Below are positions 1 through 64,000 of a stretch of DNA of 64,000 nt, piece by piece. Numbering within the stretch: the stretch's first letter is position 1; each line of letters starts with the position of its first letter. The DNA is from Marsupella aquatica (taxonomy: Eukaryota > Plantae > Marchantiophyta), in contig OZ316893.1 in NCBI GenBank assembly GCA_973895155.1, forward strand, positions 16,894,645 through 16,958,644. Reading direction: 5' to 3'. The notes under the pieces were generated by a model. The model worked only from the letters and a program-made list of their open reading frames with translations. It was not told the origin of the DNA and ran no database searches. The position numbers and the translations under genes are program-made.

Positions 1-2330
1 ATCACTCCAAAGTCATACGACTTGAGAGTGATTTCCCCAAAGGTGCATCATGCCTTAAGTAAACGCAAAAACATGTGTCCAAGGTGTTTATGTCGCAACT
101 AGTGGTTGGACAATGATGAGTATAGTGTCCCGCACGCAATGGAGGGGTTCTCACCTCTATGTGGGGTCACATGGCACTCTAGGGCCCACCTCCAGCCCCT
201 AGCCCCAAACTGGTCATTTGTGCTTTTCCTTAATGACTGCATAAGGGACCCCTCAAATGACCACAAATCCAGTCATTAGACTGATATGACTTTCCATATG
301 ACAGTTTTAATGACCCTGCTTTTAGTCATTGATATTTATGACGGTCCATTGCTCACATATGACCCAATAAAGGCCCTGGTACCTCCAAAGAGAGCCCGCT
401 TTAGATTCCTTGCAAGGTTGGAATATTCCTCTTCCCTAAACCCGCACCCACACCATACAGGGAAGCACGACTCCCCTGCCCATTCCATTGGTGCAGCACC
501 ACCTCTTGGAGAACCCAAAAACAACTTTTATTTGCCTTTGTATGTGATGGTGTGCATGCATGGCAACACTTTTGGCAAATCACTCCAAAGTCGTACGACT
601 TGGGAGTGATTTCCCCAAAGGTGCATCATGCCTTAAGGAAACACAAAAACTTGTGTCCAAAGTGTTTATGTCGCAACTAGTGGTTGGACAATGATGAGTA
701 TAGTGTCCCGCACGCAATGGAGGGGTTCTCACCTCTATGTGGGGCCCATGGCACTCTAGGGCCCACCTCAAGCCCCTAGCCCCAAAATGGTCATTTGTGC
801 TTTTCCTTAATGACTACATAAGGGACCCCTCAAATGACCACAAATCCAGTCATTAGACTGATATGACTCTCCATATGACAATTTTAATGACCCTACTTTT
901 AGTCATTGGCATTTATGACGGGCCATTGCTCACATATGACCCAATAAAGGCCCTAGTACCTCCAAAGAGAGCCAGCTTTAGATTCCTTGCAAGGTTGGAA
1001 TATTCCTCTTCCCTAAATCTGCACCCACACCATACCCTAAAAGCATGACTCCCCTGCCCATTCCATTTGGGCAGCACTACCTCTTGGAGAACCCAAAAAC
1101 AACTTTTATTTGCCTTTGTATGTGATGGTGTGCATGCATGGCAACACTTTTGGAAAATCACTCCAAAGTCGTACGACTTGGGAGTGATTTCCCCAAAGGT
1201 GCATCATGCCTTAAGGAAACACAAAAACATGTGTCCAAAGTGTTTATGTCGCAACTAGTGGTTGGACAATGATGAGTATAGTGTCCCGCACCTCGTGGAG
1301 GGGTTCTCACCTCTATGTGGGGCCCCATGGCACTCTAGGGCGCACCTCCAGCCCCTAGCCCCAAACTGGTCATTTCTGCTTTTCCTTAATGACTGCATGA
1401 GGGACCCCTCAAATGACAATAATTCAGGTCATTCCACTTATATGACATCCAATGTGACCATTTTAATGACCTTTCTTGTAGTAATTGGCATTTATGACGG
1501 GCCATTGCTCACATATGACCCAATAAAGGCCCTAGTACCTCCAAAGAGAGCCAGCTTTAGATTCCTTGCAAGGTTGGAATATTCCCAAACCCTAATCCCG
1601 CAGCCACACCATGCTAAGAAGCACGACTCCCCTGCCCATTCCATTCGTGCAGCACTACCTCTTGGAGAACCAAAAAACAGGTTTTATTTGCCTTTGGATG
1701 TGATGGTATACATCCATGGTTGCACTTTTGGCAAATCACTCCAAAGTCGTACGACTTGGGAGTGATTTCCCCAAAGGTGCATCATGCCTTAAGGAAACAC
1801 AAAAACATGTGCCCAAAGTGTTTATGTCGCAACTAGTGGTTGGACAATGATGAGTATAGTGTCCCGCACCTAGTGGAGGGGTTCTCACCTCTATGTGGGG
1901 CCCATGGCACTCTAGGGCCCACCTCAAGCCCCTAGCCCCAAAATGGTCATTTGTGCTTTTCCTTAATGACTACATAAGGGACCCCTCAAATGACCACAAA
2001 TCCAGTCATTAGACTGATATGACTCTCCATATGACAATTTTAATGACCCTACTTTTAGTCATTGGCATTTATGACGGGCCATTGCTCACATATGACCCAA
2101 TAAAGGCCCTAGTACCTCCAAAGAGAGCTAGCTTTAGATTCCTTGCAAGGTTGGAATATTCCCAAACCCTAAACCTGCACCCACACCATACTGAGAATGC
2201 ACCCACACCATACTGAGAAGCATTACTCCCCTGCCCATTCCATTGGGGCAGCACTACCTCTTGGAGAACCAAAAAACAACTTTTATTTGCCTTTGGATGT
2301 GATGGTATGCATGCATTTATTTGCAAATTA
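1..2330. repeat. Tandem array of ~578-bp units (4 copies, running off the left edge) in the subterminal region of a CACTA element
   Basis: The unit start ATCACTCCAAAGTC recurs at 1, 579, 1157 and 1735 (spacing 578), with a decayed copy at ~2494. The ORF track shows the same peptides repeated. Each unit contains the palindrome AAGTCGTACGACTT (one mismatch in unit 1). Confidence 0.95.
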
Positions 2331-2596
2331 AAATATTCCCCGTCCAAACACCGGCACAAACATGACACAATTACAACAAAGCATGACAACCTTCCATTGG
2401 TATTGCCCTACTTCTTGGAGAGACAAAAAGGTTTCATTTGCCCCATGGATACGATAGTATGCGCGCATCCATATATGATGACACTTCTGGAAAATCACTC
2501 CAAAGGTGTATGACTCTACAATTATGATAGGTGTCTGGAATGACTATTGAGTATTTTAATCTTCATATCTCTTGGGTTCTTTAATGACTCTATAAG

Positions 2597-3102
2597 TAGT
2601 CATTTATGTAATAAGTCCATAATGACTGTATGTTATTGTAAACATTGATATATCCTGATTTTTAGATTGCCCTATATTTAGTCATTTATGCGACAAGTCC
2701 ATAATGACAGTATGTTGTTGAAAACACCGATATATCCTAATTTCAAGATTGACTGTGGAGTTAGTCATTTATGAGAGAAGTCCATAATGACGGTATGTTC
2801 TTGTAAACACTGATATGTCCTAATTTCAAGATTGACCCTAGAGTTAGTCATTTATGGCAGAAGTCCATAATGACAATATATTGTGTAAACACTGATATAT
2901 TCTCATTTTCAGATTGACCCTAAATTTTGTCATTTATGAGAGAAGTCCATAATGACGGTATGTTCTTGTAAACACTAATATGTCCTAATTTCAAGATTGA
3001 CCCTAGAGTTAGTCATTTATGGCAGAAGTCCATAATGACAATATGTTGTTGTAAACACTGATATATTCTCATTTTCAGATTGACCCTAAATTTTGTCATT
3101 TA
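2597..3102. repeat. ~83-bp subterminal tandem repeat (~6 copies) rich in GTCATT/AATGAC
   Basis: AGTCATTTATG...AAGTCCATAATGAC recurs at ~2598, 2680, 2763, 2846, 2928 and 3011. Confidence 0.9.
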
Positions 3103-3490
3103 ACACCGTTGGTTAAAATGACGATAATACATTTTTTGTCATTTATCACCGTTGTCCAAAATGATGCAAATAGATTTTTGGTCATTTCAGTCATTGTCCA
3201 GAGTGACTATAATGTTGCTAAACACTGATTTATCATTGTTGTTATTAATTGTGTCATTTAAGACATGTGTCTAAATTGACCATTTAGGGAAATTGGGTCA
3301 TTTTGGTCGCATCAGTCATTATAGACATTATACAAAATGACGAAAAAATTAACATTTTGTCATTTCAGTCTATTGGTCATTGTGGACAGTCATTCCCCCG
3401 TCATTCTTTTTGTGTCATTAAAACTTTTGGTCATTTATTCATCTCTGTCATTGGGTGATTGGTCATAAAGGGCCCTGTTTTCTTCTAGTT

Positions 3491-3948
3491 ATACTCAGCC
3501 TCAGTAGTAGACAACGCAATACATGAGTGAGTTGTCAACTTCCAACTGATACAATCTCCACTTAACATAAACACATAGCCTATAGTAGACTTCCTGTTAT
3601 CCAAGTTACCTGCATAATCTGAATCTACAAAACCTTCTAACTCTAATGTAGAGTTTACTTTATCGTCAAATATAATCCCACAATCTAAGGTACCTTCAGA
3701 TATCGCAACACCCACTTCACTACTTCCCAGTGAAGTTTACCAGGGCATGCCCATAAATCTGCTCAAAATGCTGATAGCATGGGCAATGTCAGGTCTAGTG
3801 CATGTCGTCGCATACATCAAACTACCCATGACACTAGTCTATCACTCTCACTAGAAGGGCAATCATTCTTTGAGAGTTTGAAGTGGGAAGCCAATGGAGT
3901 ACCAACTGGTTTTGCATTCTCCATCCCATACTTGGCAAGTACCTTCTC
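3491..3948 (-). pseudogene. Ty1/Copia RT-RNase H fragment, same family as 53587-56500
   Basis: Translates to FVDSDYAGNLDNRKSTIGYVF...ALSTTEAEY and is near-identical to ~55720-56200, with an internal deletion. Confidence 0.9.
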
Positions 3949-4004
3949 CTAGTCCGACATCAACCTACTACTCCTTACCATCCAAAGGCGAATGGGTTGA
4001 CAAA

Positions 4005-7000
4005 ACAAGAAAATGGCATTGTCGTATGACAAAAAGAACAAAAAGTAGTAATTTATCTTTATAAACGCAGAATTTGATCCCTTTAAGAACAGATTGGAAG
4101 TAGATTGAATGATTTAACAAATTCAAGACGTTTAGAGCTTCTTGCTCTAAACTTAAAATCTCTAACAAAGATAAAATTAACAAAATACAAGGAAAAGATA
4201 ACTCTTGAGTTATAAATCCAAAAGGGAGAAGAAATCTATGATTAGATTGGTTTTAACGTGCTACTGCCACTTCTTCATATAGGACTATGGACTCAACATA
4301 GACAGAATTAACCCTATCAAATCAGATTCTCTATTTTCTTGGAATCATAAAGATGAAAAATAAAAGGATTCTCTTGCTCACCAAATCCATAGTACATTTC
4401 TGGCTGATTTACTTAGATATGTATTAAAATGCCGTCAACATGGTTTGATTGTCAGCGATACGCAATTCAAATCAAACTCTAATACATATGCCAAGTAAAA
4501 CAACAGTACTATGATACTCTGAAGATGGAATTTTGCTCCTTCAATTCAAACATCTATCATCGAATTAGCTAACGAATCTTGACACAGCAAGCAAGCTTAG
4601 CAGTGAATTCGATAAGAATCTCAAAAGGTTGTGATTAAAAATCCAATCACTAGAAGGAATCTCCTGAATTCATTCACAATTGATAACGCATGCTTTCCTT
4701 CCATACAAGATATTCTTGTTAAAATGGAAGGTGGAAAACTATTCAGAATCTCTTTCTAAATAAAGTTTGTCCCCCTGAAGATGGATAAACTGAGGGGTCT
4801 TATAGGTGTAGACTTCTAACAAAAGGAAACTGAAGGGGTATAACTTTTCAAATCTCAAATATCCAAAAGGGTAGTCTCATAAAAGGTGAAGTGAGTGTGG
4901 AAAATGCAGTGGACGCTTCAGGAAGCGTCATGTTTGAAGCGGACGCTTTCCAAAGCGTCAGTAGTTTTGCTAAAACTAATAAACAGTGATCTTAATCTAA
5001 TTTCAACTTCTAAACTAAAGGTCAAAATGAGGTGAAACTTTTCTAGGGTACTTTACTACATATAATCTCCATTCTGGCAAAGTTTCAGACTTTTCTAAGA
5101 CCTCTAAGTGCTTAAAATAAATCAATAAAAGTATCATAATGATATAAAAAGTTAAGGAAGGAAAAATAATTGTAAGTGTCAAATTTGGGTGGACGCTTTA
5201 GGAGGCGTCCAAAATACAAAGGACTTTTCAGACGCTTTGAAGAGCGTTGTCTGAAATTTGATGTCTTCTATTGGTGGCGTACGTCTTTTGAACTTCGAGA
5301 TGGACGCTTCACAAAGCGTCGGGGTCTGGGATGACTTGATAACGGAATCTTCAGAAAGCGTCGAGTCTTCTGAGTACTCATGAGGACGCTTCAAAAGTTG
5401 ATGTTGCGTTAAAAGGTGTCGTGTCTCTCTGGCTTCTATGGATGCTTCAAGAAGCGTCATGTTTTGCTGGCATCAAATATGGACGCTTTCGGTAGCATCG
5501 GAGCTTTCCTTCACTTTGGGTTGGGGATGCTTCAGTTAGCGCTTGTATTGTGGTGGATGCTTCGGGAACCGTCAACTCCCATTATCATCAAACACGGATG
5601 CTTCAGAAAGCGTCGAGCCTATTTTTACTTCGGAGCCGAGACGCTGAAGTCGGCATCTATATCGTGATGGACGCTTCATAAAGCGTCCTGAATTGAGTTG
5701 CATCCTCAGCAGGAATTACTTGAAACAGAGTAACCAAAGGCACATGCCTCTGAAGCGTCAGAATAGTGGGGACGTTTTGTAAAGCGTTGTCTTTTGCTCC
5801 AAAAAAGTTAGAAAATTTCTCAAATAAACTCTTATTGATGAATTTTGACAAAAGTACTCTTCCACATAGCCCTCCACTCAAAATTTGTCGTGTCCGCACA
5901 AGAAATGGAATAATATACTGTGTAATAATCTTTCAAAGGTCTTCTAATGGAATAACAAAGCTGATCTTTACTGATTCAGAGTTATCAATTACATATGAGG
6001 CCAAATGTCGAGCAGAGGTAATCGAACAGGCCCTCTAATGGCTTGTGATCCTTGAGTACGAGAAGACGAATGAAGTTGGTTTCTCTTCAGTTGCTCTCTC
6101 AATTTAATAAGGTCCTTCTCACACTAAAACTAAATTGCATATCCGTCATGAGAGACCTAGACATAATAGCTGTAAGGCCATGGATTTCCTAGAAGTATAG
6201 GAGGAAAGGGGGAGGAAGCTCTTCGAAGGGTATACCCCAACACCAGATTTCATACGTAAAGAATTTAGTTTTCTTATCCTTATCAATTGGTGGAACAATC
6301 TTTGGAAACTTATATGTAGGTATCAAAGTACGTATACCTTGAGAACATATTACTGGCAAAATCTGCTGCTATTGTCTGATACTCTCAACCTCCAAATGCC
6401 TGAAAGCTATTTGGTAGTCCTTCTTGGTCCAACAGTTAATAGAAGAAAGATTGGGGACAGGAATAGGAGGTGGCAAATCAACCAATCTTCCCAGTCAAGG
6501 TGGAATTCGAATAATCCTGGGATTTGCCTCGTCTTCATTGTCATCACTGGGTGCTCCTATCCATCAAAAAATTACTCCTGGAGTTGAGGAAGGAATTACA
6601 GACTCCTTAGCAGGTGGGTGAGGTGGAGTCTCAGGAGAAGAAGTAGCAATGGTAGTCGGTACTAGCTTTGGTATCTCTTCACCTGTGAATTCTGCACATG
6701 AAAGCTCTTGCTCTAGCTGTAACTCTGAATAAACAGCTGGCTCACCTTGAACATCAGCTGGTTCCACTTGATTGACATTCTACTCCTGTGCTTCTCTCTG
6801 AGCCTTGTCAAAATCTTCAGTTGCATGCAATTCCATTGAATCTCTAGCTCTCCGTAATCTCTTCCATGGTCTGCAACTATAAGTGACCGGGTACTCCTCT
6901 GGAGCTCAAGATGTGGAAGCTAGATAGGTTGAGTGTCCACAAAAATAATTCTCTCAAAGTTGATTGAAGCAGATGTATCGTGAAGTGTAACCACTGGACT

Positions 7001-7520
7001 CTGGTTTGGGCTATCATAATCCATTTGAACTGGTGATAATTCCTCATTATCTGAATACCAAGGAATTTGATTTAGTCTCTTAGCTAAATCCTCTGATAGA
7101 TCTAGTGGTATGGTTACCATATCATTGTTTCCTTGTTGGCCAGAATCATATTGTTTAGGCCTTCGTAAGAATGGCACATCATCTTCATCAACAATCTCTC
7201 CAATTTCATCCTCACGATCACTTCTTGACAATATTGTAATCTCAAGATCTGGTCTCTCTAAACCAAGAATGTCCTGAGGAGATCCAAGAATGTCATGTAG
7301 AGGTGGTTGTGGGCTCCCATTGGAGAACTCATCCAATTCATAGTCCAGCAATGAAGCTAAAGCATCTTGCTCTACAGCAACTTAAGATGAAGATGGATAG
7401 GGCAATTCCTCCTAAACAATATCTTCTGCAATAGAGGGTAAAAATGGAGGTTCACTTGGTAATTCCTCAACTACTTCGGGTTCCTGAGTAACTTCCTCTG
7501 GATTCTCCAAGGAACTGTAC
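4005..7520 (-). mobile_element. LTR-retrotransposon fragment: degenerate acidic accessory ORF plus palindrome-rich non-coding region
   Basis: Broken acidic, low-complexity ORFs at 6564-7351 (-), a polypurine-like tract near 4770, and a GACGCTT-N4-AAGCGTC array. No catalytic domain was recognised. Confidence 0.45.
4911..5790. repeat. Dispersed array of the ~18-bp palindrome GACGCTT-N4-AAGCGTC (~16 variably degenerate copies)
   Basis: Copies at ~4912, 4942, 5192, 5231, 5303, 5441, 5482, 5557, 5597, 5670 and 5770, among others. Confidence 0.85.
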
Positions 7521-7652
7521 CTCTCAACTTGTTTCATTGCCAGTCTATCACTCTCACTAGAAGGGCAATCATTCTTTGAGAGTTTGAAGTGTGAAGCCAA
7601 TGGAGTACCAACTGGTTTTGCATTCTCCATCCCATGCTTGGCAAGTACCTTC
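7520..7652 (-). pseudogene. Second Copia RT fragment (ENAKPVGTPLASHFKLSKNDCPSSESDRLAMKQV)
   Basis: Near-identical to 3836-3948 and to ~55720-55845. Confidence 0.85.
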
Positions 7653-7739
7653 TATTCTCAATCGTATGGATATGAAAAAAGCAACTACTTTGGAAACAAA
7701 ATTGGTATTTTCAACAACCTTTTTTGGCCGGAAAAGCCC

Positions 7740-8304
7740 GAGGGAGACTTCTCCATGAATCCATGAAAATAAGGAGTTAAAAAATATGTCAATTCGGCAA
7801 ATAAGTTCTTTAGTACCTTGTTAAGTACGGATCAACAAACTTTGGCCTCTGCAATCTCTTCGCAAGAATGACTGTTTTCACAATCAAATTACAGAATAAG
7901 TATACATCCAGCATTGACCTACTACTCCTTACCATCCAAAGGCAAATGGGTTGACAGAACAAGCAAATGGCATCATAGGTAAAATCCTAAACAAAATGGT
8001 AGCTCAGAACAACATTGATTGGGATGACAAATTGTTTGTTGTTGTTTTTGCTTACAATTTAGCCTACAAGTCAACTACCGGTTATACACCCTTCTTCTTA
8101 CCTTTGGATAGGAAGCTCTGGTACCCATGCAACTTGAGATTCCTACATTTCAAGTTATAATTAAGGAGAGAGCTTCAGAGGAAGAAAGCCTGAGAGAGCA
8201 AGAATATAAATTAGAGGCCTTAGAAGAAGAAAGGATGATTTCAGCAAAGAGAGTAGAACATAGGCAGAACACAATGAAGCAACAATACAACAAAAAGCTT
8301 AAAC
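7740..8304 (+). pseudogene. Ty3/Gypsy integrase fragment
   Basis: TTPYHPKANGLTEQANGIIGKILNKMV...WDDKL...FAYNLAYKSTTGYTPFFL matches the C-terminal integrase core. It is frameshifted and cut at 8304 by the Bianca LTR. Confidence 0.85.
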
Positions 8305-11300
8305 TATTGTAACCCGAGTTAACTAGACCATAGATAAGGTTAACTAGGATAACGCCTACTCAGGTTAGGCCATACTAACTGCCTAACCACCAGACTATTG
8401 GAAAGCCTATATGTAAGAATATGGAAGGGAATGAAAGTTACATTGTTCATTCTATCACAACACGTTATCAGCATGATGCTGCAAAATTGAATTTTTTTAG
8501 GAATTCAGATTTCAACAAGCATTTGCACTTGTGAGGACAAGGATACAAGGCTGGTGAACCGGGTGTGGATTGAAGAACAGATACATCGAGGGTGATATGA
8601 GGAGATAGACCCTGAAGATTGAGACCAAAAACGAATTGAATTGACCAATCCGGGAAATACAAATCGGACCAAACATTGAGATATGTTACAATTCCAGATC
8701 CAAACTACTCAATTCCCAATTAAATATAATCGAGCTAAGTCACCCAAATTCCCATATTACAGAGAGATCAAAATATTAAATCCCGTTTCCTAAAAGACAT
8801 TATATCAATAAAACTCAGGAAAGATGTCAACATCCACACATTCAATGGAGAAACTCTTGTTCCAATCCTTAAACATTGATGGATCGAATTACCTGTCTTG
8901 GTCGTTAGACGCTGATGCACATCTAACATCTAAGAATTTACAGGACATGGTAATCACTGACAATGGACAAACCCTCTAGCAAAAGGCGCAGGCCTTAATA
9001 CTAATTAGACACCATTTGAGCGACTCCTTAAAGCGACAGTATATGAATGAATACAATCCGAGGGTCCTCTAGGAAGAACTTCAATCACGCTTCGACCACA
9101 CTCGCACCATATACTGGCCAGCAGCCAGACACGATTGGATTAATCTAAGAGTCCAAGACCATAAGACGATTGCAAAATACAACAGCAAACTATTCCGGAT
9201 AGTATCACAACTGGCCATATGTGGCCACCCCATAAATGATGAAGAACAGATCGAGAAAACGTTATCCATCCTTCACTCTACCAATCTTATCCTCTCTACC
9301 CAATACCACAATATGCGATTCACCAAATATTCCAAATTAATCGCTCACATGCTCTTGGCCGAGAAGCACCAATTATTATTATTACAAAACTCCCCAAAAG
9401 AGACCCCTTGGAACCCTTCCAGTCACAAACCCAGAATCACACTATGCCACGAGACAAGGAGGTGAGGGATCCTCTTACCGTGGCCGAGGAAGCTTCAGGG
9501 GAGAAGCTCATATAGAGGCCGTGGAAGCTCTTTTAGAGGACACGGGGGCAGAGGTAACTCCTTCAGAGGCAGATCCAGAGGTCGATATCAAAACAACGGT
9601 GGCAACTCAAGAAACAATTGGCAACAAGACAACTACCAACCTCAAGCGAGGACATATCAACCCCAACCTGCTCAAGAGATAAACACAAAAACCCTCCTAC
9701 ATGTTTCCGTTGTGGCACTAAAGGGCACATTCAAAAATTCAGTCGTGCCCCAGTACACTTAGTGCAATTATACAAGAAGAGCATTGCACAAAACGAACCT
9801 GAAACGGATGGGACTTTCCTTGATTCTACAGAAATAATACCCTCCATAAATATGGTCCTGCAGAATACTACAACTCACATGTACACAAAAGAAAATTCTT
9901 CCCACTACATAGTGGACAGCGGCACATCGCATTCCATTTTGAAACACAAAGAGTTTTTTAACCATATTACACCATCACAAAGAAAACTCACATCTATCAT
10001 GGGCCAACACCAACTGGAAGAGGGATTTGGACCGGCAACAGTGACTTTACCCTATGGAACAACGATCCAGGTAAAGTCAGCAATATACACCCCAAGGGCA
10101 ACAAGAAACCTACTGAGATTTGGGGACATCCGATCTAACCATTTACACATCATGACCAGTACACGAAATGGACGAGAAGTCCTGTACATCACCTCTGGGG
10201 AACCACCAAACATGGAGATTAGAGAGATTTTGAGTGCATCACCACCGGGTTGCTATACAACCAAAATTCAGAGCTTCCTTATTGAAGCACCCCAAAGCTC
10301 AATCACCGAGCTTTGGCATAGGAGACTGGGCCACCCTGGAATAACAATGTTCTAGAAACTCATCAGAGAAACACAAGGAATCCCAACATCGGTCCATCCT
10401 AGGTCTATGCACGACCCTTGCTTAGCTTGCTCACAGGGAAAGTTAATAATTCGGCCCTCACCTTCAACAATAGAACGTCAAATCCCAAACTTCTTGGAAC
10501 GCATACACGCTGATGTGTGCGGACCGATAGACCCCCCAAGTTGCCCATTCCAGTTCTTCCTGGCTGTCATAGACGCATCCACAAAGTGGTATCAAATATC
10601 TTTGTTATCAACCAAAAACCTAGTCTTTTCCAGACTACTGGCCCACATCTTAAAATTGAGAGCACAATTCCCTGAAAATCAGATTAAGACCCTCTGAGTT
10701 GACAATGCAGGAGAATTTACCTCCAAAACGTTCGAAGATTATTGCCAAGCAATGGGCATAGATGTCCAGTATCCAGTCCCCCACGTCCACTTCCAAAAAC
10801 GGGATTGCTGAATCCCTGATTAAACGCCTACAAATGATAGCTTGGCCACTACTCATGCAGACTAGCCTCCCAACAGCAGCCTGGGGGCATGCCATTCTTC
10901 ACTCCGCTGCACTACTCAGCTACAGACCATCATCATTTAATTCAAGCACCCCACATCACCTTGCACTAGGAAACACACCGAACGTCTCCCACTTGAGAAC
11001 ATTCAGTTGTAAGGTCATGGTTCCCATCCTGGGTCCCAAGCAAACCAAGATGGGGCTACAAAGGCATGCAGGAATATATATCGGTTTTGATTCCGCTTCA
11101 ATCATAAGATACATGGAACCTACCACAACTGACATTTTTAAAGCACGCTTTGTGGACTGCCACTTCTATGAAGAGATCTTTCCTAGACTGCAAACAAAGC
11201 AACAAACCGATAAAGAGAAGACCTCAGCACTTACTTGGCAAATCAAGGCTGGATTTTGGAACGACCCCCGGGACAGCCACGCAGACACAGAAGTACAGAG

Positions 11301-13478
11301 AATCCTCCATCTTGCAAGGATGGTAGAACAACTACCGGACTCCTTCATTGATGCTGCACAGGTGACCAGGTCCCACATACCAGCAGCAAACGCTCCATCC
11401 AGAATTCAAATGGAGATAGCACCAGCATCAGAGACGGCCCCGAAGGCGAAGAGAGGCCGCCCCCCAGGCTCTAGAGATAAACAACCAAGACAAAGGAGAG
11501 CTGCCCCCCCAATGCACCGAGCACATCGACCAGGGATCAAACCCTAATACAACCAAATGCACCAGAAGACAATGAAGAGATATCAATCAATTATGGCAGA
11601 ACCGGACATGTATGGGACAGAAAAAATACCACAATAGACGAGCAGTTTGCCTTCCACATAGCACAACAGATCGAAGACGAACTGCCCAACCGAAGAACAA
11701 TCAAGGAAGCAGAAAATCAATCGGACTGGCCTGAATGGTAGAAGGCCATCCACTTAGAACTTGATTCATTAATATCTCGCCAAGTGTTTGGACCGATAAC
11801 AGCAGCAGAACCTGAAACACATCTAACAGGCTATAAATGGACCTTTGTAAAGAAACAAAATGTGAAAGGCAAGGTGACAAGATACAAGGCCCGGCTAGTG
11901 GCCAGAGAGTTCACTCAAGTTCTAGGCAGGGACTATGACCTAACGTATTCGCCCGTAATGGACGTGATTACATATAGGTACCTGATGACATTCTCTCACG
12001 CCACAATTTATCCATGCATCAGATGGTTATTGTGACAGCTTATCTATACGGGCACTTAGACAAAGTGATATATATGGAGGCCCCTCCACAACTGGTGCAG
12101 CGAGTCGAGCACCACAGCAAGGGGAAACAATCACATCCAACCGGGAACCAGAAACAAATGGAGATATTTGAGCATACAAACTCAGCCATACTCCATAAAA
12201 CCATAGCAGCAATAGCACTCAGAGTTCCCATACAACAAACTCAGAAACAGAGGAATCCCACCTTGAGAACTCGCTTGGCAGTACAGGTTTTAAGATCAAT
12301 GTATGGGCTTAAACAAAGCGGATTGACATGGTACAAAAGATTCAAATCAGAGATGCTAGCTATGGGATTTAAGAATGCTGATATAGCTCAATGCCTGTTT
12401 CTGAAGCGAGAGGAAAAAGAATTTATTATTGTGGCTATATATGTGGACGATCTGAACCTATTTGGAGCCACAAATATTATGATGGAAACCATCAAGCTAC
12501 TGAAAAAGGCCTTCGAGATGCGTGACCTAGGGCAGACTTCTTTCTGCCTAGGCTTACAATTTGAGCATCTGCAAAATGGCATCTTACTGCATCAGTCCAC
12601 ATACATCAAAAAGATTTTGAAGCAATTTAACATGGACAAGGCCACAGCAGTCAAATCCCCCATGGACATTCGATCCCTAAACCCTAAACCCTTGATAAAG
12701 AAAAGGACATCTTCCGGAAGAGAAATGAGATGGAGCCACTACTTGGCCCAAAAAAACCGTACCTATCTGCTATAGGTGTCCTGATGTTCCTCTCAAACCA
12801 AACAAGGCCAGACATAGCCTTCGCAGTAAATCTGTTGGCACGCCACAGTGCAAAGCCAACCATCCAGCACTGGAATGGGATAAAACAAATCTTTTGTTAT
12901 CTTGTAGGAACCATAGACCTGGGATTGTTCTATCCAACAAACACCAACTACTTACTAACAGGGTATGCTGATGCAGGCTACCTGTCCGACCTAGAGGATG
13001 CAAAGTCCCAGACTAGGTATGTTTTCCTTATGGGACAGATTGCAATTTCATGGCGAAGCTGCAAGCAAACACTCATGACTACATCATCCAACCACTCAGA
13101 GATAATAGCACTTTACAAATCAAGCATGGAGTGTAATTGGTTGCGCAATGTTATTAACCATATTCATGAGAACACGGGCATGCCTCCACTGTCAACACCA
13201 ACCAAAATCCATGAAGACAACAGAGCCGGTGTCAAACAAATTCAAGCAGGCTTCATAAAGGGAGATCGAACAAAACACATCGCTCCTAAATTTTTCTTAA
13301 TGCATGAACAACAAGGAAATAGTATTGAAGTCCACTGGATTCAAAGCTCACAAAACATTGCTGACATGTTTACTAAATTTCTCCCCCCTGCACAACACCA
13401 ACAACATACAATTTTTGTAGGTCTAAGACACTTATTTGAACTGCAGAACTAACAATTTCCGAAGTTACAGTAAATATA
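8305..13478 (+). mobile_element. Ty1/Copia LTR retrotransposon of the Bianca lineage, 3'-truncated by a CACTA insertion
   Basis: Short 5' LTR 8305-8462 (TATTGTAAC...ACAACA) is followed by PBS CGTTATCAGCATGA. Pol carries the Bianca-type signatures ERIHADVCGPIDPP and KGDRTKHIAPKFF. No 3' LTR is in the window. Confidence 0.88.
8850..13452 (+). pseudogene. Disrupted Bianca gag-pol (gag, zinc knuckle, protease, integrase, RT, RNase H)
   Basis: CFRCGTKGH knuckle and DSGT protease (9618-10355), integrase (10407-11547), RT with YVDD (12014-12775), and RNase H (12730-13452). There are multiple stops and frameshifts. Confidence 0.92.
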
Positions 13479-14049
13479 CACTACTACATATTTGGCCTTT
13501 TTGCGAAGGCAATTTAGTCGCGCTGAAACGCCATGCGAGACACTGTCCATTGCTCGCTTTGCAATTGATCACTCATCTCAATTAGCAATAATAATCGCAT
13601 CGCAAACCCAATTTGCGATGCAGAACCCGTCTCAAATACTTGCGATGCTTACTTAATCGCAAACATGTTGCAATATCATCTCCATTCGGCCGGGTTTGCA
13701 AACCATTTGCCATTGCAACTATTCTGCGATCCTAATACCCTCAACACTTTTGCGAGTCATCGGCCCTCACTCAGACTTTTGTAAGACTTATTTTATCGCA
13801 AGTCTGCGAACATGAATGAATGGCAACTATGTGAATAGATTAATATCGCAATATCATGCCGACTTAGGCAACAATATTTGCGATGAAATATGGTTTGCAA
13901 ATTTATGATGCAAGTTGATTCGCAAGATTGCGAGGATGTGGGAATGGACAAGTTGCGAATATTATTTTATTGGAAACATTTAGCGAAGGTATTGCAAAGG
14001 AATCCTGTTCGCAAAAATGGTTCGCAAAATTAATAAGGGACGTTGAAGG

Positions 14050-14915
14050 TAATTTAGGAGAAAAAAGGGGATGGGCCAAGTGAGGGACAATGGAGGGACA
14101 AGGGTAGGAGGGAGAAAGAGGGAGAAAGGGGATGGTTGGGACAAGGAAAGGAGGGAGGAAGGAGGAGGGTGCGCCAATTTAGGGAAGGCCGGTATATAGG
14201 TAAGAGGGAGAAAGGGGGTGGGATGCAAGGAATCAAGGGAGGAAAGAGGGTATAGGCAAGGTAAGAGGGAGAAATTAAGGAGCCAGGGTGGGACAAGAAA
14301 TGGAGGGAGGGAAAAGGAAAAGACGGAGGAAGGAAGAGGGTTAGCCAATTAATATAGGTAAGAGGGAGAAAGGGTTTGGAACAAGGAAAGGAGGGAGGGA
14401 AAAGGAAAAGAGGGAGGAAGGAGGAGGGTTGGCCAATTAATTTAGGTAAGAGGGAGAAAGGGTTTGGGACAATGAAAGGAGTGAGGAAGGAGTTTGGGTA
14501 TATATACCTAAGAGGAAGAAAGTAAGGGTCCAGGATGGGACAAGGAAGCGAGGGAAGGGGGAGGAGGAGGGTGGGCCATGAATTTAGGGTACAGGGATGA
14601 GGGGGTGGGACAAGGAAAGGATGGGGCAGGTTGGAGGGACAAGTTAGGGAGGGCCGGTATAGGTACTTAAGAGGGATTAAGGGGGTGGGACAAGGAAAGG
14701 AGGGAGGCCGGGACAAGTTAGGGAGGGTCAGTTTAGGTAAGAGGGAGAAAGGGTTTTGGACAAGGAAAGGAGCCGGAGGGACGGAGGGAGGATGTATATA
14801 ATTATATATATGAGGGAGAAACTAAGGAGCCAGGGTTTAGGTTAAGAGAGGGAAAAGGAAAGAGGGATTTAGGGAGAAAGGAGGTGTGTCAAGGAAAGGA
14901 GGAAGGAGAAAGAGT
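14050..14915 (+). repeat. Purine-rich (GA) degenerate minisatellite with recurring GGACAAGGAAAGGAGGGAGG and TAAGAGGGAGAAA
   Basis: The + strand is strongly purine-biased, with many G-runs. Confidence 0.85.
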
Positions 14916-15079
14916 ACAAGTAGCATGAGTTATCATAACACAAAGTCTAGCAAAAGGTGTGGAGGCATGGAGTTTAGGGTTTAGAGTATATCAATGACAT
15001 TTCAAAATGACATGATCAATTCACAAATGCACATGAATATATCTCCAACAAAGAAGACAGAGAAATCATCATAAATATG

Positions 15080-15662
15080 AATCCAATGATAGGAATTGGC
15101 ATCACTATATATCCGCATAATATACATATCCCTCATTCTTGGTCCACATCCTCATCAGTTGGGGACACAACCATAACATCAGGCCTTTCCCCGATAATAG
15201 AACAAGATCGTGGCACATACGTGATGACAAGTGACCACTTCTCTGGGTTTGGGGGGTATGGAATATAGAAACATTGCTCCACATGGCTTGGAAATATAAA
15301 TGGCTCTGATGTTTGCCAGTGCGATGGCTGGAAACTAGTGGCAGACGTCTTGAGTCGTGTAAATCCACACTCATCTTGAACCACAATGAGATTGTTACTT
15401 GCAAGGTTCACTTTCATCTTGAACCACAATGGGATTGTTACCTGCAAGGTTCACTTTGAACCACTTGCACTTGAAGATATACTCTTCAAACTTTGACTGT
15501 GCATCATATGATACCACTAGGATCTCCTCTATTTTTCCATAATATGGCACAACATCTCGAATAATATTTCTGTCGTGATGACTGCTGCAAGAATCTTGAG
15601 AGAATTGTCCTTGAACTCCACAATCAAATGTATGACCCCTCTTCTCATCAAGGGAAGAAACC
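15080..15662 (-). pseudogene. Last exon of CACTA B TnpD (DUF4216-like region)
   Basis: VSSLDEKRGHTFDCGV...IVVQDECGFTRL...EPFIFPSHVEQCFY is homologous to exon 3 of the CACTA C TnpD. It is disrupted by a 43-bp tandem duplication near 15372-15457. Confidence 0.85.
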
Positions 15663-16929
15663 CCACTAGTAGAAACCGGGGCAATTTAGACCATACCTTA
15701 TAGGACTAAGCCCACTAAGTCCTTTTTCCATACTTGAAATGACTCGCACCCATTGCACCGGTTTTGTTGAAGACTACAAAAGACTATTAGTGTTTTATGG
15801 TTCACTAAAAGACTATGAGAAGTAACCTTGCTACTTTGTGAACGGTGAATAGTCTAGCACATCATGGGTAATGTTCACTTATGTTGAGGAGGGGTAATTC
15901 TGTAAAGAGGGAGATAGCAAGGGGCATAACTCAATAAATGGCCTTATTTGTGACAAAAAAGGTTTTGGAGTGAGGTTCATGGAGGGTGGACTACGGAGGG
16001 ATCGATTACTAACTCCATCAATAAAAGGCCGAGATGCACAAAGGTAGATTTGTACCGGTCTCAAGGGGGTGTGGGTTTAGGGTTAGGGGGTTGTCCAGGC
16101 GAAGAACACTCGATTGAAATAGTGACGCAATGGTTTAGGGTAAAGGAACATGTTTAGGGACCCTAACTTGTTTGCTGCCTTGGGAGGATCTTGAGAGCCT
16201 GAGCTTGCAAGCAGCATGCACTCTAAAAATGGCCCTTGGCATTGCAAAGATAGTCTGGCCACAGTCGAGTTGTGAAGACGTTTAGGGGGTTTATATGTCA
16301 AGGCTAGGGGGTGGCTGGGTTTTCACTAAAGGGGGTTTAGGGGGGTTTGATGTCAAGGGTCGGGGGTTGCATGTTAAGGGGATGGGGGTTTAGGAACCAT
16401 TGGATCGTTGGCATCATGTCCATTGACATCATGTTCCCCATCATGTCCATTGACATCATATATGTCGGGAAAGATAATTGACAAATTATTCATGAGGGTA
16501 GGCAATTTGGACAATGTTCACTTGTGTTCAGGAGGGGTAATTGCATAAATTAAGAGGGTGATGACAAGGGGCATCACTCATTAAATGGCCTTATTTGTGA
16601 CCAAAAGAGGTTTGGTTTAATGAAGTTCGATCACCACAGATATTTGCTAAGGCCAAAGTATTTGTTTAGCGACACTACACTAAGTTGTCACTCACAACAC
16701 TTGAGTGAATGGAGGGGGTTTATGGAGGGTCAGGATAATCTTGCCGTTACCATGTCGGCAACACCAGTGACTTTGGTAAGGGTATCCCAAGCTAGGGGCC
16801 TGTACCGCTTGCAGTACCGTTTGGACACCCGAGTCGCGCGACCGTTGGAAGGGAACAAGCCGGTTATGCAACTTTGCTTACACTTAGCAGGTTGTTGATG
16901 TGTTTAGGGATCCCGCCACATTCCCAACT

Positions 16930-17150
16930 TGCGGAGCAAGGTTTATTGTGTTCTCTTGGTGGGATCGGGAGTTTAGGGATTGGAGCAAGGTTTTATCGTG
17001 TTCTCTCGATGGGATTGGGAGCTTAGGGATCGGAGCAAGGTTTTCCGTGTAATCTTGGTGGGAACGTCTCTACAGTGAGGTTTAGTGTTCCCATTTTCTT
17101 GTGGTCGGCTCTGTGGAATCCGAGAAGAGGGATCGGGAGTTTAGGGATGC
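16930..17150. repeat. Short tandem repeat GGAGCAAGGTTT...GGGATCGGGAGTTTAGGGAT (~3 copies plus partial)
   Basis: Units visible at ~16933, 16982 and 17032. Confidence 0.75.
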
Positions 17151-20100
17151 TGCAATGACCGGCTCTCGAAGGGTGAGGTGAGACAACCAATTCAACGCCC
17201 TTTTGCTGCACCCTTAAGCTGTTGAGCTGCCATTGAGCTGGTGAAGCTGCATGCGGGTTGCATCTGTTCTACGGGCGCACTATCTGCCTGGTTTATGGAT
17301 TGTGGACTTTGTGGGGAGCGACAATCGGTAACAACGTGAAGGCCATCAGAGGCTGGGCAAAGCAGTTTAGGGTGCTGTGGTCGAGGAGGAGCTCACCACA
17401 AATTGGGGAGAAGACGCGGGTGACGAGCTGGGGGCGGGGAGGAGCTGCGGTCAGGGAGGATACAGACCGTCTACAGAACGACTGGCAGTCGGAGCGGCGC
17501 AGGAGCTTAGAGTGGGCCAACGCCAGCTGAATACAAGCCAGGAGTTGCATAAGGTGAGAGTCCAAGTTTTGTGTTGCTTTAGTGTTCGAGCAGCGTGCTG
17601 CCATTTCAGCCACAGTGCACCGCCTTTGAAGCTCCCATTGTCAGGGCTGGTAAGACATCACGGCTACATTGCTTTTCTTTGTTGTCCTCTGTCTTTTTGT
17701 GGGGACAACCTACTTGATTTGAGCTGCGCAAATCGTCATAAGTTAAGGCATGCGTCATGCCATCTGGATAGTGTGCCACCGAACTGTGGGAGGATGAGCA
17801 ACGCGTGGCTGTAAGCAGGTATTCTGTCAGCACAGGCGAGACTTCATTGTTAAAATCCTATTGCCTGCAATGTGTCTTGTAATGTGTTTTTCCTCATTCA
17901 ATCAGGAGCTGAGAAGGGTATTGTTAGGCTTCAATTACTCTGTGTTTTTCTCCAGCTCCATGGTACAGTTTGTGCTTTGTCTGGCGCCCATGCTCCGTCG
18001 ATCGTAGAGCTAGGTCAACCGAGCTTTGAAGAGGGAGGCTGTGGGAGCTCCTTACTGTGCTGCAGCTGCTCTTCAATCAACGGTGTAGAGATTGTAGCTA
18101 CGATCAGTGTTTGCGGAGCTGCCAGCCGGGTGCTTCGATAGTAGAGAAGAGCAGCCACAGTGATTCAGTCCTTCTCCTACGTGCAACCAAGGACCCCCTG
18201 TGCATCGTAAAGTGTGACCTCGGAGCTGAGCTGCGCACTGTCTCTATTACATGCCTTGTTGTTCTCTATTACATGCCTTGTTCTCCCGTCCACTATTTCC
18301 TGTGATTTTCTTTCTTCTAGAAGAGAATGGTGATTTCTTCTTCAATCAAACAAAACCCCACCCAACCACCACCCAAGAACGTGGGGTGCGCGCTTCTCAA
18401 TCCTCCTCAAACTGGCCCCAAGTCTGCTGAAACCCAATATATTACCCACCGGCACCAAGGGTCCAGTCCCAACCCGTCTTTCGCTTGCCACCCTCCTCAC
18501 TCTCTCGCGCATCTATCTCCCGATATTTCACGCGCAGCCGAGCCCACCAAAAGCTCTCTCCCTACAATCCCTCCTAAATCAACTTTCTCGTTTCCTGCTG
18601 CTGCTGATGTATGTTTGTTCTCCCCTATTTTTGTTTACTGATTGGTCTCTCCACACTTCCTGCTTGACATTACTGTTTTGCTCCTCCTGGATCCAAACAT
18701 GCCTTGTGCCCCGTGCTCCAACCTGCATCCTTTTCTTTACTGAGGGGGGGACCACAGCCTCCAGCCATACCTTGTGGCAGGCCTGGTCAAGACGGTGGTC
18801 GGTAGCTCGTTTTTGCTTTTTTCTCTTTTGTTTCCCAAGCTTCTGGGCGAGGGCATTACCATTCTGGATTCTCCGCGAGGCGCCACTAGCTTTTTTTCTC
18901 GGTTGCCCGTGTGCCTGCCTTCTTAGTTTTGTTTTTTCCTCAAGTGACCGGGCCATCGCTGTATGCAGATTTTTCTTGTTGTATTCATGTACAATATTTT
19001 ATTGTTCTATCTAGGTTGTGGCAAGCCAACAAACTGTTGACAACCAACATGGAATAACAACTATGCAGTGCAATGGCAGAGGACACTGTCCAATACAGGA
19101 ATGACATGGTTATGTTTTCAATTCCCTGCTTGGATGAGGCGTGGTGTTGCTTGTAATCATGTATTTCTTCACACTAGAAAAGCAGTCTGTCAGATGAGGT
19201 TGTCGGGATTGTCTGTGGGTCAGTCATCTTACGGACACCTAGCAACGTCAAATGAATGGCGGAAACGGGCCATGTTGTCATTTTGAAATTTGTCTTTCCT
19301 TTTGCCATGCTACCCAATCATTTTGTTAGTCCATGAGTCATAGATTCATAGATTCTATGTTTTGTGCTTTGTCTAGAATGCTATGGCGCCCATGCTACAA
19401 TTTGTGGTTTTTGTCTAAGCACAAATCCTCTCTGTGCCTGGTCTCTGTGTACCGTCATTTGGATTGATTGTGCAGACGTTTCCTCTTCTCCCAGTCCTTG
19501 TCATCCACCAGCCAAAGCACATTGGATTGTTTTCAAAGGAGGGCTGTGTAGTTCGGAGGGTTTGATCTATGCAGCGGATTTGAGCAGATTGGCGGTTGTT
19601 AGTTTCTTCTTGTAAAACCTGTCTGTCTTTTCTGCTTTTGGCCATGCTCCTTCACTTGTTGCTGCAAGCTCAATGTGCTTCAGCTATGGCAATATTCACT
19701 TACCCTGTCCCAACGGCACTGCCATGAGCTGTAGGACAGCCAACAGAAGCAGATTGTATCAATTGCATGTAAGTCAGGGTATTTTATGTATTGCGGAACA
19801 ACTGTCCAAGTATGCTGCAATGGTCCATCTTGCGGAGCTGAATGAGCCAATTTCATTTTCCCTGTGCACTTCTATTTCTCAGAGAATTCCCTGGTCATGC
19901 TCATTTCCCCCAGAGTTAGAAAACAAAGAAGAAGAGCTGACTAATTGTAATTCCAATCCATATCCTGATCGGTCAAGGATTGTTCACTACATTGGCCTTG
20001 TCATTGGCCGAGGTCACCAAATTTTGCTTGGTTTCATTCCTGTGGAGCACTGCTGTGATGGATTTGTCGTAGCATTCTGCAAACTCTCACGGTTTGCTTA

Positions 20101-20469
20101 TGGCCATTATTTGCAATTTGCTGCTACTAATATGTCTTCTTCTGAGCAGCATACACCAGAAGTAAGCAATAGTGGAGGTTTAACTGCACATCAACACATC
20201 TAGTGAACTACCTCTCTGCTGCTCACTGGAGGGTGAGACTTTCACTCTTTCTGGATATTGTAGTTTGTAAGCAAGTTGATTAGGAGTGTTTCATGCTATG
20301 TTTACACTGTGACCCCTAGCTGGAACCAATGGAATGACACAGTGAGTGGGAACTGATAATTTAAGGTTGGTTGCTGTTGGTGAGGCAAGTACAGCTCCTG
20401 CTCACCTTGCTGATCGAAGGTGCTTATCAGAGGACGTGAACACACGACATCTCCACAAAAGCAACACTT

Positions 20470-20919
20470 ATGGTGAGGACCCGCAACGCTGAACATGTGC
20501 GGCTTGCACGCAAGGCAGAGATGTTGCGCCTTGAGTATGTCAAACTTGGGATCCTTCCAGCCCAGTCTGCATGGTACTTTGAGTACCCAGTTGTTGCCAG
20601 GAACAACTACAGCCGGCCTGTACCTGCTTCTCCACCCTTCCCAACATCCTTGGTATTTCTGTCTCTTGTACATGACCCGCCACAAATTAGGACCCAAGGG
20701 TGTGTGCACAGTTGCCAATATGACTGTCCTGCCTGTAGGGCTTCTGGCCTAGAGTTGGATGACCGTTCTCTTGGATGTCGGTTTTTTCACAGAGCACAAT
20801 GTATCATCTGGAACCACTCGCCATCCTGCAGTGTGCCTGGCGATGTCACTTGTCCTGCCCTCCCAGACCCCACCACCGGTCACTTTGGTGTCTACACATG
20901 TTTGGATCACACGCTCTAG
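20470..20919 (+). CDS. Cys/His-rich hypothetical protein, possibly a degenerate zinc finger; CACTA C cargo
   Basis: ATG-initiated 149-aa ORF containing CVHSCQYDCPAC...GCRFFHRAQC. Same strand as the other cargo ORFs; no family recognised. Confidence 0.35.
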   Translation: MVRTRNAEHVRLARKAEMLRLEYVKLGILPAQSAWYFEYPVVARNNYSRPVPASPPFPTSLVFLSLVHDPPQIRTQGCVHSCQYDCPACRASGLELDDRSLGCRFFHRAQCIIWNHSPSCSVPGDVTCPALPDPTTGHFGVYTCLDHTL

Positions 20920-21588
20920 AGGACCACTTGTCACACCACATGCACAAACTAGAGACCATTGACCTATAACTTAACACTTTGACTTGAACAGAGAGGATAT
21001 TTACTTAAGATTTTGAATTATGACCAATTTTGGGTCCAGGGTTTAGGGTCAACAGTACATAACTTATCCTATTATGGCTGCACTAAGTACAATATCCTAA
21101 TTTAAGAGGCTAGCACGCTCACTTAAAAGTCTCCTTTCAAAGACTGGAATTAATGGGCCATGTGATAACCTGGAAAAAGTGATTTATGCCTAACTTATTT
21201 GTCTCATTCACTATCATAGCCTATTTAGGATGTATAAATTACAACCCTGATCACACTGCTTGATACCAATCCTGTTCAAAAAATGCCTGTTTTACATGTC
21301 ACGACTGTTATATGTGATTCAAATGCATTAAATCTTGTTGCAGATCTCCTTTGGTGAATCATAGCCACAAAATTGAGGTGTAGGTGGAGCTATTGTACGA
21401 GGGGATCAGTTTTTAGTGTGGGCTCAACAAACCAAAAAGTATGTCTACTCTGCACATGTGTGTGAACATTTCATTGCAGTAGCAATTGCCACTCTAGTCT
21501 ATATGCTACACTGTACTTTTTGTACACTGCACTAAATTGTATTGTCCGTGCACTCTGCTAAATTGTACTATCTGTCTCATGCGTAGGC

Positions 21589-22255
21589 ATGGCACGCCCT
21601 AAAATCCGAGCCAAGAAGCGGGGGACAGAGGTGAGCAACACAGGTGTAGTTGGGCCAGATGGTAGTAACTTCTCCGCAAGTCAGATTTTCCAGAAGGCAG
21701 CTCATTGTTGTGCCATTTGTGACGATGGTGGTGGCTTAGCCTTGCATGAGGCATTTCCACCTCAACCCGAAGTCTGACCTTGCTGCAGAAAACAACTGTC
21801 CAGGGGTGGGCCTCCCGTCAGCACACCAGGGAGGCTGGATGTGCACTGATTGTTTGGAGAAGCAGGCTAAGTGTGCACAGTGTGGGAAGTTGGGGTCTTA
21901 TGAGGGCTCTGTTGATGCTCCACCACTTGTTAGGAAATGCCCTGACAGATATTGTGTGAGGTTCTTTTGTTTTTCATGTTTGCCCGATCTTGCCACAACT
22001 TGCCCACTTCATAAGTGCAAGGCATGTGGTCAGCACGATGAAGATTTCTGGGTGGACATAGTCCACTGTGTTAGGTGTCCCACCATGTGGCACTTTCATT
22101 GTTTGAAGGAGCGTCAAGCAGAAGGCTATGCTTGTGACAGACACATCTATGATCACTCTGCACATGGTGTTGATCGATGGATCTTCTATTGTCATCGCCA
22201 TGCCATAGATCCTACTTTGCACACTCCCATGAGAGATCACATTTCTTGGCTTTGA
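21589..22255 (+). pseudogene. EDM2-like multi-PHD-finger module with a small frameshifting deletion at ~21742
   Basis: CAICDDGG.L/CMRHFH...C.DC.EKQAKCAQCGKLGS...C..FF...CPLHKCKACG...CVRCPTMWHFHCL...IFYCHRHAIDPTLHTPMRDHI. This is colinear with the EDM2 PHD region as I recall it (CAICDNGG, CPLHKC, IYCQEHEIDEELLTPVRDHVKF). An acceptor-like GCGTAG lies just before the ATG. Confidence 0.8.
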
Positions 22256-22819
22256 ACCTGAATAATATACATGCATAGTGCACCTGATGTGGATACCTTG
22301 GAGATTGCAGACATTCCAATTTTGAGAAGAAGGACCTCTGTAGGAGAGGATGCTTAGGCAACAAGTACCCTAAGTTCATTACTTGTTCCTGGGTACATGC
22401 CTTCAAAAACTGCCCTTAAGCCTTCTAGGAACTTTTTTAACTCTGCAATCATTTTGATCACGACTTACATGACACTGCTTAAATTAAATCAGGACTTCTC
22501 ATTATGAGCATATAAGTTACAAGGCTATTTAATTTGCGAGAATTCCCTTAAAGTGTACCAACATTTTGTATTCTCATTGAATGTCTGCCCATTTACAACA
22601 TCTGTATGTGGCATCACAAAACAATTGCACTTGTCACCTTCAATATTGTGAAGGCACATATTCAAACTATGAGGTGCATGCTTGCAGGTGTCTAGTACGT
22701 TTGTCCCAATATTTCTCCCGTTTGGAATCGGAGCAGAGACTCACCAGACGACTGGACTGGACCAAGTTATAAACGCAGCATTTTAAGGGCCCTTCGATTA
22801 TCAGGTGAACGCATTATCT

Positions 22820-22977
22820 TCCGGTCTGCAGTGATTAGGTGGCCCGTGTGTACATGGCCTCTAGGAAACGTACAAAGGTTGACCACCCGCCTCTGTTGTC
22901 CGGTCTGCAGTGATTAGGTGGCCCGTGTGTACATGGCCTCTAGGAAACGTACAAAGGTTGACCACCCGCCTCTGTTG
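22820..22977 (+). repeat. Exact 79-bp tandem duplication spanning the BRCT gene start
   Basis: TCCGGTCTGCAG...CCTCTGTTG occurs at 22820-22898 and again at 22899-22977. Confidence 0.95.
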
Positions 22978-23781
22978 GCTGGAATCAAAGCCATTTTGAT
23001 TCCTGGCCACTATGGGTTCACCCAAGTGAGTTGGCCAATCGTACAAAAACGATTCTCAGAGTTCCATGGGACTGAAGTCAAGGACATCACTCCACAGACT
23101 ACACATGTTGTTGCGGGGACATGGCTGGATGTGATGAACAAGTGGTCATGGTCCTTCATTGATTCTGCCATTACCAACCAAGGTCTAAAAGTAGTTGAAG
23201 TCTCTTGGCTGACCGATTCTGTTAAACATAGGTGTGTACAGAGTACTGAGCAATATGAGTTGTGGGAGAGTGAGGAGGCCACTGCAGAGGCTTTGGCTGA
23301 AAAGGAAGCCTATGAAGCAGCGGCAGAGAAACCCAACTTTGCTTCTGTCCAATATGGACCTGTTGTCAACATAGGACACCATCCTATGCGTGCAGATGCT
23401 ATATTGAATGAGCATGGCAAGGAGAGAAATACCATTATGAAGGGGTTCAGTGTGGTATTTGCAGAAGAAGGAATTGGGGAGACTAAGTGCAGACTGTACA
23501 AGTCTATAGTTGTTGAGCTAGGTGGGACAGTGGAGGAGAGTCTAACAGAAACCTCCACTCATGTTGTAGGTCTGTCATACATGAAAATATGCAGAAAATT
23601 CTTTAAGACAACAGTGCGTGATTTTGTCATGAACAACAATCTTTGGGTGCTTTCCCCTGATTGGCTTCTGGAATCAGCAGCTAGAGGGAAGCGACAGAAT
23701 GCTTGGGACTTTGATATTTTTGAGGCCTGGCCCTCCAAGATTCAGTGGAGATGTATGCTTAGCAAAGGTGGGAGAGAGTGA
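22933..23781 (+). CDS. Tandem BRCT-domain protein (282 aa); CACTA C cargo
   Basis: Two repeats with BRCT hallmarks: (G)G-x-V...THVV...VV/VL-x3-W-L-x-D/E-S (TTHVVAG...VVEVSWLTDS; LGGTVEESLTETSTHVVG...VLSPDWLLES). The frame is intact and AATAAA lies at ~23825. Confidence 0.85.
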   Translation: MASRKRTKVDHPPLLAGIKAILIPGHYGFTQVSWPIVQKRFSEFHGTEVKDITPQTTHVVAGTWLDVMNKWSWSFIDSAITNQGLKVVEVSWLTDSVKHRCVQSTEQYELWESEEATAEALAEKEAYEAAAEKPNFASVQYGPVVNIGHHPMRADAILNEHGKERNTIMKGFSVVFAEEGIGETKCRLYKSIVVELGGTVEESLTETSTHVVGLSYMKICRKFFKTTVRDFVMNNNLWVLSPDWLLESAARGKRQNAWDFDIFEAWPSKIQWRCMLSKGGRE

Positions 23782-23957
23782 GGAGTAGGAGTCCCTCATA
23801 TTTTTGTATAAAACACAATTTTGTAATAAATGTGATCCTTGAACTAACTCATCTTGTCATGGTTGGTCGCAGTTGAAGTGATTGTTGTTTCCTGCTGCGT
23901 GGGGTGTGACTGTGAATCTACTTGCTGGGCTCTGTTTGGCTGAAGACTTTGGTGGGT

Positions 23958-24491
23958 ATGCTGCCTCTTCCAGACCGTCAGGCCCTATGTAGGGTCCTCC
24001 TACGGGTTGCATTGTGCATGGCTACTGCTTGGGCTTACTTGTGTGGATTGGTAACCAGACAGAGTGTAGCTCCATCCGAGATAATGCCTGCAGACCTTGG
24101 ATGTGTTGTGAATGCTGTGGTGAATGAGGATGCACAGTCGGAAGAGGACATTTACTTTTCAGCAGATGAGTTAGACAAGCACGATGCTGTAGGTGGTTCC
24201 TTGTTGCCTGATTTGGCAGATGATATAGTTCTTACACATGTCTGGCCGAGGGTTCTTGTGGTGTCTGGCGCACAAGATATCTGCAAATATAGACTAATTA
24301 GTACCCAGTGGAGGGACTTGGTAGCAACATGTGCACCATGGAGGGCACTGCTGCCACTGCTTGTAGGCACGGATCGAAGACCACCATGGCATGAGCAGGG
24401 TTTAGACCTTGATGACTTAATGTACATGCCTGAGTACCTCAGGGCTGAGTGGCATCGACAACAGGATTGGTATCCGTATTTGATGTGGTAG
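23958..24491 (+). CDS. F-box-like protein with a hydrophobic N-terminus; CACTA C cargo
   Basis: SLLPDLADDIVLTHVWPRV...CKYRLISTQWRDLV matches the plant F-box pattern L-P-x-L-x-D-D...R-x-V/I-S-x-x-W-R. Confidence 0.6.
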   Translation: MLPLPDRQALCRVLLRVALCMATAWAYLCGLVTRQSVAPSEIMPADLGCVVNAVVNEDAQSEEDIYFSADELDKHDAVGGSLLPDLADDIVLTHVWPRVLVVSGAQDICKYRLISTQWRDLVATCAPWRALLPLLVGTDRRPPWHEQGLDLDDLMYMPEYLRAEWHRQQDWYPYLMW

Positions 24492-24817
24492 TAAGATGAG
24501 GACATCTCACACCGGTCTCGCACCTGGCACCTGTGTCTATGACTATACATGATTGGACTCTGATATGGTCATGGATGTACGTGCAGAGGCAGTACATGTG
24601 AGGACAGCGGAGGAGTTGACACCCTCAAACATTTAGGAATTTTGTCTCATTCACTTGAGAATAGGTACATGACTCAGGCACCTATATTTTTTGTTTTTTT
24701 GTTTTTTTGGAACGTTACGTATTTTGGCAAGTACAGTCGGGGGTGAAATCCTTAACAGGAAGTGTATTTTTCACTTGCATAATAAAATGACAGGGTGCTG
24801 AGTGCGTGTGTATAGTG

Positions 24818-27800
24818 ATGGCTCCAAGGTTGCCTCTTCACAACCCATTTAGGATTAGGCATCATGATTCTAAATTGTGGATGCGTGAACAAGCCCGGGC
24901 CGCCCAAGGTAGGAGTAGGAGGATGAGATGCCCATGCACACAGTGCCAAGGATTCAAGTCGTTGAGTTTGAACACTGTGCACCTTCACCTGCTGCGGCAT
25001 GAAAGGCACCCTCGGTGGAGGGTTTGGAATGTACCAGCAGAAGAAGACTCCTCTGATGAAGAGTGGAGAACTGACTTTGTGGATTCTAATACAGCTAGGC
25101 GTAGAGACTACGTAGAGCAGGACATAGACTGTGCAGAGGATGGTCCTGGGGTCCAACATGAGAACGTGGATGACCAAGATGGAGATGCAGAGGCAGTCAC
25201 TGAGGACGGTGGGATGGATGTCCCAAGAATGGTTCAAGAGATTTTTGAAGACCTTGATGCTTTTTACGACACAGTGGAATCAGAAGAGGACAATGAACCG
25301 CAGCCACACATTGGCGACGGCCAAGCTCAACCTGACTTTGACATTGGGGAAGGTGCAGCAGAGAGGGAGTGGGTGTTTGGGGGCCCAAAACACATCAAAG
25401 AAGCTTGCATTCCTATCTACGAGGGGTCGAACTGCTCCAAGCTGGGTTTTGTCGTGTTGTTGTTGAACATCTATGGCAATCACAATGTTCCCAATATATT
25501 TGTGACAGAGTTGTTGACCTTCCTGCGCCGAAATGTGTTACCAGATGGTAATTCAATTCCAAAAAATATGTACGAGGCTAGGAAATTGATGTCTAACCTT
25601 GGGCTGAACTATGTGTCTATTGACGCATGCCCTGATGGGTGTGTTCTCTTTCGCAAAGAGCATGCAGATAAATTGACATGCCCTCATTGTGGTAAGCACA
25701 GGTACAAGAATGTAGGGAAATGTACACACCCTGCCAAGGTTCTTCGTCATTTTCCTCTCATTCCTAGACTACAACGTCTGTTTAGATGCCCTGCCATTTC
25801 CAAGCTGATGACATGGACTCCTGATAACAAGAGCAGTGATGGCCTGCAGCGTCACATTGGAGATTCCAACCATTGGAAATTTGTTGATGAGAGGTGGCCA
25901 CAGTTTGCTGCAGAGAAGCGGAACTTTCGATTTGGTCTATCACTGGATGGAGTAAACCCATTTGGAGACAAAAACAACCGTTATTCATGTTGGCCGGTTA
26001 CGCTGCTAAATTACAACCTTCCCCCATGGATGACTACAAAGAGGTTTTTTGTCATGATGGTGCTGTTAATCCCTGGACCAGCTTCTGTGACCGAGCAATT
26101 CATAGATATCATGTTGGCTCCAGCAGTGGAAGAGTGGAAGACTTTGTGGATAGAAGGGGTGTTAACCCATGATGTTCTGAAGGGGCTTCTTCGACCCAGC
26201 CCCTTTAGACTGCATGCAATTTGTTTGCTGGATATAGCAGATTACCCAGGCCATGGCATCATATCTGGACGAGTGACAAAGGGCTATGTGGGGTGCACAC
26301 CATGTGGGAAAAATGTGACAAGTGAGTGGTCGCATGCCCTGCACAGTATGAAATTTCAGGGGCATAGAAGGTATCTGCCTGTTGATCATCCTTACAGGCA
26401 CACACGGTCTCAAATTGCACACTTCAACAACAAAACAGAGCTTCGTGGCCCACCACAGAGGGTCACCAGAGAGCAAGTCCTGAGGTGGGCAGCCAGGAAG
26501 GCTGATTGGGACAAGAGAAGTGCCACTGATCGAGAACCTGAGGATCCAGTGGTGAAACACGGTGTGAAAAGACAGACCTTGATGGACTTGGAGTTGGAGT
26601 ACTGGAGGGTAATGTACTTAGCCTCCAGCCCCTGTATGATTGCAATTTTAGATTGGAGCAATGGTGGATTGATGTTGGTTACAATCCTCTTATGTGGTTA
26701 ATTAGTGTTTCTGTTGTTGAATTCTTTGCTTTGTGGAGTGCAGGAATTCGAGCCCAGCAAACACAATGTGGACGTCATGCACATTGAGAAAAATATTTGT
26801 GAGAGCTTGCTGAAGTTCTTGTCGGGTGAGAAAGATACAGGAGCAGTTCGAGCTGATATGCAACAGAAGGGGATTCGCCCTCACCTTTGGTTGAAGCCCC
26901 ATGCAAGCAATCCCAATGTACTTCTCAAGTTCCAAGCTCCCTATGTGTGCACACAGGATGAATGGAAGACATTCTTGTATAGATTGAGCTGTCTGAAAGT
27001 GCCCTTTGGCTATGCTGGTGCCTTCAAGAAGCATATTACAAAGAATAAACTTGGCAGTATGAAAACACATGACTACCATGTGTTGATGCAGCACATTCTG
27101 CCCCTATGCCTCAGAGGTCTCATGCAGAAACCAGTCCGTAATGTCATTCTTCGACTGTGCAATGTATTTGGCCGTATATGTGTGAAAGTGTGGGATCCCC
27201 AAGGATTGGAGCAGTTGAAGCAGGATGCTGCTTATGTCCTCTGTGACTTGGAGATATACTTCCCCCCTGCTTTCTTTGATGTTATGACTCATCTCCTAAT
27301 CCATGTGGTAGAAGAGCTAGGGCAGTATGGGCCAGTCAGTACCAGATGGATGTACCCTATGGAGCGATACATGAAGTTGTTGAAAGGTCATGTGAGAACA
27401 TACTACAGGCCAGAGGCTTCCATGGCATTGGGGTACATTAAGGATGAGACGTTGGGATTCCTAACAGAGTACATGGCTGGGTCTGGTGAAGCTATGACAA
27501 GAGTTTGGAAATCTGGTGAAGATGATGGAGTGAGTGGCGAGGTTGTTGAAGGTGTGGGACGTGCTGTTCAGCTGCCTGTTGCGATTCGAGACAAGGCTCA
27601 TTCATATGTGCTGGCAAACACAGAGCCTATGCAACCATGGTGGAGGTGAGTGATTGAATTGACTTGCCTTTGTTGTGATGCTTCTTGTCAGTTCCAAGGG
27701 TGATCTTAGGTTGTCATGTGTTGTTTAGACCTAACTATGCCTGTACCTCATATTGCAGGGAATATGATATGCAAAAAGCTGCACACTCTGGGCAGCAGGA

Positions 27801-28518
27801 TCCCTTCCCACAGTTCGAGCAGTGGATTTGGGTGACAATTCGAGAGCATAGTAGACATCACCCAGATATGGAGAAGGATTTGTATCTTCTATCTGTGCCA
27901 CCACGATTGTCTATTCTGACCTACAAACGGATGAGAGCTTATGGAAATCATTATCGAGTGAGGGATGAGCAGGGTGACCATTGTGTATCATATGATTGTG
28001 GTTTGATTTTTGTGTTTGAGCAGAGAACCTCTGAAGAACAGAGGGGGTGGATGAAGATGGGTTACGTGGGGGAGTTGACCGACATTTGGGTGTTGAATTA
28101 TGGTAACACAAGTGTCCCAGTGATATTGATGAAGGGATCATGGGTGAAATCAGAGTGGCAGAGACCAAGGGCCACCATGAAGCGTGATCATGATGGGTTC
28201 TTGTTGGCCAATTTTAGGTCCAGAGTACCAGAATGGTCTGAGCCTTTTGTTTTCCCTAGCCAAGTTGAACAGGCTTTCTTTGCAGATGTGGAGGAGTCAC
28301 ATGGCTGGAGGGTGGTATGCCATAGCCAAGCACGGAACAGGCGGATGGATGGAAGTAAAGTAGAGTTCAGTTTGGATGACCATGCTGCATTCGAGCATCC
28401 TAGTCATGAGACTGTACTTCCAACTCGGGCAGGGACTGACTACATCCCCTTAACATTGAGAGAGACATATGATGAACCTGGGCAAATGGAATATGATGAG
28501 GTTGATGATTTGCAATAG
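24818..28518 (+). CDS. CACTA TnpD/Tnp2 transposase, 3 exons (24818-26608, 26744-27645, 27759-28518), 1150 aa, apparently intact
   Basis: Contains the CPCxxC...HLLRH N-terminal zinc motif, IDACPDGC, LSLDGVNPF, YSCWPV..NYNLPPW, DVMHIEKN, MKTHDYHVLMQ and RWMYPMERYM. GT-AG introns join the three ORFs in frame (3453 nt). Confidence 0.95.
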
Positions 28519-28695
28519 GCAACAGCTGGCGATTGGCAAGTATGAGGTTGAGGATGACTACCTGCACAGAGTCACATAACGGGAATTGCTGCCTGGAATG
28601 ATGTTTAGGATAGTTGGATATGCATGAAATTGATTGATACTTTGAATTTAGTGTGCTGATTCTCCCTGTTTGGTTGTGGGTGCTGTGCAGAAGCT

Positions 28696-31600
28696 ATGGG
28701 GGAAGAGGGTGATGACATGGAGACAGACATGGGGCTTGGAGAGTGGGGTGAAGAGGAAAGATTGGATATGGATGGAGACCCAGATGCAGGGGGCTCACAG
28801 AAAAATGCACCTGTGCAAGATGCACAGGGCCCTCATCAAGTCCCAGGTAGGTGGGCAGTTAGAGAGAAATCACATAATCCATACCCTAGAAGGAGCCAGA
28901 GTTATTGGCAAGGGACGCCTGATAATTATGATGATGACTATGATGGAGCAGAAGATGGATGGGATGAATATGAACACCCAGAGCGTGGTAGAGACGGGTA
29001 CAGAGGGCAATGGAAAGGTGAGGAGGATGATTGGACAAGTAAGTGCCTTGTGCTAGTGATTTTGTGATGGTAGTAGAGATTTAGCTCAATATGCACTTAT
29101 CTGATGTGTAGCTAGGGCAAAGAGTTTATCTTACAGGTCCATGAGTGTGGCATGTACCTGTTGGTATGCAGACTCTGATTGGGACAATCACGAAAACAAC
29201 AAAGGCCATCCACGTTCAGATAGGAGGCAATCATTCACAGGCGGGAGAAACGCCCCTAATTCATCAAGACAAAGCAATAGGACAGGTGGTCCAGAACCAT
29301 CTATGCGCCAAGGGAGAGGTAACTTGGTCATTGCAGAATTGCTCTGAAGTCCACTGTATATTTGGCAGCGGGATTTATGATTCATACTTACCTAATGTAA
29401 GTGACTGTAAATGGATCCTGTAAATGTGCAGGGACTCCACGGAGGTTTGGACAATGCAATCCAGGCCGTGGGGGGAGATCAGGCCGTGGAGGGACCCCAG
29501 GCCGTGGGGGGACACCAGGCCGTGGAGGGACACCTAGTAGCGCTTCAGGGAGTACCAAGGCAGGAGACAGTAACAAATTTGGTAAAGTAGAAGTGAATTC
29601 CGAAGGTTGGATAACTCCCACATGTGATGGTAAGAACCGTTGGCATTCTGACCTAAGAGGAGAAGTATTGCGTTGGTTAGATTTGAGCATTACAGAGTTT
29701 AGGAGTCAGAACAAAGCTGATTGGGCTGCTATCTGCAAGGACATTCTTGAATGGTGGGAGTATGTTGGTAATGATGGTAAGGGCCCAGTTGAAGATTGCA
29801 TATCAAATTATGCAATGAGGATTTTGAAACAAGAGAGGCATAGGTTGAAAAGGATGTGGATAGACAATGGTTCTAACAGGAGAATGCCACCACCCCCATC
29901 ATTGGAACTGGATCAATGGACACGGTTAATCAAAGGGTTCATGTCGGAGGCTGGACAGAGCAAGAGTGAACTGATGTCAAATGCTCGAGGCAAAGTGAAA
30001 CACCTTCACAGGCTGGGAGAGGAAGTTATGCTCCAGTGAAAGAACAATTGGTAAGGCAGTGACATGCCTGATAGTAAGCCTCAAACTTATCATCTTGCTA
30101 CCATTATTACATTTTCATTGACAATCAACACTTGGTTTCATTCATATGTATGTTGATGTGGACTGCAGAAGAAATTGACAGGTGAAGAACCATCAGCACA
30201 AGAAGTGAGAGAGGAGTTCATGAAACAAAGGAGTGAGGTGACAAGTGTAACTTCCAAACAGGTGATTATGTTGTAATTCTGTATGTTCTGTGACTATTTG
30301 GCCTTGAGCATCAGAAAGAAATGTAGTAGGAAGTAAGCAACCAGTTCTTGGGGACAGTTATCTGAGATATGTAAGCTGTGTTTTGACAGGGAACTGTTAC
30401 AACTCTCACAGAGATGTGTGAACGGTTGAAGTCATTAGAGTGTGGACTCCCTCGAGTGGAAAGTAAATTGGCTGATCGTTTGGATATTGTGGAGGTATCT
30501 GTAGCGAACCTTCTTGCATCAGTGGAATCTAATTTCAAGCTTGTGATTGAAAAATTGGGTGGTTCCCAACCAAACAATGAGGGCAACATTGTACAAAGTG
30601 TGCCCTTGTTAACAAAAAAGGGAATTGGCAAATCTGACACAGGTATGGAAATGACACCGGCCCATTGTTCATTGTGTCCTATGTTCAAATGTTAGAAGTA
30701 AGTTTTCATGAATTGAGTGAATGGTTTGAATGCAGGAAGAGTGGAGGCAGAGAAGGACCCTGTAATCAGTAAGCAGAAGGGCAAGAAGGTTGCTGAGACA
30801 GGTAACCTGCTATGATCCAGTACATTACATTTGAAAAGTGCATGGAGTTTTGTGAAGCTTAAGCCGGTTGGAGGTAATCTTTTCTGTAAGAACTGGTTGG
30901 ATGAACTGGGATCTGAAGTGACATCATGATTGATGTATCAGGTGATTCAAAGAGCAATAATGAAGAAGATGTGCCCAGTGCCTCAGTGACCATAGCCAAG
31001 GAGGTATCAGGTAAGCTGATGCTTTAAATTCCTCTATATGAATGTTGAGCAACAATTCAGTGGTTAATAGATTCAACCTGAATATTGTGGTGTGTTTATT
31101 GATCAACAGAAGCAGACATGGAGCATATGGCAATGGCAAAGAAGGGGAAGAAGGCTGTTCATAATGGTAAGGAGATAGTGACAACTTTGTGGTTGGTGAC
31201 ATGTACATTTAGCACATGTGATGAGTGATTGACTTATGTTGGACATGACACTGAATTGTAGTTGATGCAGAGTTGACAGACTCTCAACCAAGTGGGAGTA
31301 GGGTGAAGCGACGTCGAAACTTGGGAGCAACATTGGATGCAAGTAAGATTGTAGATGCTTCAATTGAAGCAAGTACAATGTTGGCAGATACTGAGATGAT
31401 GTCGCAGGGAAATCCTGCTACACAATCAGAAGTGTCAAATATGGATGCAGATTCTTTGAAGAAGAGTGTAGCCAATTCTCGATCACCAGCACAAAACACT
31501 TGTGCCAAAGTCATGACTCGCAACCAAGGTATGAATAATGTCATGTATAAGCCACCCAGGAAAGCCAAGAAAAACAGCCAGGGTAAGGTGGAGGTGATAG

Positions 31601-31866
31601 CCACAGCAGAGCCAGTCCATAATCTTCTATCATGGGAGGATGACTCGCAGGTATGTGTGGGTACAGGCATTTTGCGACCGGATCATGCAAAATTCCATGG
31701 CAAAGTGGTCCCGGATGACCATGTAGTAGTGTTGTTGACTACAATGATTGTATCTGATTGTAATTTGCCATTTCCGAATAGAGACGATGATCCACCTCAG
31801 GAAATAATTGCAGATGCAGTAGGATCTCTTGTGCTCTGGCCATCAGAGTGTGTTAGTCTGCAGTGA
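28696..31866 (+). CDS. CACTA TnpA-like multi-exon gene (Ptta/En/Spm-like core, Tnp1-like C-terminus), probable 1-bp frameshift near 30015
   Basis: Many small GT-AG exons. The core reads QWTRLIKGFMSEAGQSKSELMSNARGKVKHLHRLG, with RGSYAP in a shifted frame. The C-terminus reads FHGKVVPDDHVVV...LPFP...DAVGSLVLWP. Confidence 0.75.
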
Positions 31867-32293
31867 CTGAATGCAAGTGTAGATAGCATCATGTGAATTG
31901 TGTCACATTTTGACATTGCCTTGGAAAGATCCAAGAAATATCTGTACCAATTTTTCCATTTGGTAAAGAGGATGAAGGAGACGTTGTGTGTGACATTGAT
32001 ATTTCTGAATTCTGTATGTATGAAACAAGTGATTGATGTCAAACTATGGCTCTATGGTGATTGTCTATGATACTTGAATCTATTTTATCATTTCAGTATT
32101 AGTGTGTATGGTATAGAGGAATACTTTGTGACCTTCTTTGTAGTCTATGAAATTTGAATCTATGAATTCATATTAGTGTACATGGTATAGAAGATGGCTT
32201 TCTGAAACTATGTATTCTAATGTTAACATGATGAATGGTGAACTTATAGAGTGAGTTCATTCCAAGTACACAATAAAACATGAATGCAATATG

Positions 32294-35244
32294 TGTTGTA
32301 ACTCATACTTGAGTTAAGTCTACCTTTGGGATAACTACCTATGTAACTACCCTAACTACTTAGGCCGTAGCCACATGTACATATTCTACCAAGAGTAAAG
32401 ATGGAACCAACTCTTTGTCTCATTTCTCCCACAACACGTTATCAGCACGAGCCTAAGACTGGCTGAATTTTTTTTTAGGCCATGACTGATTCACTCTAAG
32501 ACGAAGAAAGAAGGGAAAAGACGTGATTCGAATGTGCCAAAGTTTTTTTTGCGAGAGCTGCTTGAAGCGCTGCACGAGCAATTTTTCTTTGGAAGAAAGG
32601 CCAAGGAAGAATTGATCCCAGCTATGGTGAATTGAATATCAAGGCGCCATCTTATTCGGTGCACGCTTTTCAAGTCAGTATAGCAGTAAGGCAATAGCAA
32701 CAGTCAGTCAGAGCCAATGTTGTTGACGCGTTCACAAATCTGGAAACGAGCCAGCGATTGGAACTCCAGCCATTTCGAGGAGTCGGAAGTTGGTGGCCAA
32801 GGTGTTTTCTCACTCCCTGGCGAGCAAGACCCTCACACCAACTACATCTTTTATTGATAAGATTTCTAGCGAGCACCAGCTCACTGACGGCTGGTCGTGA
32901 GCGCACAACAGATTGGAGTACGACAACCTACTCTATTTCCTGTGTTTGCTTCCAGTTCTACTCGAGTCTACCGCTGGAGGCATTCGAAATGGACGAAGCA
33001 GTAACAGGATGTTGTGATTTCTTTCCCGACACTACGCTTTCCCGACACTATGCTGACAGAAAAGCAGGACAAACATGGGGAAATTAAACCCGTTGGTCGC
33101 ATCACTGGAAAACGAAAGAAGGATTTGGAGCAATCGCGTAAGAAGTGCAAAAAGAAGCAAGTGAAGAAAGTCGCGACTTACAGACCATAGAAAGTAGCGA
33201 CCTCCACTTCAGGCAGCGAGATCATCACACAAGCAAACCGATCCAAGGCGCAGATCACAGCCTCAATTCCATAAGGAACTCGTAAGGATAGCAGGAGATA
33301 AGGAAATTTTTCTTAGAAGATTCGAAGAGAACTCAAGAAGAAAGCAGAACAGAACGGAAGTCTATCCCCAACCGAGGATCACAAGATTACATTCTTCGTT
33401 AGTCATTGATGAGTCTTTTGCCCTTCGAGAGTAACCGATCTTGAAAAGCAGCATTCCCCTCCAGGGTGAAAAGGATAAGAAGAGCAAGACGACAGCAATA
33501 GAGAGAAGACGATCGAAAAGCGTAGGCAGGTCCCGTGAATTACCCTCATTCGCCGTTGCCCCTTCTGGAGAGCAACGATGGGTTTGTTCGAGAGCAGCTG
33601 GTACCCTGAAGGAAGATGATAAAGAAGAGGAAACCGAGCTACTGGATGCTCTAGTTTCTAAGCCGTACTGCGATGATGACGGCCTTTCCTACCGGCATTC
33701 TCACCAGACTTTACTATGTTGATGGAGACACCAAGAGCTTGATCGACTTTACACATCCATGACAATGGAGATTGAAGGAAGATTTCACATTTAGGGAGCA
33801 CGAACAAAAGACCCTCGGAGAAAAGAGGATAAGAGCACGAAGGGAACGCGCGCAGCAAAGAACAAATCTCGCAACAAAAATGCTGAAACGTCGAGAAAAC
33901 GTCGAGAACATACCGCTAAGTGCAAACCCTCCTTAATTGCAAAACCCGTCAAATAGATTTGCGTATACAAAGAACAATGTGCACTGAACCAGGGAAACAC
34001 ACATACTAAGAACGGGGACGAAATGGCATTAAAATGAAAGATATCTATTGGGAATATTACCATATAAGAATTGCCATTCACAAATTCAGGGGGAGAATTG
34101 TTTTTCCCAACGTGCCTACTGCACTTAAAAGTTAAGCTCCGTGCCTACTACACATGGAAGCCAATGAGTGCCTACTGCACATGGAAGTAAATGACAAATT
34201 GAGGGGGAGACCTCAAGTAAGACTTGACATCAAGCAATGTAACCCATGGGATGTGCCTATTGCACAAGTGCCTTTCGCACCAATGAATACCTAAAAATGG
34301 AACTCTATTCCATGCATATGGCAAATCATGAAATCTAAGGAATTTTTATAAATGATTGAATATGGTGTTAACACAATCACTTACCAATACTTGATGAGGT
34401 ATACTGGATATTAAAGTACCATATGATAATATGAGGTACAGTACCAGGTCATAAGGTACCATAAGGTGAGACATGGCATGGTAAGGCACCATAAGAGATG
34501 GTGCGCCATACCCCAATATGATAACCCTACGTTGTGGATATGGTACGTGATGTGGTGCAAATAGGTTATGCCCACACCAAATCTAGGGTTGGACACCCAA
34601 TCCAATTCCAAGGCCATGGATTACACCATATCATCTTCGTTTTGTACTAATACTTTACTTTGTCATGGCATGTAATCGGTGACCATCAAGGAGTCTCCAT
34701 TTCCAGATTGGAAGGAGACACGAGAAACAATCAACCAAGGAAGATCTTCAACAAGCCTATAGTGTTGACAAACACCTTAAGAGACTTTGTAGAAATTACA
34801 CATACACTATATTCTTAAACCCAATTATGTTACACCCATGGGGATGGTAATACTCTTTCCTCCCACAAAGAAAGTAGGGGAGGTTTTAATGAGGTTACAT
34901 CCCCCACTTACACTTTACCATGCAACATGAATTATAAGACATCTATTAGGAGAAGCTTGACATTCATTTATAGTAGACTTGAGATGGCTACACCATTTAT
35001 AAAATAGGCTAGACATAAACAAAACCTATTGTATACCACTGAATATACCCAAAGTAGACTCTTGATTGTAACATTTCAACCCCAATGTTACAAAGGGGGA
35101 GTGTTGTAACTCATACTTGAGTTAAGTCTACCTTTGGGATAACTACCTATGTAACTACCCTAACTACTTAGGCCGTAGCCACATGTACATATTCTACCAA
35201 GAGTAAAGATGGAACCAACTCTTTGTCTCATTTCTCCCACAACA
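32294..35244 (+). mobile_element. Non-autonomous Bianca-type LTR element (2951 bp) with identical 143-bp LTRs
   Basis: LTRs 32294-32436 and 35102-35244 (TGTTG...CAACA) are identical by eye. TSD ATATG is on both sides, the PBS is CGTTATCAGCACGA, and the PPT is AAAGGGGGAG. No gag/pol is present internally. Confidence 0.95.
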
Positions 35245-35817
35245 ATATGTTATTTGTGCACAAGAGTGGGTTCATTCCAAGTAGTATAGTGGGGTCTTCA
35301 TCACTCATATCCAGTTGACATGAAAGACTTATACATACCCCACAAAGTATATTTAAAGACTACCCTCCATAACCTTTTTAGTCGTTCCCAACGACTCATC
35401 ATCGCAGCCCATAAAAGACTAAAAACGACTCACCAAAGCTACCCACACAAAGACTAAAATAGACTGAAAATCCAGTCTATTAAACGACTTATAAACCAGT
35501 TCTATAAAGGACTCAGTTGATTATAGTAACAAAACATACGACTCGCAGTCCTATAAAGGACTAGAGTCCTTCCCAGTCATTTCCAAGTCCTATACGGTAC
35601 TGAATAGTCGTTTAATGGGGTCTAAATACCCCCCGGTTTCTACTAGTGCCCTAAATTCAATGAAATCATATGGACATGTTACAAAAAAATATATGCAAAC
35701 ATATTACAATTTTAACATAATACACCACAAATATATTTCCAGTATACATAACTAATATCTAATGTTTGACAAAAATATTAAGAGAGGATGGTTAGTAAGG
35801 TATGTAGGATCAATCAC

Positions 35818-38561
35818 CTGAAATGCCTCCCTTGTGTCCACATTATTGTCCTTGATGTTACAATTCTCAAAGGACCATGCATAATGGTACGGACATCATC
35901 TGTGATGGTTGGAAAATGTAATATACTCTCTCCCCTGGCCACCATGTCATCCACCTCAACTAGCTTTGCCTTCATATAGTCATGACACTTGGGAAAGATC
36001 CTTGGCCTCCGACTGTTACTTTTGGCCTCTTCATAGAAGTTCCTCCATTCTTCCATGATAGTGTTGTTACTCAACATGAATGTACTCAGTTGCTTCAACT
36101 CCATGGGTGTCAACATGAGGGTTTTGGTGGCCCCTATCAAACGATCCACCTCATCCTCCCTCTCCTCCTTCCAAGTACGGGGAGAGGTACAATCTATTGT
36201 GGCTAATATGTTGTTGCAATAAAACATACTTTCTGCTGCCAAATATCGTGTAGCCATGCTTCCCTCAACTCTTGCACGGTTTCGTACATATCCCTTTAAA
36301 ACTACATGTACCGTTCCAACCAATACATCCACCGACAATGCACAGGACCCGCAATGGCAACCTCATGAACAAGGTGAACAAGTAAATGCACTTGACAATC
36401 AAAAAAGGAAGGAGGGAGGGCCTTCTCCAACTTGCACACCACCTCTGCAGCCAATACCTTCATCCCTGGGATCTCCTCACTATAAATCTCCTTTGAGCAT
36501 ATCCATCTCAACAATTTTCCCAATGACCAAAGGGCATCTTGCACTTCTTCACTTGCCAAACCTATTATTGCCATGGGCAATATATGTTGCAATAGTCGGT
36601 GGTAGTCATGTGTCTTCAAATATCGTGGCCACTTATGATTGTCCTCCATCCCAAAAGCCTTTCAAAGATTGGCTCCATAACCGGTAGGAAACCTCATGTC
36701 TCCTATGCAATTTTGAAACTCCCTTCGTTGTCCAACAGGAAGGACCCATGGAGCTGATGGTCGGTGTTCTATCCCTGTGACTGGATCAGTTGTCACCCAC
36801 ACATCTGGATGCATCTCAAGATCCTCACAAGCCTCCCTGAAGTTAGTGTCCTTCTCTCCATAGAAAGCTTTTATCAATGCCTTTCCCAGATTCCCCTCAA
36901 TGTGCATGGGATCTAATAGATGAAGAATCTTCAATTCTCCCCAATAGGGCAAAGTGGCTAGAATACTCCACCTTGTCAACCCACTACCCTCAAACTGCAT
37001 GGGATCCTCAGGGTCAGCCACTCTATCAGCCAAGTCTTTTCAGTGTGCAAAAGTTGTTGGCTCAGGTACTTCACGCTCATCACCAAGCTGCATATCAATG
37101 GAGGAAAATAGAAGTGGATCAAACCTCATTGCATGTCCCATTGGGAGAAATTTTGTATGCCCAAGATAAATAATCTTGTGAAGGTGCGATGAGTACTTGG
37201 CTATATCACCAAGGCCTGGGCCACAAGTGGAGCAAGCTTTGTAGCCTTGGGTTTGCAACCCACTGACAAAACCAAACCCTGCCAAAAAATACACCAGCAA
37301 ATGATTGTGTTATGATTGACAAAGAAAAGAAAATAATACCATGCATCCTCATATGATGGAAATTAAGTAAGTAAGTACTATAGTGTAACAGTTCTTACCT
37401 AGATAGTCATGCATGGTCCACATACAAATCCCTTTTAGTTTGAAAACCCGTGATAAACCCTCTGTAATCTTTCGACCATCATATGCCCATACTCCCTCCC
37501 ATAATTTTTGGAGTTCCTGAACCAGTAATGCCATGTAGGTGTCCATGTTTTGCACCTTCTTTGGCCCTGGGATAATCAAAGATAACAACAAAAAGCCCTT
37601 TTTCATGGACAACCATGGTAGAAGGTTGTAATTCATGAGAACCACTGGCCAAACCAATGTAGGCCTCCATTCCCCCCAAGTGAATGAGGGCTAACCCCAA
37701 TCGCACATGCCGAGGGTCACGCTCAAAATCTGGCCATGTTGACTCTACATGTTTATGAGCAGGAGAGTCAACTGGTAATCGCATCACACCAGGCTCTGAA
37801 CGATGCTTCTTGTGCCATACCATCAACTCGGCCAAGTCAGAACATCTATACATGTGCAACAAGCGAGGAATAATGAGGAACCAACAAACAACTTTCCTTG
37901 GCACCTTCTGGGTTAGCATGTTTGGCTCATACCGTGGCTCATGACACACGGTGCATACTGTGACATGGGCTTTGTCCCCATGAAATAACATGCAATCATT
38001 CACACACGCATGAATGATATGGTAATCCATGCCAATGGATGAGAGAATCTTCTTTGCATCCTTCTAGGTTCCTGGCAACACATTCTCACTAGGTAACATC
38101 AGGTCATGACAATATTCAAATATGTCTGATAACATAGAATTGCTTGCCTTATGTTTAGCCTGAATGTTCAACAACCCCAATATGGCTGACAAACGACTCA
38201 ACCGAGCACCCTCAAAGATAGGTGTTCGGGCATGTTCCTCAGCCTCCTTCCATTGTTGTTGTCCCTCTGGAGTATGTTGTGGTCGTGGGTCATTTTGGGG
38301 GGCAGCTCCTTCAACACTAATGTCAGGGACACCATCCCCAACATCAGCACCAAACCAATCAACCATGAAGTCATCCATGGCTCTGTCTTGGTCATGCATG
38401 ACCTGGTCATCAGTTCGGGGTGTCTCTTCCTCATCAACATCACTTGGATTATTACTTGACGAGGAATCAACATCTGATGGTTTTCCTTCTTTTGGCATAC
38501 CCATCTCCCGATATGCTGCCCTCAACCTTCGTGGTAACATATGTTGAGAGGGTTGCGCATT
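35818..38561 (-). pseudogene. Main exons of CACTA B TnpD/Tnp2 transposase, disrupted
   Basis: IHACVNDCMLF, DPRHVRLGL, WPVVLMNYNL, DPMHIEGN, LKTHDYHRLLQ and RWMYWLERYM occur across ORFs 35814-38540, with several stops and frameshifts. Confidence 0.93.
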
Positions 38562-38800
38562 CTATGGACAATACAACCAAAAATCCTCTTCATGTATGAT
38601 TTACCAGGTAAAGTAATACATACTAACAAAAAATTAAGTAACTTAAGGTAAAAACATTTGCATATACATAAATAATACAAAGTAAATTATGTATTGCTCC
38701 AAAATGAGGCCTAAATGTATTACTCCAAAATGAGGCCAAGGCCATATACATAAAGGTAAGTCTCTAGTACAAAATATGGCAAAGGTGATGACATGGCAGC

Positions 38801-39631
38801 CTAATCCCACTCATAGTGTGTGAATAACTCATCGCCAGCTCTAATGGTCCTAGTAGCAAGAACTAAGCAATGGTCCTTATGATATCTCTCACCATATGGT
38901 GCCGACATTGGACCATCAGTAAAAACCCACTCACAATTGGCCCTACGCTTGGGCCGAGTCCCCACAGTACTATTTATGAAGCCAGCAATATTCCCATTAC
39001 GTATGGGGTCACCGTCTATCACTCGCTGTTCACTATACCTTCTAGTGCTACCATCAAAAGTATCCATCTCTAAGGCATATGTTTTCCACTCAGGATGTTG
39101 TGCAAGGATCATGTTCCAGTGTCTTCTCTTGTAGATGGGTCCACCGTATGGGAACAAAGTAGGACCCTCTCTACCACAAACACTTGACCCACTCACATCA
39201 TCCACAATGATGTCCTCACAAGCAAAAACCCCATAGCCATGTCTCTCTCCAAGCGTCGAAGCCTTCACAACCCAACGTCTACCCCAAACCACAACCTCCT
39301 CATCAAAACCGATAAAATATGGCAAGCCAAGAGTTGAGGCATCCCACATCTTGATGATAGAAGCACACTTGCCAGTGAACTCACATATACCCCACCTACC
39401 CTCAACAAGTGTTCTGGATGGGTCAGTGGGCGCTCGTGGCCTCCTCCTGGACTCGGGCCTGGACCGCGGTCTTCGTGTCCCACTAGGCACTTGAGGCTAT
39501 TCCTCTTCTTCCCCATGAATGGTGCTCATCCCTACACCCAAGGCTTGTGAAAGTGCATTTCCTATAGCATCTAGAACCCCTTGTGATGGGACATAGGGTG
39601 GTGGTGTCACCACTCTACGCATGTTGGATCC
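38801..39631 (-). CDS. SET-domain (lysine methyltransferase-like) exon inside CACTA B, one in-frame TAG at 39497-39499
   Basis: SET motifs: STLGERHGYGVFACEDI (motif I), LFPYGG, IDG...NIAGFINS (RFxNHS-like), ANCEW, and ATRTIRAGDELFTHY (ELxxxY). The acceptor TAG at 39634-39632 is in frame with ORF 38801-39490. Confidence 0.85.
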
Positions 39632-39729
39632 CTACTTCATCCAAAAACCCACAAACAACCATAGGTGTAAACATTGGTTCACTTGTAAGAATATGAGGAG
39701 AAAATGGCAAAGCATTGTTACACACTCAC

Positions 39730-39960
39730 CATATGGGATGAAGAAGCCCCCGGAGTAAGACCTCTATGACGGCCATGTCTCTCAATATGTTGAGCACATA
39801 CATAAGTCTTTTGAGAAATTTGGCCCACACATCTGGTGCATTGACAGAGTTGTCGAGGTGGACCACGAGGAGGACCGGTAACCTCAGGTTCAGGAGGAGG
39901 TGGTATATCCTCATCAGAGGAGGAGAAGTCACTGCTGGAAAGTTCTGAGGAGAAAGACAT
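39730..39960 (-). CDS. N-terminal exon of CACTA B TnpD (transposase-associated CxCxxC...HxxxH zinc motif)
   Basis: CQCTRCVG...CAQHIERHG parallels CPCTQCQG...VHLHLLRHE in the CACTA C TnpD. It ends at a phase-0 donor ATG|GTGAGT. Confidence 0.8.
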
Positions 39961-40079
39961 ATCCACTGCAAAATTTAGGGTACAACATGATTAGCATAAT
40001 ATAGGCCAACTAGCAACCTTCTAGGTAACAATTGAAGCCACTCAACCATTCCAAAAATGAGGTCCAAAAATAAGTTTCA

Positions 40080-40790
40080 AGTACATAGAAAATACCTGTA
40101 TGGGACCCGGGCTCAGCAGTGCCTATAGGTCATGTGGCTCAAGGAAAATAAGCCAAATCTGGAAGTAGGAAGAAAAAACTACAGATATAACATGCATTAA
40201 AACAATCATTAGCTACCTTGTTCCAAGTTGTTGGTCCCCAAATATATACATGTACATGCAAAAAAAGAGGTCACACATTAAAAACCCTACAAAGTATATA
40301 TTTTTACCTTGCAGATGCCCGGGCTCCCACAATGCATATGCATTAACATTACTCAAAAGTTGAGGAGGTATTGATGGCCTGCAATGTATCATGTAAGCAT
40401 AGATTTTTCTCCTCATTTGTTAGGATTAACCCAAACAGAGAAAAACTCATTCAATTCCCTCCCTTCAACAACTCTAGAAGAGAACCACTTTAGACCCTTG
40501 GAAAACCCTAAAAATTGTAAACCTCAAATGAAGTATGGAAAATACCTCTATGGAGCTTGGGCTCAATAGTGCCTAATAGTTTTATGGTTCAAAAAACCAT
40601 ATCTAAGAGTAGGAGGGAAAAACTGTCCGCAACTCAAGTTGCAATGCTTCTTTTACCCCAAGTTGTGGGCCCCTAAAAATATATATATATATTTGCCAAA
40701 ATATATATGTCCAATGAAAAACAAAACCACACCAATACATACACCTTGTACCTTTCAGATGCCCAAGCTCCCACAATGCCTATGCATTTG
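40080..40790. repeat. Two diverged ~450-bp direct repeats upstream of the CACTA B coding region
   Basis: AATACCT.TATGG...GCTCA..AGTGCCTA at ~40091 and ~40541; CAGATGCCC..GCTCCCACAATGC.TATGCATT at ~40312 and ~40757. Confidence 0.75.
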
Positions 40791-41039
40791 TCAAAATCCA
40801 CCAAAGTAATGGTCACCCTACATCTTATATATTATGTTCCCCTCCTATGTTAGCATAACATCCAAACACCAACCCCCTCTTACCCTCATAAGTTACCATA
40901 AACCCTAAATGCCAAAGCCGAGGGTCTTACCCTCCTAAATTAACATAATCTGACCCTAAACCCTCACCACTTAAGCCCTCCTATGTTCCTGTAAAGAGCA
41001 AATGCCAAAACCCCTCTTACCCTCCTAAATGACCAAAAC

Positions 41040-41790
41040 TGGGAGGGTCGACGCCCAGCCCCTCCAGGTGTCATCCCTCGTTGGAACGACATTGATTGGG
41101 TCAACCTCCTCTTCTTTGGCTTCTCCTTGCCTCCTTCTCCCTTGCTCGGCTGGCTTCCTTGGTGCCGCCGACCTCGTTCTCTTTGTGGGGGTGGCCTCTT
41201 CGTTGTTGGGCCCCTTCCTCTTCATGGCGGCTGCTGTGGACGTTTCTCCAAGCATGGTTGCCTTTGTTCACGCCTCCGTGCTACCCTTTAGGTCCCAATG
41301 TATGTCATTGCAACGGTTGATGGCTTCTCTGATGCCGACGGTTCTGTTCACACATAACAGAAGGTCGTCAAGCTGATTGGCAGTAGGAGTCCACAAGAAC
41401 TCGGCCTTGATGAGCTCTCCTCCTAGGAAGGCAGACTTCAGCTCCCATAGTCAAGCGAGCTCTTGCCGTTCTCGTGCTGCCCTTTCTGATTCCTCATCCT
41501 CATAGGTCCCAATGTACTCAGTTGCCCATTTGAACAGGCATCCCCAGAAATGAGCAACTTGATTGACATTGCTCATGCCCACCTTGAGTCGATGCTCGGT
41601 ATCTGCTCTCGCCCAAAGTGCTTGCCTAAGCAGCTGACAGTCATTGGCTTCTTGCATCCTCTGCTTGGTCAATGCTCGCAAATGAGCCGCCATTCCTTGT
41701 GAACGATCCTTACCCCCCTGCCTGGTTGATCTTCCCATTGGTTACCCATAGCCGCCGGCACTTAGCGCGCCCTAACCCTAATCGCGTTCC
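41040..41790 (-). pseudogene. Copy 1 of a retrotransposon accessory-type ORF, left arm of a head-to-head inverted duplication
   Basis: The peptide KVGMSNVNQVAHFWGCLFKWATEYIGTY is shared with 42000-42266 (+). Confidence 0.7.
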
Positions 41791-41964
41791 TTGCCGTAGC
41801 GCCCTTACTTTTGGCCTTGGCTAGGGTTCCATAGTCACCCTTGATTGTTTATATTTTCCTTTTTTTGTTATTATACTAATGTGTTTTCAGGGTACACTCC
41901 CGGTTTTACCACTTTAACTGGCCTAGTGATTCCTGGCTAGGCATCACAACAGGCAACCACAGGG

Positions 41965-44900
41965 CACAATTAGGGTTAGGGTACGCTAAGTACAGGTGGT
42001 TGTGGGTGATCAACAAACAGTCAGGCAACGGCAGCCAGGAGGGGGGTAAGGACTATTCACCAAGGGTGGCGGCTCATTTTCAAGCACTGATCAAGCAGAG
42101 GATTGTAACGATTGTCAACTGCTTAGACAAACACTCTGGCAAAAGCAGATACAAGGTGGGAATGAGCAACGTCAACCAAGCCGCACATTTTTGGGGATGC
42201 CTATTTGAACGGGAAACTGAGTACATTGGGACATACAAGGAGGAGGAGAGAGCAGCCCAAAAATGATAGGAGCTTGCTCGGCTGTGGGAACTCTAGAAGT
42301 TTGCCTTCCTCAGAGGAGAGCTCACCAAGGCTGAGTTCTTGTGGACGCCTACTGCTGACCAGCTCGACGACCTCCTGTTTTGTAAGAACAGAATTGTCAA
42401 CATCCGGGAGGCCATCAACCGCTGCAATGACAAACATTGGGACTTAAAAGGGTTGCACTAAGGCGCGGACAAAAGCAATAGTGCTAGGAGAATTGTCAGG
42501 AGCGGCCAAAATGAAGAGGAAGATGACCAACAACAAAGAAGCCACACCGGCCAAGAGAACAAGATTGGCGGCATCTAGAAAGCCGACCGAGCAGGGAAAC
42601 CCAAGATAGGAGGAGGCCGAGGAACCCGATGTATCAAACACTTGTCAAGGAGCTTAAGTGACTTTTCTCCTAAAAAACTACCTAATACCTGCTCCATGTC
42701 ATACCAGGGTCACAAAGGATTGACAAAACTTATGAAATGTGCTTGCAAGTTCTGATCAGACCATATATAAGTAGTTTCAACTCTCTACTTCTAGAGAGGT
42801 AGTCCCCGCAACTACTTTTGGACTCACCCACCTCCTCTCTCTACTCCAAGGAGTAGCAAGGGGGATATCCATTCTAAGCTATCACCTTAGAGTAGACCCT
42901 CACAAAACACCCAAGAACCCAAAGTACTTTCCTCTTCAAGCTTAAGCCCCCCTTAGACCCTCAAAGTAGTGTTACCCTTTAACCTTGCCCCCTAGCCTTG
43001 ATTTGGGCCCACACTTCCCCTATTAGCTCTTAGAGATAACTCTTCTCTCTAAGGACTCTTCATCTTGTTCTCACACAAGGCAAGGTACTTTCCACCCTCA
43101 AGAATGATACAATCTTCTCTAAGTCCCAAAGTAGTGCTCCACCTTAACCTTGCCTCCCTGGCCTTGGTTGTGTACCAGCACATCCCCTTCAAGCTTAGAC
43201 CAAGATTGTACCCTAACATGGACTCTTCTCTTGCCCTTATACACTTCAAATTCCCTCACACTTAATGGTCACAATGAAGATTGAGAAGACTCTTGTCATT
43301 GCATACTCAATCCTTACAACAAAAGATCTTCTACAAAATCCTCACACTAAGTATGGACCTCACCTCCTTCTCAAGCTTAGCCCCAACTTAGCAAGGTAGA
43401 GCCTCTACTTTGAGAACTTTGAATTCTGGTCCCTAACAAAGGTAAACTTCCTCATTATATACTATTCTCCTTCCACACCACACCAAGCTTGACCTGGGGT
43501 CCAACTATACCTCCCCAAGTCCTCATAACACACAAAGTCCAACTCTATAGTTCATAGCCCACTCTACAACCTGTTGTTTTGACTCCTTCCAAGCCCTGGA
43601 ACATGCCACACATGATTTGCATGTTTTGACCTCCAAACCTGCTTTCACTTATGGTTCTCCTTACCAGCTTTCCAATTCACTTGAAAGCTCGCAAAAAGAG
43701 TGAGTGAATCTCAAGTTATGCCTAGTCAAAGTTGACCTTATTTTACTTATAACCCTTTTACTACCCTAAGTAAACTACCCCATATACTTACTTCTCTTAA
43801 CTTGATGGACTTACCTAGAGCCTAACTAAAGTGGTATGGGTGCGAGAAAGGTCAGTCCCTAAATCTGGTGTTCATTCCTCTATGTTGGCTCCGATTTGCA
43901 AGATATTGGGACCCCCTCTTGGCCTTGGCTAAAAATATATTTGGGTGGTTCTTTTTCTGGGTTTCCACCTTCACCAAGGGGTGCCTCACCTTCCCCTAAC
44001 TCAGCACAAAATATTTGGGCCCCGACAAATACCCCTAGCCCAAGTTATGTCCGTTTTCCCAAGGTCTTTATTTGTGAGTAAGTAACCTTCCGGTTTTTGT
44101 TTTAACCAGGTCCGACTGAGCTTGGGTTAACCCAAGCCTAGGTTAACTTAAGTAGATGCTATGTGTCAGGATGGGAGGACTCCAAGATTTACTCACGTTT
44201 CTTATGAAGAATTTGATAAGGACATCAATTTTTGTAGTCATTTTCCTGTCTTGAATTCAATCTGAAATGGCAACATTCTCTATTGGATTCAAATGGCAGC
44301 AGGTCAATCGATAGCTCAGCCAGGTTTGCAGCAGCCTTCTCAATCCACCTCAAGCCATCCAGCCTTGCAGGTGATTCAAAATTGCAGCAGAATTTTGCAG
44401 TAGCCATAGCCCACCAATTCGCAGCTAGCCCTCTTTCTTCCTTGCAGCTGGTCCTTACTGATTCACTATTACATTCAATCAATTTGCCAACAGCCTAGCT
44501 CTATTCTCCAGCAGCCAGCCATAGCTTGCCCTTCTCAATGTCGTAGCTAGCAGAGCAACAACACTATTGAGCTTGCAACATGCTTACTAATTAGTTAGCC
44601 ATCCCTTTTTTTTGCAACTCAGCCAGCACTTAGCATCTCGCGCTTGAAGCTAGCCCTCTAATTCTTGTGCAGTAGCCAGTCTGATCAGCCGCCAGCCCTT
44701 CAATTTCGTAACCCACCATAGCTCACAGCCAGCCAGCCAACTCTTGATCAACAATAGTCCATTTTCTCCATAGCAAGTAGCTCAATTCCAATCAGCAGCA
44801 TCAAGGCAACCAGCCAAGTCTGATCAGCAGCATGTAGCCAGGTCAATTCAAGCGGCTCTTCCTTCAATTCAGTCGCCCTTGTGCTCAATTGGCACCTCAA

Positions 44901-46260
44901 GCAACACGCAACATCTTTGGACAGCCTCCTTGTGTTTGACTTTCTCACCGACCTCTTGCTTGAGTCGTGGCTTATATTGTGCATCGTCGTTCCAACACTT
45001 AGAAAAAATTTCTGGATTTATTTTTGGAAAAAACAGCCTTCCCTAGCTGTTTTGGACAGCCCCCAAAAATCATCCATGAGTCCAAAATAACTTTTGAGTA
45101 GATCCACATATTCCCTGGACATAGGACTATGTCCTGGTTTACTAAGATTTAAACAAAACCCTATAATTAATTTTATATAATTAGGTAAATAGGGTTAATT
45201 CTTATGTTTTCCAAAATTCTTCTCAACTTCGAGATGCTCCCAAAAAGTAAGCAAAGGTAACCAAGTACTCCCACAAGTTTCCAGGGATAGAAGGGTCACT
45301 AGTAAACTTATATTTTGACTTATTCCCTAATGTTTTTCCCATTAGCTATTTTTCCCAGGACCCGCTATTTTATTAATGTAAGTCCCACCAAAACACAAGG
45401 AAACCCTAGGTTGAGACCCCACTTGACGTCATACTTCACAAGGGTGCTCTAAGGACCTCCTAGCATCTATGGGAAAAATCTTTAACCAAAACTAAGACTT
45501 CAAGTATCGGGTCATTTTCCGGCCCAATTTAGTCACCTATTCTAACTAAGGACAGAACATTTGCTGCCCTACCATAAAGACCTCACTATCCTTTACACTT
45601 TCTTAGAACAACATATCTTCTTCCTTACATTATTTCCTACTAGCCTTCCCTAGATACTTAGGGTTGCAAACACTAAATACTTTGCTAACACTAAAACGTC
45701 TTTCTTACTATCACTTGTTCAAAAACCAAAAAAATGACAAATTTCTTACATAAACCTATATCAAGCCATTCCATGCAAGGTCAACCCAGTCAACGCCATC
45801 CCTACAAGGGATGATACATGGAAGGGTTGGGCGACGGTCACACCGCAAGCGGTGCAGTTATATTTTGCACGAGAAGAGGATGCATGTTTTACAGCCATGC
45901 AGTCCCAAAAGTACCAAGGCTTCATGGCCGGATCTGGCTTGGAGACCTTTGTTAGATTATCGTGGCTGAAACCGGAGGTGCCGGAATCAGACTTGCTGGA
46001 ATTCGTGGGATCATGGGATCACGAGGCAAATGCAACCAGGGTATATGGGAGGGAATTCTATCTCACTCCCAAGGTGATTGCCAAAGTATTTGGCTTGCTG
46101 ATAGGCAATAAGACCAAGGTAGACACCCAAAAGAACTTGTCAGATAAGGAGTTTAGGTTGTTTCCCGGGCCATCAACAAAGAATGGCTTCTTCCGGAACA
46201 CCTGCACCAACCCGCACATTGGAGAAATGATTGATTTCTTGCGGGTGACAATGCACTGCA
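41965..46260 (+). pseudogene. Copy 2 of the same ORF, split by a 3.15-kb insert, with a plant-transposon-protein-like domain at 45852-46260
   Basis: EEAEEPD (ends 42630) joins VNPVNAIPTRDDTWKGW (starts 45780), colinear with copy 1. GLETFVRLSW...LLEFVGSWD...TRVYGREFYLTPKVIAKVFGL resembles the domain at 50261-50842. Confidence 0.65.
42631..45779. mobile_element. 3.15-kb insert of degenerate, probably LTR-retrotransposon-derived sequence
   Basis: Defined by the interruption of the flanking ORF. No TSD and no intact domain were seen. Confidence 0.45.
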
Positions 46261-47223
46261 ATTTATCTAATATTAACTAACTCTGAAGATTCTTTTGTCC
46301 AAAGTTGAAGGATGAAATTTCCAAAACATTCATTTCAAAATTCCAAAAAGGTGATCTGAAATTTCCAAAACTCAAAATTGAAGTTTCCAAAAGCATACTT
46401 TTAAATTTCCAAAACCTAGTCCATTGGATGAATTACGAAAGGCAATGAAAAAAGGACTCCTTCGAATGAATGACTGAAATTACATCTTTATAATAAATGG
46501 GACACTAACGGTGGTGCCGTACATATAATTTGATATCCCTTCTCCATGGGACTTCATTGTTGGGTTGTTTGCTAACTACAACACCGTCTTCCGCTAAAGT
46601 GACTACAAAGTTGAATCTCAACCTTGGCCAACACATATTTGACTAGACAACTACACTAATCATATCAAGAATATTTGTGAACTAACAAATGAAGGATAGC
46701 TTTGTCATAGACACCCATTTCTCCTCTTCGCTCTCTTGGGCCCCTGCCGCCCTTGCCCTCTATCCTAAACTCCGTCCATCTTCCAAAACCCCTGCCGAAG
46801 CCTCCCCTCTCCCCTTCGCATTCCGCCATAGTCCAATTGTGTCCGCCTTCAAGCTGAAATGACTCCTCTTCTCCTCTCCTATGCTACTGGGCCAAACCGA
46901 AAGGAATGATTCCAGGGTTGCGCATTGCCCTTTACCCCTCCCTCCCCATGGGGCTAGTTCTAATCTATATGAAACATATTCACTAAATTATATCCCTAAT
47001 ATGAACTACTATGTCCTACCTACTCTTTACTCTAACCTTGAGTTGAGTGTAGAACTCTACAGAATTTTGATGTTTGTCTGTGAACTTTGTTGACTACTTT
47101 CACAAACTCCCTAAAATTTGTGGCCTTTTGCACATTGATTAGTTTCATGCTGAGTGAAGTCTTCCTTACGCGACATCCACAATATGATCTCTATGTGCCA
47201 AGGAGTAAGTTCTAAAGTTGTCA

Positions 47224-48043
47224 GTTTTTTTGTTTGTTTTTTATTGAAACCCGCAAAAACCCACGAGAAGGGGGGCCCAACAGGGCAACATAAACATGGG
47301 CAGCATAGTGCAACCTAGGTGAGACCAAAATGAGCACACAAGTGCAAAGGCACAAAGAAGTGTTCCTAGCCAACTAAAGTAGAATGCATAAGCAAGTATT
47401 GCTTCAACTAGAAAGCCATGCATCCGGATGAGTGACCCACCTAAGACGTTCCTGACTGACTAATTCTTTGACTTGCAGTAATCTAGTATGTTTTCTACTA
47501 GGACCCGAGGCTTCACAAAGGCCATGCAAGGAGTCTAACATATCTGAAAGGAGTAGATTCAGATTAAACCTTCTACTGTTGACACGATTAAAGAGCTGCT
47601 CATTCTGTGCCAGCCAGAGAGTCCACAGCACGTGGTAAACCACAAAGACCCAAATGGTTCTCTCAATTTTGGTGCAACCAGTGACTTCCAAGACAGAGAA
47701 TAAATTCAAATGTCTCCAAGAAGTGACACCCGGAAAAGTCCACCCAGCCAGCTGCCAGCACCTCTTAGCGAAGGGACATGTGAAGAAAAGATGAGGAATT
47801 GTTTCAAGAACATTGGTGCACAGTAGGCAGCTTCCATCTCCTTTACCAATCTTTCTAGCTCGTGTTCTAGTGAATAACCCTTGAGCAGCTAATCTCCAAA
47901 GGAATAAGCGGCCTTTTAACGGTAAATCAGATGACCATTAAGCATTCCAGAATTTGTTCCATTCAAGGTCAGAAAAAGAAATGCTCCAAATCCCGTTAAG
48001 CCTCAAAGAATCAGAGCCTTTCGGTCAAATCAGATGATACATA
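47224..48043 (-). mobile_element. 3' end of an L1-type LINE (zf-RVT region, polyA-like tail), cut by a CACTA insertion
   Basis: Translates to CLLCTNVLETIPHLFFTCPFAKRCW (CCHC) and VLWTLWLAQNEQLF. An AATAAA plus A-rich tail lies on the minus strand at ~47224-47245. Confidence 0.85.
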
Positions 48044-48979
48044 CACTAGTAGAAAATGGGGCCTTTTATGACTATGACTGTCACGTCGTCGGCTTCGGCC
48101 TTAACTCAGACTTCAGCTTAGACGGGCACATCCCTCGTAAATCTGAGGGTTCGGGCAGGAAGGGAAGCACATAATGCACCTTATTCTCGTAAACTAGCGC
48201 TAAGTGCGCATACTGCTAAATACGGACACCTCCTAGGTATGGTTTGTGTTCCGCCGCCGGAACGTACCTTAGTTGATAGCAGGATCGACCCCGGCTTAAG
48301 GGCTTCTAAGCCTTCGTGCTGTCCGCCTTCGATCCGGATTCGATGATACAGGTCCTCAACCCGTGCTCGCAACCACTTATCCGTAGGCTGCAGCCTGTGC
48401 ATGTCTCGGGTAGTGCGTTTTGCCTGGCGCTGCCACCCATATACGAGAAACCCACACACATACACGCGCACATGCATACAATCTCGATTTACACGAAGGA
48501 AAATGATGGGAAAGGATTTTACTACAAAGGGAACATATGCGTACACTTAGTTGACCCGACAGCCCCGGAATGAACAGGTTCAAGGCCGAGGGTGCACACT
48601 ACAACGAAGCCCGGCTCCGCACTCGCCCGACGAGCTTAGTCCTACCCCCCCCCTTGGTACTCTTTCATTCCCAGAGGTTGGGACTCCCCGCATATACCGC
48701 GGACGTCCAACTCTGAAACTAAAAACAACCCCCCCTTGCCTCTACCGAGGGGTGCACTAAATACTAAGGGCCGAGGGACGGGGTGTCCTCTCGCCAAAGA
48801 TTCGCTGACTAAGGTCCTAACTAAGCTGACAGTCAGGCCGGAAAATGGCTGTGTCTTATTAGAAGATCCTAATCTACGCAGGCTAGACAGCATGGCAGCG
48901 CTGGTGTACCTAAGGCAGGTGCCTGTCCCAAGAGCCTGACTAAGCTAGTCCTAATCCTAATCTATTCCTACTCCGCTGC

Positions 48980-51564
48980 TAATGCCTGGCACGCTTGCCA
49001 GAGCCGCCCGAATGGGAGCGGCCATCCCGCTGCCTTCGAAGCCTGTCATTGTCCACCTTGAGGAGCTGGACCTGGTCCAGCAGAGATTCATTCTCTCGCC
49101 TCGCCGCGTCCATCTCCTCTGCTGCCTCTTGACATGCCTCCTCCAGCTGCTGGGCGTCGCTTGTCAGTTTACCCGGCAGCTGGTCCTACTTCTCGGCCTC
49201 GGTTTGGAGCCGTGCCACCTCGGCCTGCAGCGTGGCTATCTCCGTCGTGTCCCGCTGGGCCCGTTCCTCGGCCTCCTCCAGGTCTTTGTGCTAGGTGACA
49301 GTTTGATTCTTCAAACTGTCAATCTGGTTCCGGAGTCGTGTAATCTCGGCCTCGTTCCCAGCTTTGGCCTGTTCGGCTAGGGCGGTAAGAGCGTGCGCCT
49401 TTGCTAACAACTCATCGGCGGCTGCAACCTTGGGTTGTAGTTGCACAAGCTCAGCCTCTTGAGCCGCAACTTTGTTCTTTAGGTACACGGACTCCACCCG
49501 GTACCGCTCTATCCTCTGAAGGGCCTCTGACTGGGCCCGACCTACCTTTACTGCGGCAACCAACTCCTGATTGAAGAAACAGGCTACCTTCCCGGGCCAT
49601 GAACTCCCCGGTATCCCGGGCAATTTGATGAGAGAAATCTCCCATAAGCCCGTTCAGAAATGTACCCGGTACGAAGAGTTCCGGGTGGTCCAGGTTGTGT
49701 CTGTCCAGAGTTGGGCACGGGCAGACGTCAACACGCGCGGGGGCCGGGGCAGTGACGTCCAGCCCTGGGGACGTAATGTTGGAAGGGGCTGGAGTGTCCT
49801 CCTGCAGCAATGTCCGATTCTCTGGAATAGCCACCGGTGGGTCTTTGGGAGACCCGGGCTCGGGTAAGACCTTCGCCGTACCAACTTCTGTACTTAGCCC
49901 GGCTTGTTGGGTCGCATCAACAGTTCCGACAACCGACCCATCCGGTACCTCCTCGGTTACGACTACAGCTACTTGTGGAGGTGGGGTGGGTGAAGCTGGC
50001 GTGTCCGCTGGACTCCGGGCCTCGGGTTGGGGCCGTCTCTCCAAGGCCGGGAAAACCCACCTAGCTAGGACCAGCTTTGTAACGTTGACACGGGGAAGGG
50101 TTCGTCGATCAAACCGGGCGTACCACTCAAGAATGATCTCGATGTGGCTAGCGAAATATGCCTTCCCGCCAATGTACAACGTCTTCCTTCGCCGCTCCAT
50201 CTCTTCATGGAATTTCTTAGCGAAGTACGACGCCCACTTCCTAGGTCGATAGTTCTCGACCTAGATAACCTGGGCGGCGGAGATCTCCCCCCGGGGTTCC
50301 ATCATGTGGAGGGCGTACCTCTGGAACTCCAGTCGCTCAGCTATCTCAGGGATGAGGCAGGTCCTCATCACGAACCCGTTGTCCACTGCTCCCTCTGAGG
50401 GAAAACTTGAAGATTGGTACTTGGCTCCCTTGCCCCCGGGAGCCCATGATTCGACTCGATGGTCACCTTCGGGTAACCCAAAGATCATCCTGAGCCGTTC
50501 TTCCGTGAGGGACATACTCCTTCCCCGCAGCCGAGTATGTTGACGCGTGTCGTCATAATTCCTGACGAACTCCGTCATGTCCTCCCCGTAGTACCTGCAA
50601 GTGTTCCAGGGGAGGGAGGCGAGGTGCTCGAATCCCTGAGTCTTCAGGTACACCGCATGTTTGGGATGGAGGATGTTTTTGTGAACGTTTTCCCCCATGC
50701 GGTGCATCGTCACCTTGGCTACGGCTACTGTGGCCAACGGTAACCCGGATGCAGTGGCGGATTCCTTCCTCTTCTTCCCCCGTGACTGGCTCGGGGAAGG
50801 TGACACTTCCCCATCCTCCCGATCGGGCCTGGGTAGTGCCACTGCCGTTAGTACAGGCCCGGGGCGGCCACGGTCACCATGTTGTCTGCCGGGGCCGCTC
50901 CTGGGGTCAGAGCAGGGGGTGGGGACAATATAGTGTCGGCCCCCTGAGCGCTTGTTCCTCTGGGCCGCCTGGTCAAGGGTGGGGTAGCCTCGTCGTCATC
51001 GCTAAGATCCACAGCATTGATGACGGAGCGTACTTGTGCTGGCTGGGCGATTGGTGGTGGGGTTTGGCTAGGCTGCGGCTGAGGCTGAAGCTGAGCCTGA
51101 GGTTGAGCCTGAGGTTGCATGGGTACAGGTACGGGTACGAGTACGGGTTCGACTGAGTTGGTCATGTTGGTTGATGGCCGAGTTCCCATGAAGCTCTGTA
51201 GGTGCTCGTAGAAGTTCTCCAAAGCGAGTGCAGACAACCTTGTCAAACGGGTAGTGCTGGACTCGCTGTTGATGATAGCCCGAACCTGAGCAGGGATGTG
51301 GTCGAAGTGATGTCGTTGCAAGTCGATCGTACCCGGGATATTGAAGACCTTGTCCGGAAGCCGAAGCAATGCTTCCCAGAAACCGATATATTTGTCTCCG
51401 TTGAAGAAGTACCCAGATACCTCTATTGGTTGGTAAAGCTCGCTCTGAGACGGGTAGTCAAAGTTAAGGATGTAGTGGTGTCGTCCTGCTAGGCGGATGG
51501 CTCTCTCGTACTCGCGTTGGATTTCGTATCGGCGCGGGTTGGCGTGTTTCAATGAGTCGGCCAA
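48980..51564 (-). pseudogene. Long degenerate ORF (~850 codons) inside the solo LTR: plant-transposon-protein-like domain plus C-terminal coiled coil
   Basis: ORFs 50848-51564, 50261-50842, 49451-50200 and 49291-49623 are linked by frameshifts or TAG stops. They include GFEHLASLPW...MTEFVRNYD...RLRGRSMSLTEERLRMIFGLPEG and heptad-rich EAEITRLRNQIDSLKNQ. Confidence 0.75.
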
Positions 51565-51734
51565 GTGCCTTCCGGTAGATAGGAACTGCGTCTAGAATCG
51601 AATGGCCGAGCTGGAGAGGATCGTGTACGACATTCAGAGGATATAGTAGTGGCGACTTAGAGCGAACGAGAGAGCTGGGGTCGAAGCTGGCGCGTGGACT
51701 GATGGACTGGTGCACTACAAAGGGTTGGCTCCCC

Positions 51735-51741
51735 TTTTATA
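51735..51741 (-). promoter_or_regulatory. Putative LTR TATA box (TATAAAA) ~170 bp upstream of the LTR-borne ORF
   Basis: GGTATAAAAGGGG on the minus strand, ~360 bp from the LTR end. Confidence 0.5.
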
Positions 51742-53586
51742 CCTTGAGGGCTTGTCGATCCCCCAACGTCTCCTCGACGCCCATAGGCTGAACCGCTCAC
51801 GCTTGTGGTGTACCGGCCACTCCGCCGGTCTGAGTCAGCGCGTGTCAGTGGCCGCTTCCTTAAGTTCGTTATACGGACCCGAGGGAGGGGCCCCTCCACG
51901 CTCGTAACCCGAGTGTGCGAATAGCGACCCGCCGCCAGTCCGAACCTAAATTCCCCCTTATTGCCTAATGATGTCCTACCCATAATGATTACCTAAATAC
52001 TGTCATTATGCTAATAATAGCGGCCTAAGACACTCCTAATGCGCGTGCTAAGCGCAGTTAGACCGAATCACTCATTAACCGCCGTACCGGCGGCGTCACA
52101 ATGACACATATGACTTATGTGCTCAAATGATAAAATATGTAAATGACATAACATAAATGACATTGAAATGACTGTCCAAAATGACGGGGTGCAAAAAATG
52201 ACTAATACTTGCAATAGTGTCATTTAAACCAATGAGCCAAATGACTTTGACTGCTATAATGACAACAATCATGAGTTGTAGTCATTTTGGACAGTCTTTG
52301 TGAATGACACAATTAACAAAAACTCTGACATATCAGTGTTTCACATATGGGAAGTCATTTCAGACAACTGTGACTAATGACTAATAAATCAAATATGCAA
52401 ATATCAGTGTTTAAAAATGTTAGTAGTCATTTAAACCAAAAGTGATAAATGACATGATAAACAACATATGACTATTTTGAGGTTTATGGTTTAGGGTATG
52501 ATTAGTCATCCAAAATGTATGGTAGTATATATCGTGGTACTAGTGGCACTCACATATTAGATTTGAAATACATTTAGAGACCTAACAAGCCTTCTTTTGT
52601 TGTGAGTCTCATCATTAAATTGATGTACAACTTAAGGCTTGATAATCTCTAATAAGTATGTACATTTACATATACTTGCACCCATTCATTACAACTTTCC
52701 TATATATGCCAAGGACTCCTGAAGTGTTTACATTCCTTAAGCTGTATTCACATTTCACATGTTGGAGTATATATGGGGGCATGCAAGGTTGCCAAATAAC
52801 ACTCTCGGGCATAGGTCTAGGGTTTAAGGTTTAGACTTTAGGTACTACATGCCTATATTTGCTCATGTCATTTTTTTCAATATATTATTCATGTTATTTG
52901 CAAAGGATTCCCAATCATTTTTGCTCTCACTCAACTTTCTAGTCATTTGACAAGTGCCGCTAGATGTCATTTATGCAAATGTCATTTGGGATGTCAATGT
53001 TGTGGTCATGTATGTCATGCAGAATATGACTCTTAAGAGCTTTTGGTGGCTGATTGACCCCATTGGTGATAGGGGCCGGCCATTAAGGATGATACCCACT
53101 TCACATGGTGCGGGATAGGGTACTTGACAACCGTGGGCCACTGGTTATGCCATTTGGCCTCCACAACACTTTTTAAAATACACATTTTGCATCATGGAAG
53201 GGCATCACCCAACTTTGGGCAAAACATTCCCAAGTTGTATGACTTTGGAGTCATTTGCCCAAAGGGGTGCAAATCATTCTAATTTGGTCATTTGCAAGGG
53301 ATCTTGAGTCATTTGTGCGTGTGACTAAAGGTTTTTGTCATTTGTGGAGTGCCGAGGGGTGTCATTTAAGCAAATGACACAAAAATAAGTCATTGATGAT
53401 GTCAATGCGGCAGTCAAGCATGCCATGGACAATATGACTCCTTGGGGTCTTTGGGGGCTTATTCACAATATACGTGATCGTAGCCGGCCATTAGGGATGC
53501 TACCCACTCCACATGGTGCGGGATGGGGTACTTGTACACCCTGAGCCACTAGTTATGCCCCTTGGCCTCCACAACACTTTTTCCGA

Positions 53587-56420
53587 ATGTTTGATGGTGT
53601 TGTGCGGGCATTGGCGGAAGTCAGGCACATACCAGACATCTCTAAGAACTTAATTTCTCTTGGTGCTTCGGAAGCTGGTGGATATCATTTCACTGCACGT
53701 GATGGTGCGCTCTTTGTTGTCAAAGGTGAGGTAACTTTGATTAAGGCGCTACAGCAGAATAATTTGTACATCTTGCAAGGAGATGTGATTGCTCCTAGAG
53801 TGGAGCATGTGGATTCTGTGGTGGAACGTTTGGATGCAGTGGCATTGTCGGTTGCTTCAATTGAAGCACCATCAACATCTGGTCGCACACAGGCCATAGA
53901 TTTATGGCATGCATGATTGGGGCACTTGAGTGGTAAAGGATTGGCAGCCTTGGCAAACAAAGATGTGCTGCAAGGCGCACAATCTGGAAAACTTTCTTTC
54001 TGTGAAGATTGCATCTACGGCAAGCAGAGGAGAGTGAGTTTCAGTTCTAGTTCCTACCATTCTCATGAGATTCTTGAGTATGTACATTCAGATGTTTGGG
54101 GTCCAGCGCCGGAGCCATCGTTGGGTGGAGCCAGATATTTTGTGACATTTGTAGATGATTACTCTCGAATGTGTTGGTTATACTACATGAAGGAGAAGTC
54201 TCAAGTATTTGAGATCTTCAAGGAGTTGAAGTGTGTTCGGTCAGATAACGGTGGCGAGTATAATTCCAATGAGTTTGACCAATTTGGTTGGGACCTTGGC
54301 CTCAAGCGTCATTACACTGTACCGGAGACCCCGCAGCAGAATGGAGTGGCAGAACGGTTGAATCGGATATTACTGGAGAAAGCACGCAGCATGCTATGTA
54401 GGTCCAAGTTGCCCCATAAGTTTTGGGCTGAAGCTGTCAACCAAGCTGCATACGTTTACAACCTGTCACCGCACAGTAGTAAGTTGATGTAGACTCCGTT
54501 TGAGTTGTGGTATAAGAGACCTGCTGATTACTCTAGACTCCGAGTTTTTGGGTGTGTTGCCTATGTTCACATTGAGCAGACACACAGGTCTAAGTTGGAT
54601 CCCAACCCTAAGAAATGTATTTTTCTAGGCTTTAGTCCGGGGCAGAAGGGCTACAAATTGTGGGATCCTGTCGATTGCAAGGCAGTTGTGAGTAGAAATG
54701 TTGTTTTTGATGAAGAATGGTTGTCAAGAACCTGGGATGATCAAGAGGAGCAGGTGGAGGAACCCACTACGGTGGAGCTTGATGGTGTTGAGGAAGCTGC
54801 TGGTCCCTCTGGTAGAGGTGCAGTCCCTCAATTGAGGCAATCCACAAGGGCCAATCTTGGCCAACCCCTTGATAGATTTGGTTTTGCAGATCCTCGTGTT
54901 CATGTTGTTGAGCACGACAATGATCCCGGTGTTATATTGCTCACTAAAGATGGGGACCCCTCTAGCTATGAAGAAGCTATGGCCTCTCCAGAGAAGGATA
55001 AGTGGATGGAGGCGATGTTGAAGGAGATGAATTCTTTGAAGAAGAATTCAACTTGGCGCTTAGTGGACATGCCTCACGGGAAGACACTGGTTCCGTGTAG
55101 ATGGTTGTACAAGAAGAAGCAGGATGGTACAAGGCACGCCTTGTGGCCAAAGGGTACACCCAGAAGGAGGGCTCGGACTACACGGAGATTTTCTCACCAG
55201 TTGTCAAACTCGCTACTATTCGTGTTTTACTTGCAATTGTGGCATTCTATGATCTTGAGTTAGATCAAATGGATGTAATTACTGCTTTCCTACATGGATT
55301 GCTTGATGTGGAGATTTATATGGCTCAGTCTCCAGGTTTTATTGATGAGAAGACCAGACACTTGGTGTGTCAGCTCTTGCGCTCGTTATATGGATTGAAG
55401 CAGAGTCCCAGACAATGGAATAATCATTTTGATTCCTTCATGTTATCACAGGGGTTCACGCGGAGTGAACATGATTGTTGTATTTACATGAAGGAGGTGG
55501 AGAATTACTCACGCTTTGGTTGCATTGTGCTGGCACTGTACGTGGATGACATGCTGATCCTGGCTGAGAATAAGTCTGATGTTGCCCATTTGAAAGCAAT
55601 GCTGAGTAAGGAGTTTTCAATGAAGGACTTGGGTCAGGCCAAGAAGATTCTAGGGATGGAGATTCATCGTGATAGGGAGCAGAGGCAATTATGGTTGTCT
55701 CAGAGGCAGTATTTAGAGAAAGTACTTGCCAAGTATGGGATGGAGAATGCAAAACCAGATGGTATTCCATTGGCTTCCCACTTTAAACTCTCAAAGAATG
55801 ATTGCCCTTCTAGTGAGAGTGATAGACTGGCGATGAAACAGGTTCCCTATGATAGTGTTGTGGGTAGTTTGATGTATGCAATGACATGCACTAGACCTGA
55901 CATTGCCCACGCCGTTGGCATTTTGAGTAGATTTATAGCAAACCCTGGTAAACTTCATTGGGAAGCAGTGAAGTGGGTTTTGCGATATCTGAAAGGTACC
56001 TTAGATTGTGGGATTCTATTTGATGGTAAAGCAAACTCTACATTAGAGTTGGGAGGTTTTGTAGATTCAGATTATGCTGGTAACTTGGATAACAGGAAGT
56101 CTACTATAGGCTATGTGTTTATGCTGGGTGGAGGTTGTATCAGCTGGAAGTCGGCAACTCAATCTTGTGTTGCGTTATCTACTATTGAGGCTGAGTACAT
56201 GGCTGCCTGCGAGGCAACCAAGGAGCTGATCTGGCTACAGAGATTGGACAAAGCACATTGATATTCATTATCACTTCATCCGTGAGGTGATTGATCGAGA
56301 CGAAGCAGAGGTTTTTGGAGAAGGTGGCTTTAGAGGAGAATGTGGCAGATATGCTTACCAAAGTTTTACCTACTAGTAGCTTTAGTCATTGTGTGTGGAT
56401 ATTATTAATGTTAGGGCCAA
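53587..56420 (+). pseudogene. 5'-truncated Ty1/Copia (Tnt1/Tork-like) pol: integrase, RT, RNase H
   Basis: VHSDVWGP, RSDNGGEY, PQQNGVAER, YKARLVAKG, YVDD and DSDYAG motifs, with stops and frameshifts. Confidence 0.93.
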
Positions 56421-56503
56421 ACCGGAGACTATGTAGATATGTTACTTAGTTACATATTGTTTATCACCTGACTCATTGTGTGAACTAGAGTCAAGGTGGA
56501 GAT

Positions 56504-57372
56504 TGTTAGGAATTGACTCGAGTTCCCAACAATAGTTAGTTTGGCCTTACTAGGGTTAATTGACCCTTGGTTAGTTTAGGATAAGATCCACTTATTTTGG
56601 CCCACACATCTTAGTCCCCCTTGGGGGGTATAGGTTGGAGGGAGAGCATTCTCTCCCTCATTCTTCACATGTTCAATCTCATGAGCTATGGATCCTTTAG
56701 GAGTTTCTCCATGATTGTGGTGTCTTGTTGGTGTAGTGTGAGATTGAGTGCTCTCATGTTCCACATTGCTGTCTAGTCTGGAGCTGACGGTTTTCCTACA
56801 CCCAAGAGGTTCTATTCGCTGATCCACTTACCATGTCTGTTAAGCTTGAGTCAAGACATTGGTTTTCGAGTTCCTAGATATTGTGGGGTTACTTACCTAG
56901 GTTCTTGGTTGCTTGTGCAAACAATGAGGACCATTGAGCGACAGTCGTGTTAGAGAGCAAGTGCAGCTTGATATGAAAGTTACCTCCAAAGTTGCTAGAG
57001 GTACCAAGTTGTTTGTTCAAGGACTTTTGTGTAAGCGTTTGAGCACCAACGGCACTTAGGTGAGGGTGCTAGGATTGATGAGGGCGTTGGGTGGCTAAGT
57101 CCGCCACTAGGAGCATTGTAGGTATGGGCCCTAGTCAAGCCTCCTCTTGGAAGCTAATTCTGTTGGAAGCACACACTTAGCAATTAGCTTCCAAGAGAAA
57201 ATTATGTCATAGAGTAGCTTGTGGCTTGCCAGACTATGGTAGATGTATGGTCTTGTGCAAAGTTGATATTTTCTCTTGACAATGGACATAGCCCAGATGA
57301 GGAGAACCTCATATTGTTTTGTCAGTACCAATGGTTATTGTACACTGGTTTAGTGTGACATCAAGCTTTCCA
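56504..57372 (+). mobile_element. 3' LTR of the preceding Copia (right end approximate)
   Basis: PPT AAGGTGGAGAT is followed by TGTTAGG at 56504. Confidence 0.65.
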
Positions 57373-59257
57373 ATTTTATCTCAATAATTGATATTAGAGT
57401 TTGTATCACGAGTGGTAATAGTTTGGGAGTTTTTGATGGTTGATTATTAGATATCTTTGGGATGCTAGGGACTGTAAACAATTAAAATCAAGGAGGTAAT
57501 TAACATTGTTGTTCTACTGATGAGAAATTTGCAAATTTTATCAAAAAACTATGCACACTAGATCAAAAAGATGTGCCATTTTGCATTCAACATTTTCTAA
57601 TTGGTTTTGGATGGTTTGTTTCCATTTACTGAAAGAAGTGGGACTTTGATTGCTCAATTCAAGATTTTCTTGATTTGTGAACAACAAAATGGATGCACTT
57701 GAATGGGATGGTGCATCATGTATCACAAAGACAAGTGCACTTTTCATTTTGCTTTGAAAACCGAAAGCAGACCCATCCAAAAGAGGATAGACGTCCTGCT
57801 CTGGAGCATGCATTTCTATGTAGGGCAGCCACAAGGGGACGATACCCAGGGATCCGACAAGGACCCAGACCAGGAGGGAGAGAGTATTAAACCAGAACCC
57901 CAAAACGGCCAACCAGGGGCTAAGAGGATAATCAATACCCCCACCATTGCACCCCACCCACACACATACCCTCCACATCCCTTGCATGTGGAGGGAGGAT
58001 TGAACCAGAGGAAACAATTCACTTTTGATGTAGTTGAATGGAATGGTGCATTATATTTCAGCAACATTGACCGGCTTGGAAGCCATAGCCGAGCATAAGG
58101 CAGCCGGCCATACATGCACATTGATGATATCAGGATGAGTCGTACCAGATCGTGTGGGAGACTGAAGTGGTTGAAAGGAGAAAACCAGGCATGAAAGACC
58201 CCACAAGAAGAGAACAATTTTGTGGAGCTTTTGTCCCAGTACCCGTAATGCACATAGCCTTGACAAAGCTGTGGTTGCCATTGTGCATGACACAAGTCAA
58301 ATTTCTTAAAATTGAGAATATTTCTTACGAATGTTAAAATGGGGAGTGTTCCCTTTGCATTTATGTATGCCAAGATTCCAACTCTCAGTACCATTACAGG
58401 AGTTCTGTTCAAAATTTTTGCCTCCAAGTATCTGAAACACTTTGCTCATAGTGCACCATCCAACCTTCAAAATCCTATCCAAGCAAAAGGCTTGGGATGA
58501 CAACTTGTAATAAGATTCTACTTTGGCAATTACTTGTGGAAGTCATCGGACAGAACGACACACTCAAAATTCTCAGTAGGCTATGACACAAGTCCCACAA
58601 TTTTATATACTGGGTGTGTCGATATTTTCCAGTAGCACTTGGAAGCTGTCGGCCAGAAGCGCTTCGCACATGTTGAAGAAAGTTGAACACAACATTGCTT
58701 GACAATCTTTGAAGTTTACCAAAGTACTGGAATCCCTGATCGACTGGGCAAGCCTTTCTGATCAACAACTATCGAAGAAGCCTTACCTTAAACTTCGTTG
58801 CTCTTATTGGCTTGGGTAGCCGCTAAGATTCCTCTCAGTTGGAGACCCAAGAAATTGAGAGAGCGGAGAGAGCTCAAGTTGGTCTCTCTATTGTTTTTTT
58901 GCATTTGCGTTCTTTGATTGTTCAGGTTTTAGATTTTTGGGAAGCACGTCATTGGTCTCATTGGATTCAGGAGGATCAGTGCTTAATTCATCCCGATACC
59001 TTTTGCAACGCTGTACGTAGCAATTTGACTAACTTCTGATCAATAGAGGAAGGAAGATGCTGTAGCAAATGCTTTGCTCTTTATAGTCTCAACATTGATC
59101 TTTGTCACGGTCTTCTGGATCCTTTGCGCTTCTCTTTACCGAAGTGACATTGCACTATGGATTACAATTGGCGCTCTAGAATGGACAATCATGCATATGC
59201 TAGTTGTTCCCTTGGTTGGCTGCTTCTTTTGGAATAGATTTTGATAGGAATCGGTAT

Positions 59258-60896
59258 TGTTGAGCATAGACGACACTTGTAACCATAAGCACATGACACA
59301 TCCAACGTGCAAGTAGTCGACACAAGAGATACGTGGTTCACCTCCTCGAGGCTATGTCCACGGGAACACACAAAAGAGCTTTACTAAACTCTAAGCTCGT
59401 CGGCCATACCAAGTCTCCATAGTGTAAGCTCTCATCATCTCTCAAGTGGCTCCATAACAATGAGCCTAAGTTCCACTTATCCAAGAAAACACCGCTTGGC
59501 ATATAGTGTGCATCCTAGTTAACCTAACCACGTCTGCGACTATGGTTAGCCTAACTACGGTTACATGTCGTAACCCTAGACCATGAGTAAATACCTAACA
59601 ATCTCCCCCTTGACTCTGGTCTAGGTGAAGGTAATACTGCTAACCTACATGATTCCTCAGCGGGAAATTCTGGACAAAAACCAACATGGTTTCCCCTCTC
59701 TAACTAGAGCAAACCAGAACTAAGCCGTAGTCTATTACTAGGAGTGAAGAAGAGCATATATATCAGTAATTACAGCGAATGTTAAGAAAAACCCTTGTGA
59801 CACAATTGCAAAACCTGCAGCATGTCACGATGTCTAGAGAAACTTTCCGAAGGAATCACTTTGGTAAATGCGTCAGCTGGGTTGAGTTTACCGTCTATCT
59901 TGACTAGCTCAAACAAATTATCAGACACAACCTGCCTGATAAAATGGTACCTGACGTCTATGTGCTTCACTCTACTGTCCATCACTTGGTTCACAGCAAG
60001 GTGGAGTGCACTTTGACTATCACAATGGAGCTTCACATTCCCCTGTGGCAATCTCATTTCAGTGATAAGTCTATCCAACCAAATCGCTTCCTTTGCTGCT
60101 TCCGTTGCTGCAACATACTCCGCTTCTGTAGTAGATTGAGCAATACACTTTTGCAAAGTAGACCTCCAACTTATGCATCCACCACCAAGTGTGAACACGT
60201 ACCCTGTTGTTGATCTCCTTCGGTCCAGATCTTGTCCATAGTCAAAATCTACATAGCCAATCAATGATCTCACATTCTTTGCATTTGCATTTGCATCAAA
60301 TAAAAGACCATGATCCACGGTACCCTTCAAGTACCTGATAATCCACTTCACTGCTTCCCAGTGTACCTTCCCTGGATTCCACATGTACCTGCTCACCTTG
60401 CCCATAGCCATGGCAAGATCAGGTCTAGTGCAAGTCATCAAATACATTAGACTTCCCATTGCCTTATCATAAGGAACCTTTGACATCAGCCCCTTCTTTG
60501 TCGCATCTGTGGGACAAAAAGCTGATGACAATTTGAAGTGTGCAGCCAAAGGGGTACTTACTGGCTTACTATTCCCCATGTTGAACCTAGCAATTACCTT
60601 CCTCGCATAATTGCTCTGTGTCAACCATAGCTTACCAGTCTCCAAGGCCCTAGTGATCTCCATACCCAAAATCCTCTTAGCTGGCCCTAGGTCCTTCATC
60701 TTAAACTCTGCACTAAGTAGTGTCTTAAGCTTAACAATCTCAGACCTATTCTTGGCCGCAATAAGCATGTCATCCACATAAAGTACTAAAACAATGAATC
60801 CAAAGACAATATTCTTCACCGATTTTAAATATACACAAGGGTCAAACACACTCCTGTGAAAACCTTGTGACTGAATCCAATCATCAAACCGCTTGT
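59258..60896 (-). mobile_element. 3' part of a second Copia: RT/RNase H (59782-60896), PPT and 3' LTR (~59258-59600)
   Basis: YVDD, TEAEY and KHIDVRYHF motifs. The PPT AGGGGGAGAT is followed by TGTTAGG on the minus strand at 59600, and a candidate far end TGTTGA lies at 59258. Confidence 0.88.
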
Positions 60897-62204
60897 TCGG
60901 GGTATTTACAAAAGATAGGAACCAGGAAATAGTAACAGGAAATAGTTACTATTACCAGAAGAATTGGAGGTAAAAACCAAAAACATCGGACCAAAAAAAG
61001 GATTCCAAACAATCAAAATTAAAGCCCATTTGAGTCATTTTCATTAAAACCGTCTCATTCCGGAGGAAATATCCCATCGGGTAGTCCGACCCAAATTTGC
61101 GATGATTACCAGCGCCCAGCGCTGGTATCAATGAAGCGAATGGAAAGCTTGTAGGGTTTCATAGAAGAAGGGAAAAGTCAACAAAAATCTAAGTAACCTC
61201 AATCGAGAAGACAATGAGCGGCTTAAAATGAGGCAATTCAAATCAATAGAGACAGGGTCATACAACAACAAAATCCGGATCTCGTTGCTAGCTTAAACCT
61301 CAAAATCCCAAAATCCATGTTTAACAGCATCGAGAGGAAAACCAGACATTGAAGATTGAGCCGATCCAAAATTCATTTACTTCAAAAATGGGCAAAAACA
61401 TATCATCGAGATTACATGGGCGACGGAAAGCAATGAGTATAAGTAGCGCCTGGCGCTAGCTTAAAACTACAAATCCCGCCCTTCCATGTGTAACGCCATG
61501 GAGAGGAAAATGGGTCGATCCAAAAAGCATTTCCTATCAAAATGAGCAAAAACATATTACCCAGATTACCAAATCCTAACAAAACAATCAGTACTGAAAA
61601 ACAGAGATGAAAAGCATCCAGCTTTAGCAGCGCTCGGCGCTAGCTTAAATATCACTACCTAGAAACCTAATCGCCGTAGGGATGCACTCCAAAATAACCT
61701 AAGCCCCTACGATTGGAACACCTTCAGCTCTGTGATTGACAGTCATCATCGACTCCCGCCCTCGCCCGCTTGTAGTTTCTCTTGAATCCTAAACCCCTAA
61801 GCCAAATATAATTCAAAGAGGGAACTCGATGCTCAGCATGAGCTTGGCCGTGGCCCGGAAAATTTGCATCAAGGAAGTCGATGCGCCCTAATCGCTCTTG
61901 CACCCGACGTTCAATGGGCTGCTGACCATCAGCAGGAACAACTTGATGAAACGAGAACCGATCCGCAAATTTGCGTGGAGTCTATCGGTCGCCAGTCCAC
62001 GGAATATTTCTCTCCCCAGGACTAATCGCCTCGTCGTAAGGAAGAGAATTACAGTTCCAAAAAGTTGATGTCTCGGTATTAGTGTCGACACAAACTGATT
62101 CGAAGGAGCTGAAGTGGCTCTCCACCGGTCGAACTTGGGAAGGACTGAAGAAGGCAAGCATCTCGTCCAACAACATTGGTTCCTTCCTCTCCATGTGGTC
62201 GCAC

Positions 62205-62380
62205 CCAGCTCGACAACGTCCACACGTAGCTCGACAACGTCCGCACCTTGCCTTAAGGTCCGCACCCAACTCGACAACGTTTGCACCTTGCCTTAAAGTG
62301 CGCAACCAGATCAACAATGTCCGTACCTTTATCGACAACGTCCGCACCTTTATCGACAAGGTCAGCACCTTTATTGACCT
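62205..62380. repeat. 21-bp-periodic minisatellite (TCGACAACGTCCGCACCTT)
   Basis: About 7-8 degenerate units, giving heptad-like peptides in the ORF track. Confidence 0.8.
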
Positions 62381-63226
62381 AGTGACTCCAAAAGGTTGAT
62401 ATAGTGACTACCAAAGGACGGTGATCGGTGGACACCCATAACATGCAAGCTTCAACGGGCAGAGGACCGTTGAGTAAATAGTCCAATCGCGACACGATTA
62501 TTTTGAAATAGACCCGACTTAATTACGTAACGACAATATACGAATGGCGACAGGATGGCAACAGAACGCATGAACGATATTATGATGTAAATGTTCAAGG
62601 AAAAACGTGCACATTTGGGGAGCGCCCGACGCTACTAAAGGAAGAGACCAATTTAAAACCTTTTATACAAGAAATACATGTATCTCGATAACAGTGCCAG
62701 GCGCTACTGAAGACAACAAGTGGTTTTTAGAATTTTATTATGAGCATATGAAATGAAATATATGTCCTTTCATAACAGCGCCCGGCGCTAGTAAAAGCTG
62801 GAAAAGAAATATACATAAATTATCGGTTTCTGATTGAGATTCCGATTCAGAGCTCTGTGATCTGTCGGTAGAGACTGCTTTGTCATCGACATACTTGCTC
62901 TTAGAAACGTCATCTACATACGGGTTTCTAACAAACTTTCTGTCAACTCCTCTTCGAAGGCGGATACCTTTGTTTTCCCAGCACAGAGTCCTTTGACTAT
63001 CCTCCTTTCTTGCAGCGTTCTCAGTGTAAGACGACAAAACAAATGGTTTCTCCGGTGTATCCATTTCAAAACGTGCAACTTTTCTTCTGAGTTGGAAGCG
63101 CTTTCTAGTATTCCATTCAGACCTGGGTAGATAACCAAGTAAGACAACCAATTGAAAGATACAATCAATAGCACAAAATGCATGAAGGAGCTGGAAAAGA
63201 GAAAGAAGCTTACAAGTTTCAGAACA

Positions 63227-64000
63227 TTACTCGGAAGAGTCATCGCTATCACTCTCGCCAGCAGATTGCTCCTTACCCCCCTGAGTTGTCTCCCCGTCCA
63301 CTTCATTTGCTGTCCCCCCACTTGACTCATCATCGGAGTCAAAATTAAGTACAGATCGGAGCTTGTCCCTCTTTTTCTTTTCCGGTGGTTGAATTGGGGG
63401 AGGCAAGGTTTCTACTTCCTTAGAAGAGAGTAGATTTAAGAACACCTTGGAACCAGTTTCAACGAAATCCTTCCGATTCTCCAGTCCAATTACAAACCTC
63501 CCAGAATAGTCTCCAGCTACAAAAGAGCTACCCGAACCAACTGTCCAATCTATGAAAATATCTCGAGGCCGAGTGATGAGCTCTATCACAGACTGCATGA
63601 ATCCAACCGACAAACGGGCATTCCCTACGAATTCCATCTCAGGTGTTGGATCTATATTGAGAGTGGGAAGCCCAATTAAATTAGTGATGGAGGGATCTTT
63701 TGTAACAGACAGAGGTCTAAACCTTGAGTCCTTGGGTACTTTCCCTTTCTGAGATACTCGGCAAAAGACGTCTAGCCTGAGCGTGAATATCTGTGAGATA
63801 AACCAAGAATGATATGTCATTCCATGCATTCATACACATTTTTGAGTGTAAAAAACAGAGATCACAACTTGGAATTTACTTGTCGGTCAGTCTTCGGCGC
63901 GTACATAGGAACTGACATAACAACATTGTGTGTGGAGATGCAATGAAACTTCTTTGATTCCTGACATGCGGATATAACCTGAGACATAGGATCGTACTCC
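63227..64000 (-). CDS. 3' exons of a spliced gene with an N4-cytosine/N6-adenine DNA methyltransferase-like (beta class) C-terminal SAM-binding region; 5' part outside the window
   Basis: LSVGFMQSVIELITRPRDIFIDWTVGSGSSFVAGDYSGRFVIGLENRKDFVE aligns to the N6_N4_Mtase consensus (L..LI...T.PGD.VLDPF.GSGTT..AA...GR..IG.E....Y). A phase-0 GT-AG intron at 63879-63791 joins an open upstream exon. Confidence 0.6.

Follow-up and report, generated by a model that had tools for sequence, protein, structure and literature searches.

A CACTA transposon with four compact, putatively long-held genes upstream of an intact TnpD

The element and its insertion site

The window analysed here is a stretch of 64,000 nucleotides from Marsupella aquatica. 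It contains a transposon of the CACTA/EnSpm superfamily whose TnpD is intact, and the features discussed below are the following.

15661..15663, no strand: left target-site duplication CCC, from the flank sequence
15664..15681, plus strand: left TIR, 18 bp, identical to the right TIR (exact pattern match)
18300..18610, plus strand: pyrimidine-rich stretch with a GT donor-like site at its end (sequence and skew switch)
20470..20919, plus strand: ORF1, 149 aa, orphan Cys/His-rich protein with a basic N-terminus (ORF call)
21589..22255, plus strand: ORF2, compact EDM2/NSD-type PHD cluster (PHDvar_NSD, E 2e-5; PHD_NSD, E 0.004)
22820..22977, plus strand: 79-nt tandem duplication over the acceptor-like site and ATG of ORF3 (repeat analysis)
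22933..23781, plus strand: ORF3, 282 aa, two BRCT domains with a linker of about 55 aa and a basic N-terminus (BRCT, E 6.5e-14, two stretches)
23958..24491, plus strand: ORF4, 177 aa, F-box-like motif near the C-terminus (Pfam F-box, E 0.05-0.11)
24818..28518, plus strand: TnpD transposase, three exons, 1,150 aa (Pfam matches, open frame)
28696..31866, plus strand: TnpA-like multi-exon region, exons partly modelled (weak Transposase_24 match, E 0.046)
32294..35244, plus strand: nested LTR element, 2,951 bp (identical 143-bp LTRs, TG...CA; 5-bp duplication ATATG)
35631..35648, minus strand: right TIR (exact pattern match)
35649..35651, no strand: right target-site duplication CCC, within the TnpD of a second CACTA, CACTA B (flank sequence)

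The 18 terminal bases are identical at the two ends and begin with CACTA, and the 3-bp duplication CCC lies on either side. A search with the TIR gave three matches at up to 3 mismatches, only two of them exact, at 15664 (+) and 35648 (-). Both flanks are the continuation of the TnpD of CACTA B on the minus strand (the left-flank part, where a Pfam match is absent, was assigned by eye), and consequently the ends mark a true insertion site. The paired TIRs and target-site duplication described in the first-pass annotation are thereby confirmed, and the SET exon that it placed in CACTA B was recovered as well (Pfam SET, E 2.5e-6). The 20-kb length given there is right as to the ends, but 2.95 kb of it belongs to the nested LTR element, which is bypassed by contigs of runs X2 and X3. 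Two 9-mers are candidate subterminal repeats, each with 3 occurrences within 400 bp at both ends, a count made without a control. We also observed that this is one CACTA inserted inside another, in a window crowded with transposon remnants.

TnpD is read from exons 24818-26608, 26744-27645 and 27759-28518 without internal stops, in agreement with its earlier description as intact, and has Pfam matches to Transposase_21, DUF4218, DUF4216 and Transpos_assoc. The TnpA-like region is one base short at 30004 relative to contigs from 4/4 runs; the missing base may be an assembly slip, and TnpA is perhaps broken in the element copy under study.

Four compact genes on the TnpD strand

Upstream of TnpD, ORF1 to ORF4 all lie on the plus strand. 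The order and strand first reported for these four compact ORFs stand, but the open frame reported for ORF2 does not, because of a 14-nt deletion. ORF1 has no Pfam match, no usable Atlas match and no PDB match under E 1. Two relatives, at 54% and 55% identity, share its start and motifs, and retention of its cysteines (7/9) is not significant (p 0.14-0.17).

In ORF2 the ATG frame ends at 21777 and the PHD resumes in a different frame. The lesion lies near 21733-21739 relative to intact relatives of 220-226 aa. X1 contigs, X3 record 20, X6 record 25 and 5 loose ends of X2 all retain the 14 bases that are deleted here. Both Pfam scores fall below the curated cut-off; the predicted structure is confident (pLDDT 87), with PZP and NSD PHD-C5HCH as fold matches, and the domain and fold matches together uphold the identification of an EDM2-like PHD domain. 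Intact stand-alone relatives, 83% and 78% identical to ORF2, have the same start and end, and the PHD relatives, with PHD matches only, are complete proteins of 220-245 aa. In a careful tree of 36 chosen rows (a 147-row tree was a quick one), the compact PHD clade comprises 9/36 rows with support 100/100 and a stem of 1.74 changes per site, with shortened EDM2-like proteins of liverworts as its weakly supported sister group (80/80). The best identity to host-type EDM2-like proteins is 33% among the proteins found outside the host's own genome. Compact PHD-only EDM2-like rows also occur in the host-type clades. Among the family rows with the motif 6/18 are full length and the remainder are cut or out of frame, which resembles the behaviour of transposon copies.

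An acidic residue before PHD1 Cys1 is found in 0/13 tree-defined clade rows showing the position, as against 117/123 other hits. Its loss makes host-like histone reading by the clade doubtful, so that of the histone reader proposed at first the PHD cluster is retained and the reading itself is called into question. The window ORF2 and several relatives have an H3-like N-terminal start, M-A-R-x-K; M-A-R starts also occur in 15/134 other hits, named bryophyte and algal EDM2-like proteins included (M[AT]RxK in 3/134), and consequently the tail may be inherited or a mere nuclear signal. The idea that this tail folds back onto its own PHD was dropped as unsupported, residues 1-25 being disordered in the model.

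The BRCT match of ORF3 extends over two stretches, as expected for the two domains originally annotated, and an intact stand-alone relative (P0003, 62% identity) shares its start and end. The 79-nt duplication repeats the BRCT start and creates a short upstream ORF. For the BRCT family the best solved-structure matches are DNA ligase 4 (E 0.0055) and TdT (E 0.06), a Pol X/ligase IV likeness that lies below threshold, and the window domains taken singly match BRCA1 first. The phosphate ligands of the BRCA1 type, Ser/Thr-Gly and Lys in the first BRCT repeat, align to Tyr and Ser in ORF3 in a weak alignment (E 0.09). The predicted structure of ORF3, at pLDDT 32, is unusable.

The F-box of ORF4 may be taken as a weak lead, short of an established domain: the motif annotated at the outset is matched at E 0.09 but scores 13-14 bits, below the curated cut-off of 20.5, and a recognised substrate-binding domain was not found in the protein. 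Its Atlas neighbours are two unnamed clusters (0.93 and 0.92) followed by an F-box cluster (0.90), and the best named hits share the F-box family or clan in 10/10 cases. No donor was found for ORF1, ORF3 or ORF4 in a comparison that lay outside the host's own genome.

The cassette in other copies and its constraint

The cassette is not unique to the window copy, since contigs of four studies cover it. In runs X1, X2, X5 and X6, labelled as four organisms and with X1 perhaps the source sample itself, 30, 30, 30 and 27 of 30 bins are covered, pieced together from several contigs, none of which spans the whole cassette. Contig sequence of X1 runs from the third spacer into ORF4 (23808-24217) and from the fourth spacer into TnpD (24540-25425), with 2 differences in each. 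Contig depth varies along the element and was left unused, as it gives no copy number and the runs were selected by the cassette. None of the 13 runs is listed as an RNA data set, from which we draw nothing. No related locus came from the pattern matches in metagenomes (0/172 and 0/94) or in viral contigs (0/95 and 0/29), and the literature searched yielded no earlier description of such an element.

By alignment, the compact PHD clade retains its zinc ligands and the BRCT cores are conserved: PHD cysteines are kept at 20/22 against 36-41% of other sites (three pairs, p <1e-5), and BRCT cores at 137/202 against 22/54 for the linker (p 3e-4). This protein-level constraint agrees with the original suggestion of maintained genes. 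Neutral simulations remained stop-free in 3% for ORF1, 0.7% for BRCT and 0/150 for PHD (at 46%), in a test biased by intact relatives drawn from called ORFs. Among the 40 of 383 rows listed, ORF1 variants are synonymous in 7/15 cases, with 0.28 expected (p 0.09), and among the rows listed variants of ORF2 to ORF4 are mostly non-synonymous (3/12 synonymous), as are those of TnpD (2/6).

Taken together, the cassette in other copies, the PHD identity of at most 33% to the host proteins found and the protein-level constraint point towards maintained accessory genes. They fit a long-held cassette and not fresh Pack-CACTA cargo, and the divergence from host proteins on which the first-pass annotation had based that distinction is borne out for the PHD.

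Interpretation and comparison with known systems

We give about an even chance to the proposal that the four upstream genes are long-held, selected accessory genes which keep the element expressed and mobile in silenced chromatin. The stretch at 18300..18610 is a candidate promoter and common 5' leader exon, and a single long pre-mRNA might be spliced from it onto each ORF in turn, as suggested by an acceptor-like site close upstream of each start codon. These sites lie at 2, 2, 5, 22, 75 and 85 nt, with a background of 5% within 5 nt; the pattern was picked after inspection of the sequence, so that closeness to the ATGs counts as a hint. The PHD protein would derive from EDM2 but lack its RFD and methyltransferase-like portions and have a changed first pocket; it might associate with the silent chromatin of the element itself or compete with EDM2-type readers of the host, and so favour read-through as far as the distal TnpD and TnpA. 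End-joining factors at the break left by excision could be the target of the BRCT pair, acting as a protein-binding adaptor or decoy, and SKP1 might be engaged or titrated by the F-box-like protein. The window copy would be young and already damaged, dependent on sister copies for PHD protein.

Selection may instead have acted on the mechanics of transposition and not on counter-silencing, the PHD tethering the transpososome to a chosen chromatin type, such as other transposons, and the BRCT pair recruiting end-joining factors to finish insertion. We think this unlikely, though a serious contender. The evidence of conservation fits it equally, the window copy is inserted in another CACTA amid transposon remnants, and the top solved structures for the BRCT family are those of DNA ligase 4 and TdT; yet one insertion site carries no information on preference, those structure matches are weak while single domains match BRCA1 first, and EDM2, from the donor family, works on transcripts of silenced repeats.

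A bolder reading of the accessory genes, which we consider rather improbable, would see an old non-seed-plant CACTA lineage with a four-part kit of binding modules only, all spliced from one leader exon: a re-engineered EDM2 reader with an H3-like tail that hijacks or decoys the host's heterochromatin read-through machinery, a Pol-X/ligase-IV-type BRCT pair directing how excision breaks are end-joined, a SKP1-binding F-box and an orphan zinc protein.

It is distinctly unlikely, in our view, that the CACTA family captured, on a single occasion, several clustered small genes of a host or cargo of another element type, with the constraint dating from earlier life in a host and the genes now riding along without benefit. 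The distant relatives P0001-P0011, P0003, P0158 and P0159 are known as proteins and none is tied to a CACTA; the weak sister relation to shortened liverwort proteins and the decay of the window copy also agree with a single capture. Against it, 0/9 clade rows have a named annotated-genome record (they are Logan, JGI/IMG 'hypothetical' and ENA entries), many PHD family rows are broken, and the frames stay intact in close contigs from several organisms. Ordinary Pack-CACTA, meaning pieces of host exons captured neutrally and not long ago, or camouflage at the RNA level by way of common small RNAs, is very improbable and largely refuted, for although CACTA capture of host DNA is known (as described in PMC13317346) and the window copy has lesions, TnpD is intact, the PHD reaches no more than 33% identity to host-type proteins found outside the host's own genome, and the ORFs possess their own conserved starts and stops.

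Long-held accessory genes, our preferred reading, would matter for two questions. In the accounts on which we draw, proven counter-silencing factors of plant transposons are few, namely VANC, miR820 and an Athila small RNA (PMC6719617), and for the CACTAs of flowering plants only TnpD and TnpA are described. A CACTA with its own EDM2-derived PHD, BRCT pair and F-box-like gene offers small testable proteins for asking how transcription gets through the heterochromatin of long elements, and whether transposons direct the repair of the breaks they cause. Together with the SET exon of the neighbouring CACTA, the cassette suggests that CACTAs outside flowering plants commonly carry accessory genes related to chromatin. 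Should the four-part kit be real, the element would stand as the first known case of a plant transposon that unites reader and adaptor functions in silencing, repair and degradation.

In the maize En/Spm and Arabidopsis EN/SPM families, TnpD and TnpA come from one or two genes (PMC13547354). The window element resembles them in its CACTA TIRs, 3-bp target-site duplication, TnpD followed by a TnpA-like gene and several products per element, but differs in the four extra ORFs with host-type interaction domains before TnpD. Pack-CACTAs (Catoni et al. 2019, as described in PMC13317346) likewise hold host-related sequence between CACTA TIRs, whereas the window element retains TnpD and carries old, diverged cargo common to copies and organisms. 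Host EDM2 is an H3K9me2-binding protein that suppresses polyadenylation at proximal sites (PMC7529245, PMC7472560). The cassette PHD shares the atypical PHD cluster of Arabidopsis EDM2, a member of the ASI1-AIPP1-EDM2 complex described in the same papers, and has about 30% identity to EDM2-like proteins; in contrast to EDM2, it is transposon-encoded, 220-245 aa long and without the RFD (present in host rows P0016 and P0017) or the N6-adenine-methyltransferase-like part, and in its clade a Q-K-x-x-H motif replaces the acidic residue before PHD1.

VANDAL MuDR elements (VANB, VANC, KIU/Ulp1; PMC6719617, PMC13317346) are also multi-gene plant DNA transposons with host-derived accessory genes long kept. 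They belong to another superfamily, and the activity of VANC is shown by experiment, whereas the cassette is known from sequence; ORF1 to ORF4 gave no VANC/MAIN or Ulp1 family match in Pfam at E up to 0.1. Kojima 2025 (PMC12730594) describes TET/JBP-bearing EnSpm, ESTA and Plavaka of fungi and SET-bearing HarbingerS and MuDR of oomycetes, which, like the window element, place chromatin-related genes in the same transposon clade or class, with silencing escape proposed. Those elements carry enzymes, whereas the cassette consists of binding modules only, and PHD, BRCT and F-box are absent from the main text of that paper. We take VANDAL/VANC and the TET-bearing EnSpm as the analogues of the cassette element.

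CACTA A and the element that it interrupts

CACTA A is inserted in a second, minus-strand element, CACTA B, and itself contains an LTR element. The features concerned are:

15664-35648: CACTA A, from TIR to TIR
32294-35244: LTR element nested in CACTA A, 2,951 bp; its two 143-bp LTRs are identical and its TSD is 5 bp
35817-38560, minus strand: rest of the decayed TnpD of CACTA B, 24-33% identical to the TnpD of CACTA A
38804-39496, minus strand: SET ORF of CACTA B (Pfam SET, E 2.5e-6)
39730-39960, minus strand: Cys/His exon of CACTA B, by eye resembling the TnpD N-terminal zinc finger

A motif search of the window found exact matches to the TIR of CACTA A at 15664 (plus strand) and 35633-35648 (minus strand), with 0.42 matches expected by chance at the tolerance searched (up to 3 mismatches). 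The left and right ends share 18 identical terminal bases, and CCC flanks both. The right flank is the end of an intron in the decayed minus-strand TnpD of CACTA B, and the left flank, by eye and from the reading of the junction, continues the same TnpD. Since both flanks belong to one CACTA B gene, the insertion site is genuine, and the paired TIRs and TSD described in the first-pass annotation stand. So does its intact TnpD, whose spliced product of 1,150 aa has no internal stops and matches the four expected Pfam families. The TnpA-like region is one base short relative to contigs of all four runs compared, which may be an assembly slip. CACTA A belongs to the CACTA superfamily and is not of the Pack-CACTA kind. 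The 20 kb first assigned to it holds as the TIR-to-TIR span, but 2,951 bp of this is the nested LTR element, which contigs in sequencing runs X2 and X3 skip, so that CACTA proper measures about 17 kb. The nested element is very young and has ends like a primer-binding site and a polypurine tract; no recognised coding domain was found in the ORF scanned against Pfam.

The SET domain attributed to CACTA B was also recovered, and its ORF, by eye, occupies the first TnpD intron position and does not lie upstream of the gene, because it is found between the Cys/His exon and the rest of TnpD. Upstream of this region is a long imperfect inverted repeat (41140-42596), each arm measuring about 640 bp with 75-84% complementarity. 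Beyond the other end of the interrupted CACTA B, at 1-3200 and 13900-14900, lie tandem repeats of 578 bp that contain palindromes, repeats of 82-83 bp and an array of purine-rich repeats. A third CACTA-type terminus, with two mismatches to the TIR of CACTA A, lies at 48044-48059 (plus strand); the GC-rich stretch after it (48-52 kb) has ORFs without a Pfam match. An ORF at 63230-63829 (minus strand) has a weak N6_N4_Mtase (DNA methylase) match under the cut-off (E 4e-4), followed by an acidic tail.

The four ORFs ahead of TnpD

Four compact ORFs had been described on the plus strand, 5' of TnpD. ORF3 encodes two BRCT domains (Pfam E 6.5e-14), and ORF2 (PHD, 21589-22255) matches NSD-type PHD families with scores below their cut-offs. 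The F-box match of ORF4 is weak (E 0.09); in the Atlas the nearest neighbours of ORF4 are a pair of unnamed clusters, with F-box clusters next. The Cys/His-rich ORF1 has no Pfam match. The open frame claimed for ORF2 did not hold in the window copy, where a stop at 21777 closes the ATG frame and the PHD continues in a different one. Two relatives among nine candidates, P0001 (226 aa) and P0002 (220 aa), are intact single ORFs that start and end as ORF2 does. Furthermore, X1 contigs, X3 record 20, X6 record 25 and five X2 loose ends all have the 14 bases that the window ORF2 lacks; therefore the lesion is not the state of the family. In ORF3 of the window copy a 79-nt duplication repeats the start. 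Each of the six start codons is preceded, at a distance of 2-85 nt, by an acceptor-like site without an ATG in between. This pattern, chosen after the sequence had been viewed, is a hint of a common leader or of leader introns.

The cassette is not unique to the window copy. Part of 20400-24600 is contained in 11 of 13 listed runs, and at least half of its words in four of the 13. Among five runs compared, X1, X2, X5 and X6 cover 30, 30, 30 and 27 of 30 cassette bins; these are four studies with four organism labels, X1 being possibly the source sample. X1 contigs, with 0-3 differences from the window over 244-1,644 bp, bridge spacer 3 to ORF4 and spacer 4 to TnpD, and pieces of ORF1, ORF2, ORF3 and spacers from more distant copies align too, at about 85-90%. 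No listed contig of the runs compared spans the whole cassette, and its full synteny is what we infer from overlapping contig cover. Loose ends of X1 at 22985-23549 suggest that this run has another, more divergent family of BRCT genes.

Relatives and constraint

A profile search with the PHD against 1.84 billion representatives gave 257 matches at E up to 0.001, of which the top seven are stand-alone proteins of 166-245 aa, with long EDM2-like proteins ranking after them. In a tree of 36 chosen rows, nine compact PHD rows are split from the rest by a branch with 100/100 support (stem 1.74). Shortened liverwort EDM2-like proteins are their weakly supported sister group (80/80), a placement that long-branch effects could shape. 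The best identity of this clade to any other row is 33%, in agreement with the strong divergence from host proteins first noted, and the ORF2 gene is derived from EDM2 and does not count as an EDM2 itself. In the PHD relatives Cys is retained at 20 of 22 sites, whereas 36-41% of the other sites are kept. Of 18 PHD family rows that bear the motif, only 6 are full length, as expected for decaying transposon copies or for sequences cut at contig ends.

Among 770 candidates a single cluster is related to ORF3; between ORF3 and P0003 the BRCT cores are 68% identical and the linker 41% (p 3e-4). Two of 17 candidates are relatives of ORF1, with 54-55% identity and a common MVRTR start; the Cys retention of ORF1 was not significant. 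Among the 40 rows listed per table, silent variants number 7 of 15 in ORF1 (p 0.09), 3 of 12 in ORF2-4 and 2 of 6 in TnpD. Neutral simulations seldom remain stop-free, a comparison biased by databases that hold called ORFs.

The intact PHD protein has a predicted fold (pLDDT 87) matching PZP and NSD PHD-C5HCH structures, its best solved relatives by sequence being NSD2 and NSD3, and is without the RFD seen in host rows. In other PHD fingers an acidic residue ahead of the first Cys recognises unmodified H3K4; such a residue occurs within the four positions before that Cys in 117 of 123 other hits and in none of the 13 tree-defined clade rows showing that part, window included. The window copy and several relatives start with M-A-R-x-K, which resembles histone H3 and is disordered in the model. 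M-A-R starts occur in non-seed-plant hosts too, and may be a motif conserved at the N-terminus of early EDM2 proteins; they are found in the bryophyte and algal EDM2-like proteins P0013, P0015, P0018, P0027 and P0089 and are rare among the hits outside the clade, at 15 of 134 in all. The BRCT pair matches DNA ligase 4 most closely (E 0.0055) and P0003 matches TdT (E 0.06); single window BRCT domains match BRCA1 in weak alignments (E about 0.1) in which the phosphate ligands of BRCA1 do not line up.

Possible role and comparison with known elements

The first-pass observation is thus partly confirmed and its interpretation, a maintained effector kit, partly supported; that the cassette consists of selected accessory genes is likely. 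The host lineage is probably a non-seed plant. We favour the idea that the EDM2-derived PHD protein would help element expression in silent chromatin, because host EDM2 is an H3K9me2-binding protein that suppresses early polyadenylation within introns in heterochromatin (PMC7529245, PMC7472560), and because TnpD and TnpA of CACTA A are separated from the left end by 9-16 kb and by four other ORFs. The main rival is tethering to target chromatin.

The literature searched, with most subscription journals and Repbase Reports outside its coverage, yielded no CACTA with PHD, BRCT or F-box genes, so that a prior database entry is possible. Plant precedents are VANC, KIU/Ulp1 and miR820 (PMC6719617, PMC13317346), and PMC12730594 describes TET/JBP genes in fungal EnSpm and Plavaka and SET genes in oomycete elements. 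According to PMC13547354, MuDR elements have up to six genes, and Arabidopsis EN/SPM families produce TnpD and TnpA from one or two genes, whereas CACTA A has four more ORFs ahead of TnpD.

What the first reader, a model, noticed from the sequence alone, without database searches (positions are those of the whole stretch)
21589..22255. Stand-alone EDM2-like PHD module carried by a transposon
Seen: a multi-PHD Cys/His pattern ending IFYCHRHAIDPTLHTPMRDHISWL, with its own ATG and a basic NLS-like start (RPKIRAKKR). A small deletion after GGLAL frameshifts this copy. Established: Arabidopsis EDM2 PHD fingers bind H3K9me2-containing chromatin and act with ASI1/AIPP1 to allow full-length transcripts across heterochromatic introns. 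Inference: a TE-borne reader-only version could promote full-length TE transcripts or act as a dominant-negative decoy.
Basis: partly seen in the sequence, partly recalled or inferred. Interest (0 to 1): 0.8.

Follow-up and report, generated by a model that had tools for sequence, protein, structure and literature searches.

The report
Transposon histone reader with histone-like tail
This is a broken copy of a passenger gene in a 20-kb plant jumping gene; intact sister copies encode the histone-reading part of the plant chromatin protein EDM2 behind a start that resembles the tip of histone H3, a design that likely helps the element cope with the host's gene silencing.

Summary
Window 21589-22255 is an EDM2-type PHD module with its own ATG, lacking 14 nt near 21737. 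It lies inside a complete 19,985-bp CACTA transposon (18-bp TIRs, CCC target duplication) whose spliced transposase frame is open (1,150 aa). Other passengers are a tandem-BRCT gene, an F-box-like ORF and an orphan. Sister copies are intact: two proteins of 220-226 aa, and the longer form in 6 of 7 runs laid. The gene belongs to a separate clade of PHD-only proteins (32-60% identity, zinc ligands kept), with no RFD or methyltransferase-like domain; one distant member probably shares a contig with another CACTA transposase. New here: the 'NLS-like' start resembles histone H3 residues 1-9. The motif is in 10 of 20 family leaders against 0 of 138 others, and the true H3 order ranks 13th of 22,680 permutations. 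Most likely this is a selected accessory protein that binds chromatin and offers an H3 decoy against host silencing (about 0.45); binding and expression are untested. Ten literature searches found no such cargo described.

The parts
15664..35648 (+). Complete CACTA (En/Spm) DNA transposon, 19,985 bp, 18-bp TIRs starting CACTA, target duplication CCC
   Evidence: GACTA-containing 6-mers enriched 17- to 28-fold in both subterminal regions
21589..22255 (+). PHD-only cargo gene derived from EDM2; this copy lacks 14 nt near 21737 and is frameshifted
21592..21618 (+). Histone H3(1-9)-like motif (ARPKIRAKK) directly after the start Met
   Evidence: H3 sequence checked in a passage of PMC2861705
21560..21586 (+). 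Possible splice acceptor (pyrimidine tract and AG) ending 2 nt before the ATG
   Evidence: sequence; untested, no RNA
20470..20919 (+). Orphan cargo ORF, 149 aa, Cys/His-rich C-terminal half
   Evidence: no Pfam match below E 0.3; covered in 3 of 4 runs at all bins
22933..23781 (+). Tandem-BRCT cargo ORF, 282 aa; a 79-bp exact tandem duplication (22820-22977) overlaps its start
   Evidence: Pfam BRCT E 6.5e-14, two stretches
23958..24491 (+). Cargo ORF, 177 aa, weak F-box likeness
   Evidence: Pfam F-box E 0.09-0.11, below cut-off
24818..28518 (+). TnpD-type transposase, three exons, two GT-AG introns, 1,150 codons without internal stop
   Evidence: Transposase_21 E 1e-59, DUF4218 E 2e-27, DUF4216 and Transpos_assoc below cut-off; splice test
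28696..31866 (+). Probable multi-exon TnpA-like gene
   Evidence: Transposase_24 E 0.046, below cut-off; exon structure not resolved
32294..35244 (.). Nested element with two identical 143-bp LTRs (TG...CA) and a 5-bp target duplication; a later insertion

Best explanation
This is a frameshifted copy of an accessory gene of a CACTA transposon family; intact copies encode a 220-226-residue protein made of the EDM2 PHD module behind an H3(1-9)-like start, which likely binds histone H3 on the element's chromatin and would act as a competitor and decoy against host silencing factors. Steps: (1, shown) the gene sits in a complete element with an open transposase, and sister copies are intact; (2, shown) it derives from plant EDM2 but forms its own clade, without the RFD and methyltransferase-like domains; (3, inferred, about 0.85) it is kept by selection at the protein level, since the zinc ligands, the end point and the H3-like motif persist at 32-60% identity; (4, inferred) the PHD module binds the H3 tail as EDM2 does; (5, inferred) the H3-like start is a substrate or bait for host H3K4/H3K9 writers and readers, and may also close the protein's own PHD until it is modified; (6, inferred) the net effect is less complete silencing of the transposase that lies downstream on the same strand.
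For: Element anatomy. Intact relatives P0001 and P0002, 83% and 78% identical, same start and end. Longer form in 6 of 7 runs laid, from 4 studies, one of which may be the window's own source. The 7 best of 257 profile hits are all 166-245 aa. One side of a branch with SH-aLRT 100 (12 of 58 rows) and 99 (11 of 47 rows). Cys/His kept in 148 of 156 cells at 26 columns conserved in 33 host proteins; 6 of the 8 misses are one column that is Ala in all six. AlphaFold model pLDDT 88, pTM 0.81; closest solved folds are histone-binding PZP and NSD PHD domains. H3-like motif: 10 of 20 leaders against 0 of 138, 0.04 expected by shuffling; true H3 order ranks 13 of 22,680 over 15 leaders; in register K4 14 of 15, R2 13 of 15, A7 11 of 15, K9 8 of 15. 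Short PHD P0023 and CACTA transposase P0220 each come from an ENA contig of exactly 13,432 bp. EDM2 binds H3K9me2 (passages of PMC7529245 and PMC9910501). H3K9 methylation persists inside TnpA-activated Spm elements (passages of bioRxiv 10.64898/2026.08.24.746577), which leaves room for such a factor.
Against: No binding, expression or methylation data. The motif regex was written after seeing the sequences, and the family members share ancestry, so the counts show one origin plus conservation, not 10 independent cases. P0002, P0017 and P0108 do not score (shuffle p 0.55, 0.92, 0.55). H3 T3, Q5 and T6 are not kept, position 3 is Pro in 8 of 15, and in 8 of 15 rows the motif is not directly after a Met. 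The model leaves residues 1-24 at low confidence, so it does not dock the tail on the PHD. Only 7 of 23 listed base differences are synonymous against 21% expected, p = 0.18. The family lacks the acidic residues that precede the first Cys in the host EDM2 rows and has His-to-Cys and His-to-Ala changes in the second finger, so its mark preference may differ from EDM2's. No contig bridges the PHD gene and the transposase in another copy, and a transposon context is direct for the window's copy only.
Confidence: 0.45

Rival explanations
1. Insertion-targeting adaptor: the PHD module reads a histone mark and tethers the TnpA/TnpD complex to a chosen chromatin type, such as other silenced transposons; the tandem BRCT protein helps at the cut.
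For: The element is inserted inside the transposase gene of another CACTA; reader-type passengers (PHD, BRCT) sit beside the transposase. PHD-guided recombinases such as RAG2 are recalled, not checked here.
Against: One insertion site only, in a window that is mostly repeats; no sign of a transposase-binding surface; it does not explain the H3-like start.
Confidence: 0.2
2. EDM2 substitute: the protein recruits ASI1/AIPP1-type RNA-binding partners so that transcripts run through heterochromatin to the distal transposase.
For: All cargo genes and the transposase lie on one strand, and four of six starts examined have an AG shortly upstream, as in one long, alternatively processed transcript; the EDM2 complex suppresses early polyadenylation in heterochromatic transposons (passages of PMC10241880).
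Against: The RFD and methyltransferase-like regions of EDM2 are absent from all short members; host EDM2 already does this job; the H3-like start is not an EDM2 feature (0 of 138). Which part of EDM2 binds AIPP1 could not be checked.
Confidence: 0.15
3. One reading: the PHD protein is a selected chromatin-binding accessory, but the basic start is only a nuclear import signal that resembles H3 by chance, and the role is something other than a decoy.
For: Basic residues dominate the motif; H3 T3, Q5 and T6 are not conserved; the motif is internal in one subclade; 3 of 19 scored leaders show no H3 likeness.
Against: Order matters beyond composition (rank 13 of 22,680); A7 is conserved in 11 of 15 although it is not basic.
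Confidence: 0.13
4. Neutral captured fragment (Pack-CACTA type) that hitchhikes without function.
For: This copy is broken; several database members have frameshifted tails; the base-difference test for selection was not significant.
Against: Zinc ligands and the end point are conserved at 32-60% identity; the clade lies far from all host EDM2 rows; the gene has its own start motif and stop; intact forms dominate where runs cover the break.
Confidence: 0.07

Closest known systems
Arabidopsis EDM2 and EDM2-like proteins (ASI1-AIPP1-EDM2 complex)
   Same: Same atypical PHD repeat, with the displaced Cys in the first finger and the C-terminal TP-RDH extension; 31% identity over 230 columns to Selaginella EDM2.
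   Different: No RFD, no methyltransferase-like ELP domain, no long C-terminus; carried by a transposon; H3-like start; shortened second finger with His replaced by Cys.
Transposon-encoded anti-silencing factors: VANC of VANDAL elements and TnpA of Spm elements (passages of PMC13317346 and bioRxiv 10.64898/2026.08.24.746577)
   Same: Accessory proteins encoded by plant DNA transposons and proposed or shown to counter silencing.
   Different: Those recognise DNA motifs and cause DNA hypomethylation; this protein is a host-derived histone-reader module with no DNA-binding domain detected, and its activity is untested.
Pack-CACTA and other captured host genes, for example KIU/Ulp1 in VANDAL elements (passages of PMC13317346)
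   Same: A host gene piece carried inside a terminal-inverted-repeat element.
   Different: The element has an open transposase; the piece is old, remodelled into a compact gene and conserved across diverged copies.
NSD1-3 PHD cassettes and PZP domains
   Same: Same zinc-finger fold family: Pfam NSD-type PHD models match below cut-off for the window and P0001; best VIA-align match NSD2 PHD-C5HCH, Z 5.4, rmsd 2.7 over 75 residues.
   Different: No SET or PWWP domain; the NSD-type cassette P0147 aligns over 160 columns only and lacks the EDM2 insertion and C-terminal extension.
Histone mimics such as influenza NS1 and G9a (examples recalled; viral mimics surveyed in PMC11738798, passages read)
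   Same: A short H3-tail-like motif in a non-histone protein.
   Different: Here on a plant DNA transposon and fused to a reader of the same tail; modification and binding are untested.
Short EDM2-like proteins of grasses (for example Triticum XP_037420358.1, Eleusine KAK3139582.1)
   Same: PHD module without the methyltransferase-like domain.
   Different: They group with seed-plant EDM2 or apart from the transposon clade and lack the H3-like motif: separate truncations.

Membership tests
CACTA (En/Spm) transposons | Short TIRs beginning CACTA | tested here: met
   18 of 18 bases, 15664 and 35648
CACTA (En/Spm) transposons | 3-bp target duplication | tested here: met
   CCC on both sides
CACTA (En/Spm) transposons | TnpD transposase (Transposase_21, DUF4218) | tested here: met
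CACTA (En/Spm) transposons | TnpA-like second gene | tested here: inconclusive
   Transposase_24 E 0.046, below cut-off
CACTA (En/Spm) transposons | Subterminal repeats | tested here: met
   shared 6-mers enriched 17- to 28-fold at both ends
EDM2 / EDM2-like proteins | Atypical PHD repeat with EDM2 spacing and C-terminal extension | tested here: met
EDM2 / EDM2-like proteins | Methyltransferase-like ELP domain | tested here: not met
   stop directly after the module; no short member matches the region
EDM2 / EDM2-like proteins | N-terminal RFD-like region | tested here: not met
   leader of about 40 aa only; an upstream coding exon is not excluded
EDM2 / EDM2-like proteins | Binding to H3K9me2-containing tails | not testable with these tools
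EDM2 / EDM2-like proteins | Complex with AIPP1 and ASI1 | not testable with these tools
   host partners not available
NSD histone methyltransferases | PHD cassette joined to PWWP and SET domains | tested here: not met
   only PHD models match
Pack-CACTA neutral capture | Non-autonomous carrier | tested here: not met
   open 1,150-codon transposase
Pack-CACTA neutral capture | Fragment close to the host's own gene and decaying freely | tested here: inconclusive
   host's own EDM2 not available; ligand conservation argues against decay, base-level test not significant
Histone H3 tail mimics | Sequence match to the H3 tail beyond composition | tested here: met
Histone H3 tail mimics | Free N-terminus at the A1 position | tested here: inconclusive
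   directly after Met in 7 of 15 rows; start not confirmed by RNA or protein
Histone H3 tail mimics | Modified by histone writers or bound by readers | not testable with these tools
   needs biochemistry
VANC-type anti-silencing factors | Sequence-specific binding and hypomethylation of cognate elements | not testable with these tools
   no methylome or expression data
VANC-type anti-silencing factors | Homology to VANC | not tested
   no VANC sequence was compared

The most novel reading that the evidence does not exclude
A lineage of plant CACTA transposons rebuilt the heterochromatin reader of EDM2 into a two-part counter-silencing device: a PHD module that docks on nucleosomes and a histone H3(1-9) mimic that absorbs or senses host H3K4/H3K9 methylation. 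It is one item in a chromatin toolkit (PHD, tandem BRCT, F-box-like, and SET in the neighbouring family) that these elements carry.
Probability: 0.3. Interest if true: 0.9.

Novelty: new variant of a known kind. Interest (0 to 1): 0.72.

Why it matters
The plant transposon anti-silencing proteins in the papers read here act through DNA motifs and DNA demethylation. A transposon protein that reads histones with a module taken from the host's own heterochromatin machinery, and carries an H3 look-alike, would be a second, histone-level route. It is small (226 aa), folds with high confidence and comes from a family with near-identical copies and an open transposase, so it can be tested directly. 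It also offers a natural minimal form of the EDM2 PHD module, for which no solved structure turned up in the fold and sequence searches.

Tried and rejected
No whole genome is held, so copy number and cargo linkage could not be counted in the host. Scans for related loci found nothing: PHD alignment in metagenome contigs (215 pattern matches, 0 confirmed) and viral contigs (33, 0 confirmed), transposase in metagenome contigs (52, 0 confirmed); the prokaryote genome collection was not scanned. No RNA holder listed. A fold from 3 sequences failed (pLDDT 33) and was redone with 100. The 171-aa frame alone had no match among solved-structure sequences; P0001 matched AIRE PHD1 at E 9e-4. The test of synonymous versus non-synonymous differences used only 23 coding positions among the 40 rows shown of 150 and was inconclusive. 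The careful tree did not finish; both trees are quick trees with midpoint roots, so the donor lineage is not resolved and no clade test was run; one search used 58 of 130 modules that passed the length filter and missed several liverwort rows, which one search added (P0153 and P0158 were still not matched). Sequencing depth was not used as copy number. An assembly error as the sole cause of the 14-nt loss is not excluded: some depth in X2 and X4 passes the place without a listed insertion, which may be a minor deleted sub-lineage. The orphan ORF 20470-20919 stays unexplained (Pfam blank; Atlas unanswered). Earlier findings by sequence and by place were empty. Four primary EDM2 papers were not held (Duan 2017, Lei 2014, Tsuchiya and Eulgem 2014 under two ids). 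Literature searches without a description of this cargo: (listings and abstract starts seen); some searches were for background. No supplements were read.

Full report
Observation. The six-frame translation shows the reported protein in two frames: an N-terminal part from the ATG at 21589 and a 171-residue part from 21740 to the stop at 22253-22255. The gene is 14 nt shorter than its 226-residue relative P0001. Two intact relatives (P0001, P0002; 83% and 78% identical) were found among 9 candidates. Contigs of public runs show the longer form at about 21737 as a 14-letter gap in X3, X4, X5 and X7 and as loose ends in X1 and X2; X8 does not cover the place. In X3 one contig with the extra letters has depth 2,740 of 2,982 at that place. 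These runs come from 4 studies, one of which may be the window's source. So this copy is broken and the family is not.

The carrier. Of all CACTA/G pairs in the window, one has 18 of 18 matching TIR bases and a matching 3-bp flank: 15664-35648 (chance about 3e-6). Inside, all on the + strand, lie an orphan ORF (20470-20919), the PHD gene, a tandem-BRCT ORF, an F-box-like ORF, a transposase and a weakly TnpA-like region. The transposase splices at two GT-AG introns into 1,150 codons without a stop. Five X3 contigs of 244-1,644 nt match the PHD, BRCT, F-box-like and transposase regions with 0-2 differences, and 30 of 30 bins of 19400-26400 are covered in X2, X3 and X5 (17 of 30 in X8), but no contig bridges the PHD gene and the transposase. 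The element is inserted in the transposase gene of a second CACTA on the minus strand.

Origin of the module. Among longer proteins, 14 of 6,720 candidates passed; 7 are named EDM2 and all 14 carry an RFD-like or methyltransferase-like region of EDM2. The best is Selaginella EDM2, 31% over 230 columns. The NSD-type cassette P0147 aligns only over 160 columns and lacks the insertion in the first finger and the C-terminal extension shared with EDM2. The ESM Atlas top hit is a plant NSD-type PHD cluster at 0.93. A model built from 100 sequences is confident for residues 31-226 (mean pLDDT 88, pTM 0.81) and disordered for 1-24; its closest solved folds are PZP and NSD PHD domains (5 Foldseek hits at E below 0.001; best VIA-align Z 5.4). 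EDM2 itself has 2.5 atypical PHD repeats, a methyltransferase-like domain and the partners ASI1 and AIPP1, and binds H3K9me2 (passages of PMC7529245, and PMC9910501).

A family, not a fragment. A profile search of 1.84 billion representatives gave 257 hits; the 7 best are all 166-245 aa. These and further short hits come from unnamed Logan, JGI and ENA records. In two quick trees they form one side of a branch (12 of 58 rows, SH-aLRT 100; 11 of 47 rows, 99), apart from all host EDM2-type rows and from the short EDM2-like proteins of grasses. Six full-length members are 32-60% identical yet keep Cys/His in 148 of 156 cells at the 26 columns conserved in 33 host proteins; one column is Ala in all six and another is Cys where hosts have His. 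This points to selection on the folded protein (inference); the base-level test was inconclusive (7 of 23 synonymous, 21% expected, p = 0.18). Context for the distant members could not be fetched. One indirect sign: short PHD P0023 (45% to P0001) and CACTA transposase P0220 (44% to the window's) are each the sole member of a cluster on an ENA contig of 13,432 bp. About 0.22 exact length matches are expected over all 22 PHD contigs and 0.03 over the three long enough to hold both genes; the other two long contigs had no match.

The start resembles histone H3. The window's protein begins M-ARPKIRAKK; H3 begins ARTKQTARK (recalled, then seen in a passage of PMC2861705). The pattern [AST]-R-x-K-x-x-[AS]-[RK] is present in 10 of 20 family leaders, 0 of 138 leaders of other held proteins and 0 of 120 transposase starts; shuffling predicts 0.04. 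Because that pattern was written after seeing the sequences, I also scored all 22,680 orderings of the nine H3 residues against 15 leaders: the true order ranks 13th. In register, K4 is kept in 14 of 15 rows, R2 in 13, A7 in 11, R or K at 8 in 11 and K9 in 8; two of 17 rows had no anchor and two of the 15 are near-duplicates. Against: three leaders do not score, T3, Q5 and T6 are not kept, position 3 is often Pro, the motif is internal in one subclade, and the model does not dock the tail. An AG acceptor 2 nt before the ATG leaves the true N-terminus unproven.

How it most likely works. Shown: an EDM2-derived reader module, stripped of its other domains, is a passenger of a complete CACTA element and has gained an H3-like start. 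Inferred: the protein enters the nucleus, binds H3 tails on the element's chromatin, competes with host readers and presents its tail to host H3K4/H3K9 writers, so that silencing is less complete (0.45). In Arabidopsis, TnpA activates Spm elements while H3K9 methylation persists (passages of bioRxiv 10.64898/2026.08.24.746577), which leaves a niche for a histone-level helper. Rivals: insertion targeting (0.2), EDM2 substitute for full-length transcripts (0.15), reader with a plain NLS (0.13), neutral capture (0.07). Changes near the first and second fingers mean that H3K9me2 specificity cannot be carried over from EDM2 without a test.

Comparison and novelty. The element is a member of the CACTA superfamily. 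The protein is derived from EDM2 but is not an EDM2, since two defining domains are absent. It would work like VANC or TnpA in aim, not in means. A 2026 review of gene capture mentions VANC and Pack-CACTA and contains no occurrence of 'PHD' (passages of PMC13317346), and six searches aimed at this cargo listed no paper that describes it (listings and abstract starts only; subscription journals and repeat databases were not searched). Unchecked notes of this scan report H3-like tails on passengers of CACTA-type elements in unrelated eukaryotes; I read them after forming the idea (note) and did not test them. Verdict: a new variant of transposon-borne chromatin accessory proteins, interest 0.72.

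Noticed in passing
window 35817-39960 (-) and 15136-15450 (-): A second, decayed CACTA, split by the focal element, carries a SET-domain ORF (38804-39496; Pfam SET E 2.5e-6, above cut-off) and a Cys/His exon (39730-39960) just upstream of its transposase: another chromatin-enzyme passenger in the same position. A possible TIR starts at 13479; no partner was found.
   Followed up: partly
window 22933-23781 (+): Stand-alone tandem BRCT protein as transposon cargo (weak likeness to BRCA1 BRCT, E 0.11); it could read phosphorylated repair marks at the cut.
   Followed up: partly
window 20470-20919 (+): Orphan 149-aa cargo ORF with a Cys/His-rich half and no family match.
   Followed up: partly
window 22820-22977: Exact 79-bp tandem duplication over the BRCT start codon; copy-specific or an assembly feature.
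   Followed up: no
window 32294-35244: Young non-coding element with identical 143-bp LTRs inserted in the 3' part of the CACTA.
   Followed up: partly
window 63230-63829 (-): ORF with a weak N6/N4 DNA methylase match (E 4e-4, below cut-off), unusual for a plant repeat region.
   Followed up: no
window 41140-42596: Long imperfect inverted repeat (nested arms 75-84% complementary), possibly a foldback element or small-RNA hairpin.
   Followed up: no
window 1-2316 and 2565-3176: Tandem arrays with 578-bp and 83-bp units; the 578-bp unit holds a 52-bp near-palindrome.
   Followed up: no
proteins P0025, P0027, P0032, P0070, P0093: A clade of EDM2 paralogues (named members from liverworts) with RFD-like and PHD regions but no methyltransferase-like domain.
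   Followed up: no
proteins P0037, P0043, P0058, P0079: Grasses have their own short EDM2-like PHD proteins, in two separate groups.
   Followed up: partly

What the first reader, a model, noticed from the sequence alone, without database searches (positions are those of the whole stretch)
22933..23781. Intact tandem BRCT protein resembling the DNA polymerase lambda-type BRCT
Seen: two BRCT repeats joined by an E/A-rich linker, in an open 282-aa frame with a KRTK NLS-like start. The second repeat (FSVVFAEEGIGETKCRLYKSIVVELGGTVEE...THVV...WLLES) recalls the plant Pol lambda N-terminal BRCT from memory. Established: X-family polymerase BRCTs engage the Ku/XRCC4/LigIV NHEJ machinery, and cut-and-paste transposition leaves breaks that the host repairs. 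Inference: the protein may recruit or titrate repair factors.
Basis: partly seen in the sequence, partly recalled or inferred. Interest (0 to 1): 0.7.

Follow-up and report, generated by a model that had tools for sequence, protein, structure and literature searches.

The report
Transposon-borne tandem BRCT repair-domain gene
A 20,000-base cut-and-paste transposon of a plant carries an intact extra gene made of two copies of a DNA-repair protein-binding domain, likely taken long ago from DNA polymerase lambda, which may let the transposon interfere with how the host mends the breaks it makes.

Summary
22933-23781 is an intact, intron-free 282-aa frame with two BRCT domains (Pfam, AlphaFold2, fold search) that arose by internal duplication. 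It lies inside a complete 20-kb CACTA transposon (15664-35648; 18-bp inverted ends, CCC target duplication), between PHD-like and F-box-like frames, upstream of the transposase. It belongs to an unnamed family (16 relatives among 1.84 billion cluster representatives), whose genomic context I could not see.

Pol lambda ancestry is favoured, not proven (about 0.6). A plant Pol lambda BRCT profile scores repeat 2 at 31.4 bits, above every single PDB BRCT domain including human Pol lambda (22.3). But human REV1 and a generic TopBP1-like profile tie in other tests, PARP4 is the best fold match, and the tree is unresolved.

The Ku-binding residues (human R57/L60/F61) read K185/L188/Y189 in repeat 2, but the R57/L60 pair survives in only 4 of 23 family repeats. 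The repair-decoy role is therefore untested inference (about 0.3). A perfect 79-bp duplication puts a 19-codon upstream frame before this copy. No transposon-borne BRCT gene turned up in my paper searches.

The parts
22933..23781 (+). Tandem-BRCT gene, 282 aa, no introns
22942..22956 (+). Basic N-terminal patch (aa 4-8), NLS-like; function untested
   Evidence: basic starts also in P0002, P0003 and plant Pol lambda L017, L001
22969..23271 (+). BRCT repeat 1 (aa 13-113); the more derived repeat, with family-invariant W64 and W73 in the alpha2 region
23272..23325 (+). Predicted E/A-rich helix (aa 114-131), followed by a low-confidence loop to aa 165
23428..23727 (+). BRCT repeat 2 (aa 166-265); Pol lambda-like, with K185/L188/Y189 at the places of human R57/L60/F61
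22820..22977 (+). Perfect 79-bp tandem duplication; its first copy opens a 19-codon upstream frame 22854-22913 out of frame with the gene. Real mutation or assembly error not settled
22768..22773 (+). TATA-like site upstream of the gene; consensus match only
23825..23830 (+). AATAAA 44 bp after the stop; consensus match only
15661..15681 (+). Left CCC target-site duplication and 18-bp terminal inverted repeat of the CACTA element
35631..35651 (-). Right terminal inverted repeat and CCC target-site duplication
20470..20919 (+). Cys/His-rich 149-aa frame inside the element, no family found
21589..22255 (+). NSD-like PHD-finger cargo gene, frameshifted near 21740 in this copy
   Evidence: a loose end at 21741 in run X3
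23958..24491 (+). 177-aa cargo frame with a weak F-box match (E 0.11, below cut-off)
24818..28518 (+). TnpD transposase region: Transpos_assoc, Transposase_21, DUF4218, DUF4216
29401..31866 (+). Probable TnpA-like region; weak Transposase_24 match (E 0.046); one-base difference from all four runs at 30004
32293..35244 (.). Later LTR-type insertion with identical 144-bp ends and a 5-bp target duplication; a joint skipping it stands in runs X2 and X3

Best explanation
This is an intact, intron-free gene for two BRCT domains carried inside a 20-kb CACTA transposon; it likely descends from the N-terminal BRCT of plant DNA polymerase lambda and likely works as a catalytically empty decoy or adaptor whose second repeat would dock on the Ku site used by Pol lambda at the breaks that transposition makes. 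SHOWN: open frame, two BRCT folds, internal duplication, place within matched CACTA ends, an old unnamed protein family, no polymerase domain. INFERRED: capture from Pol lambda, probably through a spliced RNA because the host BRCT has two introns and this gene none (about 0.6); use as a regular accessory gene of the element (about 0.7); Ku docking by repeat 2 (about 0.3). If it docks, it would keep gap-filling polymerase off the donor-site break and tilt repair towards copying from the sister chromatid, which restores the element and raises copy number. Repeat 1, with its own conserved tryptophan-rich alpha2 region, would bind a second, unknown partner.
For: Element ends and target duplication; transposase domains. 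Two BRCT folds, Z up to 15.9. Repeat 1 vs repeat 2 profiles E 2e-18. Repeat-2 profile: best single-domain PDB hit is human Pol lambda BRCT, 33.1 bits over 92 columns; BRCA1 27-28, REV1 26.9, FCP1 16. Profile of 3 plant Pol lambda BRCTs scores family repeats 39.9, 36.0, 33.7 and the window's repeat 2 31.4, while the best single PDB domains reach 22-23 (MCPH1, TdT, human Pol lambda), REV1 15.7, FCP1 14.3. Nearest non-family row is a Pol lambda for 18 of 24 repeats, though Pol lambda makes 3 of 18 rows. REV1 needs a 10-residue gap in the alpha2 region, plant Pol lambda 3-4. Pol lambda BRCT has two introns (L019 vs L017). K185/L188/Y189 align with R57/L60/F61, which bind Ku (PMC12056208, passages and section 7); the same paper shows that a catalytically dead Pol lambda lowers gap filling only if it can bind Ku. 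Arabidopsis Pol lambda binds Lig4/XRCC4 through its BRCT and is reported to act at transposon excision sites (PMC4444747, passages citing two papers I did not read). Domains are better kept than the loop between P0001 and P0002 (68/100 and 67/100 against 11/33).
Against: The R57+L60-like pair is in only 2 of 10 second repeats and 2 of 13 first repeats, against 3 of 3 plant Pol lambda; the basic run before it is E-T-K here. The both-repeat profile scores human REV1 35.9 bits, level with plant Pol lambda 33.5-35.2. A profile of four TopBP1-like repeats ties on the window's repeat 2 (34.9 vs 34.4) and the Pol lambda profile wins for only 11 of 24 repeats (that control protein had been picked for likeness to P0001). 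Best fold match is PARP4 (Z 15.9); Pol lambda 11.1 and 10.4, Pol mu 8.9. Raw identities to Pol lambda (18-20%) overlap those to controls (14-20%). The tree has no starred branch joining the family to Pol lambda. The window's repeat 1 scores 3.1 bits with the Pol lambda profile. True plant orthologues score 97-118 bits, so any descent is remote. The upstream frame may damp translation of this copy. Whether the relatives lie in transposons is unknown.
Confidence: 0.3

Rival explanations
1. A kept accessory gene whose BRCT scaffold has been re-purposed: it binds a chromatin, ubiquitin or element-encoded partner, as part of an anti-silencing cassette with the PHD-like and F-box-like neighbours, and no longer touches end joining.
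For: What the family conserves is W64, W73, W92 and G46, not the Ku-contact helix. Neighbours are PHD-like and weakly F-box-like; the outer CACTA carries a SET frame. VANC and Ulp1-bearing KIU are known transposon accessory factors against silencing (PMC13317346, passages).
Against: Repeat 2 keeps K/L/Y, and P0002 keeps K/M/Y, at the Ku-contact places. No partner is shown; being neighbours is no evidence of a shared pathway.
Confidence: 0.3
2. The domain came from another BRCT protein (REV1, TOPBP1, LIG4 or PARP4 type) and the likeness to Pol lambda is shared general BRCT character; any role would then be in damage tolerance or checkpoint signalling.
For: REV1 tie, REV1 best PDB hit of P0012 (26.6 bits), TopBP1-like profile tie, PARP4 best fold, LigIV tandem first in Foldseek.
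Against: Reciprocal profile, nearest-row count 18 of 24, alpha2 length and gaps. The LigIV match has rmsd about 22 A and reflects the long linker; the two repeats resemble each other.
Confidence: 0.2
3. A neutral passenger: a host gene picked up by a young element and intact only because little time has passed, perhaps silenced or blocked by the upstream frame.
For: The insertion looks young (perfect 18-bp ends, identical 144-bp LTRs in the nested insert). The PHD neighbour is broken in this copy. CACTA elements commonly capture gene pieces (PMC8978399, PMC13317346, passages).
Against: Full-length tandem relatives are 17-62% identical yet keep both repeats and invariant residues, which needs long selection somewhere. 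No near-identical donor gene turned up (closest 62%). Captured pieces in those papers are mostly fragments.
Confidence: 0.2

Closest known systems
N-terminal BRCT of plant DNA polymerase lambda (L017, L006, L001) and human Pol lambda BRCT (2jw5, 9g9l)
   Same: Short basic N-terminus followed at once by a BRCT; near gap-free alignment from beta1 to beta3; long alpha2 region; K/L/Y at R57/L60/F61 in repeat 2.
   Different: No 8-kDa or polymerase domain; two repeats instead of one; 3-4 more residues in alpha2; no introns; only about 20% identity; Ku-contact residues variable in the family.
CACTA/EnSpm transposons with captured genes (Pack-CACTA; Chenopodium CACTA, PMC8978399)
   Same: CACTA ends, 3-bp target duplication, TnpD domain set, cargo upstream of the transposase.
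   Different: Cargo is a row of separate whole frames rather than short fragments; the BRCT gene is an old, duplicated, diverged family. The word BRCT does not occur in the main text of the three transposon papers searched.
Transposon accessory genes that act on the host: VANC and Ulp1-bearing KIU of Vandal (PMC13317346), SET in HarbingerS and TET in fungal elements (PMC12730594)
   Same: A DNA transposon keeping a host-derived domain as an extra gene.
   Different: Those act on DNA or histone marks; this is a DNA-repair interaction domain, and its activity is not shown.
DNA ligase IV C-terminal tandem BRCT (3ii6)
   Same: Two BRCTs apart by a long helix-bearing linker; first in Foldseek, Z 13.2 in VIA.
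   Different: rmsd 19-22 A; low sequence scores; the two repeats here are duplicates of each other; no XRCC4-binding region was recognised.
BRCA1/MDC1-type phosphopeptide-binding tandem BRCT
   Same: Two BRCT repeats in one chain.
   Different: No S/T before the beta1-alpha1 glycine in either repeat, 53-residue linker, no confident packing (pTM 0.45).

Membership tests
BRCT domain superfamily | Four-strand parallel sheet with three helical layers | tested here: met
   AlphaFold2 model and VIA Z 8-16 to many BRCTs
BRCT domain superfamily | Profile match, TH motif and alpha3 tryptophan | tested here: met
   PF00533 52.5 bits, 2 stretches; W92 and W244
CACTA/EnSpm element | CACTA...TAGTG terminal inverted repeats | tested here: met
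   18 bp perfect, 15664 and 35648
CACTA/EnSpm element | 3-bp target-site duplication | tested here: met
   CCC on both sides; the only pair with a duplication among 9 candidate pairs listed
CACTA/EnSpm element | TnpD transposase (Transposase_21 with associated domains) | tested here: met
   E 1e-59, plus DUF4218 and DUF4216
CACTA/EnSpm element | TnpA and subterminal repeats | tested here: inconclusive
   Transposase_24 E 0.046 only; short repeats at the right end, few at the left
X-family DNA polymerase (Pol lambda) | 8-kDa lyase and nucleotidyltransferase domains | tested here: not met
   Only BRCT families hit P0001 and its family members; they hit L017 and L006
Pol lambda-type BRCT (descent) | Closer to Pol lambda BRCT than to any other BRCT | tested here: inconclusive
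   For. Ties or against. Plant paralogues not available
Pol lambda-type BRCT (descent) | alpha1 Ku-contact residues R57, L60, F61 in repeat 2 | tested here: met
   K185/L188/Y189, conservative changes
Pol lambda-type BRCT (descent) | alpha1 Ku-contact residues in repeat 1 and across the family | tested here: not met
   S33/I36/V37 in repeat 1; R57+L60-like pair in 4 of 23 repeats
Pol lambda-type BRCT (descent) | Binds Ku70/80 or XRCC4-LIG4 | not testable with these tools
BRCA1-type phosphopeptide tandem BRCT | S/T-G in the beta1-alpha1 loop and packed head-to-tail repeats | tested here: not met
   E179-G180 where BRCA1 has S-G; pTM 0.45 and long loop
DNA ligase IV C-terminal tandem BRCT | Two unlike BRCTs with an XRCC4-binding linker | tested here: inconclusive
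   Architecture-level match only, rmsd about 19-22 A; repeats are mutual duplicates
Functional transposon accessory gene | Purifying selection among element-borne copies, and expression | not tested
   No copy-level variant list or RNA run was obtained; only protein-level conservation

The most novel reading that the evidence does not exclude
Plant CACTA transposons have kept a duplicated Pol lambda BRCT as their own DNA-repair modulator: it occupies the Pol X site on Ku at excision breaks, shifts repair from end joining to homologous gap repair and so raises element copy number. This would be a class of transposon accessory gene aimed at repair-pathway choice rather than at silencing.
Probability: 0.22. 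Interest if true: 0.8.

Novelty: new variant of a known kind. Interest (0 to 1): 0.5.

Why it matters
Cut-and-paste transposons gain copies only through what the host does with the break they leave. The plant accessory genes in the papers I read act on silencing. A transposon-kept Pol lambda-type BRCT would be a direct handle on repair-pathway choice and is cheap to test with a Ku-DNA gel shift. Even without that role, it is an unnamed tandem-BRCT family riding in a large multi-gene CACTA element, which matters for annotating such genomes, where it could be mistaken for a host repair gene.

Tried and rejected
No whole genome was held, so copies could not be counted or aligned. Single-sequence AlphaFold2 was useless (pLDDT 31.6). 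Word-index searches found only P0002 and P0014 at near length and three weak multi-BRCT proteins among longer ones; they missed plant Pol lambda, so their blanks are weak. A metagenome scan for relatives' loci found 0 of 115 pattern matches confirmed, so the relatives' context is unknown; viral contigs were not scanned. Foldseek against viral models gave only generic BRCT ligase hits. The protein atlas gave generic BRCT clusters under 0.9 and nothing usable for the 149-aa frame. No RNA holder listed: no evidence either way on expression. Depth is summed over contigs and the runs were found with this stretch, so I do not use it as copy number; the BRCT and transposase bins having similar depth (about 1800-2500 in X1, against 260-450 in the nested LTR insert) is only a hint of a multi-copy family. 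The variant tables were cut to the 40 best rows, none inside the gene, so no dN/dS and no verdict on the 79-bp duplication. No complex prediction was obtained. The tree left out near-duplicates P0008, P0011, P0019, P0020, P0022 and the 62-aa fragment P0017; its bootstrap had not settled. The profile A7 used 3 of the 19 loci I read as plant Pol lambda (of 32 returned; 13 read as chance). Cluster members were looked up for 10 of 17 hits. Rejected: chance frame; a Pol X pseudogene; a BRCA1-type phospho-reader; FCP1/CTDP1 as donor (14-20 bits throughout; plant CPL not tested). Earlier scan notes: nothing by sequence, place or the words BRCT/Pol lambda.

Full report
Observation. The + strand frame 22933-23781 is open from ATG to TGA, 282 aa; none of 2000 shuffles was fully open. 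Pfam finds BRCT twice (E 6e-14). AlphaFold2 on a 15-row alignment builds two BRCT domains with good confidence, a helix at aa 114-131, and a low-confidence loop at 133-165; pTM is 0.45, so the two domains have no fixed arrangement in the model. The fold search returns BRCT chains at Z 8-16. Profiles of the two repeats align end to end at E 2e-18, so the tandem most likely arose by internal duplication.

Setting. The gene lies in a CACTA element, 15664-35648, with 18-bp perfect inverted ends and a CCC target duplication. In order it holds a Cys/His-rich frame of no known family, an NSD-like PHD gene frameshifted in this copy, the BRCT gene, a weakly F-box-like frame, the TnpD domains, a probable TnpA region and a later LTR-type insertion. 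The element has jumped into the DUF4216-like part of a second CACTA on the other strand (read from the empty-site translation), whose transposase is about 32% identical and which carries a SET frame. The host is a plant by these domains; I did not determine the lineage. The stretch 21700-24600 is held by 11 of 13 listed public runs, 4 with half or more of its words. Four runs cover all 30 bins of the element, and a joint that skips the LTR insertion stands in two of them, so other copies or alleles exist. A TATA-like site and an AATAAA flank the gene (consensus matches only). A perfect 79-bp duplication repeats the start codon and creates a 19-codon upstream frame ending 19 bases before the real ATG; it may damp translation of this copy or be an assembly error.

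Family. Among 1.84 billion representatives 17 proteins hit at E up to 0.001. Sixteen are relatives (5 whole tandems, 1 cut tandem, 10 single-repeat pieces) and one is a TopBP1-like multi-BRCT protein. Cluster look-up of 10 of them added two more whole tandems and no informative name. Whole members are 264-313 aa, 17-62% identical to P0001, carry only BRCT families, and share G46, W64, W73 and W92. Between P0001 and P0002 the domains are 67-68% identical and the loop 33%. This points to long selection on the protein, but I could not see whether the relatives lie in transposons and could not measure dN/dS.

Ancestry, for. A scan with a short recalled motif returned 32 loci, of which I read 19 as plant Pol lambda; three are spliced frames, two complete by Pfam. 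A profile of these three BRCTs scores family repeats up to 39.9 bits and the window's repeat 2 at 31.4. The same alignment gives at most 22-23 bits to any single PDB domain, human Pol lambda included (22.3), with REV1 15.7, LigIV 16, BRCA1 16.5 and FCP1 14.3. The repeat-2 profile's best single-domain PDB hit is human Pol lambda. A Pol lambda row is the nearest non-family row for 18 of 24 repeats. REV1 aligns only with a 10-residue gap. The plant Pol lambda BRCT is split by two introns, this gene by none, which suggests capture through a spliced RNA (inference).

Ancestry, against. Human REV1 scores 35.9 with the both-repeat profile, level with plant Pol lambda (33.5-35.2). A four-repeat TopBP1-like profile ties on repeat 2, and Pol lambda wins for only 11 of 24 repeats, though that control was pre-selected for likeness to P0001. 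PARP4 is the best fold match (Z 15.9 against 11.1 and 10.4). Foldseek ranks LigIV first, with rmsd about 22 A. The tree leaves Pol lambda and the second repeats in an open fork. No plant BRCT other than Pol lambda and one green-algal protein was on hand. I put Pol lambda descent at about 0.6.

Mechanism. Human Pol lambda docks helix alpha1 (R57, L60) into the Ku70/Ku80 bridge, and a catalytically dead Pol lambda lowers gap filling only when it can dock (PMC12056208; passages and section 7 read). Arabidopsis Pol lambda binds Lig4 and XRCC4 by its BRCT and is reported to act at transposon excision sites (PMC4444747; passages read, the two primary papers not read). All three plant Pol lambda keep R, I/V, W at these places; the window's repeat 2 has K185, L188, Y189 and P0002 K, M, Y; repeat 1 has S, I, V; across the family the R57+L60-like pair is in 4 of 23 repeats. 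So a Ku-site decoy is possible for this subfamily but is not what the family as a whole conserves. I commit to the decoy/adaptor reading at 0.3, level with a re-purposed scaffold at 0.3; another donor 0.2; a neutral passenger 0.2. That damping end joining would favour sister-templated restoration of the donor site rests on my own knowledge of cut-and-paste transposition, not on a call. It is not a BRCA1-type phospho-reader and not a polymerase.

Novelty. Gene capture by CACTA elements and host-derived accessory genes in transposons are known (PMC8978399, PMC13317346, PMC12730594; passages only); BRCT occurs 0 times in their main texts. Searches for CACTA+BRCT (7 papers), transposon/BRCT domain/accessory/EnSpm (20 of 38 listed), CACTA/fern/SET/PHD (5 of 6 listed), and transposable element/BRCT/Repbase (1 paper) showed no transposon-borne BRCT gene by title or abstract start. 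The library lacks most subscription journals and Repbase Reports, and I read no supplements, where such an element could be listed. Verdict: a real, unnamed tandem-BRCT cargo gene of a large CACTA element; new variant of a known kind; interest 0.5.

Noticed in passing
window 38804-39496 (-): SET-domain frame (Pfam E about 2e-6) just upstream of the transposase of the outer, minus-strand CACTA; so two CACTA families here carry different chromatin-type cargo.
   Followed up: partly
window 13479-14030: A CACTA-type end with many short subterminal repeats, possibly one end of the outer element; no matching other end was found in the window.
   Followed up: partly
window 63230-63829 (-): 200-aa frame with a weak N6/N4 DNA methylase match (E 4e-4, below cut-off).
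   Followed up: no
window 20470-20919 (+): Cys/His-rich 149-aa cargo frame with no Pfam or atlas match.
   Followed up: partly
window 21740 and 30004: This copy differs from other copies at the PHD gene (frameshift) and in the TnpA-like region (one base), so it may no longer be autonomous.
   Followed up: partly
window 32293-35244: 2.95-kb LTR-type insertion with identical 144-bp ends and no long coding frame; looks non-autonomous and recent.
   Followed up: partly
window 41140-42596: A roughly 1.4-kb imperfect inverted repeat (75-84% complementary arms).
   Followed up: no
window 1-3170: Tandem arrays with 578-bp and 83-bp units; the 578-bp unit holds a 52-bp palindrome.
   Followed up: no
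window 9073-13452, 53545-56261, 59782-60945: Degenerate Copia-type retrotransposon coding regions (RVT_2).
   Followed up: no
protein P0023 (family member, no locus): Both of its repeats look like repeat 1 (tryptophan pattern), hinting at a second, separate duplication in the family.
   Followed up: no

Follow-up and report, generated by a model that had tools for sequence, protein, structure and literature searches.

A CACTA transposon copy in Marsupella aquatica belongs to a family, whose relatives occur in both mosses and liverworts, with a conserved exon for a SET domain, and the balance of the evidence favours this family making both a transposase and a zinc-module/SET protein from one pre-mRNA. 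The copy lies in a 64,000-nucleotide stretch of contig OZ316893.1 (the window) and is dead on both isoforms. The layout of the locus, its conservation, the selection on it, the SET fold, and the conservation of catalytic residues are firmly established. That the two proteins have exon 1 in common through alternative splicing is quite probable, judging from the splice sites.

Organization of the Locus

The first-pass annotation had described an exon 1, a 98-nt intron, two phase-0 acceptors, and a TAG in the linker, all of which were found where it had placed them (Table 1). Exon 1 contains an ATG, a Ser/acidic and Pro-rich stretch, and a putative zinc module (CxCxxC-x13-H) encoded as CQCTRC...HIERH, immediately after which comes a phase-0 donor, GTGAGT. 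This single donor is followed by two conserved, in-phase acceptors, which is the arrangement of the Spm type; the second of these, the CATAG in which the spacer terminates, opens the TnpD frame right behind an in-frame stop. The SET exon does lie between the first and the main TnpD exons, as had been claimed, and this layout recurs in relatives.

Table 1. Features of the SET-carrying CACTA copy and of the element inserted into it (positions in the window).
Feature	Position	Strand	Description
Coding exon 1	39730..39960	-	231 nt, 77 codons, phase 0
Intron between exon 1 and SET exon	39632..39729	-	98 nt, GT-AG, ends TAG
SET exon	38801..39631	-	Linker of ~74 aa, then conserved module of 202 aa (39409-38804); stop 38803-38801
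AT-rich spacer	38562..38800	-	Predicted 3' UTR of SET isoform and 3' part of long TnpD intron
Main TnpD exon	37397..38561	-	Transposase_21 start; stop at 38066
TnpD middle exon(s)	35817..37276	-	Transposase_21 end, DUF4218; stops 37042 and 36664, frameshift near 36303
Second, unrelated CACTA	15664..35648	+	19,985 bp; TIR CACTAGTAGAAACCGGGG; 3-bp TSD
Last TnpD exon	15133..15663	-	DUF4216; frameshift near 15420; stop 15135-15133
Probable 3' end of SET element	13479..14060	-	CACTAC terminus at 13479, short subterminal motifs

In the window copy, exon 1 joined to the SET exon encodes 353 aa, in agreement with the fusion of roughly 350 aa that had been predicted. The conserved module consists of an N-terminal extension and the SET domain and terminates in YEWD-stop; the premature TAG (39499-39497) is the sole in-frame stop between 39631 and this terminator. 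When exon 1 is joined to 38561, CxCxxC is separated from P[IL][FY]EG by 152 aa, compared with 161 aa in the unsplit neighbouring TnpD. An in-frame Met is found near both downstream exon starts (SET codon 4, TnpD codon 8) in the window and in Sphagnum-type copies.

Thousands of variant contigs from four runs of unrecorded kind, mapped to positions 34500-43000, tile exon 1, SET, and TnpD; among the joints listed for the contigs from these runs, none matches either predicted splice junction. The sequence 3' of the SET stop gives no evidence of a polyadenylation signal: TGTA occurs 6 times in its 239 nt and is equally dense in a TnpD intron of the ordinary kind (4 in 166 nt).

Recurrence and Selection in Relatives

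The order of zinc-module exon, SET exon, and TnpD exon is found again in Sphagnum-type loci, as well as in gene models from Calypogeia and Riccia. The TnpD exon is found 136-147 nt past the SET stop in 15 of 27 loci (of the others, 9 run out before this point and 3 are interrupted within SET). The majority of the loci represent copies of a single Sphagnum-type family and are not independent samples; 25 of the 27 were taken into the DNA alignment, with L024 and L027 left out. The donor GT is kept, in phase 0, in all nine loci with homologous sequence there, the SET acceptor AG in 15 of 16, and the TnpD acceptor AG in 14 of 15, again all in phase 0; since one family dominates, these tallies correspond to two or three independent families, and to two for the TnpD acceptor.

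The splice dinucleotides are retained within introns that are 31-48% identical overall, versus 70-79% for exons. The intron between exon 1 and SET (111-118 nt in relatives) is 44-48% identical, versus 70-75% for exon 1, and the spacer between SET and TnpD, which is 136-147 nt in relatives versus 239 nt in the window, is 31-34% identical. The linker is open in relatives; of six loci in which both exons are present, one is open throughout. YEW[DNS] is followed by a stop at an identical position in the window and in every locus reaching that point.

Comparison of the window with L002 and L003 gave dN/dS values for SET of 0.19 (CI 0.12-0.31) and 0.22 (0.15-0.35), respectively, so the expected value below one was indeed obtained between families, where exon 1 and TnpD gave 0.14 and 0.10. 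Among copies of one family, values were near neutral (0.24-1.21). This combination of purifying selection between families and near neutrality among copies means that SET is a maintained cargo and not a host gene.

A CxCxxC..H-type motif was found upstream of SET in 27 of the 217 SET-bearing proteins examined, including gene predictions from Sphagnum (343 aa), Calypogeia (351 aa), and Riccia. In P0143, the motif and SET are in a single 423-aa ORF on a 2,141-nt Logan contig, which represents either RNA or an intron-less copy. One 90% cluster of Sphagnum SET proteins has 360 members, and the position of SET is unchanged between Sphagnum and Riccia at ~43% identity. A viral origin found no support, as none of 63 candidate stretches from viral contigs was a relative. 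A quick tree took in 53 of 57 rows, the four with fewer than 150 residues being dropped.

The SET Domain

Both the profile search and the structure prediction upheld the SET assignment of the first-pass annotation. Pfam SET (PF00856) was matched with an E of 2.5e-6 (28.3 bits versus a cut-off of 22.4) and was the top Atlas match (score 0.97). The AlphaFold model (pLDDT 81) fits solved SET domains with a Z of 12.5 and an rmsd of 2.6 over 124 aligned residues, and Foldseek gave 337 chains at E<=0.001 (best E 7.8e-8). A single-sequence search of the PDB returned no SET at E<=10, only a chance match; in a profile search, the best eukaryotic match had an E of 0.008. Identity to all solved SETs is 17-30%.

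Among 57 aligned rows, G58 is present in 54, G60 in 55 (GxG), N146 in 49, and the lysine-channel Y/F in all; among the rows reaching the later positions, E194 (GxEL) is present in 51 of 52 and Y199 (final Tyr) in 47 of 49. By the usual SET motifs, these include the SAM-binding GxG, the Asn of the NH motif, GxEL, and the catalytic Tyr. The NH-motif His is absent from all 57 rows, and the other catalytic positions are kept across 24-80% identity. In the window, the catalytic Tyr is followed by three more residues before the chain terminates, post-SET cysteines are lacking, and this tail is at most seven residues long in 28 of 49 rows. The NHS His and the post-SET segment are hallmarks of the canonical histone methyltransferase subfamilies. 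With the His in 0 of 57 rows, a three-residue tail, and no subfamily-level similarity, the domain was not assigned to Set1/MLL, Set2, SUV39, E(z), or SET8.

The best match by both Foldseek and profile is the SET domain of LegAS4/RomA, which has the same minimal core, N-x-S replacing NHS, and no aromatic residue at the second position before the catalytic Tyr, but which belongs to a bacterial protein with ankyrin repeats; since identity is 25-30% and the Z is tied with those of eukaryotic SETs, this match carries no claim about origin or substrate. Set1, SET8, PRC2, MLL, and SET7/9 all score within 1 Z unit of one another, so the substrate is not readable from structure. The conserved residues make it likely that the SET isoform is a catalytically active lysine methyltransferase; that its substrate is histones at the element's own copies is possible, at somewhat less than even chances.

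The Exon 1 Module

Exon 1 likely encodes the N-terminal (Transpos_assoc-like) domain of TnpD. When 11 such exons were combined in a profile, it aligned to the N-terminal end of the neighbouring element's intact TnpD (hhalign E 2e-4, prob 46), with none of 2000 shuffled controls scoring as high, and this resemblance makes exon sharing likely. Exon 1 of L004 matched PF13963 with an E of 0.017, which is below the cut-off; exon 1 of the window gave no Pfam match, PF13963 included, and that of L003 gave no match to PF13963. In the AlphaFold model of the full-length protein, the zinc-module region has a pLDDT of 46-58, with no confident zinc module.

The Transposase and the State of This Copy

Transposase_21, DUF4218, and DUF4216, the domains of CACTA/EnSpm, are present as pieces in the window and as four open exons in L002; CACTA ends with subterminal repeats are also present. 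The transposase is of the Transposase_21 type and not a Harbinger or MuDR one. The element is larger than first described: its last TnpD exon and CACTA end are at 15663-13479, remote from the rest because the second CACTA inserted at the very start of that exon. Subterminal motifs number 22 in the terminal 582 nt, versus 1.4 per kb window-wide, and the same motifs are enriched at a CACTAC 5' end in L004 (L004:6302). No matching terminus or TSD for the 5' end was found within the window, and none of the loci contains both element ends.

No ORF2/TnpA accessory gene was detected in the window copy. In L004, L005, and L011, an antisense gene upstream has no Pfam match and a weak likeness (E 0.025) to a Transposase_24-like ORF of the neighbouring element. 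The idea that SET replaces TnpA is unsupported since the Sphagnum-type family has this other upstream gene. ORFs at 41025-41741 are absent from the 27 loci and seem to be part of another repeat. Among the ORFs of the neighbouring CACTA are PHD, BRCT, and F-box-like ones.

In the main TnpD exon, a frameshifting deletion near 37700 has removed the SDG (first catalytic Asp) motif present in L002. There is one lesion in the 1,059 nt of the SET isoform versus 7-8 in the 3,148 nt of TnpD, the range arising because one of the four TnpD stops, 37693, is inside the frameshift overlap and may be unreal. The contrast between an open SET and a heavily broken TnpD, to which the first-pass annotation had drawn attention, does not amount to preferential preservation of SET: with eight TnpD lesions, it is within chance (binomial P 0.30).

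Alternative Explanations

One alternative keeps the layout and changes the activity: the SET protein might methylate something other than histones (TnpD, the accessory protein, or a silencing factor of the host) or might be a non-catalytic lysine reader or decoy. The missing His, the lack of a post-SET region, the very short tail, the want of a nearest histone methyltransferase subfamily, and an N-terminal extension and inserts specific to this SET family all point this way. The remaining catalytic positions are nevertheless all conserved across the whole range of identity, and LegAS4, which likewise lacks that His (YINFS), reportedly methylates H3K14; this alternative is rather improbable. 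It is less probable still that no exon is in common, with SET (263 aa) and a TnpD devoid of the zinc module each starting at its own Met and exon 1 belonging to one of them only. The Mets close to both acceptors would allow this, many annotations call the 263-aa form, and Arabidopsis Spm families alternate between spliced and split-gene layouts. Against this, both acceptors are conserved in phase 0 with a single donor, the gap between exon 1 and the SET exon is merely 98 nt, the Met is missing at the start of the SET exon in the Calypogeia (P0001) and Riccia (P0129) models, and TnpD would be deprived of a module encoded in frame in the neighbouring TnpD.

Could exon 1, SET, and TnpD instead be spliced into one long, SETMAR-like fusion? 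Gene models from Sphagnum (P0028, P0082) and of the Riccia type (P0130, P0175, P0218) do link SET to TnpD, but the Sphagnum models drop the catalytic C-terminal motif and differ in their junctions, no conserved in-frame donor was seen upstream of the stop, and the stop itself is conserved in position, all of which makes such a fusion very unlikely. The least probable explanation, and one largely refuted, is that of a host fragment captured passively (Pack-CACTA) or a host gene hit by a transposon. CACTA elements do pick up host fragments (PMC8616336), and the extra ORFs of the neighbouring CACTA could be seen in this light. However, the purifying selection on SET between families, coupled with nearly neutral decay among copies, the size of the Sphagnum cluster, the constant position from Sphagnum to Riccia, and the lack of any close canonical host SET among 93 matches in 1.84 billion representatives are all contrary to it.

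Relation to Known Systems

SETMAR is a single-copy domesticated host gene in which a host SET is N-terminal to a mariner transposase. It resembles the splicing proposed here in that a SET domain is joined to transposase sequence; here, however, SET is multi-copy mobile cargo, and the transposase piece is N-terminal.

The first-pass annotation had implied that there was no precedent, which is not supported, as SET cargo has already been described in Plavaka (EnSpm superfamily), HarbingerS, MuDR, and Helentron. No description of a shared-exon SET version was found in the literature searched. In red algae, PAG2 of Plavaka (EnSpm/CACTA superfamily) carries a PF00856 SET and is a long-lived cargo proposed to be a chromatin modulator (bioRxiv 10.1101/2025.02.11.637652). 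Both are EnSpm-superfamily transposons with SET as a long-lived cargo of predicted activity. As described, PAG2 is set apart as a separate gene in a three-gene cassette, with SET fused to an N6-adenine methylase (PF01555); here, SET is inside the transposase gene, from which it likely borrows exon 1, and the host is a land plant. No PF01555 was found in the ORFs of the window or in P0001, P0003, P0129, and P0143. SET genes are also reported for HarbingerS and MuDR families of Phytophthora (Kojima and Jurka 2014, as cited in PMC12730594), and proto-Helentron-Pi has an intron-less, separate SET ORF ~50% similar to Clr4 (PMC4067079). These resemble the present case as transposon-borne genes like those of SET histone methyltransferases but are from other superfamilies and oomycete hosts; against the Clr4 likeness of the Helentron ORF stands the 17-30% identity of the present SET to all solved ones.

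Maize Spm and Arabidopsis Spm3 produce TnpA and TnpD via alternative splicing, TnpA being a DNA-binding accessory protein with sequence-specific anti-silencing activity, and SET cargo is not mentioned in the text consulted (bioRxiv 10.64898/2026.08.24.746577; PMC13547354). The likeness to the system proposed here is that a single CACTA gene yields, depending on the splice site chosen, a transposase or an accessory protein. TnpA has no enzymatic domain in these descriptions, whereas here the second isoform would be an acquired SET enzyme, and the part common to both isoforms would be the zinc module. VANC of VANDAL (MuDR) has an experimentally shown function (PMC8616336); as described there, it too is a transposon-encoded accessory protein acting on the chromatin state of its element, but it is a non-SET protein from a separate gene.

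Proposed Mechanism and Significance

In the mechanism proposed here, the one donor of exon 1 would have a choice of two acceptors. Splicing to 39631, the nearer of the two, would yield a protein of 340-350 aa with the zinc module, a flexible linker, and SET, ending at the stop at 38801; splicing to 38561, the farther one, would yield a full-length TnpD that retains its usual N-terminal module. As an accessory cargo, the SET protein would be under selection only during the activity of the element, whose interests it would serve, most plausibly by opposing silencing in the manner of TnpA and VANC. Its predicted activity is lysine methylation, for which chromatin is the likeliest target. A fuller version, doubtful at present, is that an ancient CACTA lineage of bryophytes alternates by splicing between transposition and the writing of chromatin marks: a single zinc-module exon would precede either the transposase or a minimal histone methyltransferase that has no post-SET region, is unlike host enzymes, and is tethered to the element's own copies, where its mark averts silencing; this lineage might even have crossed between peat mosses and liverworts.

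SET cargo in transposons is known, and the new part appears to be an exon shared with the transposase. In plants, the transposon proteins of shown counter-silencing function (VANC, TnpA) bind DNA and either recruit enzymes of the host or block them; a DNA transposon of a land plant producing its own lysine methyltransferase through a splice choice would write marks directly. Since some copies in sequenced Sphagnum and liverwort genomes are intact, such as those at the loci of KAH8930834.1, KAH8972646.1, and CAM6097688.1, the long-standing idea of SET cargo is open to assay. For annotation, hundreds of Sphagnum gene models labelled 'SET domain' are likely to be transposon cargo rather than host chromatin genes.

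The SET Exon within the Transposase Gene

The first-pass annotation had placed a SET exon inside the first intron of TnpD, and the end of exon 1 (the zinc-module exon), the 98-nt intron, the two phase-0 acceptors and the TAG that it described were all confirmed in the sequence. The donor and both acceptors are in phase 0 (3/3 sites), and the predicted product of exon 1 joined to the SET exon is 353 aa long. The ORF at 39496-38804 passes the Pfam cut-off for SET (E 2.5e-6), in agreement with the earlier assignment, and Transposase_21 and DUF4218 matches lie in the frames downstream.

Features of the SET element and of the second CACTA (window positions)
Feature	Position	Strand	Details
Exon 1	39960-39730	(-)	ATG at 39960, 77 codons, then GTGAGT donor
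Intron, exon 1 to SET exon	ends at AG/39631	(-)	98 nt
SET frame	39631 to stop at 38803-38801	(-)	single internal TAG at 39499-39497
TnpD acceptor	CATAG/38561	(-)	TnpD frame begins here; in-frame stop immediately before
Second CACTA, complete	15664-35648	(+)	19,985 bp; 18-bp terminal repeats, 3-bp duplication
NSD-like PHD fingers ORF, second CACTA	21740-22255		upstream
Twin BRCT ORF, second CACTA	22918-23781		upstream
F-box-like stretch, second CACTA	23916-24491		upstream
TnpD of second CACTA	24791-28518		nearly open; PF13963 in frame
Transposase_24-like ORF, second CACTA	29401-30039

Splicing and the Probably Shared Exon

All nine loci that have homologous sequence there keep the donor GT; the SET acceptor is conserved in 15/16 and the TnpD acceptor in 14/15. 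These tallies represent 2-3 independent families, not 15; the introns beside these conserved sites vary in length and are 31-48% identical. The position of the SET stop is fixed across loci, and the TnpD exon lies 136-147 nt past it in 15 of the 27 related loci (nine end too early and three are broken inside SET).

Exon 1 looks like the N-terminal module of TnpD: in L004, a Sphagnum-type locus, it has a weak PF13963 match (E 0.017), and when a profile of 11 exon-1 sequences is aligned with the unsplit TnpD of the neighbouring CACTA, the match falls in its PF13963 region (hhalign E 2e-4; 0/2000 shuffles). With exon 1 joined to 38561, the spacing to the next conserved motif is 152 aa, against 161 aa in the neighbouring TnpD. 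From this likeness and the similar spacing, exon 1 is likely required for TnpD, which would then have to skip the SET exon with its fixed stop. The SET product probably also uses exon 1; in independent annotations, proteins of 343 aa and 351 aa correspond exactly to exon 1, linker (the stretch before the SET domain) and SET. An upstream CxCxxC..H-type motif is found in 27 of 217 SET-bearing proteins, at SET identities as low as 35-43%, many of those without it being short contig calls, too short for a spliced exon. One of the 27 has F in place of the first C, and another, P0143, is a single 423-aa ORF on a 2,141-nt Logan contig. Alternative splicing with exon 1 common to TnpD and SET is thus the likely arrangement; against the sharing of exon 1 count the Mets close to both acceptors and the disagreement among gene models.

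The Predicted SET Enzyme

Structure prediction bore out the SET identification: 337 PDB chains resemble the AlphaFold model (pLDDT 81) at E<=0.001, the best at Z 12.5, with Set1, SET8, PRC2, MLL and SET7/9 tied. A Sphagnum protein modelled at full length is confidently predicted in its SET part but not in the zinc module or the linker. An alignment of 57 members shows conservation of the GxG, of the lysine-channel position (Y/F-x-G), of the Asn and of the final Tyr. None of them has the His of NHS, and the chain terminates three residues past that Tyr. The best profile match, LegAS4 (E 1.4e-4), likewise lacks this His and is reported to methylate H3K14. Aligned members have a small, non-aromatic residue two positions before the Tyr, and such a residue would permit multiple methylation. 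Lysine methyltransferase activity is likely.

Distribution and Selection

Fifty-two relatives similar in length to the SET ORF were found, and six longer ones; among 1.84 billion representatives there were 93, the majority in the same divergent group. The close relatives with names are all from bryophytes: several Sphagnum species, Calypogeia fissa and Riccia sorocarpa. One Sphagnum cluster has 360 members. In the Riccia models P0130, P0175 and P0218, SET continues into TnpD.

SET identity to the window is 78-80% for both the Calypogeia protein P0001 and the Sphagnum protein P0003 (~43% for Riccia members such as P0129), and the two share one clade in a quick tree (support 99). The dS between the window and Sphagnum-type loci is just 0.6-0.8 in SET. 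Horizontal transfer of SET elements between liverworts and mosses is possible on these comparisons. Two distant Calypogeia fissa members, P0208 and P0229, have a differing N-terminus with repeated C-x-C-x-H stretches and a weak DUF5763 match, which suggests that SET may be present in contexts besides the CACTA exon. In L004, L005 and L011, of the Sphagnum-type family, exon 1 and the 5' terminus are separated by a multi-exon antisense gene (L004:7037-8839, minus strand); it has no Pfam match and a faint resemblance to a TnpA-like ORF, and was not detected in the window.

By Nei-Gojobori with a codon bootstrap, the SET dN/dS is 0.19 (95% 0.12-0.31) between the window and L002 and 0.22 (0.15-0.35) between the window and L003; against the same loci it is 0.14 for exon 1 and 0.10 for TnpD. 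Constraint in the linker is looser (0.31-0.65). Among copies within the Sphagnum-type family the ratio is 0.24-1.21, mostly 0.5-1.1, and of six loci that contain both exons, only one is fully open. Constraint between families together with decay among copies argues for a function at the level of the element; neither a host gene nor a passively captured SET sequence would show this combination.

Element Extent and Damage

TnpD apparently ends at 35817, and three loci revealed its continuation at 15649-15168. The second CACTA sits in between, its insertion point being the start of the last TnpD exon. The SET element probably terminates in CACTAC at 13479, beside a cluster of short subterminal motifs; a search of the window for the 5' end found none. 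Upstream of exon 1, a short coding-like repeat occurs twice in inverted orientation, at 41140-41782 and 41969-42596 (74% over 656 nt), and 45738-46280 contains a related motif; the duplicate is likely a separate mobile element masking the 5' end.

The TnpD of this copy carries three clear stops, three frameshifts, one of which deletes the SDG motif that is seen in L002, and the CACTA insertion; a possible fourth stop falls in a frameshift overlap. An intron of ~150 nt in the Sphagnum-type TnpD (L002:2628-2777) is missing, apparently cleanly, at 36676-36682. The lesion of the SET isoform is its TAG, and the copy is dead for both products. The earlier contrast between an open SET and a heavily broken TnpD did not hold, the difference in damage being within chance (P 0.30).

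The second CACTA is another element with chromatin-reader-type cargo. Inside it, a 2.95-kb insert (32293-35244) with identical 144-bp direct repeats and TG...CA ends resembles a young non-autonomous LTR element.

Precedents and Meaning

SET genes are described elsewhere in transposons: in Phytophthora HarbingerS and MuDR families (Kojima, citing two Repbase Reports; PMC12730594), in a Phytophthora proto-Helentron, as an ORF (PMC4067079), and in the EnSpm-superfamily Plavaka elements of red algae, whose PAG2 gene carries a SET domain together with an adenine methylase (Bostrychia preprint, 10.1101/2025.02.11.637652). A weak match to the domain type found beside SET in this red-algal PAG2 (N6_N4_Mtase, PF01555, E 4e-4) lies in a minus-strand ORF at 63227-63829. 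TnpA/TnpD alternative splicing and TnpA anti-silencing are described in 10.64898/2026.08.24.746577, PMC13547354 and PMC4158355. In the openly available papers searched, we found no bryophyte CACTA with a SET exon and no SET isoform sharing a transposase exon, nor do the accessible parts of PMC8616336 and 10.1101/2024.09.22.614159 contain either.

The SET exon is a real, conserved, family-wide cargo in an unusual position, and it is plausible that the element would write marks on its own chromatin.

Follow-up and report, generated by a model that had tools for sequence, protein, structure and literature searches.

The window analysed here, 64,000 nucleotides of DNA from the liverwort Marsupella aquatica, ends inside a methyltransferase-like (MTase-like) gene at the edge of a multi-copy repeat, likely a transposon of the Mutator type. 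The encoded protein is predicted to have the fold of the beta-class DNA amino-methyltransferases, is likely to be catalytically disabled and is likely to act as a DNA-binding helper; this reading as a whole is given a probability of about 0.5.

The window contains the 3' part of the gene on the minus strand, made up of three exons with 354 stop-free codons that are separated by GT-AG introns (Table 1). The three-exon product is collinear with residues 295-605 of the Calypogeia fissa protein P0058, with 38% identity over 325 columns (E 7e-55). We infer the splicing from this homology and from the splice signals, and the original prediction of a spliced gene is borne out, as intron 1 (phase 0) connects open exons across a junction that aligns to P0058 without a gap, and the relative locus L002 is interrupted by an intron at the identical place. 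The exon at the window edge matches the family profile at E 1.9e-11, in a profile that includes this very sequence. The third exon is 47% identical to the C-terminus of P0058 over 90 aa (E 2e-19), and in the locus L001 both intron 2 and the last exon are matched by alignment. The C-terminal domain, which is also present in P0069, has the consensus W..RF.LRxKV...PEK.F.L..Y.E..A...L.W...G.R..R and has no match in Pfam or NCBIfam. Since the third exon recurs in relatives and intron 2 in L001, the stop-like TAA (63227-63229) is part of the intron 2 donor site, and the reading of this TAA as the end of the gene was rejected. The gene that had been placed at 63227..64000 therefore stands, but not its limit at 63227, as it runs on to 62738 through intron 2 and exon 3. 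A short product may arise by retention of the 108-nt intron. Two codons that are otherwise conserved (63034 and 63025) deviate in this copy from what most contigs show, and no second copy of the gene is present within the 64-kb window.

Table 1. Features of the element end, its insertion site and the MTase-like gene (positions in the window).
Feature	Positions	Strand	Basis or remark
Copia RT-RNaseH, insertion target	59785..60898	-	PF07727 E 9.5e-20; uninterrupted Copia contigs run past 60898
Element terminus, starts GGGGTATTTACAAAAG	60899..61002	+	Terminal-repeat-like; contig flanks
Non-coding subterminal region	60899..62737		Multi-copy, internally repetitive, CpG o/e 1.03
Six interrupted palindromes AGCGCCNGGCGCT	61111..62789		At 61111, 61445, 61629, 62621, 62693 and 62777
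Tandem array, 21/40-bp units	62200..62378		Repeat analysis
Last exon	62738..63122	-	Conserved basic ~85-aa domain, then Ser/acidic tail and stop
Intron 2, 108 nt, GT...AG	63123..63230	-	Holds stop-like TAA 63227-63229; same intron in L001; exon continuity in P0058
Coding exon	63231..63790	-	C-terminal half of predicted beta-class MTase fold, then acidic linker; PF01555 E 1.5e-4
Acidic motif II residue	63479-63481	-	Sequence
Motif I DWTVGSG	63530..63550	-	Family consensus DWxxGxG vs bacterial DPFxGSG
Intron 1, 89 nt, GT...AG, phase 0	63791..63879	-	Homology and splice signals
Coding exon, open at window edge	63880..63999	-	Mid MTase-like domain; aligns to P0058 residues 295-334

The available evidence supports that the gene is located in multi-copy DNA that starts at the end of a transposon whose insertion interrupts a Copia RT. 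The multi-copy DNA ends sharply at 60899 (GGGGTATTTAC), which places the junction between 60898 and 60899; the abrupt replacement of the Copia RT that had been described at 60897 is thus confirmed in kind and corrected in position. The comparison was made with Logan contigs from four runs with two organism labels and from two studies. Before 60899, unrelated flanks were observed in at least 6, at least 6 and at least 9 contigs in three runs (agreement 0.45-0.52), and at least 4 and at least 3 further contigs leave the window at 60898; these counts are drawn from the 24 loose-end rows listed out of 76, and some loci may be represented in more than one run. The uninterrupted Copia contigs that pass the junction form a single continuing sequence (agreement 0.89-0.95). 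Summed contig depth over the gene, a value that is not equal to copy number, is ~30 to >100x that of the exact single-locus contigs at 58500-59314. In the first 35-100 bp of the element it is far higher still, as expected for a terminal repeat that is common to more elements. No contig spans the stretch from terminus to gene; the gene is tied to the end at 60899 by the continuous multi-copy depth and by a shared palindrome, AGCGCCNGGCGCT, which occurs both near the terminus and in the 3' end of the gene and is absent from two short relative loci. The idea that the gene is borne by a mobile element is therefore upheld by the sharp end, the many unrelated flanks and the multi-copy depth, and the proposed check of copy number and flanking termini yielded this depth and one terminus, at 60899. 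A host single-copy gene was rejected.

The element is likely a cut-and-paste DNA transposon. Among the superfamilies Mutator is the likeliest, with odds of roughly one in two, a call based on the terminal letters and on the termini typical of each superfamily. Mutator-like elements have terminal inverted repeats and a target duplication of 9-11 bp, and the single end in view has a G-rich start, ~100 bp of higher depth and no fixed flanking letters. No transposase is present inside the window's part of the element. PIF/Harbinger, Tc1/mariner and Kolobok/piggyBac elements use a fixed TWA, TA or TTAA target site; these were rejected, as the window flank ends in TTC and the flank consensuses end in AG, AT, AG or AAC. 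A CACTA/Plavaka/Kyakuja end, for which termini with 5'-CA (or TGT) are given in the available text of PMC12730594, was also rejected because the terminus begins with GGGG. A 10-nt likeness between the terminus and a nearby CACTA inverted repeat was discarded as well, since the flanks of 60899 do not continue as CACTA.

The wider setting is transposon-rich plant DNA with Copia, CACTA and LINE-type fragments. A CACTA element of ~20 kb (15664-35648) has the inverted ends CACTAGTAGAAACCGGGG and the target duplication CCC, and encodes, on the same strand, a Tnp2 transposase (24791-28518), an NSD-like PHD frame (21740-22255) and a twin BRCT frame (22918-23781), of which the PHD and BRCT frames are chromatin-type cargo. 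Inside this element, identical 144-nt direct repeats (32293-32436 and 35101-35244) lie 2.8 kb apart and are possibly a small, young LTR-type insertion. A degraded CACTA transposase follows on the minus strand (35814-38561), with a SET frame (38801-39496; PF00856 E 2.5e-6) just upstream on the same strand. Tandem arrays with units of ~578 nt and 83 nt occupy 1-2316 and 2565-3176, and a 52-nt near-palindrome in the 578-nt unit is found again near 53200. Nested long inverted repeats at 41140-42596, with arms of ~640 nt that are 75-84% complementary, are MITE- or foldback-like.

The block T.P.D..IDWTVGSG...GRFVIGLE on the minus strand corresponds to positions 164-218 of the 221 positions of PF01555. 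In the profile search that had been proposed as a check, the window exon matched PF01555 at E 1.5e-4 to 4.4e-4, although its 20.7-22.2 bits are below the gathering cut-off of 26.7; full-domain relatives score 18.9-24.7 bits and the fragment P0063 scores 28.7 bits. The best sequence matches among solved structures are beta-class, led by M1.HpyAVI (E 2.8e-4) and followed by CcrM, MboIIA and RsrI at E 0.7-1.9. For P0012, a relative with the full domain, the AF2 model (pLDDT 67) has a Foldseek match to CcrM (E 1.3e-11) and aligns to BceJIV, CcrM and MboIIA with Z 17.2-17.3 (VIA) and an rmsd of 3.3-3.6 over ~200 residues, and outside the beta-class and MT-A70 group Z remains < 7. A complete Rossmann core is present in this model, and in the Atlas P0012 is matched by clusters of PF01555 and by a single cluster without a name. 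At the level of the predicted model, P0012 is thus shown to have the beta-class amino-MTase fold. The model of the half-domain in the window is poor (pLDDT 56) and gave no structural match. Together, the profile match below the gathering cut-off, the M1.HpyAVI match and the fold of P0012 sustain the earlier assignment to a beta-class C-terminal block. The catalytic motif had also been expected N-terminal to this block; by profile alignment, motif IV precedes motif I in the relatives, as in the beta-class, and the portion of the gene in the window aligns in the same order with P0058 295-605. Descent of the gene from bacterial beta-class DNA amino-methyltransferases is supported, and neither N4C nor N6A ancestry is favoured for this gene family. 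Searches of phages and plasmids with tblastn gave only weak DNA-methylase matches (E 1e-3 to 7e-3), which point to no donor and allow no N4C/N6A assignment.

The motif I that had been called divergent is confirmed as DWTVGSG, and DW replaces DPF family-wide. The D of motif I is present in 45/47 sequences and the two glycines in 37/45 and 40/45. The column of the bacterial P holds W in 38/46, the column of the F holds mostly T, S or A, with no F among the listed residues, and the DPF signature occurs in 0/46 of the family sequences that span these columns. At motif II, the residue is E or D in 40/42. SAM binding may perhaps be retained, to judge from the conserved D..GxG and acidic motif II residue. 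The PTQKP motif of the bacterial enzymes is changed to GxxRxS, and DW and GxxRxSxGFMQ are conserved motifs specific to the family. In the nine relatives that reach motif IV, this column reads FLPN (n=4), CLPN, CLPS, ALPT, RLPN and DPPT, so that canonical (D/N/S)PP(Y/F/W) is found in 0/9, xLP[N/S/T] in 8/9 and DPPT in 1/9; SPPY is absent from all nine. The column was placed on the bacterial DPPF column by profile alignment (probability 75%, E 3.3e-6), and six of the nine sequences are from C. fissa, with at most four sources. In these aligned sequences the catalytic motif IV is shown to be lost. According to the available text of PMC8885841, N4CMT loses its activity when S and Y of SPPY are replaced, and in CcrM the first and the aromatic motif IV positions contact the target amine (PMC10406627).

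An active MTase with a rebuilt active site, which would bind SAM and, lacking the classical motif IV, transfer methyl groups to DNA or to some other substrate, would agree with the strongly conserved D..GxG and motif II, with the DW and GxxRxSxGFMQ motifs of its own and with the complete Rossmann core. However, motif IV begins with any of F, C, A and R and has N, S or T in place of the aromatic residue, at the two positions that are needed in N4CMT and that contact the target amine in CcrM, which makes such an enzyme quite unlikely. The motif IV of the window copy is predicted to lie ~140-150 nt beyond 64000, based on P0058 (motif at 246-249, window from 295). A canonical motif IV could thus be kept just outside the window, in a true transposon-borne 4mC/6mA writer; the tree without resolution, the DPPT of the Riccia relative and the putative N6A methylase described on red-algal transposons would fit with this. 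Against it, all six relatives that have both a DW-type motif I and a motif IV carry xLP[N/S/T], and the Riccia protein, on its long branch, also has no aromatic residue, so that we regard a canonical writer as most improbable. Because all six agree, the window copy likely has xLP[N/S/T] as well. Between the mobile DNA-MTase and the inactive derivative that had both been left open, the inactive derivative is favoured by the counts for motif IV (0/9 relatives) and DPF (0/46), while a mobile setting was rightly anticipated.

A search of 1.84 billion representatives yielded 57 matches at E <= 0.001, of which 51 are family-like, two are bacterial-type DPPF methylases and four are unrelated long proteins. 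Among the relatives with a species name, only the liverworts Calypogeia fissa and Riccia sorocarpa are represented; the seven C. fissa paralogues, several of them incomplete, are spread over scaffolds of six or more different sizes, which counts in favour of a transposon. The C-terminal-domain search found just two C. fissa proteins among 2802 candidates, and none of the 142 candidates from a word-indexed search with a single exon was a relative. No fusion to a transposase was seen, with lengths >793 aa covered by these two weak searches alone. No relative was present among 28 pattern matches in viral contigs or among 49 matches in prokaryote genomes, and metagenome contigs gave two relative loci among 255 matches, each of 1.1 kb and thus of insufficient length to reveal their surroundings. 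A tree of 26 relatives, from which 37 short ones were dropped, is largely without resolution, including the subclade of the window's protein. The R. sorocarpa protein P0042 is a distant member on a long branch; its motif IV reads DPPT and its motif I DCNLGYG, and it is possibly intermediate between the bacterial enzymes and the xLP[N/S/T] family.

The relatives are 40-60% identical and have conserved reading frames, intron positions and C-terminal domain; such conservation across many subfamilies with shared introns indicates long-term selection and a maintained function. This bears on the view of the gene as a passenger without a role for the element, either a captured host gene or a decayed relic in the style of a Pack-MULE. 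The incomplete C. fissa paralogues and the changed codons at 63034 and 63025, as in a decaying copy, speak for a passenger, but the 354 open codons, the intact splice sites and the selection on many subfamilies speak against it, and it is judged unlikely. The protein could also be the inactive partner of an active MTase encoded deeper in the element or by the host, in the manner of METTL14 and METTL3. Beta-class dimers divide tasks (PMC10406627), and the active-site motifs of METTL14 are disrupted within such a dimer (PMC4738411). However, no active paralogue was found among the 51 family-like matches, which are mostly fragments so that a distant partner could escape the search, or among longer proteins, and we consider this arrangement very unlikely.

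Instead, an accessory pseudo-MTase that likely binds the repeats of its own element is proposed by analogy with known systems. This helper reading is preferred because the family has been conserved for long, the catalytic residues are gone in the relatives and beta-class enzymes are DNA-binding dimers with divided tasks (PMC10406627, available text). An early plant lineage, or its transposon, would have taken up a bacterial or phage beta-class MTase, to which introns and a novel C-terminal domain would then have been added. The residues for amine binding and base stacking would have been lost, and D..GxG and the acidic motif II residue kept. As a dimer, like other beta-class enzymes, the protein would bind the CG/CNG-containing palindromes of the element, and the bound protein would help the element to escape 5mC silencing or assist its transposition, in the manner of VANC and TnpA.

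All six matches to AGCGCCNGGCGCT in the window are within 61111-62789, with a chance mean of 0.53 for a pattern that was picked from this region. The CpG o/e of the element end (0.93 with repeats masked) is high compared to 0.33 in the Copia RT; elsewhere, 119 overlapping windows have a median of 0.41 and none reaches 1.03, with some at 0.8-0.9. A GC-rich region at 48000-52800, with long open frames without a Pfam family, has a CpG o/e of 0.8-0.9. The high CpG o/e is a hint of low methylation at the element end; a high value could likewise reflect recent insertion or a promoter-like nature of the end. A broader proposal is that liverwort transposons made a bacterial amino-MTase into an anti-silencing protein, as a pseudoenzyme or a rebuilt enzyme, that binds or marks the CG-rich palindromes of these transposons and protects them from 5mC; this is put forward as tentative and is rather doubtful in this full form. 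If true, it would represent a VANC-like system on a restriction-modification scaffold.

In full-text searches outside subscription journals and repeat databases, no account of a beta-class MTase carried by a transposon of land plants was found, and the available parts of PMC12344493, PMC12513842 and 10.64898/2026.08.24.746577 contain nothing on this family. One of the closest settings is that of the red-algal PAG2, described as a PF01555 and SET accessory gene on Bostrychia Plavaka, Chondrus Mutator and Zisupton elements (bioRxiv 10.1101/2025.02.11.637652). Both cases present a PF01555 domain as an accessory gene of DNA transposons, and the chromatin modulation by PAG2 is, in the available text, also a proposal. 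Compared by description, PAG2 is a SET-fused putative N6A methylase, whereas the family here has a new C-terminal domain, a motif IV that is degenerate in relatives, and named relatives from liverworts, and no SET domain is present in P0058 or in the exons of the window. The MTase domain of the DIRS1 retrotransposon was likewise judged inactive from substituted catalytic residues (PMC4738411) and is also an amino-MTase domain on a mobile element. As far as described there, it belongs to the group-2 MTases related to PCIF1 and forms part of a retroelement polyprotein, whereas the predicted beta-class fold here is encoded by a separate spliced gene.

The family shares the predicted beta-class fold and the order of motif IV before motif I with CcrM, M1.HpyAVI, MboIIA, BceJIV and PvuII. 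Compared to the bacterial enzymes, the identity is 12-19%, DPPY, DPF and PTQKP are replaced, and introns, an acidic linker and the C-terminal domain are added. The liverwort DN4MT1a/b and the bdelloid N4CMT are also bacterial-derived beta-class folds in eukaryotes, and the P0012 model aligns to N4CMT with Z 15.6 at 12% identity. In their available descriptions these are low-copy host genes with (T)SPPY, TSPPY in Marchantia DN4MT1 (bioRxiv 10.1101/2021.02.12.428880), and with 4mC activity shown, whereas the present family is multi-copy and has SPPY in 0/9 relatives. The link that had been drawn to the N4C writers of Marchantia and rotifers is therefore not maintained. The family would be a liverwort bacterial amino-MTase lineage apart from DN4MT1 in motif and copy number, and PF01555 matches in bryophyte genomes are not in themselves evidence of 4mC/6mA writing.

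The VANDAL protein VANC (PMC5735166) and the CACTA protein TnpA (10.64898/2026.08.24.746577) are described as binding short motifs that are repeated in the non-coding DNA of their elements. They serve as a working analogy without kinship in sequence or fold, in which binding and hypomethylation are proven for VANC and TnpA and would apply here by extension. Few transposon counter-silencing proteins have been proven (VANC and TnpA), and the present family is a candidate that is testable in Marchantia.
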